Notes under the pieces: model-generated
Seen by the model: only the letters and a program-made list of their open reading frames with translations
What the model was told of the DNA's origin: nothing
Databases searched by the model: none
IMG/VR virus record: IMGVR_UViG_2547132274_000016
Location: 1-21,220 of that record
Origin: a virus
Lineage: Duplodnaviria; Heunggongvirae; Uroviricota; Caudoviricetes
Reading direction: 5' to 3' (one strand)
Length of the DNA: 21,220 bases
Made by a program: the position numbers and the translations under genes
In this document: piece after piece, positions 1-21,220 of the stretch
How the letters are laid out: every line of letters starts with the position of its first letter
Position numbering within the stretch: the stretch's first letter is position 1

Positions 1-900
1 TTACCTTAACAGCGGGCAATCTGGTGGTAGCCGGCAACGCAATGCTGCCGGAAGTATTTCGATATGAAAACGTTGTCCGCTTAACGGTTCGCCATCAAGA
101 TTAAAGGTGATTTCATGCGGCGCTTGTATATCGAACCATGCCGAAGCGCCATCAATAATATTCGGGTTTTCTTCGTCAGGTTTTAAGGTTGAGAAGAGAG
201 CTGGAAGAATTTCATCGCCGGTGAAAATACGCAGTTGTAACAAACCATCATTGATCAGCGCATTTGGGCACAGTTGTTGACCGCCACCGGCTTGACGCCC
301 GTTGCCAATACCAATAACCAGCGCATCGCCTTGCCAGTGAAAATTTTCACCACGGATTTCACAGCGATCCGGTTGCAGGGTATCCATGCGCATTAAGCCG
401 TGAATGATATAAGAGACGCCACCCAGCGCGGCTTTTAATTTCTCGGGTGTTTCTGTGGTGATGCGCGTCCCAAATCCGCCCGTCGCCATGTTGATAAAAC
501 AGGTTTGTTTGTTGACCTGCGCCATATCAATCGCAATAGCGTTACCAGCAATTGCCAGTTTAAGTGCCTTATCCAGCGCCTCAGGAATACCCACACTGGT
601 GGCAAAATCGTTCGCTGTACCTAGCGGCAATATCCCCAACGCAGGAATTTCATTGCCCTCACACTGAATCAACGCCGTGGAGACTTCATTAATAGTGCCA
701 TCGCCACCGCCGGCAATCACCGTTGCAACGCCAAGCTGGCGGGCTTCCTCAACAAAACGCGCAGCATCACCTTTCTCCCAGGTAACCCGCACATGGATAG
801 TCATTCCTTCCACACGCAGCAGCATAATTGCTTCGCGTAATGTTTCATTGTCAGCACTTTTGCCGTTAAGAATCAGTAAGCTGGCGGGAAAATCTGCCAT
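1..900 (-). CDS. yegS: Lipid kinase YegS (diacylglycerol-kinase family), complete host gene
   Basis: 299-aa ORF with glycine-rich GGDGT nucleotide-binding motif typical of the DAGK/YegS family; translation recognised as enterobacterial YegS; normal GC, flanks the prophage. Confidence 0.88.
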
Positions 901-985
901 GATCGTATGCCTTTATGATTGGTCTGTAGATAGTGTAGAGCAGAAAAGAAAAGGCGGTGTCAGAACAGGATGAAAGTCGTGGTAC

Positions 986-1013
986 AAAAAAATAAGCCCG
1001 TGTAAGGGAGATT
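986..1013. other. Candidate attL core (P2-type att core-like sequence AAAAAAATAAGCCCGTGTAAGGGAGATT)
   Basis: Lies exactly between the host gene and the 3' end of int; matches my recollection of the ~27-bp P2 att core (from memory, not verified; A-run length may differ by one). Confidence 0.5.
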
Positions 1014-1092
1014 TAGGGTGTCACCAGTAGGGGCTTTCAACGGTACAATGCGGGTTTGAGCGGCATAAATTACCACTGAAAGCCCTTAAACG

Positions 1093-2106
1093 TTACTCTA
1101 CTGTGGACACTGTGTGGACACTCTCGGCCTCAGTACCACCTCTTAGCGGATTAAGAGAAATGGCGTCCTGAAGGTACTCTGGCGCAAAATGAGCGTAAAC
1201 CATAGTTTGCTCAATCCGCGTGTGACCTAGTATCCGTTGTAGCGTGATAATACTTCCTCCATTAATCATGAAATGAGTGGCAAAGCTGTGCCTTAGTGCA
1301 TGTGTGGCTTGCCCCGTTGGCAAATCCGGTTTTATTGCTTTCATTGTTCGTCTGAAGCGAGGGTAATCAGCATCAGGGAATAAAAAACCTCGTTTGTTAT
1401 CCGCGATCATTTTGGCAACAGCCTCTGAGATCGGGACGGTGCGTGGTTTGTTTGTTTTCGTTTTAACAAACGTGACGCGGTTATGGATGATATTTTCTGC
1501 TTTCAAACGAGCTGCTTCTCCCCAACGTGCTCCAGTACTCAGGCAAAGAATCGCAATCTTTTTATTGTCGCCGTCAAGAGCAGCAAGCAGTAAGGCAATT
1601 TCTTCCTGCGTGAGATAGCCTGTGTCTGGTTTTTCCTCCTTAAGCCTTTTTGTCCCTCTGATAGGGTGCTCACCAAAGAATAACTCCGCTTCAATCAGGG
1701 CTGTAAACATGCCGCTAATACATGTTAAATCACGATTGATACTCGAAGGTTTAATACCCTGACTTCTTCGGGTGGCGCAGTACTGGCTGATAAGCGATTT
1801 CGTAATTTGAAATGCGCATGGGTCATTCGTTATTTTTGTGAAGATTTCAATTTTTCCAAGATTAGATTTCCCATGCTCTTCGTGTTTACCCTTTAAATCC
1901 CACCAGATCTGTGTCAGCTCCGACAGACGTCGCTTGTCTGTTGGTTTTGATAGCCATTCTTTATTGTGGTGGTTGTACAACGTGTATTTCTCGAAAGCGA
2001 CAGCTTCGCTTTTCTTATCAAACTTCCTACGGATGCGTTTTCCATTACGTCCAGTAGGGCGGATGTCCACTTCATATCGACCATCATCGAGTTTTTTGAT
2101 TGCCAT
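1093..2106 (-). CDS. int: Phage integrase, tyrosine recombinase (P2 Int-like)
   Basis: 337 aa; C-terminal catalytic region ...HALRHSFATHF...LGHTRIEQTMVYAHF with the conserved R, H-x-x-R and Y; adjacent to the att core. Confidence 0.95.
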   Translation of the reverse strand: MAIKKLDDGRYEVDIRPTGRNGKRIRRKFDKKSEAVAFEKYTLYNHHNKEWLSKPTDKRRLSELTQIWWDLKGKHEEHGKSNLGKIEIFTKITNDPCAFQITKSLISQYCATRRSQGIKPSSINRDLTCISGMFTALIEAELFFGEHPIRGTKRLKEEKPDTGYLTQEEIALLLAALDGDNKKIAILCLSTGARWGEAARLKAENIIHNRVTFVKTKTNKPRTVPISEAVAKMIADNKRGFLFPDADYPRFRRTMKAIKPDLPTGQATHALRHSFATHFMINGGSIITLQRILGHTRIEQTMVYAHFAPEYLQDAISLNPLRGGTEAESVHTVSTVE

Positions 2107-2221
2107 CAGAAAACCCTCCGAGAGGTGTGTTTTTTGGCGACTACTAATCGCTTTTTTCGTGGTGGCTGAAATTTAGCCACCAATAGTAGGCACTTGTGAT
2201 GAATATATTCACGATGAATTG

Positions 2222-2521
2222 TTAACCAGTCTTTTGACCGGAGTGGGGCGACGTTGTTTCGTTTTGCCCAAAGTGTGCGAGAGCGGGCGCAATTTGCCCG
2301 GACTCAGGAGCGATCTGATTGGTCATGAACCATAAAGTGTATTTGGTGAATTGTGGGGTCTGCAGGATGTTCATCATGACATCTGTTGGAGGTGTTGAAC
2401 GACCACTTTCATAGTAACTCAGCGTGCCATACGGAACCCCTGTTAAATCAGCAAGTTGTTGTCTGCTCAAATACTCTGATTTTCGCATTAAGACTATCTT
2501 CTCGCTTATCGTGTTTGACAT
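2222..2521 (-). CDS. C: Immunity repressor C (P2 C-like, HTH)
   Basis: 99 aa, same length and position as P2 C; HTH segment LSRQQLADLTGVPYGTLSYYESG; divergent from cox. Confidence 0.85.
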   Translation of the reverse strand: MSNTISEKIVLMRKSEYLSRQQLADLTGVPYGTLSYYESGRSTPPTDVMMNILQTPQFTKYTLWFMTNQIAPESGQIAPALAHFGQNETTSPHSGQKTG

Positions 2522-2635
2522 GGTGTTTAGATCTCAATAGTATTTAGTTTAGATGTAGATTGTTTAGTGCTTGGATGTGGGCACTAAAAGGCATTATAAG
2601 GCATTAAACGCAATTCATGAGGGCTGGAGGACGAC
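2522..2635. promoter_or_regulatory. C/cox transcriptional switch region (divergent Pc/Pe promoters with direct-repeat operators)
   Basis: 114-bp AT-rich intergenic region between divergent C and cox; 8-bp direct repeat GTTTAGAT at 2525..2532 and 2548..2555 (23 bp apart), further TTTAG copies at 2543 and 2563, tandem GGCATTA at 2590/2600. Confidence 0.55.
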
Positions 2636-2911
2636 ATGAGCAAGCAAGTAACACTCATGACTGATGCGATTCCTTATCAGGAGTTCGCAAAACTAATAGG
2701 AAAATCGACAGGAGCGGTTCGTCGGATGATCGATAAAGGAAAGCTGCCTGTAATTGATATGACCGATCCACAATCAGCTTCAGGTCGTGCAGGTGAATAT
2801 TGGGTATACCTTCCGGCATGGAATAACGGACTAAAACTGGCTTATGAAAGCCGCCCTAAAGAGATTCGTGACGGCTGGTTGATGTGGTTAGGTCTCGGTG
2901 AACCACGTTAA
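2636..2911 (+). CDS. cox: Cox (excisionase / repressor of Pc), P2 Cox-like
   Basis: 91 aa, first gene of the rightward early operon, same length and position as P2 Cox. Confidence 0.85.
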   Translation: MSKQVTLMTDAIPYQEFAKLIGKSTGAVRRMIDKGKLPVIDMTDPQSASGRAGEYWVYLPAWNNGLKLAYESRPKEIRDGWLMWLGLGEPR

Positions 2912-2921
2912 GGAGAACCGT

Positions 2922-3092
2922 ATGAATGAGCCTCGTTGTATTGCTCAGTTACTGCGTAACGAAAGCCCCAGGGCGATTGACTTCAACATCACCCACGGTA
3001 AGGGGCGTAAGGGAATCATTATCCGCACCAAAAAACAGAGTCCGTTAAAAAAGGCTCTGACCTTTCTGAAAAGCCGGAGGGTATGGAAATGA
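2922..3092 (+). CDS. Small early protein (position of P2 orf78)
   Basis: ORF with AGGAG RBS before the ATG at 2922 (six-frame track starts earlier at 2898); stop TGA overlaps the B start (ATGA). Confidence 0.5.
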   Translation: MNEPRCIAQLLRNESPRAIDFNITHGKGRKGIIIRTKKQSPLKKALTFLKSRRVWK

Positions 3093-3589
3093 CAGTGATG
3101 ACGCTCAATCTCGTTGAAAAACAGCCAGCAACTATGCGCCGGATAATTGGTAAGCATCTGGCCGTCCCTCGCTGGCAGGAGACATGCGATTATTATAATC
3201 AGATGATGGAACGTGAACGGCTAACGGTTTGCTTCCATGCGCAGTTAAAACAGCGTCACGCAACGATGCGTTTTGAAGAAATGAACGACGTCGAACGTGA
3301 ACGACTGGTATGTGCAATTGATGAATTGCGTGGGGCATTCTCAAAACGCCGTCAGGTTGGCGCAAGTGAGTATGCATATATTAGTTTTTTAACAGTCAGT
3401 CAGCGTCGCACTTTATTTATGCACGCACGACTGACAGAAAAAGAATTTAACCAGCCATACTGGCGAATTAATGAAGAATCATGTTACTGGCGTGATGCTT
3501 TATTCCGTGCATTACGTGAATTATTCAGTCTGTTTGAGTATGCACCGACAATTCTGACGTCGGTAAAACCAGAGCAATATCTGCATTAA
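3089..3589 (+). CDS. B: Replication protein B (P2 gpB-like)
   Basis: 166 aa from the ATG at 3089, matching P2 B length and position; translationally coupled to the upstream ORF. Confidence 0.75.
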   Translation: MTVMTLNLVEKQPATMRRIIGKHLAVPRWQETCDYYNQMMERERLTVCFHAQLKQRHATMRFEEMNDVERERLVCAIDELRGAFSKRRQVGASEYAYISFLTVSQRRTLFMHARLTEKEFNQPYWRINEESCYWRDALFRALRELFSLFEYAPTILTSVKPEQYLH

Positions 3590-3652
3590 GTAATTAACCA
3601 GAGTTTTTAACGCACTTAATTGTGCGGGGCTTCTTTTTGCCTGGAGAAAGTC

Positions 3653-3877
3653 ATGCATACAGTTTCTGAAAATCAGTGCGGTATATACGCATTACTGCTG
3701 CAACAGGCCAGAACCGAAGCACAGGCCGACGCTGCGACGCGCTTTTCTTCTCATCTTGACGCCATGATTCGCCACATCACAAAGGCGGAGTTATCCCGCG
3801 TGGAGATAGTCGAGCTGCTCAGTCAGGAGTCGGAAAAATTTCACAATATCGGATTGTCTCGTGGGGAGGTGCTTTGA
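3653..3877 (+). CDS. Small early hypothetical protein (P2 orf80-region)
   Basis: ORF in early operon; GGAGA RBS before the ATG at 3653 (longer alternative from 3620). Confidence 0.45.
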
Positions 3878-4179
3878 TGTCCTGTTCTCGTTCAATTGTA
3901 TTACTGAATAACGCCTTAAAAATCGCCGTTATGGAAAATGGCGATTTGTCTCTTATTCAACTTGGTCTTGATAAAGAAAAGCGCGACATAACTGAATCTG
4001 TTATCGCGATTTATCAGAGCGAATTAAACCTCCTGTCTGATGTGATCAATTTACTTGTGAAACGCGCTGTATTTCACAAGCAAATTTCCTCAGTGGATGA
4101 ACTGACAAAATTAACGACAGAACTCGCCAGCTATTGCGCTGATGAATTTAAGAAACTGAACGACAAAAGGAACTGGTAA
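3874..4179 (+). CDS. Small early hypothetical protein (P2 orf81-region)
   Basis: 101-aa ORF, start overlaps the upstream stop (ATGA), same strand as early operon. Confidence 0.5.
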
Positions 4180-4403
4180 TGCCGGACAACGTAGATTTCA
4201 TTCAGGAACAACAGGCTGAATTACTGGAGCGCCAGATTAACGCGGCAAGGGTAAAACATTGCTGTGCTTCTGCGCTGGTTTGCGAAGAGTGTGATGCGCC
4301 AATACCTGCTGCCCGTCGTGCGGCTTATCCGTCAGCCACGCGTTGTGTTTCCTGCCAGTCAGTCTTTGAAGCAAAAAACAAGCATTACCGGAGAATGGCA
4401 TGA
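4179..4403 (+). CDS. C4-type zinc-finger protein, DksA/TraR family
   Basis: 74 aa with CxxC...CxxC arrangement (C-ASALV-C-EEC ... C-VSC) typical of TraR/DksA-like zinc fingers; start overlaps upstream stop. Confidence 0.65.
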   Translation: MPDNVDFIQEQQAELLERQINAARVKHCCASALVCEECDAPIPAARRAAYPSATRCVSCQSVFEAKNKHYRRMA

Positions 4404-4675
4404 GTATTCGTATCGAAATTGGCGAACGTTATGTCGTTACCAGTGACAGCTTTCAGTTTATTCTCCACGAGAAAAAGAGAGCGGAAAGCGGTAAAAACGC
4501 CGGCCAGGAATGGCTGGCGGTGGTTGGTTATTACCCGAAATTAAGCCAGCTCGTTTCCGGCATGATGCATCACGATATTCTGACCGGAAGCGCAAAATCT
4601 TTTGCTGATTTAAACGCGCAGGTTGAGCAACTCAGCAAGCGTTGTTCAGAGGCTTTTGGCTCACATGGCCGTTAA
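4400..4675 (+). CDS. Small early hypothetical protein immediately upstream of A
   Basis: 91-aa ORF, 4-nt start overlap with previous gene, 3' end overlaps the A start. Confidence 0.5.
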   Translation: MSIRIEIGERYVVTSDSFQFILHEKKRAESGKNAGQEWLAVVGYYPKLSQLVSGMMHHDILTGSAKSFADLNAQVEQLSKRCSEAFGSHGR

Positions 4676-6950
4676 AGCCTCCGGGCGTTTTGTCCCTCCG
4701 TCAGCATTTGCCGCAGGCACCGGTAAGGCGTTTACCGGTGCTTATGCATGGAACGCGCCACGCGAGGCTGTCGGGCGCGAAAGACCCCTTACACGTGACG
4801 AGATGCGTCAGGTGCAAGGTGTTTTATCCACGATTAACCGCCTGCCTTACTTTTTGCGCTCGCTGTTTACTTCACGCTATGACTACATCCGGCGCAATAA
4901 AAGCCCGGTGCACGGGTTTTATTTCCTCACATCCACTTTTCAGCGTCGTTTATGGCCGCGCATTGAGCGTGTGAATCAGCGCCATGAAATGAACACCGAC
5001 GCGTCGTTGCTGTTTCTGGCAGAGCGTGACCACTATGCGCGCCTGCCGGGAATGAATGACAAGGAGCTGAAAAAGTTTGCTGCCCATATCTCATCGCAGC
5101 TTTTCATGATGTATGAGGAACTCTGCGATGCCTGGGTGGATGCGCATGGCGAAAAAGAATCGCTGTTTACGGATGAGGCGCAGGCACATCTGTATGGTCA
5201 TGTTGCTGGCGCTGCACGTGCTTTCAATATTTCCCCGCTTTACTGGAAAAAATACCGTAAAGGGCAGATGACCACGAGGCAGGCATATTCTGCCATTGCC
5301 CGCCTGTTTAACGATGAGTGGTGGACTCATCAGCTTAAAGGCCAGCGTATGCGCTGGCATGAGGCGTTACTGATTGCTGTCGGGGAGGTCAATAAAGACC
5401 GTTCTCCTTATGCCAGTAAACATGCCATTCGTGATGTGCGTGCGCGCCGCCAGGCAAATCTGGAATTTCTTAAATCGTGTGACCTTGAAAACAAGGAAAC
5501 CGGCGAGCGCATCGACCTTATCAGTAAGGTGATGGGCAGTATTTCTAATCCAGAAATTCGCCGGATGGAGCTGATGAACACCATCGCCGGTATTGAGCGT
5601 TACGCCGCCGCAGAGGGTGATGTGGGGATGTTTATCACGCTGACCGCGCCGTCAAAGTATCACCCGACACGTCAGGTCAGAAAAGGCGAAAGTAAAACCG
5701 TCCAGCTAAATCACGGCTGGAACGATGAGGCATTTAATCCAAAGGATGCGCAGCGTTATCTCTGCCGTATCTGGAGCCTGATGCGCACGGCATTCAAGGA
5801 TAATGATTTACAGGCCTACGGTTTGCGAGTCGTCGAGCCACACCACGACGGAACGCCGCACTGGCATATGATGCTTTTTTGTAATCCACGCCAGCGTAAC
5901 CAGATTATTGAAATCATGCGTCGCTATGCGCTCAAAGAGGATGGCGACGAAAGAGGAGCCGCGCGAAACCGTTTTCAGGCAAAACACCTTAACCGGGGCG
6001 GTGCTGCGGGATATATCGCGAAATACATCTCAAAAAACATCGACGGCTATGCACTGGATGGTCAGCTCGATAACGATACCGGCAGACCGCTGAAAGATAC
6101 TGCGGCGGCTGTTACCGCATGGGCGTCAACGTGGCGCATTCCGCAATTTAAAACGGTTGGTCTGCCGACAATGGGGGCTTACCGTGAACTACGCAAATTG
6201 CCTCGCGGCGTCAGCATTGCTGATGAGTTTGACGAGCGCGTCGAGGCTGCACGCGCCGCTGCAGACAGTGGTGATTTTGCGTTGTATATCAGCGCGCAGG
6301 GCGGGGCAAATGTCCCGCGCGATTGTCAGACTGTCAGGGTCGCCCGTAGCCCGTCGGATGACGTTAACGAGTACGAGGAAGAAGTCGAGAGAGTGGTCGG
6401 CATTTACGCGCCGCATCTCGGCGCGCGTCATATTCATATCACCAGAACGACGGACTGGCGCATTGTTCCGAAAGTGCCGGTCGTTGAGCCTTTGACTTTA
6501 AAAAGCGGCATCGCCGCGCCTCGGAGTCCTGTCAATAACTGTGGAAAGCTCACCGGTGGTGATACTTCGTTACCGGCTCCCACACCTTCTGAGCACGCCG
6601 CAGCAGTACTTAATCTGGTTGATGACGGTGTTATCGAATGGAATGACCAGGAGGTCGTGAAGGCGCTAAGGGGCGCATTAAAACACGGGCTGAGAACGCC
6701 AAATCGTCAGCAAAGAAACGGAAGCCCGTTAAAACCGCATGAAATTGCACCATCGGCCAGACTGACACGGTCGGAACGAATGCAAATTACCCGTATTCGC
6801 GTTGACCTCGCTCAGAACGGTATCAGGCCGCAGCGATGGGAGCTTGAGGCGCTGGCGCGTGGCGCGACCGTAAATTATGACGGGAAAAAATTCACGTATC
6901 CGGTCGCTGATGAGTGGCCGGGATTCTCAACAGTAATGGAGTGGACATGA
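4665..6950 (+). CDS. A: Replication initiation endonuclease A (rolling-circle nickase, P2 gpA-like)
   Basis: 761 aa from MAVKASGRF (track ORF starts 14 codons earlier); contains the HxH metal motif region ...EPHHDGTPHWHMMLF...; length equals P2 A. Confidence 0.9.
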   Translation: MAVKASGRFVPPSAFAAGTGKAFTGAYAWNAPREAVGRERPLTRDEMRQVQGVLSTINRLPYFLRSLFTSRYDYIRRNKSPVHGFYFLTSTFQRRLWPRIERVNQRHEMNTDASLLFLAERDHYARLPGMNDKELKKFAAHISSQLFMMYEELCDAWVDAHGEKESLFTDEAQAHLYGHVAGAARAFNISPLYWKKYRKGQMTTRQAYSAIARLFNDEWWTHQLKGQRMRWHEALLIAVGEVNKDRSPYASKHAIRDVRARRQANLEFLKSCDLENKETGERIDLISKVMGSISNPEIRRMELMNTIAGIERYAAAEGDVGMFITLTAPSKYHPTRQVRKGESKTVQLNHGWNDEAFNPKDAQRYLCRIWSLMRTAFKDNDLQAYGLRVVEPHHDGTPHWHMMLFCNPRQRNQIIEIMRRYALKEDGDERGAARNRFQAKHLNRGGAAGYIAKYISKNIDGYALDGQLDNDTGRPLKDTAAAVTAWASTWRIPQFKTVGLPTMGAYRELRKLPRGVSIADEFDERVEAARAAADSGDFALYISAQGGANVPRDCQTVRVARSPSDDVNEYEEEVERVVGIYAPHLGARHIHITRTTDWRIVPKVPVVEPLTLKSGIAAPRSPVNNCGKLTGGDTSLPAPTPSEHAAAVLNLVDDGVIEWNDQEVVKALRGALKHGLRTPNRQQRNGSPLKPHEIAPSARLTRSERMQITRIRVDLAQNGIRPQRWELEALARGATVNYDGKKFTYPVADEWPGFSTVMEWT

Positions 6951-7402
6951 TGGCAAAAATTCACGAGGTAAAGCTGCACGCAAAATATTTCGACCTTGTG
7001 CTGGAAGGAAAGAAACGCGCAGAGTTTCGGAAAAATGACCGTAATTATGAGCGCGGGGACACGTTGATTTTGCATGAATGGGTGCAGGGTGTGTACACGG
7101 GGCGAAAGGTTGAAGCCCGGATAACAGATGTTACTGACCTGTCAGACTGGCTGGAAGATTATGTATTGCTAAGTATTGAGCTGCTTAATACAGGCACATA
7201 TGAGATTGTGAACTGGAAAGAACTTAGTGAGCGTGGTCTGGTATTCAGAATTAATCATGAAATTATGCATCAGCTCGGCCTTGCTGTTATGTATGAACCA
7301 GAGACGGGGATGTCTGGCGGGGCAATGGTTGCCATGGATGGAGCATGGAACTATTCAGATGAACAGATGGAGCGTGCACAGCAAAACGGGTGGCTTGGAT
7401 AA
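6947..7402 (+). CDS. DUF3850/ASCH-like (PUA-fold) domain protein, cargo gene 1
   Basis: Start ATG overlaps the A stop (ATGA); N-terminal ~70 aa (KIHEVKLHAKYFDLVLEGKKRAEFRKNDRNYERGDTLILHEW) resembles ASCH/DUF3850 domains; assignment from motif memory only. Confidence 0.55.
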   Translation: MMAKIHEVKLHAKYFDLVLEGKKRAEFRKNDRNYERGDTLILHEWVQGVYTGRKVEARITDVTDLSDWLEDYVLLSIELLNTGTYEIVNWKELSERGLVFRINHEIMHQLGLAVMYEPETGMSGGAMVAMDGAWNYSDEQMERAQQNGWLG

Positions 7403-7608
7403 TGCACAGAATACCAGGCGAGATACCGCACCATAAAACTAAAAATATCAAGCTGATGGCTATTGTTCAGCGTTTACAGCGGATTATGGTCAACGAAAAT
7501 CTGACGCCAGATGAGCTAGTCGGGTGTGCCGAAATAGTCCGGGATAATTACGGGCGGTTTAACCATATCGGTCAATCAAGAGTTACGCCACCACCACGCA
7601 GACGATAG
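7402..7608 (+). CDS. Small hypothetical protein, cargo gene 2
   Basis: 68-aa ORF whose ATG overlaps the upstream TAA (TAATG); basic C-terminus (PPPRRR); no recognisable domain. Confidence 0.4.
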   Translation: MHRIPGEIPHHKTKNIKLMAIVQRLQRIMVNENLTPDELVGCAEIVRDNYGRFNHIGQSRVTPPPRRR

Positions 7609-7837
7609 AGAACGCCGCCAGTCGTGAAACTTGTTTTCAGGGCTGGCGGGGTTGAACAACGAGCGAAGCGAGGCGTTAGTTGACAGTCATATTTTTACTG
7701 CGTTGGTGCTGGTTTTTGACGGTTGAAAGGAGTTAGCTCGGAGAGCTAAAGCTAACAACTTACAAATATTCAAAAGTAAGCTTCCTGTTGCTAACATAAG
7801 GTCGATTTTTTATGTGGATGATGCAAAAAGGATAGCT

Positions 7838-8569
7838 ATGGATATTGTAATCGCTTTTCTATCACTCGCTTTTTTCGTTGCTTTTTTCATCGGGTTAATC
7901 AAGCCATCACTGGTGCGGATGCCAAACCGTAAACGTGCAAGTGCGGTTTATCTCGGAGGTGGTTTTGCATTGAGCATAATTGGTTCAATACTCTACCCAA
8001 CAGAAAAAAGCCAGCCAGTTGCTAAAACTGAAACAGCAACCGTAGCAGAACACCAGGCTCAAAAAACATTCGAATATACTGAAAAAACACTCAAGGAATA
8101 TCGGAACGAGCCAAAGAAGACTCGACACGATATTGTGAATAGTTACATTAACTTTAAGAAAGTGCCAGTCACCGCATCAGATGCATTTTATGCCTGCATG
8201 AGTGAGTATACATTTACCAAAGATGATGAGTTGAAACTCGGTGATGTTCTTGGGTGGTGCTTTAATGATTATGAAAATGACCCGAATTCACTAAACAATA
8301 AAATCAATCTTGATACATTTCAGAGCAATTTTAGTGGTTGGGATGGTTCTTATCGTCCATTGGAAAAACTAATTAAAGATAATATGAACGATGATTCATC
8401 TTATAAACATGTGTCAACGGTATATCATTTGGTTTTGAATAAAGACCCGCACGCCATTGTGAAAACCACATTTCGTGGCACTAATGCTTATGGAGGAGTA
8501 GTTAAACAGACTATTGCTGCGCGTGTCGACATCCGAACGGGCGAAGTCGTTTCAGTATTAGATAACTAA
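7838..8569 (+). CDS. Membrane-anchored hypothetical protein (two N-terminal TM helices plus ~175-aa soluble domain), cargo gene 3
   Basis: AAGGA RBS 5 nt before the ATG at 7838 (track ORF from GTG 7814); hydrophobic stretches IVIAFLSLAFFVAFFIGLI and AVYLGGGFALSIIGSIL; AT-rich codon usage unlike the phage backbone. Confidence 0.6.
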   Translation: MDIVIAFLSLAFFVAFFIGLIKPSLVRMPNRKRASAVYLGGGFALSIIGSILYPTEKSQPVAKTETATVAEHQAQKTFEYTEKTLKEYRNEPKKTRHDIVNSYINFKKVPVTASDAFYACMSEYTFTKDDELKLGDVLGWCFNDYENDPNSLNNKINLDTFQSNFSGWDGSYRPLEKLIKDNMNDDSSYKHVSTVYHLVLNKDPHAIVKTTFRGTNAYGGVVKQTIAARVDIRTGEVVSVLDN

Positions 8570-8572
8570 TCG

Positions 8573-8634
8573 TTGATGCCGTATTGACACTTGTTATACT
8601 AGTGGTGGAACGAGACTGTAATAGTCTGTTCCAC
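8573..8634 (+). promoter_or_regulatory. Candidate sigma70 promoter (TTGATG-16 bp-TGtTATACT) followed by a 30-bp imperfect palindrome (operator or 5'-UTR hairpin)
   Basis: -35-like TTGATG 8573..8578, extended -10 TGTTATACT 8592..8600; palindrome GTGGAACgagACTgtaatAGTctgTTCCAC 8605..8634 directly downstream; GAGGGA RBS at 8673. Confidence 0.35.
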
Positions 8635-8681
8635 TACAGGAGTAATTACCTTGACTGTAAGTTGCTTTTATTGAGGGAACT

Positions 8682-9971
8682 ATGAAGTTTAAGACTGAAT
8701 TGAGTCGAAAATTGCATGACTCGGTAGTGTTTGATTTGAAAAAAGACCTGGTAAAATTAGAGGGAAACCTAAAAAATACAGATTTGTTGTTGTCGTTTCA
8801 GTTCAAAATAATAAGGAATATAATTAGAAGTGAAAGGATGATCAAAGAATTAAAGTCTTTCTTAGGGGAACTAAAGGCAACAAAAAGAAAAGGTGGTTTA
8901 AAAAAAGAACAATCTAAACTTATTAAGGAAAATATTAAGAGTGTTGAGCAGGGTATTGATGATGTGAAATTTAAAATATATATCTTCAAAATGTTTGGTG
9001 ATAGTGTTGCTTTTTTGTATTTGGATAAGTTTGATATTAAGCATTTTTTTTATAATGTTGTGGATTACAGTCCCAAGGAGTCAGCGGGCTATATGGGAGG
9101 GAAGGATGGCTTAAAAGAAGAATGGGAATTGGTGAAGAAGGCCTGCAAGGCTGGTGTTCCTACGTTACTCAATGATATTACAATGAGTATGAGGCATGGT
9201 GATGTTTGTTTACTTGGTGAAGGTGCACCAGTACTGGTGGAGGTGAAATCAAGTCAAAATAAAAATGATCGTGTTGAACGTCAAAAAAATAACCTTAATA
9301 GACTAGCTGAATTTTTAGCAGAAGATAAAGCTGAAGATTTTAGAGGGATGCCATTAGTGTTAAGGAAAGAACTGTGTTTTTCAGAAGTTACATATAAAAA
9401 AGAATTTAATGAGCATCTGAATGTATGCAGGAAAAAAGGAATTTCATGGGTAAGGCTAGAAGATGGATTTTATGTGGTATCTAATCGTGGCTGTGATCTG
9501 GAAATAGCATTATCACAGTTGGATCTTAGAGGGAGGAAAATTGCACCTATATTTTTGAATGAATATAAAAATAATCAATTGTGGGTTCCTTTAACTCCGT
9601 TTGTTAATCTTATAAATGATGCGCGTGATTTGTGTGACTTTATAAATGGGGAGTTAACTATTCTCTGTGTTCTTGATTTGGATTGTTTTAAACAAATAGC
9701 TTTGAATGAAGGGTTTGAGCTTGTTTTTGTCGATGGTGAAGACTATTCGATGATATTTAAAGAATTTGGTAGCTCATTGATTTGGGGTGTGTCATGGCAA
9801 ATGATGCTTCGCACTCCTTTAGAAATGGTGTCAATGTCTTGGTTAATTAAAGATTCAATTGATAGATTTAAGCGTTTACAAAAGCAACATGCTGAGATGC
9901 AGCCTGTCACTGATGTTAATACATCCGAAACCTCCTTGTTTGAAAAATATAGGCCTCTTTTTACAAAGTAG
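8682..9971 (+). CDS. Hypothetical protein with PD-(D/E)xK-like nuclease motif, cargo gene 4
   Basis: 429 aa, strong RBS; K/E-rich N-terminal region, then GD(174)-x12-VLVE(187)VK(189) resembling the PD-(D/E)xK catalytic core; no P-loop; very AT-rich. Confidence 0.6.
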   Translation: MKFKTELSRKLHDSVVFDLKKDLVKLEGNLKNTDLLLSFQFKIIRNIIRSERMIKELKSFLGELKATKRKGGLKKEQSKLIKENIKSVEQGIDDVKFKIYIFKMFGDSVAFLYLDKFDIKHFFYNVVDYSPKESAGYMGGKDGLKEEWELVKKACKAGVPTLLNDITMSMRHGDVCLLGEGAPVLVEVKSSQNKNDRVERQKNNLNRLAEFLAEDKAEDFRGMPLVLRKELCFSEVTYKKEFNEHLNVCRKKGISWVRLEDGFYVVSNRGCDLEIALSQLDLRGRKIAPIFLNEYKNNQLWVPLTPFVNLINDARDLCDFINGELTILCVLDLDCFKQIALNEGFELVFVDGEDYSMIFKEFGSSLIWGVSWQMMLRTPLEMVSMSWLIKDSIDRFKRLQKQHAEMQPVTDVNTSETSLFEKYRPLFTK

Positions 9972-10108
9972 TCAGATGCTGTAGGTGTATATGCTATTGC
10001 ATTAATTTGCATGCAAAACAAGTAGAGGTAAAAACTCTTACAGGCTGCTTGGGGGATAGCTTTTGAATGCTAATGCATTTGCATTCAAATTGCCCCACGA
10101 AGCGGGCG

Positions 10109-10127
10109 GGCGAGGCGGGGAAAGCAC
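10109..10127. other. Candidate cos cohesive-end sequence (GGCGAGGCGGGGAAAGCAC)
   Basis: GC-rich non-coding stretch between cargo and Q, where cos lies in a P2 prophage; 19-mer matches my recollection of the P2 cohesive end (to be verified). Confidence 0.5.
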
Positions 10128-10269
10128 TGCGCGCTGGCGGTGGTGCTGATTTTATTTTTTCAGCGTCTGAGCGCGTCGTGGCAGCGTTTAGTCTGCCCGT
10201 TGGGGTGTTGGTGTGTCTGCGGGGTATTTTGTGCGGTGGTGAGCGTGTGAGGGCGTGATGACGGGATGT

Positions 10270-10291
10270 AAAAAAGCCGCCCGCAGGCGGC
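10270..10291 (-). terminator. Intrinsic terminator downstream of Q (end of P-Q operon)
   Basis: GC hairpin GCCGCC-cgca-GGCGGC (10276..10291) followed on the minus strand by a U-run (A-run 10270..10275 on plus strand), 5 nt after the Q stop. Confidence 0.55.
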
Positions 10292-10296
10292 GATGT

Positions 10297-11331
10297 TCAG
10301 CCGTTGTCAGTGTCCAGTGAGTAGTTTTTAAAGCGGATGACCTCCTGACCGAGCCAGCCGTTTATTTCCCGAATCCTGTCCTGTAACGGGATAAGCTCAT
10401 TGCGGACAAAGACCTTTGCCACTTTCTCAATATCGCCCAGTGACCCGACGTTCTCCGGCTTGCCGCCCATCAACTGAAAGGGGATGCGGTGCGCGTCCAG
10501 CAGGTCTGCGGCGCTGGCTTTTTTGATATTAAAAAAATCATCCTTCGTTGCCACTTCACTGAGCGGGATAATTTTAATGCCGTCGGCTTTCCCCTGTGGG
10601 GCATAGAGAAACAGATTTTTAAAGTTATTGCGGCCTTTCGACTTCACCATGTTTTCGCGGAGCATTTCGATATCGTTGCGATCCTGCACGGCATCGGTGA
10701 CGTACATGATGTATCCGGCATGTGCGCCGTTTTCGTAATACTTGCGGCGGAACAGCGTGGCTGATTCATTCAGCCAGGCAGAGTTAAGGGCGCTGAGATA
10801 TTCCGGCAGGCCGTACAGCTCCTGATTAATATCCGGCTCCAGCAGGTGAAACACGGAACCGGGCGCGAAGGCTGTCGGCTCGTTGAAGGACGGCACCCAC
10901 CAGTAAACATCCTCTTCCACACCACGGCGGGTATATTTTGCCGGTGAGATTTCCAGTCTGATGACCTTACCGGTGGTGCTGTAACGCTTTTCCAGAAACG
11001 CATTACCGAACACCAGAAAATCCAGCACAAAGCGGCTGAAATCCTACTGGGAAAGCCACGGATGCGGGATAAATGTCGAGGCCAGAATATTACGTTTGAC
11101 GTAAATCGGTGAGCTGTGATGTACGGCAGCACGCAGGCTTTTTGCCAGACCGGTAAAGCTGATCGGTGGCTCATACCATCTGCCGTTACTGATGCACTCG
11201 ACGTAATCCAGAATGTCACGGCGGTCGAGTACCGGCACCGGCTCACCAAAGGTGAATGCCTCCATTTTCGGGGCGCTGGCGGTCATTTTTTTTGCCGCAG
11301 GTTGCGGTGTTTTCCCTTTTTTCTTGCTCAT
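10297..11331 (-). pseudogene. Q: Portal protein gpQ interrupted by one in-frame TAG codon at 11044..11046
   Basis: Two ORFs (11044..11331, 95 aa; 10297..11028, 243 aa) are in the same frame and separated only by TAG; together ~344 codons as in P2 Q; reading through gives ...PWLSQ*DFSRFVLDFLVF... Confidence 0.6.
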
Positions 11332-13103
11332 CAGTAAAACTCCAGAATGGTGGATGTCAGCGGGGTGCTGATACCGGCGGTGAGTGGCTCATTTAACAGG
11401 GCGTGCATGGTCGCCCAGGCGAGGTCGGCGTGGCTGGCTTCCTCGCTGCGGCTGGCCTCATAGGTGGCGCTGCGTCCGCTGCTGGTCATGGTCTTGCGGA
11501 TAGCCATGAACGAGCTGGTGATGTCGGTGGCGCTGACGTCATATTCCAGACAGCCACGGCGGATAACGTCTTTTGCCTTGAGCACCATTGCGGTTTTCAT
11601 TTCCGGCGTGTAGCGGATATCGCGCGCGGCGGGATAGAACGAGCGCACGAGCTGGAACACGCCGACACCGAGGCCGGTGGCATCAATTCCGATGTATTCA
11701 ACGTTGTATTTTTCGGTGAGTTTGCGGATGGATTCCGCCTGGGTGGCAAAGTCCATGCCTTTCCACTGGTGACGCTCAAGTATTCTGAATTTGCCACCGG
11801 CCACCACCGGCGGTGCCAGCACCACGCATCCGGCACTGTCGCCACGGTGTGACGGGTCGTAACCAATCCATACCGGACGGGAGCCGAACGGATTGGCGGC
11901 AAACGGTGCGTAGTCTTCCCATTCTTCCAGTGTGTCGACCATGCAGCGTTGCAGCTCCTCGAACGGGAATACCGACGCCTTGTCGTCAACAAATTCACAC
12001 ATGAACAGGTTTTTAAAATCGTCGGCGCTGTTTTCGCGTTTGAGCTGCTCAATGTCGAACAGTGTGCAGCCACCTTTCAGGGCGTCCTCAATGGTGACAA
12101 TCTGCCGCCACTGGCCGTCCGCACAGAGAAGACCTCCGGCAAGGGCGTTATGACTGACGTCGATTTCCACGCGTTCGGCGGCGCTGGCGCGTCCCCGGTT
12201 GAACAGTTCACCCGACCAGAACGGGTAGGCGTCGTGCGCCAGCGTGGACGGGGTGGAGAAATAGGTCGAGCGCAGGTGACTCTGTGAGGCCATACCTGAT
12301 GCCACCTTACGCAGTACCTGAAAATTCGGGATCCAGAAAATCTCATCGACGTACAGGTCGCCGTTATGGCTCTGTGCGGTGTTGGAGTTGGTGCCGAGAA
12401 AAATCAGTTTTGCGCCGTTATTGCCCAGGACAATCGGGTCACCGGTCAGGTCAACGTCAACCAGCCGGGCAAAGGCGATGATGTATTCGCGGAACACATA
12501 CGCCTGCGTTTTACTGGCCGACAGAAAAATCTGGTTATGACCGGTTTTCAGGGCGCGCAGCAGCGCCTCGCGGGAAAAATAAAACGTCGCGCCAATCTGG
12601 CGGGATTTCAGGATATCGCGGATGCGGTGCTCAAGCCCGGCGCGATACCAGTGCAACTGATAGTCGAAAGACTGCTCAAAGAAAATCTGCTCCAGCTTTT
12701 CGATGGCCTCGTCACTGAAAAAATTCTTTTTCGGTTTGCGACGCGCGCCTTTGTTGCGGTTAGCGACGTTCGGATTAAGGTCTGCCTCGTTGCCGGTCTG
12801 ACTGTAACGGTTTACCCGTGCCAGTCGTTCAATCTGGCGTCCCAGCAGGTCAATTTCCTTGAAGTCACCGCCGGTTTTCTGCGGTTTGATGATGAGCTGG
12901 GTCAGCCGCGCTTCCAGACTCATTTCGACACGGCTGATGGGGGCAACACTGTCCCAGCCGTCGCGCTGTTTCCAGCTCTGCACCGTCGGGCGTTTCATCT
13001 GCAACATGGCGGCAATCTGCGGCACGGAAAACCCCTGCCAGTACAGCAGCGCCGCCTGACGACGCGGGTCGTGTAAAAGAGTGGTGTCTGTGGTGATGGT
13101 CAT
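11331..13103 (-). CDS. P: Terminase large (ATPase) subunit gpP
   Basis: 590 aa from the ATG at 13101..13103 (track ORF uses an upstream TTG); stop overlaps Q start; length and position as P2 P. Confidence 0.9.
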   Translation of the reverse strand: MTITTDTTLLHDPRRQAALLYWQGFSVPQIAAMLQMKRPTVQSWKQRDGWDSVAPISRVEMSLEARLTQLIIKPQKTGGDFKEIDLLGRQIERLARVNRYSQTGNEADLNPNVANRNKGARRKPKKNFFSDEAIEKLEQIFFEQSFDYQLHWYRAGLEHRIRDILKSRQIGATFYFSREALLRALKTGHNQIFLSASKTQAYVFREYIIAFARLVDVDLTGDPIVLGNNGAKLIFLGTNSNTAQSHNGDLYVDEIFWIPNFQVLRKVASGMASQSHLRSTYFSTPSTLAHDAYPFWSGELFNRGRASAAERVEIDVSHNALAGGLLCADGQWRQIVTIEDALKGGCTLFDIEQLKRENSADDFKNLFMCEFVDDKASVFPFEELQRCMVDTLEEWEDYAPFAANPFGSRPVWIGYDPSHRGDSAGCVVLAPPVVAGGKFRILERHQWKGMDFATQAESIRKLTEKYNVEYIGIDATGLGVGVFQLVRSFYPAARDIRYTPEMKTAMVLKAKDVIRRGCLEYDVSATDITSSFMAIRKTMTSSGRSATYEASRSEEASHADLAWATMHALLNEPLTAGISTPLTSTILEFY

Positions 13104-13276
13104 GAATACCTCGCCGTGATGAATACACGGCAAGGCTACTGAGTCGCGCCCCGCGATTCGCTAAGGTGCTGTTGTGTCAGTGATAAGCCATCCGGGACTG
13201 ATGGCGGAGGATGCGCATCGTCGGGAAACTGATGCCGACATGTGACTCCTCTAATCACTATTCAGGACTCCTGACA
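13104..13276. promoter_or_regulatory. Divergent late promoter region (PP leftward / PO rightward)
   Basis: 173-bp intergenic region between divergent P and O, as in P2; contains inverted repeat CCGTG-N7-CACGG (13114..13130); no exact TGT-N12-ACA activator box found. Confidence 0.4.
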
Positions 13277-14131
13277 ATGGCAAAAAAAGTCTCAAAATTC
13301 TTTCGTATCGGCGTTGAGGGTGACACCTGTGACGGGCGTGTCATCAGTGCGCAGGATATTCAGGAAATGGCCGAAACCTTTGACCCGCGAGTCTATGGTT
13401 GCCGCATTAACCTGGAACATCTGCGCGGCATCCTGCCTGACGGTATTTTTAAGCGTTATGGCGATGTGGCCGAACTGAAGGCCGAAAAGATTGACGATGA
13501 TTCGGCGCTGAAGGGCAAATGGGCGTTGTTTGCGAAAATCACCCCGACCGATGACCTTATCGCGATGAACAAGGCCGCGCAGAAGGTCTACACCTCAATG
13601 GAAATTCAGCCGAACTTTGCCAACACCGGCAAATGTTATCTGGTGGGTCTGGCCGTCACCGATGACCCGGCGAGCCTCGGCACGGAATACCTGGAATTCT
13701 GCCGCACGGCAAAACACAACCCTCTGAACCGCTTCAAATTAAGCCCTGAAAACCTGATTTCAGTGGCAACGCCCGTTGAGCTGGAATTTGAAGACCTGCC
13801 TGAAACCGTGTTCACCGCCCTGACCGAAAAGGTGAAGTCCATTTTTGGCCGCAAACAGGCCAGCGATGATGCCCGTCTGAATGACGTGCATGAAGCGGTG
13901 ACCGCTGTTGCTGAACATGTGCAGGAAAAACTGAGCGCCACTGAGCAACGCCTTGCTGAGATGGAAACCGCCTTTTCCGCACTTAAGCAGGATGTGACTG
14001 ACAGGGCGGATGAAACCAGCCTGGCATTCACCCGCCTGAAAAACAGTCTCGACAACACCGAAAGTCTGACCCAGCAGCGCCGCAGCAAGGCCACCGGTGG
14101 TGGCGGTGACGCCCTGATGACGAACTGCTGA
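13277..14131 (+). CDS. O: Capsid scaffolding protein gpO
   Basis: 284 aa from MAKKVSKFF (track ORF starts upstream); length and position as P2 O; C-terminal coiled-coil-like region. Confidence 0.88.
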   Translation: MAKKVSKFFRIGVEGDTCDGRVISAQDIQEMAETFDPRVYGCRINLEHLRGILPDGIFKRYGDVAELKAEKIDDDSALKGKWALFAKITPTDDLIAMNKAAQKVYTSMEIQPNFANTGKCYLVGLAVTDDPASLGTEYLEFCRTAKHNPLNRFKLSPENLISVATPVELEFEDLPETVFTALTEKVKSIFGRKQASDDARLNDVHEAVTAVAEHVQEKLSATEQRLAEMETAFSALKQDVTDRADETSLAFTRLKNSLDNTESLTQQRRSKATGGGGDALMTNC

Positions 14132-14189
14132 CCGGCGTCAGTCAGTCCGGGAAAACCTTCACGATTAACCCTTAATTTCAGGAAAAACT

Positions 14190-15263
14190 ATGCGCCAGGA
14201 AACCCGCTTTAAATTTAATGCCTACCTGTCCCGTGTTGCCGAACTGAACGGCATCGACGCCGGTGATGTGTCGAAAAAATTCACCGTTGAACCTTCGGTC
14301 ACCCAGACCCTGATGAACACCATGCAGGAGTCCTCTGACTTTCTGACCCGCATCAACATTGTGCCGGTCAGCGAAATGAAAGGGGAAAAAATTGGTATTG
14401 GTGTCACCGGCTCCATCGCCAGCACCACCGACACCGCCGGTGGCACCGAGCGTCAGCCGAAGGACTTCTCGAAGCTGGCGTCAAACAAGTACGAATGCGA
14501 CCAGATTAACTTCGATTTTTATATCCGCTACAAAACGCTTGACCTGTGGGCGCGTTATCAGGATTTCCAGCTCCGTATCCGTAACGCCATTATCAAACGC
14601 CAGTCCCTTGATTTCATCATGGCCGGTTTTAACGGCGTGAAGCGTGCCGAAACCTCTGACCGCAGCAGCAATCCGATGCTGCAGGATGTGGCGGTCGGCT
14701 GGCTGCAGAAATACCGCAATGAAGCCCCGGCGCGCGTGATGAGCAAGGTCACTGACGAGGAAGGCCGCACCACCTCTGAGGTCATCCGCGTGGGTAAGGG
14801 CGGTGATTATGTAAGCCTCGATGCACTGGTGATGGATGCGACCAACAACCTGATTGAACCGTGGTATCAGGAAGACCCTGACCTTGTGGTGATTGTGGGG
14901 CGTCAGCTACTGGCGGACAAGTATTTCCCCATCGTCAACAAAGAGCAGGACAACAGCGAAATGCTGGCCGCTGACGTCATCATCAGTCAGAAACGCATCG
15001 GTAACCTGCCGGCGGTACGCGTCCCGTACTTCCCGGCGGATGCGATGCTCATTACGAAGCTGGAAAACCTGTCCATCTACTACATGGATGACAGCCATCG
15101 CCGCGTGATTGTGGAAAACCCGAAACTCGACCGCGTGGAGAACTACGAGTCAATGAACATTGATTACGTGGTGGAAGACTACGCCGCCGGTTGTCTGGTG
15201 GAAAAAATTAAGGTCGATGACTTCTCCACACCGGCTAAAGCGACCGCAGAGCCGGGAGCGTAA
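14190..15263 (+). CDS. N: Major capsid protein gpN
   Basis: 357 aa, same length as P2 N, follows scaffold gene. Confidence 0.9.
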   Translation: MRQETRFKFNAYLSRVAELNGIDAGDVSKKFTVEPSVTQTLMNTMQESSDFLTRINIVPVSEMKGEKIGIGVTGSIASTTDTAGGTERQPKDFSKLASNKYECDQINFDFYIRYKTLDLWARYQDFQLRIRNAIIKRQSLDFIMAGFNGVKRAETSDRSSNPMLQDVAVGWLQKYRNEAPARVMSKVTDEEGRTTSEVIRVGKGGDYVSLDALVMDATNNLIEPWYQEDPDLVVIVGRQLLADKYFPIVNKEQDNSEMLAADVIISQKRIGNLPAVRVPYFPADAMLITKLENLSIYYMDDSHRRVIVENPKLDRVENYESMNIDYVVEDYAAGCLVEKIKVDDFSTPAKATAEPGA

Positions 15264-15266
15264 CCG

Positions 15267-16010
15267 ATGACGAGTCCCGCACAGCGCCACATGATGCGGG
15301 TCTCGGCAGCGATGACCGCGCAGCGGGAAGCCGCCCCGCTGCGACATGCAACTGTCTATGAGCAGATGCTGGTTAAGCTCGCCGCAGACCAGCGCACACT
15401 GAAAGCGATTTATTCAAAAGAGCTGAAGGCCGCAAAAAAACGCGAACTGCTGCCGTTCTGGTTGCCGTGGGTGAACGGCGTGCTGGAGCAGGGCAAAGGT
15501 GCACAGGATGACATTCTGATGACGGTCATGCTGTGGCGTCTGGATACCGGCGATATTGCCGGTGCGCTGGAGATTGCCCGTTACGCCCTGAAGTACGGCC
15601 TGACCATGCCGGGTAAACACCGCCGCACCCCGCCGTACATGTTCACCGAGGAGGTGGCGCTCGCGGCCATGCGCGCTCACGCTGCCGGTGAATCCGTGGA
15701 TATCCGCCTGCTGACGGAGACCCTTGAACTGACCGCCACGGCTGACATGCCTGATGAAGTGCGCGCAAAGCTGCACAAAATCACTGGTCTGTTTCTGCGT
15801 GACGCTGGTGATGCCGCCGGTGCGCTGGCGCACCTGCAACGTGCGACACAGCTCGACTGTCAGGCAGGCGTCAAAAAAGAGATTGAACGACTGGAGCGGG
15901 AACTGAAACCGAAGCCGGAGCCACAGCCAAAAGCGGCCACCCGCGCCCCGCGTAAGACCCGGAGTGCGACACCGGCAAAACGTGGACGCCCGAAAAAGAA
16001 AGCCAGTTAA
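15267..16010 (+). CDS. M: Terminase small (endonuclease) subunit gpM
   Basis: 247 aa, same as P2 M; basic C-terminal tail (KRGRPKKKAS). Confidence 0.85.
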   Translation: MTSPAQRHMMRVSAAMTAQREAAPLRHATVYEQMLVKLAADQRTLKAIYSKELKAAKKRELLPFWLPWVNGVLEQGKGAQDDILMTVMLWRLDTGDIAGALEIARYALKYGLTMPGKHRRTPPYMFTEEVALAAMRAHAAGESVDIRLLTETLELTATADMPDEVRAKLHKITGLFLRDAGDAAGALAHLQRATQLDCQAGVKKEIERLERELKPKPEPQPKAATRAPRKTRSATPAKRGRPKKKAS

Positions 16011-16109
16011 CAACCGAATGCGCCCCGCGCCAGGGCGGCACGCCGGTCAGTGAGGGTGAATCACCTGACACTGCACCGGCGTCCACCGCCCGACTTTTCA
16101 GAGGTAGTC

Positions 16110-16619
16110 ATGATGACGCTGATTATTCCGCGAAAGGAGGCTCCCGTGTCCGGTGAGGGTACGGTGGTCATCCCGCAACCGGCAGGCGACGAGCCGGTGA
16201 TTAAAAACACGTTCTTTTTCCCCGATATCGACCCGAAGCGCGTCCGGGAACGTATGCGCCTTGAGCAGACCGTCGCCCCTGCCCGTCTGCGTGAGGCCAT
16301 CAAGTCAGGCATGGCTGAAACGAATGCGGAGCTGTACGAGTACCGCGAACAGAAAATTGCCGCCGGTTTTACGCGTCTGGCTGACGTCCCGGCGGACGAC
16401 ATCGACGGTGAAAGCATCAAAGTTTTTTACTACGAGCGCGCCGTGTGTGCGATGGCGACCGCATCGCTTTATGAGCGTTATCGCGGCGTGGATGCCAGTG
16501 CCAAAGGCGACAAGAAGGCTGACAGCATTGACAGCACCATTGATGAGCTGTGGCGGGATATGCGCTGGGCAGTGGCGCGCATCCAGGACAAGCCGCGCTG
16601 CATCGTGAGTCAAATCTGA
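16110..16619 (+). CDS. L: Head completion/stabilisation protein gpL
   Basis: 169 aa from MMTLIIPRKE with GAGG RBS (track ORF starts upstream); length as P2 L. Confidence 0.85.
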   Translation: MMTLIIPRKEAPVSGEGTVVIPQPAGDEPVIKNTFFFPDIDPKRVRERMRLEQTVAPARLREAIKSGMAETNAELYEYREQKIAAGFTRLADVPADDIDGESIKVFYYERAVCAMATASLYERYRGVDASAKGDKKADSIDSTIDELWRDMRWAVARIQDKPRCIVSQI

Positions 16620-16822
16620 TGAAGACCTTTGCGCTACAGGGCGACACGCTCGACGCCATTTGTGTCCGGTATTACGGGCGCACTGAGGGCGTGGTTGAGA
16701 CCGTGCTCGCCGCAAATCCGGGACTGGCTGAACTGGGTGCGGTGCTGCCGCACGGCACCGCCGTCGAACTGCCCGACGTTCAGACCGCGCCCGTGGCTGA
16801 AACTGTCAATCTGTGGGAGTAA
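16619..16822 (+). CDS. X: Tail protein X (LysM-like)
   Basis: 67 aa from MKTFALQGDTLDAICVRYYG; ATG overlaps L stop (TGATG); length as P2 X. Confidence 0.8.
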   Translation: MKTFALQGDTLDAICVRYYGRTEGVVETVLAANPGLAELGAVLPHGTAVELPDVQTAPVAETVNLWE

Positions 16823-16825
16823 CGC

Positions 16826-17107
16826 ATGACAGCAGAAGAAAAAAGCGTCCTGTCGCTTTTCATGATTGGGGTGCTGATTGTTGTCGGCAAGGTGCTTGCC
16901 GGTGGTGAACCCATCACCCCGCGTCTGTTTATCGGGCGCATGTTGCTCGGTGGTTTTGTCTCGATGGTTGCCGGTGTTGTTCTGGTGCAGTTTCCTGACC
17001 TGTCACTGCCTGCGGTGTGCGGTATCGGCTCCATGCTGGGTATCGCCGGTTATCAGGTGATTGAGATTGCCATTCAGCGCCGTTTTAAGGGCAGGGGGAA
17101 ACAGTAA
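16826..17107 (+). CDS. Y: Holin gpY
   Basis: 93 aa, hydrophobic TM segments, directly upstream of the endolysin; length as P2 Y. Confidence 0.85.
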   Translation: MTAEEKSVLSLFMIGVLIVVGKVLAGGEPITPRLFIGRMLLGGFVSMVAGVVLVQFPDLSLPAVCGIGSMLGIAGYQVIEIAIQRRFKGRGKQ

Positions 17108-17604
17108 TGCCGGTAATTAACACGCATCAGAATATCGCGGCCTTTCTCGACATGCTGGCGGTATCCGAAGGGACGGCGAACCATCCGCTGACGAAAAAAC
17201 GTGGCTATGACGTGATAGTCACCGGACTGGACGGGAAGCCGGAAATCTTCACCGACTACAGTGACCACCCGTTCGCACATGGCCGACCGGCGAAGGTGTT
17301 TAACCGTCGCGGTGAAAAATCCACGGCCTCCGGTCGCTATCAGCAGCTTTACCTGTTCTGGCCGCATTACCGCAAACAGCTTGCCCTGCCGGATTTCAGT
17401 CCGTTGTCACAGGACAGACTTGCCATTCAGTTGATCCGCGAACGCGGTGCACTGGATGACATCCGGGCGGGACGCATTGAGCGCGCCATTTCACGCTGTC
17501 GCAATATCTGGGCGTCCCTGCCGGGTGCCGGTTACGGTCAGCGTGAGCATTCACTGGAAAAACTGGTCACTGTCTGGCGTACCGCTGGCGGCGTACCGGC
17601 TTAA
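17107..17604 (+). CDS. K: Endolysin (lysozyme) gpK
   Basis: 165 aa, lysozyme-family sequence, follows the holin; length as P2 K. Confidence 0.9.
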   Translation: MPVINTHQNIAAFLDMLAVSEGTANHPLTKKRGYDVIVTGLDGKPEIFTDYSDHPFAHGRPAKVFNRRGEKSTASGRYQQLYLFWPHYRKQLALPDFSPLSQDRLAIQLIRERGALDDIRAGRIERAISRCRNIWASLPGAGYGQREHSLEKLVTVWRTAGGVPA

Positions 17605-17618
17605 ACGGAGTAAACACC

Positions 17619-18044
17619 ATGAAGAAATTATCCCTTTCACTGATGCTGAACGTGTCGCTGGCGCTGATGCTGGCACTGTCCCTGATTTATCCGCAGAGCG
17701 TGGCCGTCAGTTTTGTCGCTGCCTGGGCGATTCTGGCGACGGTTATCTGTGTGGTTGCCGGTGGTGTCGGCGTGTATGCCACTGAGTATGTGCTGGAACG
17801 CTACGGGCGGGAGCTGCCGCCGGAATCGCTGGCCGTGAAGATTGTCACGTCGCTGTTTTTGCAGCCGGTGCCGTGGCGCAGGCGGGCAGCGGCTCTGGTG
17901 GTGATGGTGGCGACGTTTATCTCGCTGGTCGCTGCCGGGTGGATTTTTACCGCGCTGATTTATCTCGTGGCGTCGCTGTTCTTCCGGCTGATATGTACGG
18001 CCTGCCGTCAGCGTCTTGAGGAGCGGGAACCATGTCAAAGCTGA
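17619..18044 (+). CDS. lysA: Lysis regulatory membrane protein LysA
   Basis: 141 aa, multiple hydrophobic helices, position and size as P2 lysA. Confidence 0.75.
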   Translation: MKKLSLSLMLNVSLALMLALSLIYPQSVAVSFVAAWAILATVICVVAGGVGVYATEYVLERYGRELPPESLAVKIVTSLFLQPVPWRRRAAALVVMVATFISLVAAGWIFTALIYLVASLFFRLICTACRQRLEEREPCQS

Positions 18045-18457
18045 TGATTGTGCTGGTCGTGTTGTTATCGCTGGCGGTGTCCGGTCTGTTTCTGGTGAAA
18101 CACAAAAATGCCAGCCTGCGCGCCTCGCTGGACAGGGCGAATAACGTCGCCAGTGAACAGCAGACGACCATCACCATGCTGAAAAATCAGCTTCATGTTG
18201 CCCTCACCAGGGCAGACAAAAACGAGCTGGCGCAGGTGGCACTGCGTCAGGAGCTGGAAAACGCCGCGAAGCGTGAAGCACAGCGCGAGAAAACCATCAC
18301 GAGGTTACTGAATGAAAACGAAGATTTTCGCCGCTGGTACGGTGCTGACCTGCCTGATGCTGTGCGCCGGTTGCACCAGCGCCCGGCCTGCACCGACGCC
18401 AGTGATTGTCGCCAACGCCTGCCCGAAAGTGAGTCTTTGCCCGATGCCGGGCAGTGA
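18032..18457 (+). CDS. lysB: Spanin inner-membrane subunit LysB (Rz-like)
   Basis: 141 aa, N-terminal TM helix then coiled-coil region; position and size as P2 lysB. Confidence 0.75.
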   Translation: MSKLMIVLVVLLSLAVSGLFLVKHKNASLRASLDRANNVASEQQTTITMLKNQLHVALTRADKNELAQVALRQELENAAKREAQREKTITRLLNENEDFRRWYGADLPDAVRRLHQRPACTDASDCRQRLPESESLPDAGQ

Positions 18458-18602
18458 CCCGGAGACGAACGGCGATTTAAGTGCCGATATCCGGCAGCTT
18501 GAGAACGCGCTGGCACGCTGTGCCAGCCAGGTAAAAATGATTAAACACTGTCAGGACGAAAACGATGCTCAAACCCGACAGCCTGCGCAGGGCGCTGACT
18601 GA
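18312..18602 (+). CDS. lysC: Spanin outer-membrane lipoprotein LysC (Rz1-like), embedded/overlapping in lysB
   Basis: 96 aa in an alternative frame overlapping the 3' part of lysB and the start of R; signal peptide with lipobox LCAGC. Confidence 0.7.
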   Translation: MKTKIFAAGTVLTCLMLCAGCTSARPAPTPVIVANACPKVSLCPMPGSDPETNGDLSADIRQLENALARCASQVKMIKHCQDENDAQTRQPAQGAD

Positions 18603-19032
18603 TGCCGTCACGGTGCTGAAAACCAGTCCAGAGATGCTGCGGATATTCGTGGATAACGGGAGTATTGCCTCCACACTGGCGACGTCGCTGTCATTCGAAA
18701 AGCGTTACACGCTCAATGTGATTGTGACCGACTTTACCGGTGATTTTGACCTGCTCATCGTGCCGGTGCTGGCGTGGCTGCGGGAAAATCAGCCCGACAT
18801 CATGACCACCGACGAAGGCCAGAAAAAAGGTTTCACGTTTTATGCAGACATCAACAATGACAGCAGCTTTGATATCAGCATCAGCCTGATGCTGACCGAG
18901 CGCACGCTGGTCAGTGAGGTTGACGGCGCACTGCATGTGAATAATATCCCGGAACCCCCGCCGCCGGAGCCGGTCACCCGCCCGATGGAGCTTTATATCA
19001 ATGGCGAACTGGTGAGCAAGTGGGATGAATGA
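18565..19032 (+). CDS. R: Tail completion protein gpR
   Basis: 155 aa, size and position as P2 R. Confidence 0.8.
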   Translation: MLKPDSLRRALTDAVTVLKTSPEMLRIFVDNGSIASTLATSLSFEKRYTLNVIVTDFTGDFDLLIVPVLAWLRENQPDIMTTDEGQKKGFTFYADINNDSSFDISISLMLTERTLVSEVDGALHVNNIPEPPPPEPVTRPMELYINGELVSKWDE

Positions 19033-19477
19033 GTTTAAGCGTTTTGAAGACCGGCTGACCGGACTGATTGAATCGCTGTCACCGTCAGGGCGTCGGCGAC
19101 TGAGTGCCGAACTGGCGAAACGTCTGCGGCAGAGTCAGCAGCGTCGGGTGATGGCACAGAAAGCCCCGGACGGCACACCCTACGCGCCACGCCAGCAGCA
19201 GAGCGCCAGAAAAAAGACCGGTCGCGTTAAGCGAAAAATGTTTGCGAAACTTATCACCAGTCGTTTTTTGCATATCCGCGCCAGCCCTGAACAGGCATCA
19301 ATGGAGTTTTACGGCGGGAAGTCACCGAAAATCGCCAGTGTGCATCAGTTCGGTCTGTCGGAAGAAACCCGGAAAGACGGTAAGAAAATTGATTATCCGG
19401 CGCGTCCTCTGCTCGGCTTTACCGGTGAGGATGTGCAGATGATTGAAGAGATTATCCTGGCTCACCTCGACCGTTAG
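19025..19477 (+). CDS. S: Tail completion protein gpS
   Basis: 150 aa, overlaps R stop, size and position as P2 S. Confidence 0.8.
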   Translation: MNEFKRFEDRLTGLIESLSPSGRRRLSAELAKRLRQSQQRRVMAQKAPDGTPYAPRQQQSARKKTGRVKRKMFAKLITSRFLHIRASPEQASMEFYGGKSPKIASVHQFGLSEETRKDGKKIDYPARPLLGFTGEDVQMIEEIILAHLDR

Positions 19478-19543
19478 TTGTGCCATTCCCGACACCTCAT
19501 CGTCACATTGCCGCCGGTATGACCCGGCGGCATCCTTCCCGTT

Positions 19544-20185
19544 ATGAACACTCTCGCAAATATTCAGGAACTCGCGCGCGCACTGCGCAACATGATCCGC
19601 CCCGGCATTATCGTCGAAACCGACCTTAACGTCGGTCGCTGCCGTGTGCAGACCGGCGGCATGTGCACTGACTGGCTTCAGTGGCTGACCCATCGCGCCG
19701 GACGTTCGCGCACATGGTGGGCACCTTCCGTGGGGGAACAGGTGCTGATTCTGGCCGTGGGCGGTGAACTCGACACGGCGTTCGTTCTGCCGGGGATTTA
19801 TTCCGGTGATAACCCTCCGCCGTCTGCGTCGGCAGATGCCATGCATATCCGTTTCCCTGACGGGGCGGTGATTGAGTATGAACCCGAAACCAGTGCACTC
19901 ACGGTAAGCGGAATTAAAACGGCCAGCGTGACGGCTTCAGATTCTGTTACTGCCACGGTGCCGGTGGTCACGGTGAAAGCGTCAACCCGTGTCACCCTGG
20001 ACACACCGGAAGTGGTCTGCACCAACAAACTGACTACCGGCACGCTGGAAGTGCAGAAGGGCGGGACGATGTGCGGCAACATCGAGCATACCGACGGGAA
20101 ATTCACGTCTAACGGCGTTCAGGTGGATGACCACGGTCACGGTGGTGTTAAGTCAGGAGACAACTGGACACAGGGGACAAAATGA
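19544..20185 (+). CDS. V: Baseplate spike/assembly protein gpV
   Basis: 213 aa (P2 V ~211), first gene after an intergenic late-promoter region. Confidence 0.85.
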   Translation: MNTLANIQELARALRNMIRPGIIVETDLNVGRCRVQTGGMCTDWLQWLTHRAGRSRTWWAPSVGEQVLILAVGGELDTAFVLPGIYSGDNPPPSASADAMHIRFPDGAVIEYEPETSALTVSGIKTASVTASDSVTATVPVVTVKASTRVTLDTPEVVCTNKLTTGTLEVQKGGTMCGNIEHTDGKFTSNGVQVDDHGHGGVKSGDNWTQGTK

Positions 20186-20529
20186 CAGCGCGTTATCTCG
20201 GAATGAATCGCAGTGATGGCCAGACTGTCACTGACCTTGAGCATATCAGCCAGAGTATCGGCGATATCCTGCGTACACCGGTCGGCTCGCGGGTGATGCG
20301 TCGTGATTACGGCTCGTTGCTGGCATCAATGATTGACCAGCCGCAGACCCCGGCGCTTGAGTTGCAGATTAAGGTCGCCTGTTACATGGCGGTGCTGAAA
20401 TGGGAACCCCGCGTCACCCTGTCATCTGTCACCACGGCGCGCAGCTTTGACGGGCGAATGACGGTCACGTTAACCGGCCAGCACAACGACACCGGCCAGC
20501 CACTTTCGTTAACCATCCCTGTGAGTTGA
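20182..20529 (+). CDS. W: Baseplate wedge protein gpW (gp25-like)
   Basis: 115 aa, overlaps V stop; size as P2 W. Confidence 0.85.
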   Translation: MTARYLGMNRSDGQTVTDLEHISQSIGDILRTPVGSRVMRRDYGSLLASMIDQPQTPALELQIKVACYMAVLKWEPRVTLSSVTTARSFDGRMTVTLTGQHNDTGQPLSLTIPVS

Positions 20530-20533
20530 AACC

Positions 20534-21220
20534 ATGCCGATTATCGACCTGAACCAGCTACCCGCACCGGATGTGGTCGAGGAGCTGGACTTTGAAACCA
20601 TTCTCGCCGAACGCAAGGCGACACTGATTTCCCTTTACCCGGAAGACCAGCAGGAGGCGGTCGCCCGTACCCTGATGCTGGAATCTGAGCCTCTCGTCAA
20701 ACTGCTGGAGGAAAATGCTTATCGTGAGCTTATCTGGCGTCAGCGTGTGAATGAGGCCGCACGGGCGGTGATGCTGGCCTGTGCTGCCGGTAATGACCTT
20801 GATGTGATTGGTGCCAATTACAACACCACGCGCCTGACTATCACCCCGGCAGATGATTCGACCATCCCGCCGACACCGGCAGTGATGGAATCTGACACCG
20901 ATTATCGTCTGCGTATTCAGCAGGCGTTTGAAGGTTTAAGCGTCGCCGGGTCGGTGGGAGCCTATCAGTATCATGGTCGCAGTGCTGACGGGCGTGTCGC
21001 GGATATTTCTGTCACCAGTCCGTCTCCGGCCTGCGTCACCATCTCTGTGCTGTCACGTGAAAATAACGGTGTCGCATCCGAAGACCTGCTGGCTGTGGTG
21101 CGTAACGCCCTTAATGGCGAGGACGTCAGGCCGGTGGCCGACCGCGTGACCGTGCAGTCTGCCGCCATTGTTGAATACCAGATAAACGCCACGCTTTACC
21201 TTTACCCTGGTCCCGAAAGC
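20534..21220 (+). CDS. J: Baseplate protein gpJ, 5' portion (gene continues past window end)
   Basis: ATG at 20534 four nt after the W stop; open frame to the window edge (MPIIDLNQLPAPDVVEELDFETILAERKATL...); absent from the ORF track because there is no stop in the window. Confidence 0.8.
   Translation, partial: MPIIDLNQLPAPDVVEELDFETILAERKATLISLYPEDQQEAVARTLMLESEPLVKLLEENAYRELIWRQRVNEAARAVMLACAAGNDLDVIGANYNTTRLTITPADDSTIPPTPAVMESDTDYRLRIQQAFEGLSVAGSVGAYQYHGRSADGRVADISVTSPSPACVTISVLSRENNGVASEDLLAVVRNALNGEDVRPVADRVTVQSAAIVEYQINATLYLYPGPES

Follow-up and report, generated by a model that had tools for sequence, protein, structure and literature searches.

The two small genes at positions 6947–7608 of the window (the whole 21,220-nucleotide stretch analysed here, positions 1 to 21,220 of the Caudoviricetes record IMGVR_UViG_2547132274_000016) are real protein-coding genes, with a substitution pattern beyond chance, and form a pair that is already catalogued as a P2 orf91-type gene and its partner (phrog_1812 and phrog_11386). 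They most likely constitute a dispensable lytic-cycle factor acting on nucleic acids, either in replication support or in counter-defence; that they are a defence gene active in the prophage state is improbable. Taken as a whole, the locus is best explained, and in our judgement with reasonable probability, by an optional P2 early-operon pair that acts on nucleic acid in lytic growth. The features of the region are as follows.

4623–6950, forward strand: replication gene A (rolling-circle endonuclease), from the open reading frame list; its TGA stop (6948–6950) overlaps the gene 1 start.
6950–7402, forward strand: gene 1, the full-length form of P2 orf91, 150–151 aa, with ASCH/DUF3850 and DUF7415 domains.
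6959–7183, forward strand: ASCH/DUF3850 PUA-like beta-barrel domain, gene 1 residues 5–79, with a GxKxxExR motif (G21–R28).
7205–7384, forward strand: DUF7415, a small alpha/beta domain at approximately residues 87–146 of gene 1, from Pfam, alignment and a structure model.
7402–7608, forward strand: gene 2, 68 aa, ATG at 7402 and TAG at 7606–7608, overlapping the gene 1 stop (TAATG).
7613–7651, forward strand: conserved hairpin of 15 pairs with loop CTTG, directly past the gene 2 stop, from folding and covariation.
7652–7679, forward strand: sequence-conserved box TTGAACAACGAGCGAAGCGAGGCGTTAG, the left border of the variable slot.
7680–10060, no strand assigned: variable cos-proximal cargo slot, coding for a 251-aa membrane protein (7814–8569) and a 429-aa protein (8682–9971); GC 29–41%.
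10062–10127, no strand assigned: right border of the slot, a palindrome (10062–10089) and then a 19-nt sequence (10109–10127), which we take to be the P2 cos and which has a single exact match in the window.

The gene A product is 97–98% identical to gpA of Peduovirus phages, and the two genes downstream are joined to gene A as tightly as originally predicted, with overlapping codons at both junctions: ATGA (6947–6950) between A and gene 1, and TAATG (7400–7404) between gene 1 and gene 2, the latter preserved in 41 of 46 loci. The ATGA is present as described, but it is not the conserved form of the junction. The gene 1 reading frame has 151 codons from an ATG at 6947 to the TAA at 7400–7402, with a further in-frame ATG at 6950; this second ATG (ATGGCA) is kept in all 46 distinct related loci, whereas the first is replaced by ATA, ATC or ATT in 12 of them. 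The conserved start is thus 6950, which makes TGATG, with a 1-nt overlap, the junction between A and gene 1. Changes between homologues at codon positions 1, 2 and 3 number 131, 99 and 253 in gene 1 and 131, 71 and 244 in gene 2, and in both genes the synonymous share of changed codons is about 48% in frame versus about 20% in both shifted frames.

The ASCH/DUF3850-like PUA fold proposed for gene 1 is confirmed by profile matches above the curated cut-offs (PF12961, 65.1 bits, cut-off 22.9; PF04266, 43.6 bits, cut-off 21.2), by the motif, and by the fold itself, which is the small beta-barrel of ASCH domains. The protein belongs to phrog_1812 (E=1e-81), and its residues 1–84 match phrog_986 ('RNA-binding protein', 253 positions). 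The GxKxxExR signature reads G21-K22-K23-R24-A25-E26-F27-R28 in the translation; K23 and R28 are invariant in full-length homologues, and E26 is missing from two diverged homologues. The nearest ASCH/DUF3850 proteins are PDB 3IUW, E. coli YqfB, a Zymomonas ASCH protein and the ASCH domain of human TRIP4, from which gene 1 differs in its additional DUF7415 domain. In YqfB, the position of E26 is occupied by the catalytic threonine, and ac4C amidohydrolase activity therefore cannot be assumed for gene 1. The ligands of ASCH-type modules in other proteins are RNA, single-stranded nucleic acid or modified bases. The only DUF3850 literature found was a survey of ParB-CTPase-DUF3850 fusions, which are enriched in prophages (PNAS 2025, PMC12704722); there DUF3850, also a module of gene 1, is part of phage proteins acting on DNA or nucleotides, but gene 1 has neither a ParB domain nor an adjoining parA, and its fusion partner is DUF7415.

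This second domain matches PF24187 with 53.2 bits (cut-off 27) and has the conserved core W.ELS..GL.FRIN.EILHPLGLA...G.S.GA.VA.DG.W, of which G-L..RIN.E..H.LG...S...DG is conserved in an alignment of 27 diverse members. A zinc metallopeptidase-like HExxH site (NHEIMH) was considered and rejected, because the rest of the family has K, N, R, A or T in place of its first histidine. DUF7415 is mentioned in no paper found by our literature search; it falls into 187 representative clusters and is present in 924 phage records, among them T4-like and T5-like virulent phages. It adjoins replication or DNA-methylase genes elsewhere, often with overlapping codons: the DUF7415 gene overlaps a Toprim primase gene (locus L119), begins 18 nt behind a different primase gene (L114), lies behind a helicase gene (L123), shares overlapping codons with the end of a C5 methylase gene (L125) and, in a 186-like phage (L121), sits between a DksA-type zinc-finger gene and the Dam methylase and gpA genes. 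In T4-like Klebsiella phages it is located in an early accessory region together with genes for Acb1 and a NUDIX protein.

Gene 2 codes for a small protein with two long helices (residues 10–31 and 36–59) forming a helical hairpin; its ends are disordered, the tail reads PPPRRR, and homologues share KLMAIV...RDNYG as an invariant core. It belongs to phrog_11386 (E=4e-39), with no named protein family found, only noise in a sequence search of the PDB and no match by fold comparison. An early ORF at 3620–3877 shares the pattern ...F[HN][NH]IG.SR... but is rejected as a paralogue since the proteins do not align, and there is also no alignment with phage 186 Orf97. We consider that this helical-hairpin protein most likely acts with the DUF7415 part of gene 1. 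One natural metagenomic protein, P0184, has a gene 2-like N-terminus fused to DUF7415 (BLASTP 4e-8, hhalign 92%, hmmsearch 5e-8); it is the single protein in support of such a fusion, as a search of 342 collected proteins for further cases turned up nothing else apart from P0002, which is a read-through artefact. Gene 2 does not strictly need DUF7415, because PSP3 carries it without gene 1, placed after tumA/tumB, and another lineage has a shortened gene 2 behind unrelated genes.

Sequenced phages of the genus Peduovirus carry the pair in about one third of cases, several with the whole 662-nt stretch at 96–98% identity, and Enterobacter-type P2-like prophages have kept it at about 55% (gene 1) and 63–65% (gene 2) amino acid identity. 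Among E. coli genomes with P2-like flanks the pair is present in about 18%. P2 itself has Orf91 at the same position and on the same strand, overlapping the gene A stop, with the same DUF3850 domain and a first 224 nt that is 97% identical to gene 1; it differs in that the ASCH half is followed by an unrelated tail, and P2 is without DUF7415, gene 2, the hairpin and the box. P2 orf91 is termed 'essential' in one preprint, which offers no support for this. Whatever its role, the pair is dispensable, as P2 has the ASCH half only and some 80% of P2-like prophages in E. coli are without the pair. In the Wphi record, gene 1 is split in two, with gp91 covering ASCH and gp92 covering DUF7415, and the gene 2 ORF is unannotated; gp92 is thus not the counterpart of gene 2.

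Immediately downstream of gene 2, the hairpin at 7613–7651 is more stable than shuffled sequences (z=-3.2), with compensatory double changes in 7 of its 15 pairs among 16 sequences. Homology among loci with differing cargo stops nucleotide-sharply at 7679/7680 (range 7679–7683), 72 nt past gene 2; the box TTGAACAACGAGCGAAGCGAGGCGTTAG is taken as the left slot border because homology ends exactly at its last base. The same box is found in PSP3 and in phage 186, after orf97. The pair does stand at the entry to the cargo slot, as originally stated, and lies outside it, since the slot starts at 7680, past both genes and the conserved hairpin. We propose that the hairpin marks where the cos-proximal defence hotspot begins on the left and, putatively, the 3' end of the replication unit. 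With little probability, the hairpin and box (7613–7679) might in addition serve P2- and 186-like phages as a defined border at which cargo cassettes are exchanged site-specifically. The hairpin has no U tract, and any terminator role is putative. It is distinct from the annotated 186 terminator t95b, which is a separate element about 25 nt downstream, and an essential replication or packaging site is rejected in that hairpin and box are missing from P2 itself. An Rfam search of the whole window gave no match.

The pair has the organization expected of a P2-type early operon, being on the strand of A with TGATG/ATGA and TAATG junctions. Between A and 7609 there is no same-strand terminator-like site, the sole such site before 7609 being on the opposite strand inside gene A. 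Across positions 6700–10400, four terminator-like sites are at chance level, and 11 promoter-like sites compare with 8 +/- 3 expected, none of them above chance. This arrangement points to co-transcription and coupling of the pair with A and to expression confined to lytic growth: the two genes would be the last of the early (replication) operon, optional phage genes rather than cargo, whose translation probably relies on coupling to gene A or on re-initiation behind it. Coupled to A, they would be made during infection or induction and be silent in a repressed prophage. The early lytic operon of phage 186 is similar in having small genes labelled 'not essential' with overlapping codons around A, and its record documents translational coupling into A; the 186 accessory genes (exonuclease-like, DUF5405, PAPS reductase) are upstream of A, whereas those in the window are downstream. 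A 186-like prophage also has a DUF7415 gene at the accessory position between a DksA-like zinc-finger gene and A.

The original prediction raised the possibility that the pair is an accessory part of the downstream module at 7838–9971, and this is contradicted by its distribution. All 55 IMG/VR loci with a full-length gene 1 also have gene 2, and 25 different cargo clusters follow. Of 2185 E. coli genomes with P2-like flanks, 389 have the pair and 16 have the pair together with the cargo of the window; these are only 16 of 345–389 pair-bearing genomes, more than 300 of which are without that cargo. The proposed comparison of prophages with different cargo therefore shows the pair to be independent of its neighbours, but not, at about 18% of flank-bearing E. 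coli genomes, to be a component of most P2-like phages. That the pair and the cargo at 7814–9971 form one four-gene defence system is accordingly a highly improbable reading. There are observations on its side: 16 of the 17 E. coli genomes with both cargo genes span the pair, the 251-aa gene, found in 84 E. coli genomes, directly adjoins the pair where checked, and 'DUF3850/ASCH + hypothetical x3' is given as an arrangement by Rousset et al. (PMC9122126). However, the co-occurrence is one-way (389 genomes with the pair versus 17 with the cargo; the converse is 16 of 17), which fits cassette exchange in a sub-lineage with a common left flank. Between pair and cargo lie the abrupt end of homology and the conserved hairpin, and GC content differs, with the pair (45–48%) intermediate between the cargo (29–41%) and the backbone (52–59%). 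Nor does the pair behave as a segment exchanged between near-identical phages, with homology continuing to 7679 in front of the 25 cargo clusters; it is replaced only in rarer second-level variants, with breaks at 6927 and 7170–7183.

The pair does fall within the gpA–gpQ interval that defines the P2 cos-proximal defence hotspot (Rousset et al. 2022, PMC9122126). This location, together with its optional presence in P2-like phages, a GC content somewhat below that of the backbone, and the inclusion of P2 orf91 in a cloned 'old-tin' construct that gave broad protection, is what speaks for a moron, also suggested originally, in which the pair would be expressed from the prophage and shield the lysogen as old and tin do. 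We regard this as very unlikely. The cargo exchange point is at 7680, downstream of the pair, which is thus outside the hypervariable segment; the gene 1 start overlaps the gene A stop with no promoter above chance, whereas P2 old and tin are under their own promoter on the opposite strand; PADLOC returned only noise for gene 1 (E=0.024) and nothing for gene 2, and PADLOC and NCBIfam gave nothing useful for the pair and the two cargo genes; and DUF7415 is frequent among strictly virulent phages, where there is no lysogen to protect. Counter-defence would fit early expression alongside the replication genes, which we infer, and a patchy, dispensable distribution typical of such genes. Here the ASCH reader, or DUF7415 with gene 2, would bind or inactivate an immune component of the host or a rival phage. 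DUF7415 has Dam or C5 methylase genes, a classic kind of anti-restriction gene, as neighbours, and it shares an early accessory region with Acb1 and NUDIX genes; the PUA-like superfamily also takes in the modified-base readers YTH, EVE and the McrB N-terminal domain. This neighbourhood evidence is weak, and nothing resembling a characterised anti-defence protein turned up in the domain, phage-family and defence-system libraries searched. In a 2026 survey, no more than 28 of 1511 P2 elements had hits to the DefenseFinder anti-defence models, all of them Anti_RM or Anti_CRISPR, so the common pair is not recognised by these models. Such counter-defence, whether by inactivation or by early masking or processing of phage nucleic acid, is a specific sub-case of the explanation we prefer; as an account in its own right we consider it possible but rather unlikely.

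In that preferred explanation, the optional early-operon pair, gene 1 and gene 2 would act together on nucleic acid, either supporting phage DNA replication or processing, or protecting the phage from a defence of the host or of a rival; nucleic-acid binding, the partnership of the two proteins and their biological role are what we infer from domains and neighbourhood. More speculatively, and with little probability in our view, the pair may be a new two-protein counter-defence or host-takeover module, in which a PUA-like reader–DUF7415 protein and a hairpin protein recognise modified or single-stranded nucleic acid and so protect replicating phage DNA. If so, DUF7415 would represent an effector domain of early phage genes that has gone unrecognised although widespread, with T4-, T5- and T1-like phages also carrying it. 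Whether as counter-defence or as a replication accessory, a role for the pair and DUF7415 would give a function to a domain of about 900 sequenced phage genomes. For P2-like phages, the pair marks the end of the phage backbone and the start of exchangeable defence cargo. Surveys that take the whole gpA–gpQ interval as 'the system' wrongly assign the pair to many unrelated defence systems, and cloning of the interval has the same pitfall, the P2 'old-tin' construct having contained orf91. The sharply bounded hairpin and box provide a precise landmark for the study of cargo swapping.

The window is a prophage of the P2-like (Peduovirus) type, in which two small genes, here called the pair, lie between replication gene A and a variable slot holding two low-GC cargo genes.

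Layout of the window (positions, strand, feature)
5' of gene A: repressor and cox region, then early genes
4623-6950, +: replication gene A (ORF list)
6950-7402, +: gene 1 of the pair, directly after gene A
7402-7608, +: gene 2 of the pair (68 aa)
7814-8569: first cargo gene
8682-9971: second cargo gene
After the cargo: cos site, then portal gene Q and terminase gene P on the opposite strand, then late genes

The reading frames of the pair and the ATGA and TAATG junctions of the original prediction are found in the sequence. Gene A stops at TGA 6948-6950, and gene 1 could begin at ATG 6947 (ATGA junction) or ATG 6950 (TGATG junction); because the latter is kept in all 46 distinct related loci and the former is replaced in 12 of them (by ATA, ATC or ATT), the start at ATG 6950 is the conserved one. 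Gene 1 ends at TAA 7400-7402, and gene 2 runs from 7402, by way of TAATG in 41 of the 46 loci, to its stop at 7606-7608. Substitutions in the pair are enriched at third codon positions, and about 48% of codon changes are synonymous in frame versus about 20% out of frame; both are real protein-coding genes.

Gene 1 codes for two Pfam domains, each above the cut-off: DUF3850/ASCH (residues 5-77) and DUF7415 (residues 87-128), the latter a small alpha/beta unit. The predicted ASCH/DUF3850-like domain is thus borne out, also by a sequence match to the solved 83-residue ASCH protein 3IUW (E=1.3e-13), and it carries the GxKxxExR ASCH signature at G21-R28. A metallopeptidase-like site in DUF7415 was rejected, as the apparent HExxH varies across the family. 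Gene 2 has no relatives in Pfam, NCBIfam or PDB searches; it belongs to phrog_11386, and its homologues (179 clusters, all in Enterobacteriaceae prophages) have an invariant core and a variable tail, frequently ending in PPPRRR. A structure model predicts a two-helix hairpin.

The pair had been considered a possible accessory of the downstream module. Among 112 IMG/VR loci, gene 2 lies directly 3' of full-length gene 1 in 55 of 55 cases, and the DNA from gene 2 to the portal gene forms 25 distinct clusters, with the window's cargo in only two loci. Homology to the window is lost at 7679-7683 in nearly all loci, the break being sharp to the nucleotide immediately 3' of GCGTTAG, and returns at 10059-10080. 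Prevalence was counted in complete E. coli genomes.

Complete E. coli genomes carrying each feature
Gene A and portal flanks: 2185
Gene 2 plus border element (hairpin and box, 7613-7679; blastn): 567
Pair: 389 (of which 345 with coverage of at least 80%)
251-aa cargo gene: 84
Both cargo genes: 17
Pair plus the window's cargo: 16

The cluster diversity, the sharp break and these counts place the pair outside the hypervariable slot and independent of the window's cargo, with which the GC contents agree (backbone 52–59%, pair 45–48%, cargo 29–41%). With 25 cargo clusters behind it and the window's cargo in 16 of 389 pair genomes, the pair is not an accessory of the 7814-9971 module. Conservation regardless of cargo therefore holds, but presence in most P2-like phages does not (389 versus 2185 genomes with the flanks), and the pair is optional among them. 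A phage collection contains 382 records with a gpA homologue, 77 of them with at least 90% identity; gene 2 is present in 34 records and gene 1 DNA in 27.

The cargo proteins (251 aa, N-terminal membrane segment, phrog_3403; 429 aa, phrog_14906) have no matches in Pfam, PADLOC or NCBIfam. The 251-aa gene recurs in seven IMG/VR cargo clusters with differing second genes, and could be a component common to several candidate two-gene systems.

A 15-pair hairpin (7613-7651; z=-3.2) immediately follows the gene 2 stop, with compensatory double changes in 7 of its 15 pairs across 16 sequences, and is succeeded by a conserved 28-nt box at whose last base, 7679, homology among phages with different cargo stops. 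Phage 186 has the same element 3' of orf97, where it precedes the annotated terminator t95b by about 25 nt; the element is also present in the 186-like phage PSP3 and in some E. coli prophages that lack gene 2, but is absent from P2 and so is non-essential. Candidate roles are an RNA 3'-end structure and a border for recombination. Four loci (L014, L017, L020 and L036) have a second copy of 7611-7690 further downstream (81–91% identity), which suggests cassettes in tandem with the element in front of each. The right border of the slot coincides with a perfect 14+14 palindrome, TTTGAATGCTAATG/CATTTGCATTCAAA, at 10062-10089, 20 nt left of the 19-nt P2 cos sequence, which has exactly one match in the window (10109-10127). 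Portal gene Q has an in-frame amber stop (11044-11046, minus strand; TAG versus CAG in relatives) that divides it into ORFs of 95 and 243 aa, and the prophage may be defective or descended from an amber mutant.

The 662-nt pair stretch is 96–98% identical to sequenced phages of the genus Peduovirus, and annotated copies of the pair already exist in public phage genomes, with gene 1 entered as two pieces, gp91 and gp92, in the Wphi record. Of this stretch P2 has only the first 224 nt; Orf91 of P2 combines the ASCH half with a different tail, and tin and old come next, on the opposite strand. Loci L056-L060 have a P2-type break at 7170-7183 and retain the ASCH half alone. In another lineage (L105 6947-8177, also L102-L112) a DUF2158 gene and a 226-aa ORF replace 6927-7420, so that gene 1 and codons 1-18 of gene 2 are lost; the residual 51-aa gene 2 begins at Met19, and some records annotate it as 'meiotically up-regulated 80 protein'. 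Many prophages have cargo directly after gene A, Enterobacter-type P2-like prophages keep the pair (gene 1 55%, gene 2 63–65% identity) ahead of other cargo, and PSP3 has gene 2 without gene 1, 3' of tumA/tumB. Rousset et al. (PMC9122126) list 'DUF3850/ASCH + hypothetical...' among their arrangements, and their cloned old-tin construct contained orf91; a literature search found no paper that mentions DUF7415, and the pair has no reported function. P2 orf91 is termed 'an essential protein' in the methods section of bioRxiv 10.1101/2025.08.28.672839, with no citation given; this is hard to reconcile with the lack of orf91 homologues in most P2-like prophages.

DUF7415 has 187 representative clusters in an exhaustive search and occurs in 924 phage records (tblastn), virulent T5-like and T4-like phages among them; T1-like phages code for ASCH proteins of similar length (BFVD). 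In another P2-like lineage a DUF7415 gene overlaps the stop of a gene for a Toprim primase, and elsewhere one overlaps the stop of a C5 methylase gene. One follows a helicase gene, one in a 186-like prophage has a DksA-type zinc-finger gene on one side and Dam methylase and gpA genes on the other, and one is found with Acb1 and NUDIX protein genes in an early accessory region of T4-like Klebsiella phages. In locus L114 a DUF7415 gene (2597-3163) follows a primase gene after an 18-nt gap, and in P0184, its 188-aa metagenomic product, DUF7415 is fused to a ClpX-type zinc ribbon and an N-terminus like gene 2; this one Rosetta-stone fusion hints that gene 2 may work with DUF7415. The C4 ribbon falls below the Pfam cut-off (E=6e-4). 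The gene lies 3' of the Toprim primase gene, and next come a canonical terminator and a Gp49/HigB-like toxin gene.

The proposal of a moron fares poorly as a prophage-expressed defence gene, which is unlikely given DUF7415 in virulent T4-like and T5-like phages. Translational coupling into A, and accessory early genes near A termed non-essential, are documented in the 186 record as features of that phage. The pair is best read as optional genes at the distal end of the early replication operon; their products would be made during lytic growth and may act on nucleic acid, either to support replication or in counter-defence.

What the first reader, a model, noticed from the sequence alone, without database searches (positions are those of the whole stretch)
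7609..10060. Abrupt compositional island (visibly AT-rich) within an otherwise balanced-GC prophage backbone
By eye the DNA between the small A-coupled genes and cos is much more AT-rich than flanking phage genes, with Lys/Asn/Ile-rich proteins. This indicates recent horizontal acquisition from a low-GC source, the same signature described for P2 tin/old.
Basis: seen in the sequence. Interest (0 to 1): 0.5.

Follow-up and report, generated by a model that had tools for sequence, protein, structure and literature searches.

The report
AT-rich cargo slot of P2-like prophage
The AT-rich stretch is real and is the known swappable cargo slot next to the packaging site of a P2-like prophage, here holding a membrane protein and an uncharacterised predicted nuclease that is a plausible, untested anti-phage defence gene.

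Summary
Observation confirmed. Window 7609-10060 is 36.8% GC against 53.4% for the rest, lower than any other window of that size (minimum 44.2%, z = -3.5). The edges are sharp.

It is the gpA-gpQ/cos hotspot of a P2-like prophage, the slot that holds tin/old in P2. P2's own tin-old block is 33.9% against 51.6%.

The island is composite:
- **ORF1 (7838-8569)** is a two-pass membrane protein and an old resident. It co-diverges with the phage backbone yet stays AT-rich.
- **The ORF2 cassette (about 8570-10060)** is swappable. In related phages the same position holds AbiP2, Lamassu, NsnA-like, HNH and unknown genes.

ORF2 (429 aa) matches no Pfam, PADLOC or NCBIfam model. It belongs to a family of about 1,400 representatives that always travels as a single gene. 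The family also occurs in the P4-satellite defence hotspot and beside known defence genes. Its model shows a coiled-coil hairpin, a minimal PD-(D/E)xK core (E147, D174, E187-x-K189) and an unmatched C-terminal domain.

My best reading is a single-gene nuclease defence candidate, untested. "Recent, from a low-GC donor" is only partly supported.

In passing, a conserved two-hairpin element with covariation marks the slot's left border.

The parts
6914..7402 (+). DUF3850/ASCH + DUF7415 protein (162 aa), last-but-one gene of the early (A) operon. It is backbone rather than island, and marks the left context.
   Evidence: Pfam DUF3850 7.8e-18, DUF7415 4e-14, ASCH 6.3e-11. It is 96-98% identical in other E. 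coli P2-like phages. Rousset 2022 Table S5A lists the arrangement 'DUF3850/ASCH + hypothetical + hypothetical'.
7390..7608 (+). Small ORF (72 aa, phrog_11386). In other P2-like phages its homologue is flanked by two copies of the junction element, so it behaves as a small module itself.
   Evidence: PHROG hit 5.3e-39. Two element copies flank the homologue in L176, L211, L237, L191 and L230.
7611..7681 (+). Conserved element of about 71 nt with two hairpins, at the left border of the cargo slot. It begins 2-17 nt after the stop codon of whatever gene precedes it and always has the sense of the A operon.
   Evidence: blastn and nhmmer copies in 56 P2-like loci and at least 119 IMG/VR contigs. 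It always lies between A and Q. On 31 distinct copies: 21 pairs, 98.2% of cells paired, 7 pairs with compensatory changes (1 of 500 shuffles reach this), slid controls 25-52% paired. No Rfam family.
7838..8569 (+). ORF1, 243 aa (the ORF listing GTG start at 7814 gives 251 aa). Predicted topology: two transmembrane helices with a K/R-rich loop between them, then a C-terminal domain of about 180 aa with two invariant cysteines, predicted to face the periplasm. It is an old resident of the slot; function unknown.
   Evidence: phrog_3403 1.3e-145. No Pfam, PADLOC, NCBIfam or PDB match. More than 161 clusters across Enterobacterales. Present in 261 E. coli genomes against 17 that also hold ORF2. 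Hydropathy, loop K+R = 5, invariant C120 and C141. Co-diverges with Q.
8570..10060 (+). The swappable ORF2 cassette: the stretch with no homology to sister P2-like phages that carry other cargo.
   Evidence: blastn breakpoints at 8565-8580 and 10059-10074 against L112, L115, L116, L119, L129, L138 and L140. Alternative occupants include AbiP2, LmuA+LmuB, NsnA-like, HNH, PDC-S64-like and unknowns.
8573..8600 (+). Promoter-like site TTGATG-16 nt-(TG)TATACT between ORF1 and ORF2. This is a consensus match only.
   Evidence: It is one of 10 matches against 7.6 expected in shuffles, so the scan alone is not significant. Its position and the extended -10 make it the best candidate.
8604..8633 (.). 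Imperfect palindrome GTGGAACgAGACTgtaatAGTCTgTTCCAC just after the promoter-like site. It could be an operator or a hairpin in the 5' leader.
   Evidence: Read from the sequence. Its right arm is part of inverted repeat I4.
8682..9971 (+). ORF2, 429 aa. Predicted domains: N-terminal antiparallel coiled-coil hairpin (about residues 13-113), a minimal PD-(D/E)xK nuclease-like core (about 140-230; E147, D174, E187, K189, Q201 invariant), and a C-terminal alpha/beta domain (about 240-405) with no structural match.
10062..10089 (.). 28-bp palindrome TTTGAATGCTAATG|CATTTGCATTCAAA at the point where backbone homology resumes, forming the right border of the slot.
   Evidence: Inverted repeat I9, 93% complementary with no spacer. 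Homology resumes at 10059-10074.
10109..10127 (+). The cos cohesive-end 19-mer, identical to P2 cosL/cosR.

Best explanation
The island is the accessory-gene slot of a P2-like prophage integrated beside yegS/yegR. It lies between the early replication operon (A, the ASCH-domain ORF, the 72-aa ORF) and cos/portal Q, which is where P2 carries tin and old. It is not one acquisition but two juxtaposed modules.

(1) ORF1 is a long-standing resident of the slot. It is anchored in the inner membrane, and its C-terminal domain is predicted to face the periplasm. I infer with low confidence that it acts at the cell envelope, for example in superinfection exclusion or lysogenic conversion.

(2) The 1.5-kb ORF2 cassette (about 8570-10060) is exchanged by recombination between a conserved left border and the conserved cos-proximal right border. 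It has its own promoter-like site.

ORF2 most likely works as a self-contained anti-phage nuclease. A PD-(D/E)xK active site (E147, D174, E187-x-K189) would cut nucleic acid. The coiled-coil hairpin would mediate oligomerisation, and the unmatched C-terminal domain would sense or gate activity.

Shown here: composition, borders, cassette allelism with known defence systems, single-gene mobility, conserved catalytic-type motif, and fold topology.

Inferred: nuclease activity, defence function, substrate, and ORF1's role.

Sub-confidences:
- the island is P2 hotspot cargo: about 0.95
- ORF2 has a PD-(D/E)xK nuclease core: about 0.75
- ORF2 is an anti-phage defence gene: about 0.5
- ORF1 acts at the envelope or in exclusion: about 0.3
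For: Context:
- Order of int, C, cox, B-like, A, ASCH, then the island, then cos, Q, P, O, N, M, with 99.6% identity to an annotated E. coli P2-like prophage next to yegS/yegR.
- The hotspot between gpA and gpQ is documented, with 1,650 arrangements (PMC9122126; PMC13586616).
- Composition matches P2 tin/old.

Borders and allelism:
- Homology breakpoints at the ORF1 stop and at about 10060.
- In 50 related contigs the segment between ORF1 and Q varies from 392 to 5042 nt, with at least 15 cassettes.
- These include AbiP2 (3e-162), LmuA and LmuB (1e-113, 7e-174), NsnA/PD-T4-2_A-like (3e-40), HNH and PtuB-like.

ORF2 is autonomous:
- ORF1 is adjacent only in the near-identical E. coli copies, and is absent from about 100 other loci including 69-70% identical P2-like copies.
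- No conserved neighbour was found.
- A 49% identical homologue sits between psu and int of an intact P4-like satellite, which is the P4 defence hotspot. A 50% identical homologue sits in a P4 remnant.
- Others lie next to a serine recombinase, an HTH-Peptidase_M78 gene, RES, AbiJ, QueC-like or UvrD-like genes.
- Of 132 genes within 2.5 kb, 4 are OLD/Gabija-type ATPases, 3 SMC_N, 2 SIR2_2, 2 QueC and 1 nSTAND. None of these appears in the top families of 132 control genes at least 5.5 kb away.

Nuclease core:
- Invariant E147, G-D174, E187-x-K189, R197 and Q201 across 25 sequences down to 25% identity.
- Secondary-structure order alpha-beta-beta-beta-alpha-beta, with these residues at the canonical positions.
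- Family size is 1375 representatives, all full length at about 390-460 aa.

Precedent: 13 of the 31 further validated E. coli defence systems in DefensePredictor carry a PD-(D/E)xK core with unrelated extra domains (PMC13092281).
Against: - No experiment exists; defence is inferred from position and neighbourhood only.
- The neighbourhood enrichment rests on small counts and on a crude ORF caller.
- Many hotspot genes are not defensive. About a quarter of P2-like phages carry partition genes there, and some carry toxins.
- It is unexplained how a constitutively encoded nuclease would spare the host and the prophage.
- The promoter call is not above chance.
- I could not check the newest DefenseFinder models or the supplementary files of PMC13586616. 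The family may therefore already have been tested under a name I cannot see.
Confidence: 0.6

Rival explanations
1. ORF1 and ORF2 form one two-gene system: a membrane sensor or effector plus a nuclease, in the manner of membrane-protein-plus-partner defence systems.
For: They are adjacent, on the same strand and 112 nt apart. They occur together in 17 E. coli genomes and in Salmonella. Membrane proteins partner with cytoplasmic components in several hotspot systems (PMC9122126).
Against: - ORF1 occurs without ORF2 in more than 240 E. coli genomes and in 47 of 50 viral contigs. There it has other partners, complete known systems (Lamassu, AbiP2) or nothing at all, as in L151.
- ORF2 homologues lack ORF1 in about 100 loci.
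- The recombination breakpoint falls exactly between the two genes.
- A promoter-like site separates them.
Confidence: 0.06
2. ORF2 is a nuclease that serves the mobile element rather than host immunity. It might be a structure-specific resolvase or recombination nuclease, an anti-defence factor, or a selfish addiction or homing-type nuclease.
For: The best structural matches are Holliday-junction resolvases (Hjc) and VRR-NUC. It is carried by phages, satellites and integrative elements. Anti-defence genes do occur in some P2-like phages.
Against: - Some copies are solitary chromosomal genes among housekeeping genes with no mobile-element genes nearby, for example L010.
- It is dispensable and swapped for bona fide defence systems at the same site.
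- P2 replication and packaging need no such gene; it is absent from P2 itself.
- Neighbours are enriched for defence genes rather than recombination genes.
Confidence: 0.17
3. ORF2 is an orphan restriction-type endonuclease: a Type IV modification-dependent enzyme, or a Type II-like enzyme without a methylase. It would cut incoming DNA directly, with no sensing or abortive step.
Confidence: 0.12
4. The island is simply a recent import from a low-GC bacterium that has not yet ameliorated. Its low GC would carry no functional meaning.
For: GC is 36.8% against 53.4% with sharp edges. The ORF2 cassette is rare and nearly identical between genera.
Against: - ORF1 has stayed in this slot while diverging to 62% identity and is still AT-rich.
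- ORF2 relatives are AT-richer than their surroundings in 91% of 102 loci across phyla.
- All alternative cassettes in the slot are AT-rich, at 0.35-0.47.
- P2's fun(Z) and orf30 show the same composition at other slots.
Confidence: 0.1

Closest known systems
P2 old-tin locus / the gpA-gpQ defence hotspot of P2-like phages (Rousset et al. 2022, PMC9122126; Moura de Sousa et al. 2026, PMC13586616)
   Same: Same position between the replication gene A and cos/portal Q. Same AT-rich signature (P2 block 33.9% against 51.6%). Same behaviour as a rapidly swapped accessory cassette. Allelic with known defence systems.
   Different: The genes are unrelated to Old (ABC ATPase-TOPRIM) and Tin, with no PADLOC hit. 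They are on the + strand, co-directional with A, whereas old and tin are transcribed from the cos side. A resident gene (ORF1) and a structured border element are present here but absent from P2 itself.
Single-protein defence nucleases with a PD-(D/E)xK core plus unrelated accessory domains (for example Shedu SduA, and the DS-series proteins of DefensePredictor, PMC13092281)
   Same: One polypeptide of about 400 aa. A conserved D...(D/E)xK core embedded between lineage-specific domains. Carried on prophages and in defence neighbourhoods.
   Different: No sequence match to any PADLOC model, including Shedu. The coiled-coil hairpin and the C-terminal domain have no counterpart that I could find. 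No phenotype is known.
Archaeal and phage Holliday-junction resolvases Hjc (PDB 1hh1, 1ob8, 7bgs)
   Different: Hjc is a stand-alone domain of about 120-140 aa. ORF2 is three times larger, the similarity is marginal, and only 54-70 residues align.
Structured 3' cassette-end repeats (integron attC; REP/BIME-type extragenic palindromes), compared with the 71-nt border element
   Same: A conserved imperfect palindrome directly after stop codons. It is repeated between shuffled gene modules, and its structure is conserved through compensatory changes.
   Different: No integron integrase is present, there is no resemblance to REP consensus sequences, and no Rfam family matches. It is not found after every cassette; none follows ORF1 or ORF2 in this window. 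Function is untested.

Membership tests
P2-like gpA-gpQ (old/tin) accessory hotspot cargo | Located between replication gene A and cos/portal gene Q of a P2-like phage | tested here: met
   A at 4623-6950, cos 19-mer at 10109-10127, Q on the minus strand from 10297. Synteny with annotated prophage NZ_CP151026 and with P2 AF063097.
P2-like gpA-gpQ (old/tin) accessory hotspot cargo | Content varies between otherwise closely related phages | tested here: met
   At least 15 alternative cassettes lie between ORF1 and Q in 50 contigs whose A and Q are 95-99% identical. The breakpoints are mapped.
P2-like gpA-gpQ (old/tin) accessory hotspot cargo | Confers anti-phage protection or another lysogenic-conversion phenotype | not testable with these tools
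   This needs plaque assays. The arrangement is listed but not among those reported as tested in Rousset 2022.
PD-(D/E)xK nuclease superfamily (ORF2 core) | Conserved acidic/lysine catalytic signature D...(D/E)-x-K, usually with an upstream Glu | tested here: met
   E147, D174, E187 and K189 are invariant in 25 sequences down to 25% identity.
PD-(D/E)xK nuclease superfamily (ORF2 core) | alpha-beta-beta-beta-alpha-beta core with the motif residues on alpha1, beta2 and beta3 | tested here: met
   DSSP of the AF2 model: H142-156, E161-163, E175-177, E184-186, H196-214, E216-220. I could not inspect coordinates, so active-site geometry is unverified.
PD-(D/E)xK nuclease superfamily (ORF2 core) | Significant structural or profile similarity to established members | tested here: inconclusive
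PD-(D/E)xK nuclease superfamily (ORF2 core) | Metal-dependent nuclease activity | not testable with these tools
   Biochemistry is required.
Any catalogued defence system (PADLOC-DB v2.0.0, including Old, Shedu, PD-T4/PD-Lambda, Kiwa) | HMM match to a component model | tested here: not met
   No family matches ORF1 or ORF2 at E <= 0.1. Newer catalogues could not be searched.
Two-gene ORF1+ORF2 system | Conserved co-occurrence of the two genes across lineages | tested here: not met
   They co-occur only in near-identical copies: 17 of 261 E. coli genomes, and L092, L093, L114, L133.
Integron-type cassette array (for the 71-nt element) | Structured imperfect-palindrome site at the 3' end of each cassette, plus an IntI-type integrase and attI | tested here: not met
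   The element follows stop codons and flanks some modules. However, ORF1 and ORF2 in this window lack one. No IntI-like gene is present; the only recombinase is the P2-type integrase at 1093-2106.

The most novel reading that the evidence does not exclude
The P2-like hotspot is organised as an array of 'gene plus 3' structured element' modules. The conserved 71-nt two-hairpin element, together with the palindrome-bearing cos flank, would be the actual device that lets cassettes such as the ORF2 nuclease be shuffled, permuted and replaced. It might work as a recombination anchor or site, or as an insulating terminator or processing signal that makes each cargo gene plug-and-play.

That would supply a mechanism for the cassette turnover that PMC13586616 describes as unexplained. 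In the same reading, ORF2 founds a new single-gene nuclease defence family shared by the P2 and P4 hotspots.
Probability: 0.15. Interest if true: 0.7.

Novelty: new member of a known kind. Interest (0 to 1): 0.42.

Why it matters
The compositional island itself is textbook: it is the P2 old/tin hotspot, already mined for defence systems.

What is new is the content.
- ORF2 represents a sizeable, phylogenetically broad protein family (about 1,400 representatives at 50% clustering). It has no Pfam, NCBIfam or PADLOC model.
[quoted passage not shown] That makes it a concrete, cheap candidate for validation as a new single-gene defence system.
- It is a counter-example worth checking against the report that P2 and P4 rarely share defence genes.
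- ORF1 is an orphan envelope protein present in about 5% of complete E. coli genomes.
- The covarying border element offers a testable handle on how cassettes are exchanged at this hotspot.

Tried and rejected
- **Family libraries.** Pfam, PADLOC, NCBIfam and PDB-sequence searches of ORF1 and ORF2, as single sequences and as profiles, found nothing significant. PHROGs gave only 'unknown function' families.
- **Conserved operon partner of ORF2.** I clustered plus or minus 3 neighbours in about 100 loci; only integrases recur.
- **Literature by accession.** WP_000669738, WP_152071463 and WP_000355825 give no paper. ORF1's accession appears only in Rousset's Table S5A as 'hypothetical'. There are no hits in the DefensePredictor supplements, and the supplements of PMC13586616 are not held.
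- **The 'Bandua' system.** I tested whether the 457-aa neighbour of the P4 homologue is a kinase, which would link it to 'Bandua'. It has no Pfam, NCBIfam or PDB match, so the question stays open.
- **Rfam on 7000-10500.** Only a chance-level hit.
- **Promoter and terminator scan.** Counts do not exceed the shuffles.
- **A correction.** I first noted that the border element occurs in P2 itself. nhmmer on AF063097 shows it does not.
- **A single acquisition event.** Rejected, because the homology breakpoint splits the island.
Full report

Yes. The window as a whole is 51.5% GC. The stretch 7609-10060 is 36.8% and the remainder 53.4%. No other 2452-bp window falls below 44.2% (mean 53.6%, sd 4.8%, z = -3.5).

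The right edge is abrupt: 100-bp windows rise from 0.37-0.39 to 0.59-0.63 within about 100 bp around 10050-10150. The left edge lies near 7700-7750.

Third-codon-position GC is 0.34 for ORF1 and 0.30 for ORF2, against 0.55 for gene A and 0.70 for the capsid gene.

FYMINK is 33-34% against 19-31% elsewhere, and GARP 16-20% against 22-36%.

**2. Where are we?**

The window is a P2-like (Peduovirus) prophage next to yegS/yegR. The order is:
- YegS (1-900, minus strand)
- integrase (1093-2106, minus strand)
- repressor, cox and the early genes
- replication endonuclease A (4623-6950)
- a DUF3850/ASCH protein (6914-7402)
- a 72-aa ORF (7390-7608)
- the island
- the cos 19-mer (10109-10127)
- portal Q, terminase P, scaffold O, capsid N and the late genes

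This rests.

The interval between gpA and gpQ is the documented defence and accessory hotspot of P2-like phages, the one that holds old and tin in P2 (PMC9122126; PMC13586616).

In P2 (AF063097) tin is 32.9% GC, old 34.8% and the block 33.9%, against 51.6% for the rest. P2's other morons, fun(Z) and orf30, are 32.8% and 34.0%. So the signature is the same one.

**3. The island is two modules, not one.**

*Distribution.* Megablast against 5,426 complete E. coli genomes finds the ORF1 part in 261 genomes but ORF1 plus ORF2 in only 17. Sequenced phages carry ORF1 with other downstream genes.

*Position of ORF1.* In 50 IMG/VR P2-like contigs ORF1 always sits between the A side and Q. This includes a divergent lineage whose A protein is only 36% identical. 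ORF1 identity (62-98%) tracks Q identity (72-99%), and ORF1 is AT-rich everywhere at 0.375-0.46. ORF1 is therefore an old resident.

*The variable segment.* The segment from the ORF1 stop to the Q stop varies from 392 nt (nothing but cos, L151) to 5,042 nt and holds at least 15 unrelated cassettes.

*Breakpoints.* blastn places the loss of homology at 8565-8580, the ORF1 stop, and its return at 10059-10074. The ORF2 cassette is thus about 8570-10060.

*Occupants of the same position in sister phages* (PADLOC):
- AbiP2 reverse transcriptase (3e-162)
- Lamassu LmuA and LmuB (1e-113, 7e-174), with an ABC-3C middle component between them (Pfam)
- an NsnA/PD-T4-2_A-like DUF262 protein (3e-40)
- HNH and PtuB-like proteins
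- a PDC-S64-like protein
- several unknowns

All these cassettes are AT-rich, at 0.35-0.47.

**4. ORF2.**

*No named family.* ORF2 is 429 aa and has no Pfam, PADLOC or NCBIfam model. It matches only phrog_14906, of unknown function.

*Family size.* The word-indexed search found 25 clusters, all 'hypothetical'. An exhaustive profile search found 1,375 representatives at E <= 1e-3 and 813 at E <= 1e-10. Nearly all of the 150 best-scoring ones listed are about 390-460 aa and match over most of their length, so the architecture is fixed.

*Taxonomic spread.* Relatives occur in 89 GTDB species. These cover Proteobacteria, Acidobacteriota, Chloroflexota, Bacteroidota, Planctomycetota and others, plus 20 viral contigs.

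*Structure model.* The AlphaFold model is confident (pLDDT 89.5, pTM 0.89). It shows:
- a long antiparallel helical hairpin (residues 13-113)
- an alpha/beta core (about 140-230)
- a second alpha/beta domain (about 240-405)

*Nuclease-type core.* The invariant residues are E147, G-D174, E187-x-K189, R197 and Q201. They fall on alpha1, the start of beta2, beta3 and alpha2 of an alpha-beta-beta-beta-alpha-beta unit. That is the PD-(D/E)xK arrangement (established knowledge of that superfamily).

*Strength of the support.* Independent support is only moderate:
- Foldseek against PDB is empty.
- A few family members give weak Pfam hits to PDDEXK_9 (E 0.0022), Hjc and NOV_C.
- The C-terminal domain has no match.

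**5. ORF2 travels alone and keeps defensive company.**

ORF1 is next to ORF2 only in the near-identical enterobacterial copies. The 69-70% identical P2-like copies (L094, L095) and all other loci lack it. Clustering of plus or minus 3 neighbours finds no conserved partner; the only recurrent neighbour is an integrase.

Informative contexts:
- a 49% identical homologue between psu and int of an intact P4-like satellite, exactly the P4 defence hotspot, beside a 457-aa unknown gene
- a 50% identical homologue in a decayed P4 remnant of Pluralibacter
- a copy beside a large serine recombinase in Vibrio cholerae
- a copy directly downstream of an HTH-Peptidase_M78 gene in Ramlibacter
- a solitary copy among housekeeping genes in an alphaproteobacterium
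- same-strand upstream genes with RES, AbiJ_NTD4, QueC-like, UvrD-like, integrase or P2 gpD domains

In a random sample of 132 genes within 2.5 kb, 4 are OLD/Gabija/PARIS-type ATPases, 3 SMC_N, 2 SIR2_2, 2 OLD-TOPRIM, 2 QueC-like and 1 nSTAND. None of these is among the top families of 132 control genes at least 5.5 kb away. Integrases are equally common in both sets. The numbers are small and the ORF calls crude, so I treat this as supportive only.

**6. What low GC means here.**

ORF2 relatives are AT-richer than their flanks in 91% of 102 loci, with a median difference of -11 GC points. This holds in hosts ranging from Francisella-like to 70% GC genomes. ORF1 has kept its low GC through long residence.

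Low GC therefore looks like a standing property of this cargo class, not evidence of a recent low-GC donor. This fits what is generally known of defence and accessory genes and of P2's other morons.

The ORF2 cassette itself does look recently spread. Copies at least 97% identical occur in E. coli, Salmonella (one protein sequence on 612 contigs) and Cronobacter.

**7. ORF1.**

ORF1 is 243 aa from the ATG at 7838. It has a hydrophobic helix at residues 1-21, a loop with five K/R and no acidic residue, and a second helix at about 34-53. A conserved domain of about 180 aa follows, with two invariant cysteines, C120 and C141.

By the positive-inside rule the loop is cytoplasmic and the C-terminal domain periplasmic. 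The invariant cysteine pair fits a disulphide. Both points are inference.

There is no match in Pfam, PDB sequences, PADLOC or NCBIfam. An envelope role such as superinfection exclusion or lysogenic conversion is my best guess, at about 0.3.

**8. Mechanism and rivals.**

Most likely, ORF2 is a self-contained nuclease-based anti-phage protein expressed from the cassette. A promoter-like TTGATG-16-TGtTATACT lies at 8573-8600, followed by a palindrome at 8604-8633. The scan as a whole is not above chance.

I would assign the hairpin to oligomerisation and the C-terminal domain to sensing or gating. The Hjc/VRR-NUC resemblance hints at branched or structured DNA as substrate, but that is speculation.

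Rivals:
- a joint ORF1-ORF2 system, essentially excluded by the distribution
- a nuclease serving the mobile element (resolvase, anti-defence or selfish)
- an orphan Type IV or Type II-like restriction enzyme
- the plain 'unameliorated import' reading

**9. Comparison with the known, and novelty.**

The island as such is already known biology: the P2 old/tin hotspot. The specific cargo is not catalogued. Rousset's Table S5A lists 'DUF3850/ASCH + hypothetical + hypothetical' with ORF1's accession, and this arrangement is not among the systems reported as tested.

ORF2 accessions appear in none of the texts I could search. I could not see the supplementary data of the 2026 P2/P4 study, which validated several unnamed P4 hotspot systems.

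I file the finding as a new, candidate member of a known kind: hotspot-borne single-gene nuclease defence.

**10. Noticed on the way.**

A 71-nt element at 7611-7681 recurs in at least 119 P2-like contigs. It always lies between A and Q and has the sense of A. It starts 2-17 nt after the stop codon of the gene before it.

On 31 distinct copies it folds into two hairpins:
- 21 pairs, with 98.2% of cells paired
- 7 pairs with compensatory double changes (reached by 1 of 500 shuffles)
- a covariation score of 0.240 against 0.162 in shuffles
- 25-52% paired when partners are slid
- many G-U pairs on the + strand

In 'empty' hotspots it lies about 418 nt from the Q stop. Where cargo is present, the cargo sits between the element and cos. 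Two copies can flank ORF1 or the 72-aa ORF, and the order of those two genes is permuted in L230.

It is absent from canonical P2 and from the P4 loci. It has no Rfam family and is not followed by a U-tract. It may be a terminator or stabiliser of the early operon, a homology anchor for cassette exchange, or both. This is untested.

Noticed in passing
window 7611-7681 (+); also L112 5774-5844 and 6746-6817, L176 6283-6354 and 6688-6759, and many other loci: A conserved element of about 71 nt with two hairpins and good covariation support marks the left border of the P2-like cargo slot. It directly follows stop codons and sometimes flanks small gene modules on both sides. It has no Rfam family and is absent from canonical P2 and from the P4 loci.
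   Followed up: partly
window 10062-10089: A 28-bp near-perfect palindrome, TTTGAATGCTAATG|CATTTGCATTCAAA, lies exactly where backbone homology resumes to the right of the cassette, about 20 nt before the conserved cos-proximal sequence.
   Followed up: no
window 8573-8633: An extended -10 promoter-like site (TTGATG-16-TGtTATACT) is followed at once by the imperfect palindrome GTGGAACgAGACTgtaatAGTCTgTTCCAC upstream of ORF2. This upstream region is not conserved in the 70% identical homologues L094 and L095.
   Followed up: partly
L162 7001-8293 and L163 1766-3058 (P4-like satellites); L006-L008 and L012 (Pluralibacter remnant): ORF2 homologues (49-50% identity) sit in the psu-int defence hotspot of P4-like satellites, next to a 457-aa gene with no detectable domain. 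So the same family is used by both the P2 and the P4 hotspots, although a 2026 study reports that the two almost never exchange defence genes.
   Followed up: partly
L116 6843-7622 (cassette 'c0', 260 aa; the family is counted 26 times across the 50 contigs, some genes split into fragments) and L112 6841-7500 ('c3', 220 aa; 10 loci): The commonest occupants of the variable position next to ORF1 are two further orphan proteins. One has a C-terminal and the other an N-terminal hydrophobic segment, and neither has a Pfam or PADLOC match.
   Followed up: partly
L230 2470-3946; compare window 7390-8569: The order of ORF1 and the 72-aa ORF is permuted between phages. In the window it is small ORF, element, ORF1. 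In L230 it is ORF1, element, small ORF, element. This suggests module shuffling through the repeated element.
   Followed up: partly
window 6914-7402: The ASCH/DUF3850 + DUF7415 protein overlaps the end of gene A. It gives a faint PADLOC hit to the candidate PDC-M11B (E 0.024) and matches PHROGs annotated as RNA-binding protein. It is conserved backbone in the E. coli lineage but absent or very divergent in the other lineage.
   Followed up: no
L004 (NZ_CP151026) 7742-11342; hit H17 (NZ_AP027532): In the closest complete-genome relative an IS3-family element splits gene A, so that prophage is probably defective. In another strain an IS3 element interrupts the island itself.
   Followed up: no
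L005 6771-9290 (Ramlibacter): An ORF2 homologue lies immediately downstream (a gap of 18 nt by the called genes, 3 nt by my ORF caller) of an HTH_3 + Peptidase_M78 (ImmA/IrrE-type) gene. This is a possible regulator-effector pairing, seen only once.
   Followed up: no
window 8498-8515 and 8620-8637: An 18-nt stretch inside the 3' end of ORF1 is 89% complementary to the right arm of the palindrome upstream of ORF2. This may be chance.
   Followed up: no

What the first reader, a model, noticed from the sequence alone, without database searches (positions are those of the whole stretch)
7838..9971. Candidate undescribed two-gene anti-phage module in the P2 A-to-cos cargo slot
These two genes sit where P2 carries tin and old, a slot reported as a hotspot for exchangeable antiviral cargo in P2-like phages (Rousset et al. 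2022). The pair is a membrane-anchored protein plus a protein with a nuclease-like motif, each with its own strong RBS and upstream intergenic region. Neither resembles P2 Old (no P-loop ATPase, wrong size) or any phage structural or replication protein I recognise. I cannot assign them to a named defence family from sequence alone.
Basis: partly seen in the sequence, partly recalled or inferred. Interest (0 to 1): 0.85.

Follow-up and report, generated by a model that had tools for sequence, protein, structure and literature searches.

The report
Two separate phage cargo genes
The two genes are real and sit in the known P2 anti-phage hotspot, but they are two independent single-gene cassettes: a homologue of phage 186 Orf97, which is recorded as blocking infection, and a lone predicted nuclease from a large, unnamed family that often sits next to known defence genes.

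Summary
Window 7838-8569 (243 aa, two N-terminal membrane helices) and 8682-9971 (429 aa, invariant D...ExK nuclease motif) are intact genes between replication gene A and cos of a P2-like prophage.

The two-gene-module reading does not hold.
- Gene 1 is 79% identical to coliphage 186 Orf97, which GenBank annotates as 'expression from plasmid blocks 186 infection'. It stands alone in 186 and is followed by unrelated genes in other P2-like phages.
- Gene 2 stands alone between A and the portal gene in a Citrobacter P2-like prophage, and it also occurs in P4-like satellite hotspots.
- Gene 2 has no conserved neighbour in 76 loci from diverse phyla.
- Rousset et al. 2022 list the two genes as separate single-gene P2-hotspot entries (#12 and #138). 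A motif search found neither in their tables of tested systems.

Gene 2 belongs to a large family with no Pfam, NCBIfam or PADLOC model (1375 clusters at 50% identity). The model shows a coiled-coil hairpin, a PD-(D/E)xK-like core and a C-terminal domain. Its immediate neighbours include Dsr1, Mokosh MkoA and Lamassu LmuB.

Best reading: an Orf97-type superinfection-exclusion protein plus an unrelated candidate single-protein nuclease defence. Neither activity was tested here.

The parts
7738..7837 (+). About 100 bp leader of gene 1, homologous to the tum-orf97 spacer of phage 186 (region of the t95a partial terminator). The window has no tum gene and no p95/LexA site.
   Evidence: The alignment with 186, S164 and a Klebsiella prophage shows homology starting about 100 nt before the ATG. 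The 186 features come from GenBank U32222. No promoter reached the scan threshold in 7609-7837.
7838..8569 (+). Gene 1: Orf97-family protein, 243 aa. It has two N-terminal membrane helices with a +5 charged loop between them. A linker leads to a helical domain with two invariant cysteines, then a helix plus four-strand sheet. Predicted to be an inner-membrane protein facing the periplasm and acting in superinfection exclusion.
8573..8600 (+). Promoter-like site for gene 2 (TTGATG, 16 nt, TATACT, with TG before the -10), starting 4 nt after the gene 1 stop codon.
   Evidence: Consensus scan. This is a consensus match only, not evidence of function. The upstream region is not conserved among gene 2 homologues in other contexts.
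8602..8637 (.). Inverted repeat (GTGGTGGAAC ... GTTCCACTAC) just downstream of the promoter-like -10, in the gene 2 leader. Possible operator or 5'-UTR hairpin; role unknown.
   Evidence: the repeat finder pair I15, 10 nt arms, 90% complementary; sequence read directly.
8682..9971 (+). Gene 2: solitary 429-aa protein. Residues 13-113 form a coiled-coil hairpin. Residues about 125-235 form a PD-(D/E)xK-like core (E147, D174, E187, K189, Q201). Residues 239-406 form a C-terminal alpha/beta domain (R377 invariant). Candidate single-protein nuclease defence.
   Evidence: phrog_14906. No Pfam, PADLOC or NCBIfam hit. AF2 pLDDT 89.5 with canonical strand/helix order. Invariant residues. The family has 1375 clusters. 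No conserved partner. Defence genes are neighbours. It is Rousset Table S5 entry #138.
10062..10127 (.). cos region of the phage, not part of the cargo. It comprises a conserved ATGCA/TGCAT palindromic element (10062-10089) and the 19-nt GGCGAGGCGGGGAAAGCAC sequence (10109-10127).
   Evidence: Palindrome I2. Conserved with S164, a Citrobacter prophage and an E. coli prophage. The same 19-mer appears in the P4 sequences of Rousset Table S2. That this 19-mer is the P2/P4 cohesive end is from my own knowledge.

Best explanation
The interval holds two unrelated, independently mobile single-gene cassettes that lie next to each other in the P2 A-to-cos hotspot.

Gene 1 is an Orf97-family inner-membrane protein. 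Its two N-terminal helices most likely place a cysteine-paired domain of about 190 aa in the periplasm. From there it would block infection by related phages at or near DNA entry (superinfection exclusion).

Gene 2 is a stand-alone enzyme of a large unnamed family. It has a long coiled-coil hairpin, a PD-(D/E)xK nuclease core and a conserved C-terminal domain. It most likely acts as a single-protein anti-phage nuclease. I infer that it is held inactive until infection is sensed through the non-catalytic domains, and that it then cuts DNA.

Shown here: homology, architecture, conserved motif, solitary distribution, hotspot and defence-island context. Inferred: membrane topology, the stage at which gene 1 blocks infection, the substrate and trigger of gene 2, and any defence phenotype of gene 2.
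For: Independence of the two genes:
- Gene 1 stands alone before cos in phage 186.
- In other prophages gene 1 is followed by unrelated genes: two-TM proteins, an HNH-like protein, and others.
- It is present in 84 of 5426 complete E. coli genomes, against 17 for gene 2.
- A gene 2 homologue is the only gene between A and the portal gene in a Citrobacter prophage.
- Gene 2 homologues lie between psu and int in P4-like elements.
- The largest non-self neighbour cluster over the 80 fetched loci spans only 4 loci.
- Rousset Table S5 lists them as separate single-gene entries, #12 and #138. Their P4 table lists gene 2 homologues as #32 and #37.

Gene 1 function:
- The GenBank U32222 note says 'expression from plasmid blocks 186 infection'.
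- It has two hydrophobic helices with a loop carrying 5 positive and 0 negative charges.
- Its only two cysteines are invariant.
- The best fold matches are the periplasmic chaperones HdeA and HdeB.

Gene 2 function:
- D107, G143, E147, D174, E187, K189, Q201 and R377 are invariant in 111 sequences averaging 24% column identity.
- The AF2 model (pLDDT 89.5) places them on a helix-strand-strand-strand-helix core, as in PD-(D/E)xK enzymes.
- Scattered weak hits go only to PD-(D/E)xK families: Card1_endonuc, PDDEXK_9, NOV_C, Cas4, CARF_PDDEXK.
- Immediate neighbours include full-length Dsr1 (2), MkoA, LmuB (2), plus GajA, SduA_C, PD-T4-6-type kinases and integrases.
Against: - No experiment on this gene 1 allele or on any gene 2 homologue was found.
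- The Orf97 phenotype rests on a one-line GenBank note. In 186 the gene belongs to the SOS operon, which the window lacks.
- In all 17 E. coli genomes carrying this gene 2 allele, gene 1 is directly upstream on the same strand. Cooperation in this particular arrangement is therefore not excluded.
- Some gene 2 homologues sit among housekeeping genes with no sign of a defence island.
Confidence: 0.6

Rival explanations
1. One reading: genes 1 and 2 form one two-gene defence module, with a membrane protein as sensor or effector working with the nuclease.
For: - The genes are adjacent on the same strand, 112 bp apart.
- Every E. coli genome with this gene 2 allele also has gene 1 upstream.
- Pairs of a membrane protein and an enzyme are common in defence systems of this hotspot (Rousset et al.).
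Against: - Each gene occurs without the other in related phages.
- Gene 1 is paired with at least four unrelated downstream genes.
- The gene 2 family has no recurrent partner.
- Gene 2 has its own promoter-like site and a different G+C, 34% against 39%.
- Homology with other prophages breaks inside the 3' end of gene 1. This suggests gene 1 serves as a recombination anchor and is not a functional partner.
Confidence: 0.07
2. Gene 2 is a selfish or housekeeping DNA nuclease with no role in phage defence, for example a homing-endonuclease-like, resolvase-like or repair enzyme. It spreads on its own or promotes recombination at hotspots.
For: - It shows a solitary, sporadic distribution with no fixed neighbours.
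- In an alphaproteobacterial genome it is inserted among housekeeping genes.
- In Vibrio it sits next to a large serine recombinase at an element boundary.
- There is a weak Hjc (resolvase) hit in 2 members.
- Here and in P4-like elements it lies in the hotspot next to cos, a region of intense recombination.
Against: - It recurs in two independent curated anti-phage hotspots, P2 and P4.
- It is next to Dsr1, Mokosh, Lamassu, Gabija and Shedu genes in unrelated genomes.
- At about 400 aa, with a coiled coil and an extra conserved domain, it is unlike compact homing enzymes.
Confidence: 0.17
3. Gene 1 does not act in phage exclusion in this context. It may instead be a lysogenic-conversion or stress factor (a membrane-tethered periplasmic chaperone-like protein), or a factor acting during prophage induction.
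For: - The best fold matches are the acid-stress chaperones HdeA and HdeB.
- In 186 the gene is in the LexA-controlled SOS operon with the antirepressor tum.
- No mechanism has been published in the searched literature.
Against: - The 186 record states that plasmid expression blocks 186 infection.
- Nearly every copy looked at lies in the cos-proximal accessory slot of P2/186-type prophages. The exception is Photorhabdus, where it sits beside ogr and tail genes at a prophage end.
Confidence: 0.2

Closest known systems
Coliphage 186 Orf97 (GenBank U32222, AAC34191; PHROG 3403)
   Same: Gene 1 is 78.7% identical over residues 19-243, has the same 243-aa length and the same place as last or near-last gene before cos. 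About 100 bp of its leader is also homologous.
   Different: In 186 it follows tum in the LexA-controlled p95 operon. Here tum and the LexA site are absent, and an ASCH/DUF3850 gene plus a 50-aa ORF precede it. No mechanism is known for either protein.
Rousset et al. 2022 hotspot catalogue (P2 entries #12 and #138; P4 entries #32 and #37)
   Same: The listed protein sequences match gene 1 (#12) and gene 2 (#138, near identical). The P4 entries are gene 2 homologues. All are listed as hypothetical proteins, and #12, #138 and #32 as single genes.
   Different: A motif search found neither sequence in their Table S2 of tested systems, so the catalogue gives occurrence only. Entry #37 carries an extra 72-aa protein that this locus lacks.
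Shedu (SduA), a single-protein PD-(D/E)xK nuclease defence
   Same: Both are one protein of about 400 aa with a PD-(D/E)xK-type core and a non-catalytic N-terminal region. Both are found in defence islands. Shedu genes are even direct neighbours of gene 2 homologues in 2 loci.
   Different: There is no match to SduA_C/DUF4263 or to any PADLOC Shedu model. The coiled-coil hairpin and the conserved C-terminal domain are specific to this family. No phenotype is known.
P4 cII of gop-beta-cII / sce7726 family (PD-(D/E)xK-like)
   Same: The local motif pattern is similar: R-x-D ... E-[IV]-K-S ... R-x-x-x-Q. Both are hotspot cargo of P2/P4 elements.
   Different: The similarity is not significant: NCBIfam E 0.086 against a cutoff of 70 bits, and hhalign probability 0.3%. 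Size and architecture differ, and cII works within a three-gene system.
P2 Old and Tin, the canonical cargo of this slot
   Same: Same genomic slot and same general role as phage-borne cargo.
   Different: No sequence relationship was found. There is no P-loop and no PADLOC hit.

Membership tests
Phage 186 Orf97 family (PHROG 3403) | Full-length sequence homology to 186 Orf97 | tested here: met
   tblastn gives 78.7% identity over residues 19-243, E 1e-120. phrog_3403 covers 1-243 of 243 positions, E 1e-145.
Phage 186 Orf97 family (PHROG 3403) | Position in the cos-proximal accessory region of P2/186-type phages | tested here: met
   True for the window, 186, and Klebsiella and Salmonella prophages. 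One exception: in Photorhabdus it sits beside ogr and tail genes.
Phage 186 Orf97 family (PHROG 3403) | Blocks infection by 186 when expressed | not testable with these tools
   Only the GenBank note for the 186 gene is available. This allele has not been tested.
PD-(D/E)xK nuclease superfamily (gene 2) | Conserved acidic/lysine catalytic motif D...(D/E)xK, with an upstream glutamate | tested here: met
   E147, D174, E187 and K189 are invariant in 111 diverse homologues.
PD-(D/E)xK nuclease superfamily (gene 2) | Core alpha-beta-beta-beta-alpha-beta fold | tested here: inconclusive
   The AF2 secondary-structure order fits, with motif residues at the expected places: H142-156, E161-163, E175-177, E184-186, H196-214, E216-220. 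No significant structural match to a known nuclease was found.
PD-(D/E)xK nuclease superfamily (gene 2) | Significant profile match to a described PD-(D/E)xK family | tested here: not met
   The best hits are all below the curated cutoffs: PDDEXK_9 0.0022, Card1_endonuc 0.0013, NOV_C 0.03, Cas4 0.013. There is no PDB sequence hit.
Shedu (SduA) | SduA_C / DUF4263 nuclease domain | tested here: not met
   No Pfam PF14082 hit and no PADLOC Shedu hit, for the window protein or among the 25 most-matched families over 111 relatives.
P2 Old / Tin | Old: P-loop ATPase plus Toprim nuclease. Tin: sequence homology. | tested here: not met
   No GxxxxGK[ST] motif. No PADLOC or Pfam hit.
   Gene 1 occurs without gene 2 in 186 and many prophages. 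Gene 2 occurs without gene 1. No recurrent neighbour was found in 76 loci.
Validated anti-phage defence system (any) | Experimentally shown protection against phage | not testable with these tools
   Motif and accession searches of the held supplements of Rousset 2022 (Table S2), Vassallo 2022 and DefensePredictor found neither gene among tested systems. The supplements of the 2026 P2/P4 paper are not held.

The most novel reading that the evidence does not exclude
Gene 2 founds a widespread family of single-protein anti-phage nucleases that has no model in Pfam, NCBIfam or PADLOC. The family has 1375 clusters at 50% identity, from Proteobacteria to Chloroflexi and Acidobacteria. In this reading, a long coiled-coil hairpin and a conserved C-terminal domain gate a divergent PD-(D/E)xK core. 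This sensing and activation logic would differ from Shedu and other known nuclease defences.
Probability: 0.45. Interest if true: 0.65.

Novelty: new variant of a known kind. Interest (0 to 1): 0.5.

Why it matters
Gene 2 gives a concrete, easily cloned candidate (1.3 kb, one gene, own promoter) for a new single-protein defence family. The family is widespread, has no model in Pfam, NCBIfam or PADLOC v2, and recurs in two curated anti-phage hotspots and beside Dsr1, Mokosh and Lamassu genes. If it is active, its coiled-coil plus nuclease design would add a new sensing architecture.

Gene 1 links a 1990s observation on phage 186 Orf97 to a family carried by many Enterobacterales prophages. The predicted periplasmic topology makes the mechanism testable.

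The finding also shows how neighbouring hotspot cassettes can be mistaken for an operon. Gene 1 appears to act as the left-hand homology anchor for swapping the downstream cargo.

Tried and rejected
- Pfam, PADLOC, NCBIfam and PHROGs scans of both proteins gave only unknown-function PHROGs.
- Scanning every member of the gene 2 family (25, then 111 sequences) gave only sub-threshold PD-(D/E)xK hits and coiled-coil noise.
- PDB sequence searches with profiles found nothing relevant.
- Foldseek against the PDB found nothing below E 0.5.
- hhalign of the family against P4 cII aligned the motif, but without significance.
- A LexA-box search found nothing above chance near gene 1.
- The gene 2 upstream region is not conserved among homologues in other contexts.
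- Accession and motif searches in the supplements of DefensePredictor and Vassallo 2022 were negative. A full-text search for two accessions was also negative.
- Domainator tested only a Lamassu variant from its P4 hotspot survey.
- The 2026 P2/P4 paper names new P4 systems, including single-gene 'Toga'. Its sequences are not held, so identity with the gene 2 homologue cannot be checked. Its description (Gao_Ppl/SMC-like) suggests an ATPase, which gene 2 is not.
Full report
**What is there.** The window is a P2-like (Peduovirus-type) prophage. It carries integrase, C repressor, cox, B and replication gene A on the left. The portal Q, terminase P, scaffold O and capsid N genes lie on the right. 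A 99.6% identical E. coli locus is annotated this way.

Between A (ending 6950) and cos (about 10109-10127) lie four ORFs:
- an ASCH/DUF3850 protein, 6950-7402;
- a 50-aa ORF, 7456-7608;
- gene 1, 7838-8569, 243 aa;
- gene 2, 8682-9971, 429 aa.

Both finding genes have good ribosome-binding sites. G+C drops from 52-54% in the flanking phage genes to 39% in gene 1 and 34% in gene 2.

**Gene 1 is a known gene family.** It matches PHROG 3403 end to end and is 78.7% identical to Orf97 of coliphage 186. In GenBank U32222, orf97 is the last gene before cos.

About 100 bp of leader upstream of gene 1 is homologous to the 186 tum-orf97 spacer. The window has neither tum nor a convincing LexA box.

More than 160 clusters of homologues, almost all 243 aa, occur across Enterobacterales. 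Those examined lie in 186/P2-type prophages.

**Gene 1 structure and likely topology.** The AlphaFold model has pLDDT 81.5 and shows these features:
- two hydrophobic helices, 2-21 and 31-52;
- a loop between them with five positive and no negative charges;
- a disordered linker;
- a helix plus four-strand sheet.

The only two cysteines, C120 and C141, are invariant. By the positive-inside rule this suggests a cytoplasmic loop and a periplasmic, disulfide-bonded C-terminal domain. That arrangement fits a superinfection-exclusion protein acting at the envelope. The topology and the stage of the block are inferences.

**The two genes are not a module.**
- In phage 186, Yersinia, Erwinia and Salmonella phages, the Orf97 gene has no gene 2.
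- In S164, P2_4A7b, P2_2H4 and in Klebsiella and Salmonella prophages it is followed by unrelated genes. These include two-TM proteins, an HNH-like protein and others with no mutual similarity across groups.
- In complete E. coli genomes gene 1 occurs in 84 of 5426, and gene 2 in 17.
- Nucleotide homology with other prophages stops 15-43 nt before the gene 1 stop codon. This suggests gene 1 is the left homology arm for swapping what lies downstream.
- A 70%-identical gene 2 homologue is the only gene between A and the portal gene in a Citrobacter P2-like prophage.
- A 50%-identical homologue lies between psu and int of P4-like elements in Pluralibacter and E. coli.
- More distant homologues sit beside a serine recombinase in Vibrio, beside an HTH-peptidase M78 gene in Ramlibacter, and among housekeeping genes in an alphaproteobacterium.
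- Rousset et al. 2022 (PMC9122126) list gene 1 as P2-hotspot entry #12 (210 occurrences, single gene, '2 TM') and gene 2 as entry #138 (16 occurrences, single gene). Gene 2 homologues are P4-hotspot entries #32 and #37. A motif search found none of them in their table of tested systems.

**Gene 2 belongs to a large unnamed family.** A profile search of 1.84 billion representatives found 1375 clusters at E <= 0.001 and 467 at E <= 1e-30. Nearly all of the 150 best hits listed are 350-460 aa and matched over most of the profile.

Eighty loci from 80 species span Proteobacteria, Acidobacteria, Chloroflexi, Planctomycetes, Bacteroidetes, Nitrospinae and others. No Pfam, NCBIfam or PADLOC model matches the window protein, and none matches the family consistently.

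The AlphaFold model is confident (pLDDT 89.5, pTM 0.89) and shows three parts:
- a helical hairpin of about 100 residues (13-113);
- a core with the order helix 142-156, strands 161-163, 175-177 and 184-186, helix 196-214, strand 216-220;
- a further alpha/beta domain, 239-406.

Across 111 sequences with 24% mean column identity, the invariant residues are D107, G143, E147, D174, E187, K189, Q201 and R377. E147, D174 and E187-x-K189 fall where a PD-(D/E)xK enzyme has its catalytic residues.

**Context of the gene 2 family.** I called ORFs around the 80 loci and clustered 884 neighbours. Apart from the family itself (76 loci), no cluster spans more than 4 loci, so there is no conserved partner.

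Among the 142 immediate neighbours are:
- three SIR2_2 proteins, two of them full-length Dsr1 (E = 0), in Bordetella and Pseudomonas;
- a full-length Mokosh MkoA in Rhizobium;
- LmuB-type SMC proteins in Sphingobium and an Acidobacteriaceae genome;
- GajA, SduA_C and PD-T4-6-type kinases;
- integrases.

Together with recurrence in the P2 and P4 hotspots, this is standard guilt-by-association evidence for an anti-phage role. It is not proof.

**Local regulation.** A promoter-like site with an extended -10 lies 4 nt after the gene 1 stop (8573-8600). It is followed by an inverted repeat at 8602-8637. These features are not conserved in homologues elsewhere. The palindrome at 10062-10089 is part of the conserved cos region and does not belong to the cargo.

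**Mechanism proposed.**
- Gene 1: a membrane-anchored periplasmic protein that blocks entry of related phages.
- Gene 2: a stand-alone nuclease gated by its coiled coil and C-terminal domain, activated on infection, and cutting DNA. It would work like Shedu in outline, but it is not a member of that family.

Rivals are a true two-gene module (about 7%), a selfish or housekeeping nuclease with no defence role (about 17%), and a non-exclusion role for gene 1 (about 20%).

**Novelty and score.** Gene 1 is a new member of a known, poorly studied family. Gene 2 is catalogued but uncharacterised, and is best called a new variant of a known kind (single-protein nuclease defence) until it is tested. 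I could not exclude that a 2026 study of P4 hotspots (PMC13586616) tested a homologue, because its sequences are not held. Interest is 0.5. This is a good experimental candidate, but the headline claim of an undescribed two-gene module is not supported.

Noticed in passing
window 6950-7608: Between gene A and gene 1 lie an ASCH/DUF3850 protein (150 aa, also matching DUF7415) whose start codon overlaps the A stop codon, and a 50-aa ORF (phrog_11386). Rousset's table lists this arrangement as 'DUF3850/ASCH + hypothetical + hypothetical'. Their role in the hotspot is unknown.
   Followed up: partly
window 8526-8569: Nucleotide homology with other Orf97-carrying prophages ends at several discrete points 15-43 nt before the gene 1 stop codon. 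The 3' end of gene 1 may therefore be a recombination junction for swapping the downstream cargo.
   Followed up: partly
window 8602-8637: An inverted repeat (GTGGTGGAAC / GTTCCACTAC) lies directly after a promoter-like site in the gene 2 leader. It could be an operator or an RNA hairpin. It is not conserved upstream of homologues elsewhere.
   Followed up: partly
window 7351-7403: A one-mismatch LexA-box-like sequence (CTATTCAGATGAACAG) lies just upstream of a promoter-like site at the end of the ASCH gene, ahead of the 50-aa ORF. Such matches occur at chance frequency in the window (9 found, 6.3 expected).
   Followed up: no
Rousset 2022 Table S1, P4 entry #37 (no locus fetched): A more distant gene 2 homologue in P4-like satellites (it begins MRFPQYQCGF and keeps RHGDV...IEVK) is listed together with a 72-aa second protein. 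Some branches of the family may therefore have a small accessory partner.
   Followed up: no
L024 7113-8486 (E. coli 07-4299 P4-like satellite): In this P4-like element the gene 2 homologue (WP_000742539) shares the psu-int hotspot with a 457-aa hypothetical protein on the opposite strand (WP_001406847). It is probably a second, separate cargo gene.
   Followed up: no
L006 and L022 (Vibrio cholerae, V. parahaemolyticus), 6001-13400: The Vibrio homologues sit immediately after a 572-aa large serine recombinase, at the edge of an element inserted beside or near dksA. The element is made of small genes with almost no Pfam hits and may be an uncharacterised satellite or island.
   Followed up: no
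L015 5001-5750 (Photorhabdus): An Orf97 homologue (54% identity) lies at the other end of a P2-type tail gene cluster, next to ogr and gpD. It is not in the A-to-cos slot.
   Followed up: no

Follow-up and report, generated by a model that had tools for sequence, protein, structure and literature searches.

The P2-type orthologue of orf97 of coliphage 186 in the gpA-gpQ hotspot of a P2-like prophage

Results

The locus and its setting

We analysed a window of 21,220 nucleotides (the whole stretch of DNA under study), which is a P2-like (Peduovirus) prophage; the same DNA is present on contig AEJZ01000094.1 of Escherichia sp. TW14182. The gene of interest, hereafter the target, is a 243-codon frame at 7838-8569 and lies among the following genes and elements:

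left part of the window: int, C and cox
4623-6950: replication gene A (gpA)
6914-7402, + strand: DUF3850/ASCH gene, the counterpart of orf91
7390-7608: 72-aa ORF, PHROG 11386
8682-9971, + strand: 429-aa ORF
10111-10129, + strand: cos, GGCGAGGCGGGGAAAGCAC, 19 nt, an exact match to the P2 cohesive-end sequence (cosR of NC_001895)
10297-11331, - strand: portal gene Q, with terminase gene P and the late genes beyond

The order gene A, target, cos and Q places the target in the cos-proximal gpA-gpQ hotspot, the slot that holds tin and old in P2 and that has been described there as a reservoir of anti-phage genes (Rousset et al. 2022, PMC9122126). The G+C content drops from ~0.53 in the prophage backbone to 0.34-0.37 over positions 8000-10000, as expected of acquired cargo.

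On the right-hand side, cos at 10111-10129 forms the boundary of the hotspot cargo, and it is overlapped by a 63-aa ORF (10067-10258) that is probably not a gene. Codon 96 of the portal gene Q is an in-frame stop (...PHPWLSQ*DFSRF...), and the gene is split there into ORFs of 95 and 243 aa; since the portal is intact (344 aa) on a near-identical contig (L084), either this copy of the prophage may be defective or a sequencing error may have produced the stop. On the left-hand side, the product of 6914-7402, whose gene overlaps the end of gene A, is a 162-aa fusion of DUF3850/ASCH with DUF7415, longer than the 110-aa Orf91 of P2. The 72-aa ORF that follows it is a constant companion of the P2-type clade of the target described below, and lies downstream of orf97 in one 186-type locus (L009).

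The target is a conserved gene

The target and the parts of its product map as follows, all on the + strand:

7827-7832: Shine-Dalgarno-like AAAGGA, read from the sequence, 5 nt before the ATG
7838-8569: coding sequence of a 243-aa Orf97-family protein, from the ATG at 7838 to the stop codon at 8567-8569, which is included
7844-7900: transmembrane (TM) helix 1, residues 3-21; hydropathy 2.95; AF2 helix at 2-21
7901-7936: basic inter-TM loop, within KPSLVRMPNRKRASA; residues 22-36 hold five K/R and no acidic residue; predicted cytoplasmic
7937-7993: TM helix 2, residues 34-52; hydropathy 1.68; AF2 helix at 31-52
7994-8068: variable, disordered linker, residues 53-77 (25 aa); low pLDDT, indels, relaxed selection
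8069-8326: helical half of the predicted periplasmic domain, residues 78-163; invariant C120 and C141 on neighbouring helices
8327-8566: alpha+beta half of that domain, residues 164-243; a helix and a four-stranded antiparallel sheet

We preferred the ATG at 7838 to an upstream GTG at 7814 as the start codon because AAAGGA precedes it; the longer ORF from the GTG was not supported, as the relatives start at the ATG and almost all of them are 243 aa long. We found 161 homologues across Enterobacterales, nearly all of 239-245 aa, and pairwise dN/dS values against 186 and other relatives of 0.05-0.17, with the minimum in the C-terminal domain (omega ≤0.13) and the maximum in the linker (0.17-0.76). 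The target is under strong purifying selection and, given these homologues and ratios, is a real gene rather than a chance ORF. It occurs in 272 of 5,426 complete E. coli genomes (megablast), and the exact protein of the window is encoded on at least 1,000 contigs; the family is common, yet it is annotated as 'hypothetical' everywhere and is absent from Pfam and PADLOC.

The scan for sigma-70 promoters in the 230-nt spacer upstream of the target returned no convincing site, and the search for a LexA box over 7400-7838 gave no match. We therefore rejected LexA/SOS control for the window copy, since the box is absent near the gene.

The protein matches Orf97 of coliphage 186

The first-pass annotation had treated the target as an unknown gene, and this did not hold up. 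Its product aligns over the full length and without gaps with Orf97 of coliphage 186 (NP_052294.1; 190 of 243 residues identical, 78%; E 4e-152), and its match to PHROG 3403 likewise spans every residue (1-243 of 243, E 1e-145). The same annotation had described a polar domain with no recognisable motif, which was right for Pfam, NCBIfam and PADLOC, where scans of the target gave no match (PADLOC-DB v2: zero families at E ≤1), and wrong for PHROG. A tblastn search of phage genomes returned 33 records, coliphage 186 (orf97) among them, and the close matches all belong to P2-like phages of Escherichia, Yersinia, Salmonella, Erwinia and Klebsiella. We conclude, from the alignments, that the target is the P2-type orthologue of coliphage 186 orf97. 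It is thus not a new system, since orf97 has already been named and catalogued and has a phenotype on record, and the finding is the re-identification of a catalogued family rather than a discovery.

The RefSeq record of 186 (NC_001317) notes for orf97 that 'expression from plasmid blocks 186 infection'. It describes orf97 as the second gene of the LexA-repressed p95 'SOS operon', after tum, with a partial terminator, t95a, before orf97 and a terminator, t95b, after it. The two proteins are alike in their two TM helices followed by a C-terminal domain, in their length of ~243 aa and in the slot of their genes between gpA and Q near cos; the window copy lies, as is typical of the Orf97 family, between gene A and Q of a P2-like phage. 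In 186, however, orf97 is the second gene of the LexA-controlled tum-orf97 operon, whereas the window copy has neither tum nor a LexA box. Note that the position in a tum-orf97 operon is a trait of the 186 subclade and not of the protein family. The primary paper on orf97 is reportedly that of Brumby and colleagues in Virology in 1996, and our literature search found no later functional work on the gene. Homologues of tum-orf97 have been recognised in the Salmonella prophage BTP5 (Owen et al. 2017, PMC5322425).

A near-identical protein is also listed by Rousset et al. (2022, Table S5B) as 'System #12', with one protein, no Pfam domain, 210 occurrences in the P2 hotspot and the remark '2 TM', and the downstream 429-aa protein is listed there as a separate single-gene 'System #138' with 16 occurrences. 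Neither sequence is among the tested constructs of that study (Table S2). Identity with the '2TM' component of the validated AC1 system ('2TM + 1TM + TIR') was considered and rejected, as the signature peptides of the target occur only in Table S5B, under system #12.

Two membrane helices and a domain that most likely faces the periplasm

The annotation had two hydrophobic helices at the N terminus of the frame, and both the hydropathy profile (Kyte-Doolittle, 19-residue windows) and an AF2 model built with a 40-sequence alignment agree with it; beyond the two TM peaks, no hydropathy window exceeds 1.2. It had further proposed a soluble C-terminal domain of ~175 aa. A folded domain does exist, but it comprises 166 aa (residues 78-243, pLDDT >90), preceded by a stretch of low confidence (pLDDT <50 at residues 56-74) within a linker that is poorly conserved and carries indels among homologues. 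When re-modelled alone, the domain retained a mean pLDDT of 90.3. Residues G19, L20, P23, V26, M28 and R31, in and around the inter-TM loop, are invariant among 40 homologues.

Read as cytoplasmic, the 'soluble' domain would be misplaced: the C-terminal domain most likely faces the periplasm. Several lines of evidence led us to this view. The inter-TM loop is basic and free of acidic residues and so, by the positive-inside rule, would lie in the cytoplasm, which would leave the C-terminal domain on the periplasmic side. Among 1.84 billion representative sequences, a profile search identified 2,963 related clusters, and in the best 148 of these the domain follows two TM helices, a cytoplasmic Zn ribbon plus one TM helix, a signal anchor or a lipoprotein signal peptide; to judge by these N termini, it would be extracytoplasmic in every one of those arrangements. 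C120 and C141 are invariant, and in the AF2 model each is seven residues away from the turn that joins helices 111-127 and 134-147, a geometry that would suit a disulfide. Lastly, the best fold matches of the helical half are all periplasmic proteins (HdeA, HdeB, YmgD, Rap1a and Tai4), and those of the second lobe are of cystatin, latexin, PepSY and VirB8 type.

These HdeA-, Tai4- and cystatin-type likenesses are weak and hold at the fold level only, and they are no evidence of family membership: Foldseek returned nothing from the PDB at E ≤0.001, and the PDB sequences, when searched with a profile, contained no meaningful match (E 1.6). The identity to HdeA/HdeB/YmgD and Tai4/Rap1a is 3-18%, with no Pfam match to those families, and the target differs from those proteins in its tether to the inner membrane and in a second lobe, of alpha+beta type, with which the helical one is fused. 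The HdeA/HdeB acid-stress chaperones form a Pfam family of free, soluble periplasmic proteins, and we rejected membership of the target in it. Both lobes resemble small binder or inhibitor folds, which would suit a protein-binding role. The C-terminal module of ~80 aa also occurs alone, at 40-55% identity, in many bacterial phyla.

Clades, positions and relatives outside the hotspot

The target occupies the left edge of the gpA-gpQ hotspot in P2-like prophages. Among its IMG/VR relatives, Q lies downstream in 77 of 80 loci and gpA upstream in 74 of 80, and the GTDB loci are arranged alike. These 80 IMG/VR loci fall into two clades: a 186-type clade (59 loci, 77-82% identity), which always has tum upstream, and a P2-type clade (21 loci, 92-100% identity), which has the DUF3850 gene and the 72-aa ORF upstream and never tum. 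Across loci, more than 15 unrelated gene families occur in the interval from the target to Q. In ~13 IMG/VR loci, this gap spans only ~490-510 nt or contains only short G+C-rich ORFs beside cos, and in two loci (L006 and L008) no gene but the homologue separates tum from Q. Full-length copies in Enterobacterales are, almost without exception, found in P2-like prophages, in the defence hotspot. A tblastn search also identified an Orf97 homologue in Vibrio phage VHML, where it is ORF47.

Two relatives have other surroundings. In Xenorhabdus innexi, a 48%-identical homologue (L018, 7001-7732) is part of a P2-type tail cluster, where a tail-fibre gene lies on one side of it and gpD, sheath and tube genes lie on the other; neither gpA nor a portal gene is present within 7 kb. 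The cluster may encode a tailocin (xenorhabdicin-like), which suggests the idea of a role in self-immunity to contractile tails. On the chromosome of Enterobacter asburiae, a 52%-identical homologue lies outside any prophage (L015, 6174-7732), in a two-gene islet between glnH and dps-rhtA-ompX-opgE, and its neighbour there encodes a bPH_3/SHOCT membrane protein. In a distant family member of 385 aa (P0143), a bPH_3 domain is fused N-terminally to the same domain, and this hints that bPH proteins are functionally linked to the Orf97-type periplasmic domain.

The target and the downstream 429-aa gene are independent

We next weighed the proposal of a two-gene abortive-infection (Abi) or defence system, in which the target would act as membrane effector or sensor together with the 429-aa protein encoded at 8682-9971. 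The two genes are indeed adjacent, on the same strand and 112 nt apart, and the 429-aa gene, found in 17 of the 5,426 complete E. coli genomes (megablast), adjoins the target in all 17. The reverse does not hold, however: the target occurs without the 429-aa gene in 255 of its 272 E. coli genomes and in 78 of 80 IMG/VR loci. Members of the 429-aa family likewise occur without an Orf97 homologue (L086-L090): in a Citrobacter P2-like prophage, the family member alone fills the interval from gpA to Q; in a Pluralibacter P4-like remnant, it lies beside psu and int; and in V. cholerae, it adjoins a serine recombinase. When E. coli P2-like phages are compared, their sequence identity ends exactly at the 3' end of the target and differing genes follow. 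The 429-aa gene is preceded, in the 112-nt spacer, by a promoter-like site (TTGATG-16-TATACT, with an extended TG; 8573-8600, +) and, directly after it, a near-perfect 16-bp hairpin (8601-8637, z = -4.7), which suggests that this gene may be transcribed separately and with a structured 5' leader. As noted above, Rousset et al. also catalogue #12 and #138 as separate single-gene systems.

Because each gene occurs without the other, they do not form a two-gene system, and we consider such a system very improbable; the target and the 429-aa gene are independent single-gene cassettes that are neighbours by chance. The link that the first-pass annotation had drawn between an Abi effector or sensor and the downstream gene is contradicted by these distributions, in both directions.

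A probable stand-alone superinfection-exclusion factor

We propose that the target protein is probably a stand-alone superinfection-exclusion factor of the inner membrane, whose periplasmic domain would counter P2/186-like phages within the envelope, at adsorption or shortly afterwards; we hold this reading with moderate confidence. In such a model, a two-TM hairpin with a short basic cytoplasmic loop would serve as the anchor, and a flexible linker would present the 166-aa two-lobed domain in the periplasm. There, the domain would bind either a component of the incoming P2/186-like tail or a host envelope factor that those phages need, so that infection would be stopped at or just after adsorption and the genome kept out of the cytoplasm. 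In 186, the protein would be switched on together with prophage induction. The gene itself is an accessory gene of the stand-alone kind (a 'moron'), placed at the hotspot's left edge.

We favour exclusion because of the recorded phenotype of the orthologue (the block of 186 infection on plasmid expression is a database record for 186 orf97 and not for the window copy), the predicted periplasmic orientation, and the fact that the family goes strictly with P2-like phages of the contractile-tail type, ORF47 of Vibrio phage VHML and the copy in the Xenorhabdus P2-type tail cluster included. From these we infer that it acts at the DNA-entry step. The stand-alone status follows from the loci where the homologue is the sole gene between tum and Q, the ~13 IMG/VR loci with a similarly empty interval, the more than 15 cargo families found elsewhere, and the single-protein listing by Rousset et al. 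The first-pass annotation had itself guessed at superinfection exclusion, and this was reasonable, for it agrees with the phenotype on record for the 78%-identical 186 Orf97; taken as a whole, its interpretation is partly supported.

The recorded 'blocks infection' would fit exclusion and abortive infection alike. We therefore considered a single-protein Abi mechanism, in which the periplasmic domain senses a phage tail and the two-TM hairpin depolarises or permeabilises the inner membrane so that the cell dies, small membrane proteins being common Abi effectors (PMC9122126). Most of the conserved sequence of the target, however, lies outside the cytoplasm, the two-helix hairpin has no obvious oligomerisation or pore motif, and none of the PADLOC models matched. 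Moreover, the 186 gene is on during prophage induction, as part of the SOS operon, and suicide of the cell would then hurt the phage itself. We regard this mechanism as quite unlikely.

Alternatively, the protein might serve envelope physiology or stress resistance, as a membrane-tethered HdeA-like chaperone or binder that helps the lysogen, and the block of 186 would then be a side effect of over-expression. Such a role would be consistent with the HdeA-like fold, with the Enterobacter copy that lies on the chromosome between glnH and dps, with the occurrence of relatives in a wide range of phyla and with the strong purifying selection. On the contrary, the full-length form in Enterobacterales nearly always sits in the defence hotspot of P2-like prophages, an anti-phage phenotype is on record for the orthologue, and the identity to HdeA is 6%, with only ~66 residues aligned. 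A chaperone role seems to us unlikely on balance.

A narrower version of exclusion is that the protein resembles T4 Spackle in its action and inhibits, in the periplasm, a cell-wall-degrading or other enzyme of the infecting tail. Both lobes resemble inhibitor folds, as Tai4 and Rap1a act against peptidoglycan amidases and cystatin, latexin and PepSY against peptidases, and there is a precedent in Spackle, a periplasmic exclusion protein that inhibits the gp5 lysozyme (PMC7677548). We assign this sub-case a slim chance.

Returning to exclusion in general, the principle would be shared with T4 Imm and Spackle, P22 SieA, HK97 gp15 and T5 Llp, namely that a phage-encoded envelope protein stops a later phage at entry (PMC7677548, PMC10883804). 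A functional analogy is possible; however, the architecture of these proteins is unlike the two TM helices and two-lobed 166-aa domain of the target, and our PHROG scan for homology to annotated exclusion families returned families of unknown function only. Closer in position are Tin and Old of P2, which occupy the same slot and are non-essential prophage genes with an anti-phage phenotype, as we propose for the target, but which lie on the opposite strand in P2. Tin had no evident hydrophobic anchor. The first-pass annotation had correctly pointed to Tin in the equivalent gpA-gpQ position and to the need to exclude homology with it; the comparison was run, and homology to Tin (NP_046797.1) was excluded (BLASTP best E 1.3 over 14 residues; hhalign probability 0.05%).

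We also entertain, tentatively and as an unlikely extension, the idea that the Orf97 periplasmic domain would be the first characterised representative of a large and as yet unnamed superfamily of extracytoplasmic domains. In P2-like prophages and in the Xenorhabdus tail cluster, the domain would serve as a dedicated immunity factor that keeps contractile tails, those of P2-like phages or tailocins, from penetrating: once at the inner membrane, the tail tube or tape measure would be capped or misdirected by it. The superfamily comprises ~3,000 clusters at 50% identity with no Pfam model, and its C-terminal 80-aa module ranges from Enterobacterales to Planctomycetota and CPR bacteria.

Through the link to 186 Orf97, this family, which sits in the best-studied defence hotspot of P2-like prophages, acquires a topology model and a function that can be tested, the exclusion of P2/186-like phages. 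We know of no well-described envelope-level exclusion factor for contractile-tail temperate phages, and the mechanism proposed here would add one. It would also bear on the question, raised as the 'Kronos' idea (PMC13622650), of why progeny phages neither go to waste on sister lysogens nor kill them.

Further observations on neighbouring elements

The 429-aa ORF, which has a G+C content of 0.34-0.37, belongs to PHROG 14906 and to a small family of 25 clusters, and searches of Pfam, PADLOC and the PDB with it gave no match. By eye, it contains a PD-(D/E)xK-like motif, GDVCLLGEGAPVLVEVKSS, at residues ~173-191, and it has a weak match to the sce7726 family (E 0.086); it is a plausible candidate for a single-gene, nuclease-type defence gene.

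Upstream of the target, a hairpin element of ~70 nt lies at 7611-7680 (+), with the sequence GCCGCCAG...CTGGCGGGGTTGAACAACGAGC...GAGGCGTTAG. An 86-nt stretch with this element folds at -35 kcal/mol (z = -4.1), and an Rfam scan of the whole window, hairpin element included, returned no RNA family. The element is common to P2, W-phi and Yersinia P2-like phages at 95-99%, and the same hairpin is found in phage 186 (locus L082, 4690-4755). It lies upstream of the orf97 homologue here and downstream of orf97 in 186, and the two clades therefore differ in the side of this landmark on which the gene is found. The hairpin may be an early-operon terminator or a recombination boundary of the hotspot.

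Follow-up and report, generated by a model that had tools for sequence, protein, structure and literature searches.

Comparison with described systems

The element described here (positions 8573-8637) lies in a 21,220-nt stretch of virus DNA (IMG/VR record IMGVR_UViG_2547132274_000016, positions 1 to 21,220), referred to below as the window. Parts of this locus resemble several described systems. In phage 186, orf97 is located within the LexA-controlled p95 operon (p95 - tum - t95a - orf97 - t95b; U32222), and the 186 record annotates this gene with the statement "expression from plasmid blocks 186 infection". The window resembles the 3' region of this SOS operon in having an orf97 homologue, a cos-side position and hairpins right after the stop codon. 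It differs from 186 in three respects: the conserved hairpin that follows orf97 (the boundary hairpin discussed below) appears decayed and its replacement has no U tract, an extra cargo gene and a promoter-like motif are inserted before cos, and neither tum nor a LexA box was seen upstream of the window orf97.

Swappable anti-phage cargo occupies the gpA-to-portal hotspot of P2-like phages, and systems from this hotspot work when cloned with their native promoters (PMC9122126, PMC13586616). The spacers of the hotspot have been described as remnants of intense recombination (PMC13586616). The window shares with the P2 old/tin and P2/P4 defense hotspots (Rousset et al. 2022, PMC9122126; PMC13586616) the same locus between gpA and portal Q beside cos, low-G+C foreign-looking DNA, a cargo promoter (predicted here) and homologues in the P4 psu-int hotspot. 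Unlike the systems described from these hotspots, the 429-aa protein encoded by its cargo gene has no match in PADLOC, Pfam or NCBIfam, and its family is missing from all three.

Other likenesses are to individual regulatory elements. The ompA 5' untranslated region (UTR) has a stable hairpin at the first transcribed base, as does the window if transcription starts where predicted, but the window hairpin is not conserved with its gene and has no sequence or family relation to that of ompA. Lac-type operators have a dyad just downstream of the -10 hexamer, whereas the comparable site in the window has no cognate regulator or further sites, has asymmetric arms and is unconserved. Intrinsic terminators similarly place a stable stem-loop soon after a stop codon, and true terminators occupy this slot in some relatives. 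The window stem differs from these in its lack of a U tract and its few G-C pairs (7/15).

Prophage setting and the orf97 homologue

The window is a P2-like prophage located beside the host gene yegS. This assignment follows from the presence of gpA, C, Cox, integrase, portal, terminase and gpO (Table 1); portal Q, terminase P and scaffold O are all recognizable. The element is situated in the gpA-to-portal ('old/tin') cargo hotspot next to cos, between the orf97 homologue and the 429-aa gene. Across 7650-10050, the G+C content falls from approximately 55% to 29-41%. This low-G+C island ends at a cohesive-end sequence that we take to be P2 cos.

Table 1. Coordinates of the features of the window discussed in the text
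Feature	Position	Strand	Remarks
Integrase	1093-2106	-	
C repressor	2222-2521	-	only HTH protein found; 6 kb from the palindrome
Cox	2636-2911		
Replication protein A (gpA)	4623-6950		
DUF3850/ASCH protein	6914-7402		
Conserved boundary stem-loop (7611-7653) plus tail GTTGAACAACGAGC-N5-GCGAGGCGTTAG	7611-7680	+	intact copy upstream of orf97
Orf97 homologue (phrog_3403), membrane protein	7838-8569	+	RefSeq start
-35-like hexamer TTGATG	8573-8578	+	4/6 consensus; invariant across 13 close copies
Probable decayed boundary hairpin copy	8577-8608	+	26/32 identities to the L111 copy after the closest orf97 relative
Substitution C>T	8588		within the putative promoter spacer
Extended -10 TGtTATACT	8592-8600	+	TG 8592-8593, TATACT 8595-8600; -10 5/6; predicted start ~8607
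Stem-loop	8602-8637	+	core palindrome 8605-8617/8623-8634, bulged G8612, loop 8618-8622
Outer pairs of stem-loop	8602-8604/8635-8637	+	lost in most copies
Substitution A>G	8610		stem, one copy; A-U to G-U, pairing kept
Substitution T>C	8619		loop; window is the odd one out
Substitution T>A	8635		9/12 other copies; outer G-U (wobble) pair broken, core palindrome alone kept
Shine-Dalgarno GAGGG of the 429-aa gene	8673-8677	+	GAGG kept in relatives
429-aa gene (phrog_14906)	8682-9971	+	N-terminal helical hairpin, then alpha/beta region
cos cohesive-end sequence GGCGAGGCGGGGAAAGCAC (19 nt)	10109-10127	+	right limit of the cargo region

Homologues of orf97 precede many different cargo genes. In a survey of 50 P2-like IMG/VR contigs, each with an orf97 homologue, the sequences downstream of orf97 formed 21 unrelated clusters. 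Whatever the cargo, a hairpin of -15 kcal/mol or lower was found within 110 nt past the orf97 stop in 46/50 contigs and 19/21 clusters, in most cases 5-30 nt beyond the stop. At least 12 clusters share one conserved element in this position, whereas loci L115, L139, L150 and L159 have a canonical terminator there. In phage 186, the conserved element comes straight after orf97 and the annotated terminator t95b is 24 nt further on.

Two side observations were made on the right side of the cargo region. A near-perfect 28-bp palindrome, TTTGAATGCTAATGCATTTGCATTCAAA, is located at 10062-10089, approximately 20 nt left of cos, and overlaps the start of a small open reading frame (ORF; 10067-10258, phrog_17350). 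The portal gene Q (10297-11331, - strand) has an in-frame stop at codon 96 (11044-11046), after ...PHPWLSQ. Its length is normal (345 codons, 344 sense plus stop) and it is intact in related prophages; the in-frame stop indicates either a defective prophage or a sequencing error.

The promoter-like motif

The layout described in the earlier note, with TTGATG, a 16-bp gap, TGtTATACT and a 30-bp palindrome, is present at the positions given in Table 1. The sequence has the features of a sigma-70 extended -10 promoter: TGn and a -10 hexamer close to TATAAT, with a 16-bp spacer between TTGATG and the TG-containing element. For promoters of this type, a -35-like hexamer at 16-18 bp is helpful but optional. 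The site scored 9/12 plus TG in a promoter scan. Promoter-like matches in general are at chance level in this region (11 seen in 7000-11000, 8.9 expected). For the pattern TGNTATAMT, the two strands of the 21-kb window contain a single match (0.55 expected), which sits in the 112-bp spacer in the correct orientation, 82 nt upstream of the ATG. The extended -10 sigma-70 promoter proposed in the earlier note is a reasonable and plausible call as a consensus match, and the motif is unique in the window. The start expected from the -10 hexamer would fall within the 5' arm of the hairpin.

Both hexamers are invariant solely within the lineage of copies that are 97-99% identical, and their conservation fails in diverged relatives. 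At loci encoding 68-70% identical proteins, a deletion has removed the -35 region, and the 400 nt upstream yielded no consensus promoter, which argues that a promoter at this position is not a conserved need of the 429-aa gene.

Other promoter candidates were rejected. A perfect -35 hexamer, TTGACA, at 8584-8589 has no -10 at 16-18 bp and reads TTGATA in 4 copies; it resembles what would be left of the earlier hairpin arm, CTGAAA. A sigma-54 candidate, TGGAACG-N4-TGTA, lacks the -12 GC element, as judged by eye. An antisense candidate (8845-8817) belongs to the chance-level set of scan matches.

The stem-loop

The palindrome (8605-8634) is 30 bp long and imperfect. Its left arm is GTGGAACGAGACT (8605-8617, 13 nt) and its right arm is AGTCTGTTCCAC (8623-8634, 12 nt), with G8612 as the extra base and GTAAT (8618-8622) as the loop. 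In RNA, the pairing reaches 8602-8637 and forms a 15-16-bp stem-loop of -20.6 kcal/mol. G-C pairs account for only 7 of the 15 standard pairs, to which one possible G-U closing pair is added. Folding of the RNA, a check suggested in the earlier note, thus revealed a strong hairpin well past chance (z = -6.3, mononucleotide shuffles of a 46-nt segment). Among all 40-nt folds of the + strand of the window it ranks fifth (top 0.085%), although its surroundings have a G+C content of approximately 35-40%. As DNA, the palindrome has an energy of -11.6 kcal/mol (z = -4.4; 0/200 shuffles as good).

The hairpin is located 33 nt past the orf97 stop and 44 nt before the ATG of the next gene, leaving the Shine-Dalgarno sequence untouched. 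A transcript from the predicted start at ~8607 would carry a shortened hairpin (~11 bp, -11 kcal/mol) at its extreme 5' end, with no unpaired leader.

The stem is followed by the tail AGGAGUAA, which contains no U tract, and the terminator scan made no call at this site. A canonical intrinsic terminator is ruled out on this basis, and intrinsic termination at a stem lacking such a tract is not expected to be efficient. No part of the window matches Rfam 15 at gathering thresholds, and a search of 7500-8750 at E <=10 gave chance-level matches only. No tRNA or tmRNA was found. An integron attC-like site was also rejected: GTGGAAC/GTTCCAC agrees with RYYYAAC/GTTRRRY at only 5/7 positions, a 30-bp site falls well below the required length and the window encodes no integron integrase.

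Between the stem-loop and the 429-aa gene (8638-8675), AGGAG (8638-8642) is followed after 9 nt by TTG (8652) and a 7-codon ORF, MTVSCFY*, the stop of which overlaps the Shine-Dalgarno sequence of the 429-aa gene. A leader peptide reading of this segment was rejected, as the frame differs in L006 and L007 and is not conserved. L092 has a short ORF that resembles it (MVYICFFW*), and L006 and L007 have none. The ORF at 8652 is probably due to chance.

Distribution and variation of the spacer

The 112-bp spacer is present in 17 of 5,426 complete E. coli genomes, every time with the 429-aa gene, and was found nowhere else in these genomes even at E <=10. In IMG/VR, the palindrome pattern occurs in only two contigs, both with the same cassette. 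The window itself, including the immunity (C/Cox) region, contains no second copy or half-site of the palindrome. Both motifs are exceptional and exclusive to this cassette. The earlier note had suggested looking for the palindrome elsewhere; neither the E. coli genomes nor IMG/VR yielded a second copy beyond the same cassette, and a dispersed operator, repeat or regulon can be rejected.

Thirteen close copies (97-99% identical) with intact orf97 were compared, and all 13 keep the hairpin. Four spacer positions vary among them (8588, 8610, 8619 and 8635; Table 1). With 4 variable sites in the 112-nt spacer and 38 in the 1290-nt gene, the variation is too shallow for selection to be inferred.

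The loci encoding 68-70% identical proteins (L006, L007, L092 and L096) have a homologous spacer, with orf97 cut to its last ~50 nt. The remnant lies at 2838-2887 in L006 and L007 and at ~2850-2905 in L092 (VAAHMDLRTGNVVSI* versus AARVDIRTGEVVSVLDN*). Its presence indicates joint inheritance of the orf97 3' end, spacer and gene, with orf97 being deleted later. In these relatives, the segment homologous to the hairpin does not fold better than shuffled sequence (z-scores of -1.3 to +0.6, compared to -4.7 to -6.3 in the window lineage); L007 retains a rudiment of 8 bp that includes one mismatch. In the homologues carried by P4-like satellites, the spacer is of another kind: it contains a conserved TTGCGA-17-TATTAT promoter but lacks a hairpin. 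Because the hairpin is absent from both groups, it does not travel with the 429-aa gene. The 429-aa cassettes compared represent only three independent lineages, two of them without the hairpin.

A conserved hairpin at the cargo boundary

The conserved element found after orf97, here called the boundary hairpin, consists of a 19-bp covarying stem, the loop region GAAACTTGTTTTC and a tail (Table 1). Among 20 distinct copies, 93.4% of the cells in the stem pair and 9/19 pairs show compensatory changes (0/500 shuffles match). A total of 67 phage records contain the hairpin, among them those of P2, 186, PSP3 and phages that infect Klebsiella, Erwinia and Yersinia. The copy upstream of orf97 in the window is a full member and the strongest hairpin in the window. 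Further copies are located in L111 (2275-2345 and 3245-3318) and phage 186 (U32222, 30344-30412). The element has no U tract, has no Rfam match and is unannotated in 186.

Many relatives have a second copy after orf97, such that this gene is bracketed by direct repeats. Homology between phages stops right after the tail of the boundary hairpin, where the variable cargo starts. Because of this bracketing and the end of homology at the 3' tail, the boundary element could mediate cassette exchange. A tentative and fairly unlikely proposal is that hairpin and tail form the cassette-junction element of the P2-like hotspot, via which defense cassettes are swapped; in that role, the element could be a homology anchor, a recombination site or an RNA-processing site.

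In the window, the segment 8577-8608 is probably a decayed copy of the boundary hairpin that usually follows orf97, a call to which the alignment lends moderate support. The inner part of the element aligns (window GCC-GTATTGACACTTGTTATACTAGTGGTGG; L111 GCCAGTACTGAAACTTGTT-TTC-AGTGCTGG), and the two segments are equally far from the orf97 stop. Only 2/500 shuffles reach the alignment score, although the aligned stretch is short and not all of the 11 targets compared gave a significant match. The segment keeps 26/32 inner bases, while the pairing and tail are lost. L006 and L007 retain a different piece of the boundary element (GCTGGCGGAGG versus GCTGGCGGGGT).

The downstream 429-aa gene

A search of 5.8 billion proteins identified 25 relatives of the 429-aa protein, and a pattern scan of species genomes identified 89 distant ones. 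The motif G173-D174 ... E187-x-K189 (GD...ExK) is invariant in 23 homologues. In the confident AlphaFold model (pLDDT 88.7), a long helical hairpin at the N terminus leads into an alpha/beta region, and the structure matches are mostly generic helical bundles. The hallmark of PD-(D/E)xK nucleases is a catalytic D...(D/E)xK motif carried by an alpha/beta core of the restriction-endonuclease type; the 429-aa protein, called nuclease-like in the earlier note, is at most a candidate for this group.

Homologues with ~50% identity are encoded between psu and integrase of P4-like satellites, the satellite defense hotspot, where orf97 is absent and the gene has its own TTGCGA-17-TATTAT promoter. Presence in both the P2 and P4 hotspots makes an anti-phage role plausible by association, and the 429-aa gene is a candidate single-gene defense system. 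Members of the family are found at 8682-9971 in the window, 3222-4511 in L094 and 3001-4293 in L090. In P4-like satellites, the 429-aa homologue lies beside a convergent 457-aa gene without a Pfam match. In one of the 17 E. coli genomes with the spacer (LR-45, NZ_AP027532.1, 2750009-2752840), an IS3-family element splits the 429-aa gene at approximately window position 9035.

The earlier note had proposed that this gene is transcribed and regulated independently of the upstream membrane-protein gene, as would be expected for a tightly controlled toxic effector. The first part of this claim is plausible in that the gene behaves as a separate module: the cargo after orf97 varies, and the P4 homologues have their own promoter and no orf97. 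Regulation through an operator is not supported, and neither is the idea of a toxic effector.

Proposed model and alternative explanations

The preferred explanation, held at about even confidence, is that the element is a junction of two accessory cassettes, in which a promoter has arisen on a hairpin relic and is combined with an RNA-level stem-loop. The model for this junction is as follows. An intact boundary hairpin would once have preceded the 429-aa cassette and then decayed. In the window lineage, the old loop would have mutated to TGtTATACT, and the old 3' arm would have become the 5' arm of a new hairpin. By pairing with a downstream segment, this arm would form the hairpin now present. 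From the promoter (8573-8600), the 429-aa cargo gene would be transcribed independently in the prophage state, a mode of expression that is general among hotspot genes. In read-through RNA from orf97, the full 15-16-bp hairpin would end or protect the 3' end of the orf97 message, acting either as a barrier to 3'-exonucleases or as a weak or factor-assisted terminator. It would thereby fill the slot held by a hairpin or terminator after orf97 in nearly all relatives. In RNA starting at ~8607, the shortened 5'-terminal hairpin would slow 5'-end-dependent decay, as 5'-terminal stem-loops are known to slow the decay of mRNA.

In this model, promoter activity, the start site and the effect of the hairpin on RNA are what we infer from sequence. 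The hairpin co-occurs with intact orf97. The comparative pattern suggests that it belongs with the orf97 3' end and not with the gene that follows, a link for which the 429-aa cassette offers no more than three independent lineages. The bulged arms and the A8610G substitution, which permits a G-U pair only in + strand RNA, argue for a role in RNA rather than DNA.

The earlier note had favored a repressor operator. On such a reading, a dimeric DNA-binding protein bound to the palindrome (+1 to +28) would block a toxic gene until infection. The palindrome is strong and its position fits the expected start: the dyad lies just past the -10 hexamer with its center at ~+14, and lacO is likewise centered just downstream of the -10. 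The two-fold symmetry, however, is broken by one extra base in the left arm, and on duplex DNA the 13- and 12-nt arms throw the inner and outer half-sites out of register; a simple dimer would also usually occupy less than 30 bp. Neither a further copy nor a half-site turned up in the window (including the C/Cox region), in the 5,426 E. coli genomes at E <=10 or in IMG/VR outside the cassette. Neither Orf97 nor the 429-aa protein matches Pfam or NCBIfam, and no DNA-binding domain was detected in either. The palindrome is moreover lost in the nearest relatives with an intact gene. With a bulged dyad that does not travel with the gene, and with neither further sites nor a regulator domain, the operator reading finds no support in the comparison and is very improbable.

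The alternative raised in the same note, a 5'-UTR hairpin, comes nearer than the operator. As an explanation of the whole element, it would have the terminal hairpin stabilize the 429-aa mRNA or tune its translation, with no role for orf97. Stem-loops of the ompA type stabilize E. coli mRNAs from the 5' terminus, and with the predicted start at 8607 the transcript would open directly with the hairpin, leaving no unpaired leader. The hairpin is nevertheless missing, with the gene present, in the 68-70% relatives and the ~50% identical P4-borne homologues, and its presence follows orf97, to the 3' end of which the comparative pattern assigns it. At 44 nt from the ATG, it is also clear of the Shine-Dalgarno sequence. 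A purely 5'-UTR function is therefore rather unlikely. Still less expected is a neutral relic, in which palindrome and promoter-like motif are functionless by-products of the decay or rearrangement of a boundary hairpin at a recombination junction. This improbable reading agrees with the alignment of the region to a decayed boundary hairpin, with the description of hotspot spacers as remnants of intense recombination (PMC13586616) and with the lack of excess conservation among the close copies. Drift, however, is very unlikely to produce or preserve a 15-bp stem with one bulge (z -4.4 to -6.3); the new 3' arm lies outside the old element, and the sole stem substitution seen keeps the pairing.

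Significance

Taken alone, the element is an ordinary pair of cis-elements at a gene junction, a likely promoter plus an RNA hairpin, and changes little. It marks the start of a rare, uncharacterized single-gene cassette found in the P2 and P4 anti-phage hotspots, and its spacer appears to derive from the decay of a structured element that is widely conserved at the hotspot boundary. If the boundary hairpin does serve as a cassette junction, then 8573-8637 would show such a junction recycled into a promoter plus a new hairpin. The boundary element may help to explain the rapid exchange of cargo, a point left open by the hotspot survey (PMC13586616). The leads worth following are this boundary hairpin and the 429-aa family common to both hotspots.

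Follow-up and report, generated by a model that had tools for sequence, protein, structure and literature searches.

A 429-aa protein encoded in an Escherichia coli P2-like prophage is probably a single-protein, metal-dependent PD-(D/E)xK DNA endonuclease, carried as a prophage accessory gene (a 'moron') that would protect the lysogen from other phages; we put the probability of this reading at roughly 0.6. Nuclease activity, the use of DNA as substrate and the anti-phage role are what we infer for it, and a defence role is probable from sequence comparison and genomic setting. By the same comparisons, the protein belongs to a stand-alone, widespread and previously undescribed family of approximately 560 sequence clusters, distributed among Proteobacteria, Acidobacteriota, Chloroflexota, Bacteroidota, Planctomycetota and others.

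The prophage sequence analysed here, hereafter the window, is a single stretch of 21,220 nt. The open reading frame was confirmed at 8682–9971 on the plus strand, with an ATG start and a stop codon inside that range. Its RefSeq counterpart, WP_152071463.1 (~99% DNA identity), is annotated as 'hypothetical protein', and phrog_14906 (function unknown) aligns with the protein from end to end. The initial annotation had called this frame and quoted a nuclease-like motif from it, and both are present in the window: residues 171–189 read RHGDVCLLGEGAPVLVEVK, with D174 encoded by nt 9201–9203 and K189 by nt 9246–9248. The cargo around the gene has a GC content of 34%, foreign to the phage backbone. 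A promoter-like site begins 4 nt past the stop codon of an upstream gene for a 243-aa protein (Table 1). The upstream regions of P2-type and P4-type variants of the gene were compared and are not conserved between them, so no shared regulatory element was found.

Table 1. Features of the 429-aa gene and its surroundings (window coordinates)
Feature	Position	Strand	Basis or remark
Conserved hairpin, left (gpA-side) border of the variable region	7611..7653	+	
Gene for 243-aa protein with two transmembrane segments (TM), independent hotspot cassette	7838..8569	+	context only
Promoter-like site TTGATG-16 nt-TATACT, TG before the -10	8573..8600	+	consensus match only
Imperfect inverted repeat GTGGTGGAAC ... 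GTTCCACTAC	8602..8637	+	between promoter-like site and RBS
RBS GAGGG of the 429-aa gene	8674-8678		
CDS of the stand-alone nuclease candidate, 429 aa	8682..9971	+	ORF call, RefSeq match, full-length homologues
Predicted N-terminal long antiparallel helical hairpin, residues 13-113	8718..9020	+	AlphaFold DSSP, pLDDT mostly >90
Predicted PD-(D/E)xK-type core, residues 142-220	9105..9341	+	AlphaFold, alignment, profile comparisons
E147 codon, invariant; aligned to catalytic E12 of S. solfataricus Hjc	9120..9122	+	alignment, profile comparison
D174 codon, invariant; aligned to Hjc D42	9201..9203	+	alignment, profile comparison
E187-V-K189 codons, E and K invariant; aligned to Hjc E55 and K57	9240..9248	+	alignment, profile comparison
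R197...Q201 codons, invariant pair on the helix after the ExK strand	9270..9284	+	AlphaFold, alignment
Predicted C-terminal alpha/beta domain, residues 239-405, fold class unassigned	9396..9896	+	
19-mer at the right hotspot border, ~140 nt past the 429-aa gene; taken by us to be the P2/P4 cos cohesive end	10109..10127	+	also in a cloned P4 locus

The assignment to the PD-(D/E)xK superfamily begins with the catalytic residues. The initial annotation had relied on the arrangement of a D...ExK motif, but the bare pattern D-x(8-20)-[DE]-x-K occurs in 98.75% of shuffles of the protein, with a mean of 5.3 matches in the shuffles versus 4 in the real sequence; what carries the claim instead is the conservation of the motif residues throughout the family. 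Across 131 aligned homologues, a diverse set in which each sequence is about 25–45% identical to the window protein (a smaller alignment of 25 sequences was also made), the only invariant columns are G143, E147, D174, E187, K189, R197 and Q201. The features by which the superfamily is recognized, an acid on strand 2, (D/E)-x-K on strand 3 and usually a glutamate on helix 1, are all conserved across these homologues. At the level of sequence, it is this residue conservation, not the bare pattern, that exceeds chance.

The predicted structure agrees. A restriction-endonuclease-like core, named beforehand as the feature on which the nuclease reading would stand or fall, appears in canonical order in the full-length AlphaFold model (pLDDT 89.5, pTM 0.89), whose DSSP assignment gives an alpha-beta-beta-beta-alpha-beta arrangement of H142-156, E161-163, E175-177, E184-186, H196-214 and E216-220. 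The model places E147 on helix 1, D174 at the opening of strand 2, E187 and K189 at the close of strand 3, and R197 and Q201 on the next helix. Structural comparison had been proposed as the check on the fold, and here the topology held but a Foldseek search with the full model gave no PDB match at E < 0.5. Profile comparisons point to archaeal-type Holliday junction resolvases of the Hjc family, which rank first in two independent comparisons: when PDB sequences were searched with an HMM of the 109-residue core, 1hh1, 4tkk, 2eo0 and 4tkd came out on top, with weak E values of 0.13–0.5 and with Hjc residues E12, D42, E55 and K57 paired to E147, D174, E187 and K189, and hhalign returned a probability of 70.8% and an E value of 3.8e-5. 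A profile of the full-length protein against PDB sequences gave coiled-coil noise only. Taken singly, each of these signals for the fold is weak.

Searches of Pfam, NCBIfam and PADLOC with the 429-aa protein found no family matching any part of it, and PADLOC-DB v2.0.0 (2023) yielded 0 families at E <= 1. Most of the recognizable sub-threshold Pfam and NCBIfam matches are PD-(D/E)xK families, namely Hjc, PDDEXK_15, PDDEXK_9, PDDEXK_10, SmaI, HSDR_N, YraN, Cas4 and sce7726; the last (NF033832) is a weak match that also stayed below threshold in a family-wide scan. Together, residue conservation and the modelled fold make it likely that the 429-aa protein is a PD-(D/E)xK nuclease.

Two further conserved regions flank the core. 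The N-terminal ~130 residues had been described as rich in lysine and glutamate and coiled-coil-like, and as a possible sensor or regulatory region; the lysine enrichment stands but that of glutamate does not (23 K versus 8 E), and the coiled-coil character finds its counterpart in the first ~115 residues, which are predicted with high confidence to form a long antiparallel hairpin of helices H13-28, H33-70 and H75-113. A near-invariant E51 and an F-G-D motif (G106, D107) fall within this hairpin. When residues 1–95 were left out of the model, the pLDDT of the core was 74, versus 89.5 at full length, and this loss of confidence suggests that the hairpin packs against the nuclease core. As for the C-terminal ~240 residues, in which no motif had been recognized, the nuclease core in fact extends into them to about residue 235, whereas residues 239–405 do lack an assignment: noise was all that came from a profile of this domain run against the PDB and from scanning 66 members with Pfam, and a database search with the same profile recovered nothing beyond fragments of family members. 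The domain nevertheless carries near-invariant residues of its own, E260, G262, P306, R377 and S384.

The genomic position of the gene is that of cargo. Synteny places it in the P2 gpA-Q hotspot, flanked by gpA and the portal gene Q and beside cos, and this position, together with the variability of the region between otherwise similar elements, marks it as such. Researchers have described the P2 hotspot as directly adjacent to cos and as a site holding anti-phage systems that also carries cargo unrelated to defence, for example partition systems and a cytolethal distending toxin (PMC9122126). The 7600–10300 stretch is present over at least 80% of its length in 17 of 5426 E. coli genomes, and some part of it is matched in 2146. 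Related genes occupy equivalent sites in other elements. In a Citrobacter P2-like prophage, no gene other than a 70% homologue was called between gpA and the portal gene. A 52% homologue directly follows psu both in intact P4-like satellites, placing it in the psu-int hotspot, and in a P4 remnant in Pluralibacter. A 457-aa gene convergent with the P4 variant gave no sequence match in the PDB. Relatives of the protein are found on 20 IMG/VR viral contigs as well. In the catalogue of Rousset et al. 2022 the protein has two entries, both single-gene and both unannotated: P2 system #138, with 16 occurrences, and P4 system #32, with 48. The 429-aa protein is absent from the tested systems in Table S2 of that study (PMC9122126). 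The family is likewise absent from the DefensePredictor supplements and from File S3, the novel-system annotation, of the preprint of the 2026 P2/P4 study, and a literature search found no paper citing the accession numbers.

Elsewhere, the immediate neighbours of family members include complete RosmerTA pairs (twice), GajB (Gabija), QatC, a PDC-S32/AbiJ-like protein, a RES-domain protein, SIR2/Dsr1, Shedu SduA, LmuB (Lamassu) and MADS genes, as well as integrases and resolvases, an apparent enrichment in defence genes as judged from family counts. The abortive-infection or restriction-like role offered in the initial annotation fits this setting, both in the P2 and P4 hotspots and beside defence systems in other genomes.

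A nuclease of this kind might instead serve the element that carries it, through junction resolution, recombination, replication restart or the breakdown, upon induction, of DNA belonging to the host or to competitors; it might also be a selfish or addictive nuclease with no part in immunity. Phages commonly encode resolvases of their own, the closest solved relatives of the core are Holliday junction resolvases, and the hotspot does admit non-defence cargo. We consider this explanation unlikely. Most P2-like phages lack the gene, and its spread is sporadic: it occurs in 27 of the 5426 E. coli genomes, and a survey of 185,579 species genomes gave 89 matches; a single family occurs in P2 hotspots, P4 hotspots and chromosomal islands near known defence systems. 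These locations, the sporadic spread and the foreign GC content fit an accessory gene as opposed to a core phage function. The protein, moreover, is three times the size of Hjc and carries two extra conserved domains.

The proposal of a single-protein system also has to be weighed against one in which the 243-aa two-TM protein and the 429-aa protein act together, for example as membrane sensor and nuclease effector. Only 112 nt separate the two genes, which are neighbours, share a strand and both have low GC; each of the 17 E. coli genomes in which the 7600–10300 stretch is at least 80% complete contains both, and the raw table of Rousset et al. also gives them together. In other prophages the 243-aa gene precedes a different second gene (260 aa in IHE3034, 224 aa in Klebsiella), a pattern that one might take for a fixed sensor combined with exchangeable effectors. 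We nonetheless find a joint system improbable. The Citrobacter homologue stands by itself at its hotspot site, the 243-aa gene is missing from the P4 variants, and a neighbour is conserved in 0 of 83 loci. Among the E. coli genomes, 93 contain the 243-aa gene and 27 the 429-aa gene; the window and IHE3034 are homologous only as far as the 243-aa stop codon; the promoter-like site separates the two genes; and the curation of Rousset et al. treats them as separate single-gene systems, #12 and #138. The 224-aa Klebsiella gene downstream of the 243-aa homologue is unrelated to the 429-aa protein.

Loss of activity is frequent among PD-(D/E)xK folds, and the domain could in principle be catalytically dead, leaving a DNA-binding or structural factor. 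This seems highly improbable: the metal-binding and catalytic residues are exactly those that are invariant among the 131 sequences, whereas inactivated lineages show the reverse. Least credible of all is that the protein is the RmrT toxin of a RosmerTA-type system, or the toxin of another TA module with a missed antitoxin. RmrA antitoxins do pair with varied toxins (PMC10440598), and in Ramlibacter the family gene lies 3–18 nt downstream of an RmrA gene (HTH plus M78 peptidase; E 4.5e-130), with RmrA also nearby in a second locus, but the identification is rejected because both loci already hold complete RmrT-RmrA pairs (RmrT of 219 aa, E 3e-19, and 204 aa, E 1e-24, each overlapping its own RmrA), with the 429-aa homologue downstream of the pair in one and upstream in the other, while the window protein does not match any RmrT model, no RmrA or small antitoxin-like gene is conserved beside the family, and RmrA is absent from the window and 81 other loci.

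Among known proteins, archaeal Hjc/Hje (PF01870) and the related bacterial YraN/UPF0102 proteins are the nearest relatives of the nuclease core. Hjc is a protein of ~140 aa devoid of extra domains. In comparison, the 429-aa protein adds a helical hairpin of ~110 residues, a C-terminal domain of ~170 residues and the invariant R197/Q201, and it is encoded by a mobile accessory gene of phages and islands, whereas Hjc is a core recombination gene. Membership in PF01870 itself was not found (13.7 bits versus a cut-off of 21.1, with a weak match in only 2 of 62 core sequences). Shedu SduA (DUF4263/PF14082), an anti-phage system made up of one gene, combines a PD-(D/E)xK nuclease with non-catalytic domains in one polypeptide. 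The new family resembles it in its carriage on defence islands, and SduA genes neighbour family members in two loci; unlike Shedu, the order here is hairpin, nuclease and C-terminal domain, the nuclease core is of a different subfamily, and neither the SduA_C nor the PADLOC SduA models gave a match at E <= 1, nor any in a core-only scan. Mrr-type Type IV restriction enzymes are likewise stand-alone PD-(D/E)xK endonucleases with no methyltransferase or antitoxin, and the P2 hotspot catalogue includes a 'Type-IV restriction enzyme' entry. A Type IV-like dependence on modification would explain how a lone nuclease spares its host; Pfam detected neither Mrr_cat nor other Type IV domains, and no recognizable modified-base reader domain. 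The old and tin genes of P2, its canonical cargo at the same gpA-Q site by cos, are prophage-expressed phage-exclusion genes. Old belongs to the ATPase-TOPRIM nucleases, whereas Tin is unrelated; neither shares sequence or domain similarity with the 429-aa protein.

Precedents come from other formerly unannotated hotspot cargo. Six of eight randomly chosen unannotated P4-hotspot loci were shown to be phage-protective, among them Aernus, with an Hjc-like PD-(D/E)xK protein (Moura de Sousa et al. 2026). In the same study, two proteins with PD-(D/E)xK domains, Aernus 5A and Bandua 4A, protected E. coli from several phage families, and the top Foldseek match of Aernus 5A was an enzyme that resolves Holliday junctions. 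Both are two-gene loci, unlike the 429-aa gene, Aernus 5A being described as DUF4365 plus AbiGii and Bandua 4A as NERD. Neither PF08378 (NERD) nor PF14280 (DUF4365) matched the 62 core sequences even at E <= 10, and the two therefore appear to be different families, set apart here by domain descriptions as opposed to sequences.

How, then, might a single-protein nuclease of this design defend a lysogen? The catalytic centre would be a minimal Hjc/YraN-like core comprising E147, D174, E187-x-K189 and R197/Q201, flanked by the long helical hairpin packing on it and by the family-specific C-terminal domain. A conserved partner gene was sought across 83 loci from many phyla and none emerged, the search yielding nothing besides antisense shadows of the gene and one family of generic ABC ATPases. 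Because no partner gene is conserved, recognition of the target, or restraint of the nuclease in uninfected cells, would be built into the one polypeptide, with the hairpin and the C-terminal domain as candidates for these tasks. Two modes can be envisaged: selective cutting of phage DNA in a restriction-like manner, for example of branched or modified DNA, or killing of the infected cell by abortive infection. It is enticing to speculate further, if with considerable doubt, that the family forms a self-contained class of 'immune junction nucleases', in which the Hjc-type core cuts a DNA structure that arises only while phage DNA is replicated or packaged, be it a branched intermediate or modified DNA, the C-terminal domain confers specificity or acts as sensor, and the hairpin mediates dimerization or auto-inhibition, making up a single-protein sense-and-cleave system carried by P2 and its satellite P4 and distributed over many bacterial phyla.

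If the defence reading is correct, the gene represents a new and compact (1.3 kb) family of single-gene anti-phage nucleases that Pfam, NCBIfam and PADLOC v2 do not recognize. The combination of an Hjc-like core with two uncharacterized conserved domains and no partner raises the question of how a lone nuclease is kept harmless to its host, and the putative catalytic residues are already located for mutagenesis. The family is also one of few cargo types common to the P2 and P4 hotspots, which, according to a 2026 NAR study, almost never exchange defence genes. Even should its function prove ordinary, the catalogue entries #138 and #32 and phrog_14906 gain an annotation as Hjc-like PD-(D/E)xK nucleases.

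The best-supported reading of the 429-aa gene, drawn from sequence comparison and structural modelling, is that it encodes a stand-alone PD-(D/E)xK DNA endonuclease acting in anti-phage defence. The analysis shows that the gene exists, which family it belongs to, how that family is conserved, what topology is predicted and in which genomic contexts it lies; catalysis, substrate, protection and mode of action are inferred. The window is an Escherichia coli P2-like prophage in which the gene occupies the variable stretch separating gpA from Q; a RefSeq CDS, WP_152071463.1 ('hypothetical protein'), shares ~99% DNA identity with it. The gene has a GC content of 33.8%, versus 52-57% for the flanking phage genes. 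Across the cargo (8000-10000) the coding-strand GC skew of +0.35 to +0.39 and GC content of 34-36% lie far from the range of the remaining prophage, as would fit a cargo recently acquired from a low-GC donor. Of the matching genomes the closest is E. coli 19KM1831, where an IS3-family insertion splits gpA (locus L001, 4751-8351), so that this prophage is probably defective; its cargo genes are intact despite the split. The window gpA is unbroken (775 aa).

Features of the prophage window (nucleotides) and of the 429-aa protein (residues, AlphaFold2 model)
Feature	Position	Strand	Description
Left side of window	gpA, 4623-6950		Integrase, C/Cox, gpA (replication endonuclease), DUF3850/ASCH protein, then two low-GC genes
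Left border	7611-7653, element to about 7680		GC-rich hairpin AACGCCGCCAG...CTGGCGGGGTT
Upstream gene	7838-8569	+	243 aa, two N-terminal hydrophobic helices
Promoter-like site	Between 243-aa and 429-aa genes		TTGATG-16-TATACT, extended -10 TG (consensus match)
429-aa gene	8682-9971	+	Starts ATG, GAGGG ahead of start
Right border (cos region)	10109-10127		19-mer GGCGAGGCGGGGAAAGCAC
Downstream of the low-GC genes			Portal Q, terminase, scaffold, capsid, lysis/tail genes
Helical hairpin	Residues 13-113		Long, antiparallel
Core	Residues 142-220		Helix, strand, strand, strand, helix, strand
Further alpha/beta domain	Residues 239-405		Long helix at its end

The initial annotation had singled out a nuclease-like motif, and peptide RHGDVCLLGEGAPVLVEVK does occupy residues 171-189, with the nucleotide coordinates assigned to D174-K189 correct on re-checking. 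The bare pattern D-x(8-20)-[DE]-x-K is no more than chance: it occurs in 98.75% of shuffles of the protein (mean 5.3 matches), and the real protein holds 4. The significance of the motif lies in conservation among homologues, not in the pattern itself. A word-indexed search found 25 relatives. When 1.84 billion cluster representatives were scanned exhaustively with HMMER, 563 matched at E <= 1e-3, of which 169 reached E <= 1e-30; most of the 150 top matches listed are ~400 aa and align across nearly the entire query. When 131 homologues from these matches, each ~25-45% identical to the window protein, were aligned, only seven columns were invariant: G143, E147, D174, E187, K189, R197 and Q201. 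Near-invariant positions include E51, G106-D107, K120, D165, T167, R171, D215, R228, E260, G262, P306, R377, E381 and S384. Pfam, NCBIfam and PADLOC yielded no family match, and the sole library match was phrog_14906, labelled 'unknown function'.

The AlphaFold2 model, computed from a 25-sequence alignment, is confident (pLDDT 89.5, pTM 0.89). It places E147 on the first core helix, D174 directly ahead of strand 2, E187/K189 where strand 3 ends and R197/Q201 on the next helix, a canonical topology that bears out the PD-(D/E)xK-like arrangement first proposed from the sequence. Independently, a 109-residue core HMM built from 62 sequences and searched against all PDB sequences ranked chains of the archaeal Holliday junction resolvase Hjc on top (1hh1, 4tkk, 2eo0 and 4tkd; E 0.13-0.5), with Hjc E12, D42, E55 and K57 aligned to E147, D174, E187 and K189; hhalign gave a probability of 70.8%. 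Core sequences scanned singly against Pfam and NCBIfam gave exclusively sub-threshold matches, the recognisable ones being PD-(D/E)xK families (Hjc, PDDEXK_15, PDDEXK_9, PDDEXK_10, SmaI, HSDR_N, YraN, Cas4 and sce7726). Each fold signal by itself falls short of significance; because fold signals, topology and conservation pattern all agree, a PD-(D/E)xK nuclease core is very likely. For the C-terminal domain, none of the routes tried yielded a signal.

That the 243-aa and 429-aa genes form one two-gene system appears quite improbable. Among E. coli genomes the former occurs in 93 and the latter in 27; a different 260-aa gene follows the 243-aa gene in IHE3034, as does a 224-aa gene unrelated to the nuclease candidate in Klebsiella. 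In a P2-like prophage of Citrobacter, a 70%-identical homologue of the 429-aa protein is the sole gene called between gpA and the portal gene. In E. coli, intact P4-like satellites at tRNA-Sec carry 50-52% homologues directly after psu, as does a Pluralibacter P4 remnant. The promoter-like site also separates the two genes, and curated tables hold their products as separate single-gene entries, P2 system #12 (210 occurrences, noted '2 TM') and P2 system #138 (16 occurrences), with the P4 relative of the 429-aa protein as P4 system #32 (48 occurrences), all three without domain annotation (Rousset et al. 2022, PMC9122126). The table of tested systems in that study includes neither protein. The 243-aa protein, which had no domain match, has a separate, larger family in Enterobacterales. 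Together, these comparisons argue for independent cassettes. In the P4-like satellite of E. coli 07-4299, a gene for a 457-aa hypothetical protein, WP_001406847 (L095 7113-8486, -), is convergent with the P4 family variant, and the two are often co-listed (Rousset Table S1A, PMC9122126). A PDB sequence search with this protein gave no match; its gene is missing from the Pluralibacter locus and is thus probably another independent cassette.

Scanning a single genome for each species identified 89 relatives (80 loci retrieved) in Alpha-, Beta- and Gammaproteobacteria, Acidobacteriota, Chloroflexota, Bacteroidota, Planctomycetota, Nitrospinota, Myxococcota and others, and relatives also lie on 20 IMG/VR viral contigs. 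When all ORFs within 8 kb were compared with one another, no neighbour proved to be conserved; the clusters that recurred were solely antisense shadows of the family gene and a generic ABC ATPase family. Among the 146 immediate neighbours are SIR2 (Dsr1/ThsA-like) proteins, SMC/AAA ATPases (LmuB/AriA/PtuA-like), Shedu SduA, MADS genes, resolvases and integrases; individually named were GajB, QatC, PDC-S32 (AbiJ-like), a RES-domain protein and a tyrosine integrase. In V. cholerae, a serine recombinase gene precedes the family gene. An RmrA antitoxin gene just upstream of the Ramlibacter homologue had suggested that the family might be a RosmerTA toxin, an idea rejected since this locus and one in Pseudomonas both hold RmrT together with RmrA, the complete pair lying on one side of the homologue in the first and on the other side in the second, indicating neighbouring systems rather than partners. 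These pairs, with overlapping RmrT and RmrA, directly adjoin the homologues (L002 6119-7982 and L060 9475-11194, respectively).

The left-border hairpin and ~30 nt beyond are conserved in the Citrobacter and E. coli IHE3034 prophages, exactly where the sequences begin to diverge; it is probably the gpA operon terminator as well as the hotspot's left recombination border. The right-border 19-mer, which we take to be the P2/P4 cos cohesive end, occurs in cloned P4 loci as well. A near-perfect 14+14 palindrome (10062-10089) adjoins it, and a 63-aa ORF (10067-10258) overlapping both is probably no true gene, despite a phrog_17350 match (E 7e-36). Past the promoter-like site, and ahead of the 429-aa gene's ribosome-binding site, lies an imperfect inverted repeat (8602-8637), which might act as an operator, fold into an RNA structure or form the hairpin at the 3' end of the upstream transcript.

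Anti-phage systems were shown to abound at two hotspots, the gpA-Q locus next to cos in P2-like phages, where the 429-aa gene lies, and the psu-int locus in P4-like satellites (Rousset et al. 2022, PMC9122126). Of eight unannotated P4-hotspot loci picked at random, six gave E. coli protection (Moura de Sousa et al. 2026). Aernus, one of the six, has a protein whose top Foldseek match is a Holliday junction resolving enzyme (Moura de Sousa et al. 2026). Pfam content sets the 429-aa protein apart from Aernus (DUF4365/AbiGii) and Bandua (NERD), whose domains it lacks. It would work like known single-protein nuclease defences but is distinct in domain make-up; already catalogued, so far without annotation (Rousset et al. 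2022), it is less a surprise than a solid candidate to validate by experiment. As a stand-alone endonuclease it would be accessory cargo of temperate phages, satellites and defence islands, acting either by cutting phage DNA selectively or through suicide of infected cells. In the loci compared, the family has no conserved antitoxin, methyltransferase or sensor gene next to it, so specificity or auto-inhibition would have to be supplied by the hairpin and/or the C-terminal domain. By analogy, the Hjc-like core makes branched DNA a natural guess for the substrate; Type IV-like reliance on modified DNA is equally open.

A DUF3850/ASCH + DUF7415 protein (6914-7402, +) overlaps the end of gpA. Since ASCH/EVE-type domains are often modified-base readers, this protein may have a bearing on exclusion in its own right. 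The third gene cloned in the P2 'old-tin' construct encodes the same domain protein (Rousset Table S3, PMC9122126).

Follow-up and report, generated by a model that had tools for sequence, protein, structure and literature searches.

The window, by which we mean the whole stretch of 21,220 nucleotides that was analysed, begins with the host gene yegS (1..900) and continues into a P2-like prophage whose genes run in the order int, C, cox, B, A, cargo, cos, Q and P and, past P, O, N, M, L, X, Y, K, lysABC, R, S, V, W and J (Table 1). The integration module is of the P2 type, and both the attP core and the P2-type cos are exact, which places the element in Peduovirus. The window matches contig AEJZ01000094.1 of assembly GCA_000208525.2, from Escherichia sp. 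TW14182 (100% identity over 9,290 bases), and corresponds to positions 20668-41887 of the 41,889 in that contig, which ends 2 bases past the window, within J. This strain, a cryptic Escherichia of clade IV, was isolated from fresh water in Michigan (PMC3466228). When yegS and the 429-aa cargo protein were looked up by exact match, no second assembly of the strain appeared, and the only returns were the relatives that we designate L010, L007/L012 and L008. The break of the contig inside the baseplate gene J may reflect a repeat, for example a second P2-like element able to supply Q.

Table 1. Features of the P2-like prophage of Escherichia sp. TW14182, in positions of the window
Feature	Position	Strand	Remark
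P2 attP core, 27 bp (prophage/host junction)	987..1013	+	exact match, between yegS and int
int, C (immunity repressor), cox	1093..2911		intact; Int 99.4%, C and Cox 100% identical to P2
Two cargo genes, 243 aa and 429 aa	7838..8569 and 8682..9971	+	A-to-Q interval, cos-proximal
cos, 19-nt P2 cohesive-end sequence	10109..10127	+	exact match
tQ intrinsic terminator	10276..10291	-	directly after the Q stop; tQ is annotated in P2
Q homologue of P2 (portal protein)	10297..11331	-	344 codons and stop; broken at codon 96
Mechanical ORF, 243 codons from GTG codon 102	10297..11028	-	first in-frame GTG at 11028
In-frame amber TAG, codon 96 of Q	11046..11044	-	ancestral CAG (Gln96)
N-terminal Q fragment, 95 codons	11047..11331	-	sole product expected from normal initiation
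Gene P, large terminase, 590 aa	11331..13103	-	intact, 99.8% identity, full length
Late genes O N M L X Y K lysA lysB lysC R S V W and J (229 codons)	13277..21220	+	intact

Translation of the minus strand from 10297 to 11331 yields 345 codons in a single frame with one internal stop (between ...HPWLSQ and DFSRFVLDF...), so that 95 sense codons precede the TAG and 248 sense codons and a terminal TGA follow it. Across residues 1-343 the frame is 98.5% identical to P2 gpQ (NP_046757), interrupted by one stop only, and because the alignment is gapless through both halves, their arrangement is no chance juxtaposition. The original prediction of a P2 portal gene Q interrupted by a single in-frame amber at 11044..11046 is thus borne out by the translation and by the gpQ alignment, and the in-frame amber is clearly a true feature of the deposited sequence. 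Its count of 95 N-terminal codons also stands, but the 243 codons that it gave for the C-terminal part are those counted from the GTG at 11028, and the actual number is 248; gene callers started the C-terminal ORF at GTG codon 107, which leaves 238 aa.

The identity of the interrupted gene is supported by several protein families. The TIGR01540 model (portal_PBSX) scores 215.7 bits on residues 97-344 against a cut-off of 166, PF04860 scores 53.7 bits on the restored protein against a cut-off of 39.1, and the PHROG match of Q is phrog_68, annotated as portal (E = 3.7e-130). The 95-codon N-terminal fragment alone has no Pfam match, and no solved-structure homologue of gpQ was found by sequence in the PDB. 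Members of the portal family have an unbroken frame for the full subunit of ~344 aa, whereas the Q of the window has TAG at codon 96; Q as written is a pseudogene of the PBSX-type portal family. The surroundings of the gene are conserved, with Q downstream of the large terminase gene P, divergent from O-N-M-L and adjoining cos. The stop codon of P shares one base with the start of Q, as in P2, and P is therefore unaffected by the amber. Moreover, the P-Q operon ends with Q, beside tQ, so the amber has no downstream target for polarity.

The remainder of the prophage is in good order. The head and packaging genes Q, P, O, N, M and L are all present with 98-100% amino acid identity to P2, five of them intact and Q stopped, and the other P2 genes in the window (n=28) comprise 27 complete genes and the first 229 codons of J, with no stops and no gaps. 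No broken frame was found elsewhere among the 28 phage genes and 9 host genes of the window and host flank. The statement that all other structural genes are intact therefore holds up to the first 229 codons of J, where the window ends, and the retention of the immunity and integration genes, which had also been claimed, agrees with the intact int, C and cox at 99-100% identity to P2. P2 orf30, which lies between S and V and is dispensable, is missing here, and the S-V gap measures 66 bases (19477..19544).

The interval between A and Q differs from that of P2, which carries tin and old at this location; neither has a match in the window, and two other genes occupy the place. In P2 this interval is a hotspot of anti-phage defence (Rousset et al., 2022), and the accession of the cargo protein has no entry in the supplements of that study. 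The 243-aa and 429-aa proteins have no match in Pfam, PADLOC or NCBIfam, and they fall in phrog_3403 and phrog_14906, both annotated as of unknown function. The cluster to which the 429-aa protein belongs extends to Salmonella (612 contigs), E. coli and Cronobacter. We consider the two cargo genes a candidate uncharacterised defence pair. A hairpin lies between them at about 8603..8637, and position 8619, one of the sites that vary among relatives (see below), falls in its loop. Upstream of the cargo, the stretch after gene A (6947..7608) holds a 151-aa ORF (DUF3850/ASCH-like) of which only the first 75 residues match P2 orf91, followed by an extra 68-aa ORF, an arrangement unlike that of P2.

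The insertion site is the canonical 27-bp P2 attachment core, located between yegQ and yegS. The sister strain L010 (Logan SRR16777144) has this yegQ-yegS site empty with the same 27-mer (L010 9888..9914), and the host flanks of TW14182 and L010 differ by 1 mismatch in 11,013 bp. The empty site in a strain with a near-identical flank indicates that this lineage acquired the prophage, or else lost it, very recently.

Several lines of comparison establish what codon 96 was before it became a stop. The residue is Gln in P2, the codon is CAG in Wphi, one base from TAG, and CAG is also read in the nearest relative, which confirms the sense codon that had been guessed. Among the species-representative genomes, codon 96 encodes Gln in 80/80 homologues with 66-100% protein identity, written CAG in 72 and CAA in 8. 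The change reads G>A at 11046 on the plus strand, that is, a C-to-T transition on the coding strand. About 3.7% of the single-base changes possible in Q would yield a stop, so one nonsense change in this gene is unremarkable as a mutation. Deamination at a Dcm (CCWGG) hotspot was considered as a source of the transition and rejected; the codon is without such a site.

The TAG allele is private to TW14182. Two 31-32-mers centred on the TAG had 0 matches in 5,426 complete E. coli genomes, the first of them had 0 matches in GenBank phages, and the exact TAG patterns had 0 in the GTDB representative genomes, IMG/VR and JGI metagenomes. As positive controls, the same 31-mer with CAG was found at 1,184 places in 1,084 of the E. 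coli genomes, which validates the k-mer search, and the CAG pattern occurred in at least 120 contigs of IMG/VR. An exact look-up of the 95-aa Q fragment returned three contigs, two of which, L004 (Logan SRR21141888) and L005 (GCA_047599805.1), were considered as further amber alleles and rejected; their contigs stop at or beside codon 96, one of them reading 'CA'. These truncated Q calls are contig-end artefacts that mimic the 95-aa fragment, and the assemblies are unrelated.

The nearest relative that we found is a 33-kb Logan contig, ERR13995096_6100 (L007/L012), which encodes an intact 344-aa portal and carries the same cargo as the window; its Q has CAG at codon 96 and is the same at the other 1,034 bases. 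From 5724 to 19971 of the window (14.2 kb) the two elements differ at only 4 sites: 8619, which is intergenic, the amber at 11046, codon 22 of O at 13341 and codon 54 of V at 19704. At the O and V codons it is the window that agrees with P2, which indicates that those two changes arose in the L012 lineage and leaves the amber as the only derived coding change in the 14.2 kb. At 8619, the T is private to TW14182 while L008 and L012 have C. The private changes of TW14182 in this segment therefore number two (8619 and 11046), both of them C:G>T:A transitions. The early region is unlike that of the window, since from 2100 to 5723 (orf78 to codon 353 of gene A) L012 differs at 67 sites; the 67 substitutions on one side and 4 on the other mark a sharp recombination breakpoint inside gene A and a mosaic relationship between the two prophages. 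That the TAG is private and is the sole difference in Q from the nearest relative argues that the amber is recent, and the pattern fits a very recent, private nonsense mutation, in support of the original prediction.

What the lesion would do can be read from the structure of the portal. In P2, the dodecamer of gpQ makes up the portal, which occupies a single vertex of the capsid and has been called 'obviously essential for DNA packaging' (PMC7552001). Within the virion the ordered part of the subunit spans residues 27-340 and is divided into wing, stem and clip, the last of which binds the adaptor gpL through L240-Y243 (bioRxiv 10.64898/2026.09.14.750843). Translation of the TW14182 gene would end after 95 residues, and such a fragment would keep hardly any of the wing and nothing of the stem and clip of the dodecamer. 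Procapsids without a portal would package no DNA, and no infectious particles of the P2 type or of P4-type satellites would be formed, except through rare readthrough, in which the wild-type Gln would be restored if a glutamine tRNA misread the UAG. The genes for repression and immunity (C), for integration and excision (int and cox) and for replication (A and B), like those for lysis, tails and cargo, would be untouched, and the element would persist as an immune, non-transmissible lysogen. On this reasoning from sequence, virus production by the prophage is probably disabled by the amber. The explanation that we favour overall, with a probability of about 0.8, is a P2-like (Peduovirus) prophage in which a real and recent change of Gln96 to amber in Q has presumably led to the loss of virions.

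A sequencing or assembly error, by which the true genome would read CAG and the record would hold one wrong consensus base, is the sort of explanation invited by a TAG allele present in only one record, a short-read-era draft (~2011), by a change that is a single-base substitution, and by a nearest relative whose Q is the same at all remaining bases. However, the contig differs from the sister-strain assembly at 1/11,013 bases and shows only 2 private sites in 14.2 kb, and from so few differences the consensus error rate can be put at most at about 1e-4, probably far below true divergence. There is no further disruption of frame in the 28 phage or 9 host genes, and the substitution stands at a non-repetitive, non-homopolymer site, which is atypical of assembly artefacts. 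With a contig that looks this accurate, a consensus error is less likely than a true mutation, and we regard it as unlikely. A laboratory origin of the allele, either as a classical Q amber mutant of P2 or as contamination with one, had been raised as an alternative by the original prediction, and amber mutants in P2 head genes, Q included, were indeed isolated in the past. Against it, the element is chromosomal in an environmental clade IV Escherichia with contiguous host flanks, it carries two other genes where P2 has tin and old, the best P2-named record (KC618326 / NC_041848) has ~96.5% DNA identity over 71% of the window, and the allele is in no GenBank phage record. Near-identity to NC_001895, tin/old cargo and an origin in a phage stock, by which a laboratory P2 would be recognised, were all lacking. 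A laboratory amber mutant is rejected by the chromosomal context and by the divergence from P2, and as an account of this sequence it is hardly credible.

It is also conceivable that the stop is real and the prophage still productive, by suppression or readthrough of the UAG, by reinitiation at GTG102 or GTG107, or with Q supplied in trans from a second P2-like prophage. A virion takes just 12 portal subunits, a tRNA-Gln that misreads UAG restores the wild-type residue, GTG102 has an AGGA motif 13 nt before it, and the end of the contig inside J may hint at repeated P2-like sequence in the genome. On the other hand, the window contains no tRNA genes and thus no suppressor tRNA, a product of reinitiation would be missing residues 27-101, a stretch that is ordered in the portal of the virion, the AGGA is the sole Shine-Dalgarno-like motif and its spacing is poor, and the first ATG in frame comes only at codon 209. 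The TAG, moreover, occurs in no relative, and nothing suggests a selected recoding site. A stop used for programmed readthrough or recoding would be conserved across relatives, whereas codon 96 is Gln in 80/80 homologues and TAG in 0 elsewhere, and that mechanism was rejected. All told, continued virus production despite the stop seems highly improbable.

If the nonsense mutation is accepted as real, it may be asked whether the amber is the first step in capture of the element by its host, which would then retain it as a fixed defence island and/or as a producer of tailocin-like particles and not let it simply decay. Were this true, immunity, the two-gene cargo and a complete contractile tail and lysis module would still be expressed without heads. 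Nothing in the data favours selection over drift, and we give host capture only a very slight chance.

A broken portal gene is a known and fairly common state of P2-like prophages and belongs to ordinary prophage decay. Q was disrupted in 4/79 evaluable homologues from representative genomes (about 5%), through one in-frame stop in L089 (Serratia fonticola RP0009), two stops in L081 and a frameshift in L085 (both Candidatus Symbiopectobacterium), and loss of the N-terminal part in L035, and among the close relatives in IMG/VR 1/109 had a truncated Q. The implications of the TW14182 case are correspondingly modest, with little importance beyond annotation and no new biological question raised. 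The P2-like prophage of this strain probably makes no virions and probably gives no help to P4-type satellites, and its portal is best entered in annotation as a pseudogene and not as two small ORFs. It shows prophage inactivation in clean form at its very beginning, with one lesion and a near-identical intact relative at hand, and the amber could serve as a convenient natural conditional-lethal allele of Q.

Compared with known systems, the gene is most like Q of P2 itself, with the same length, the last place in the P-Q operon beside cos, a one-base overlap with P and then tQ; it departs from it in having TAG instead of CAG at codon 96, so that the full-length protein is not encoded. In the decaying P2-like prophages L089, L081, L085 and L035 the portal has likewise been lost inside a recognisable prophage. 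However, the rest of the window is pristine, and with its one lesion TW14182 stands at the earliest possible stage of decay and is not an eroded remnant. The amber also resembles the classical amber mutants of head genes in that a CAG codon of an essential head gene has become TAG, a change for which a glutamine-inserting suppressor (supE) is expected to give rescue with the wild-type residue restored. It differs from the classical ambers in having arisen naturally in an environmental lysogen, without laboratory selection.
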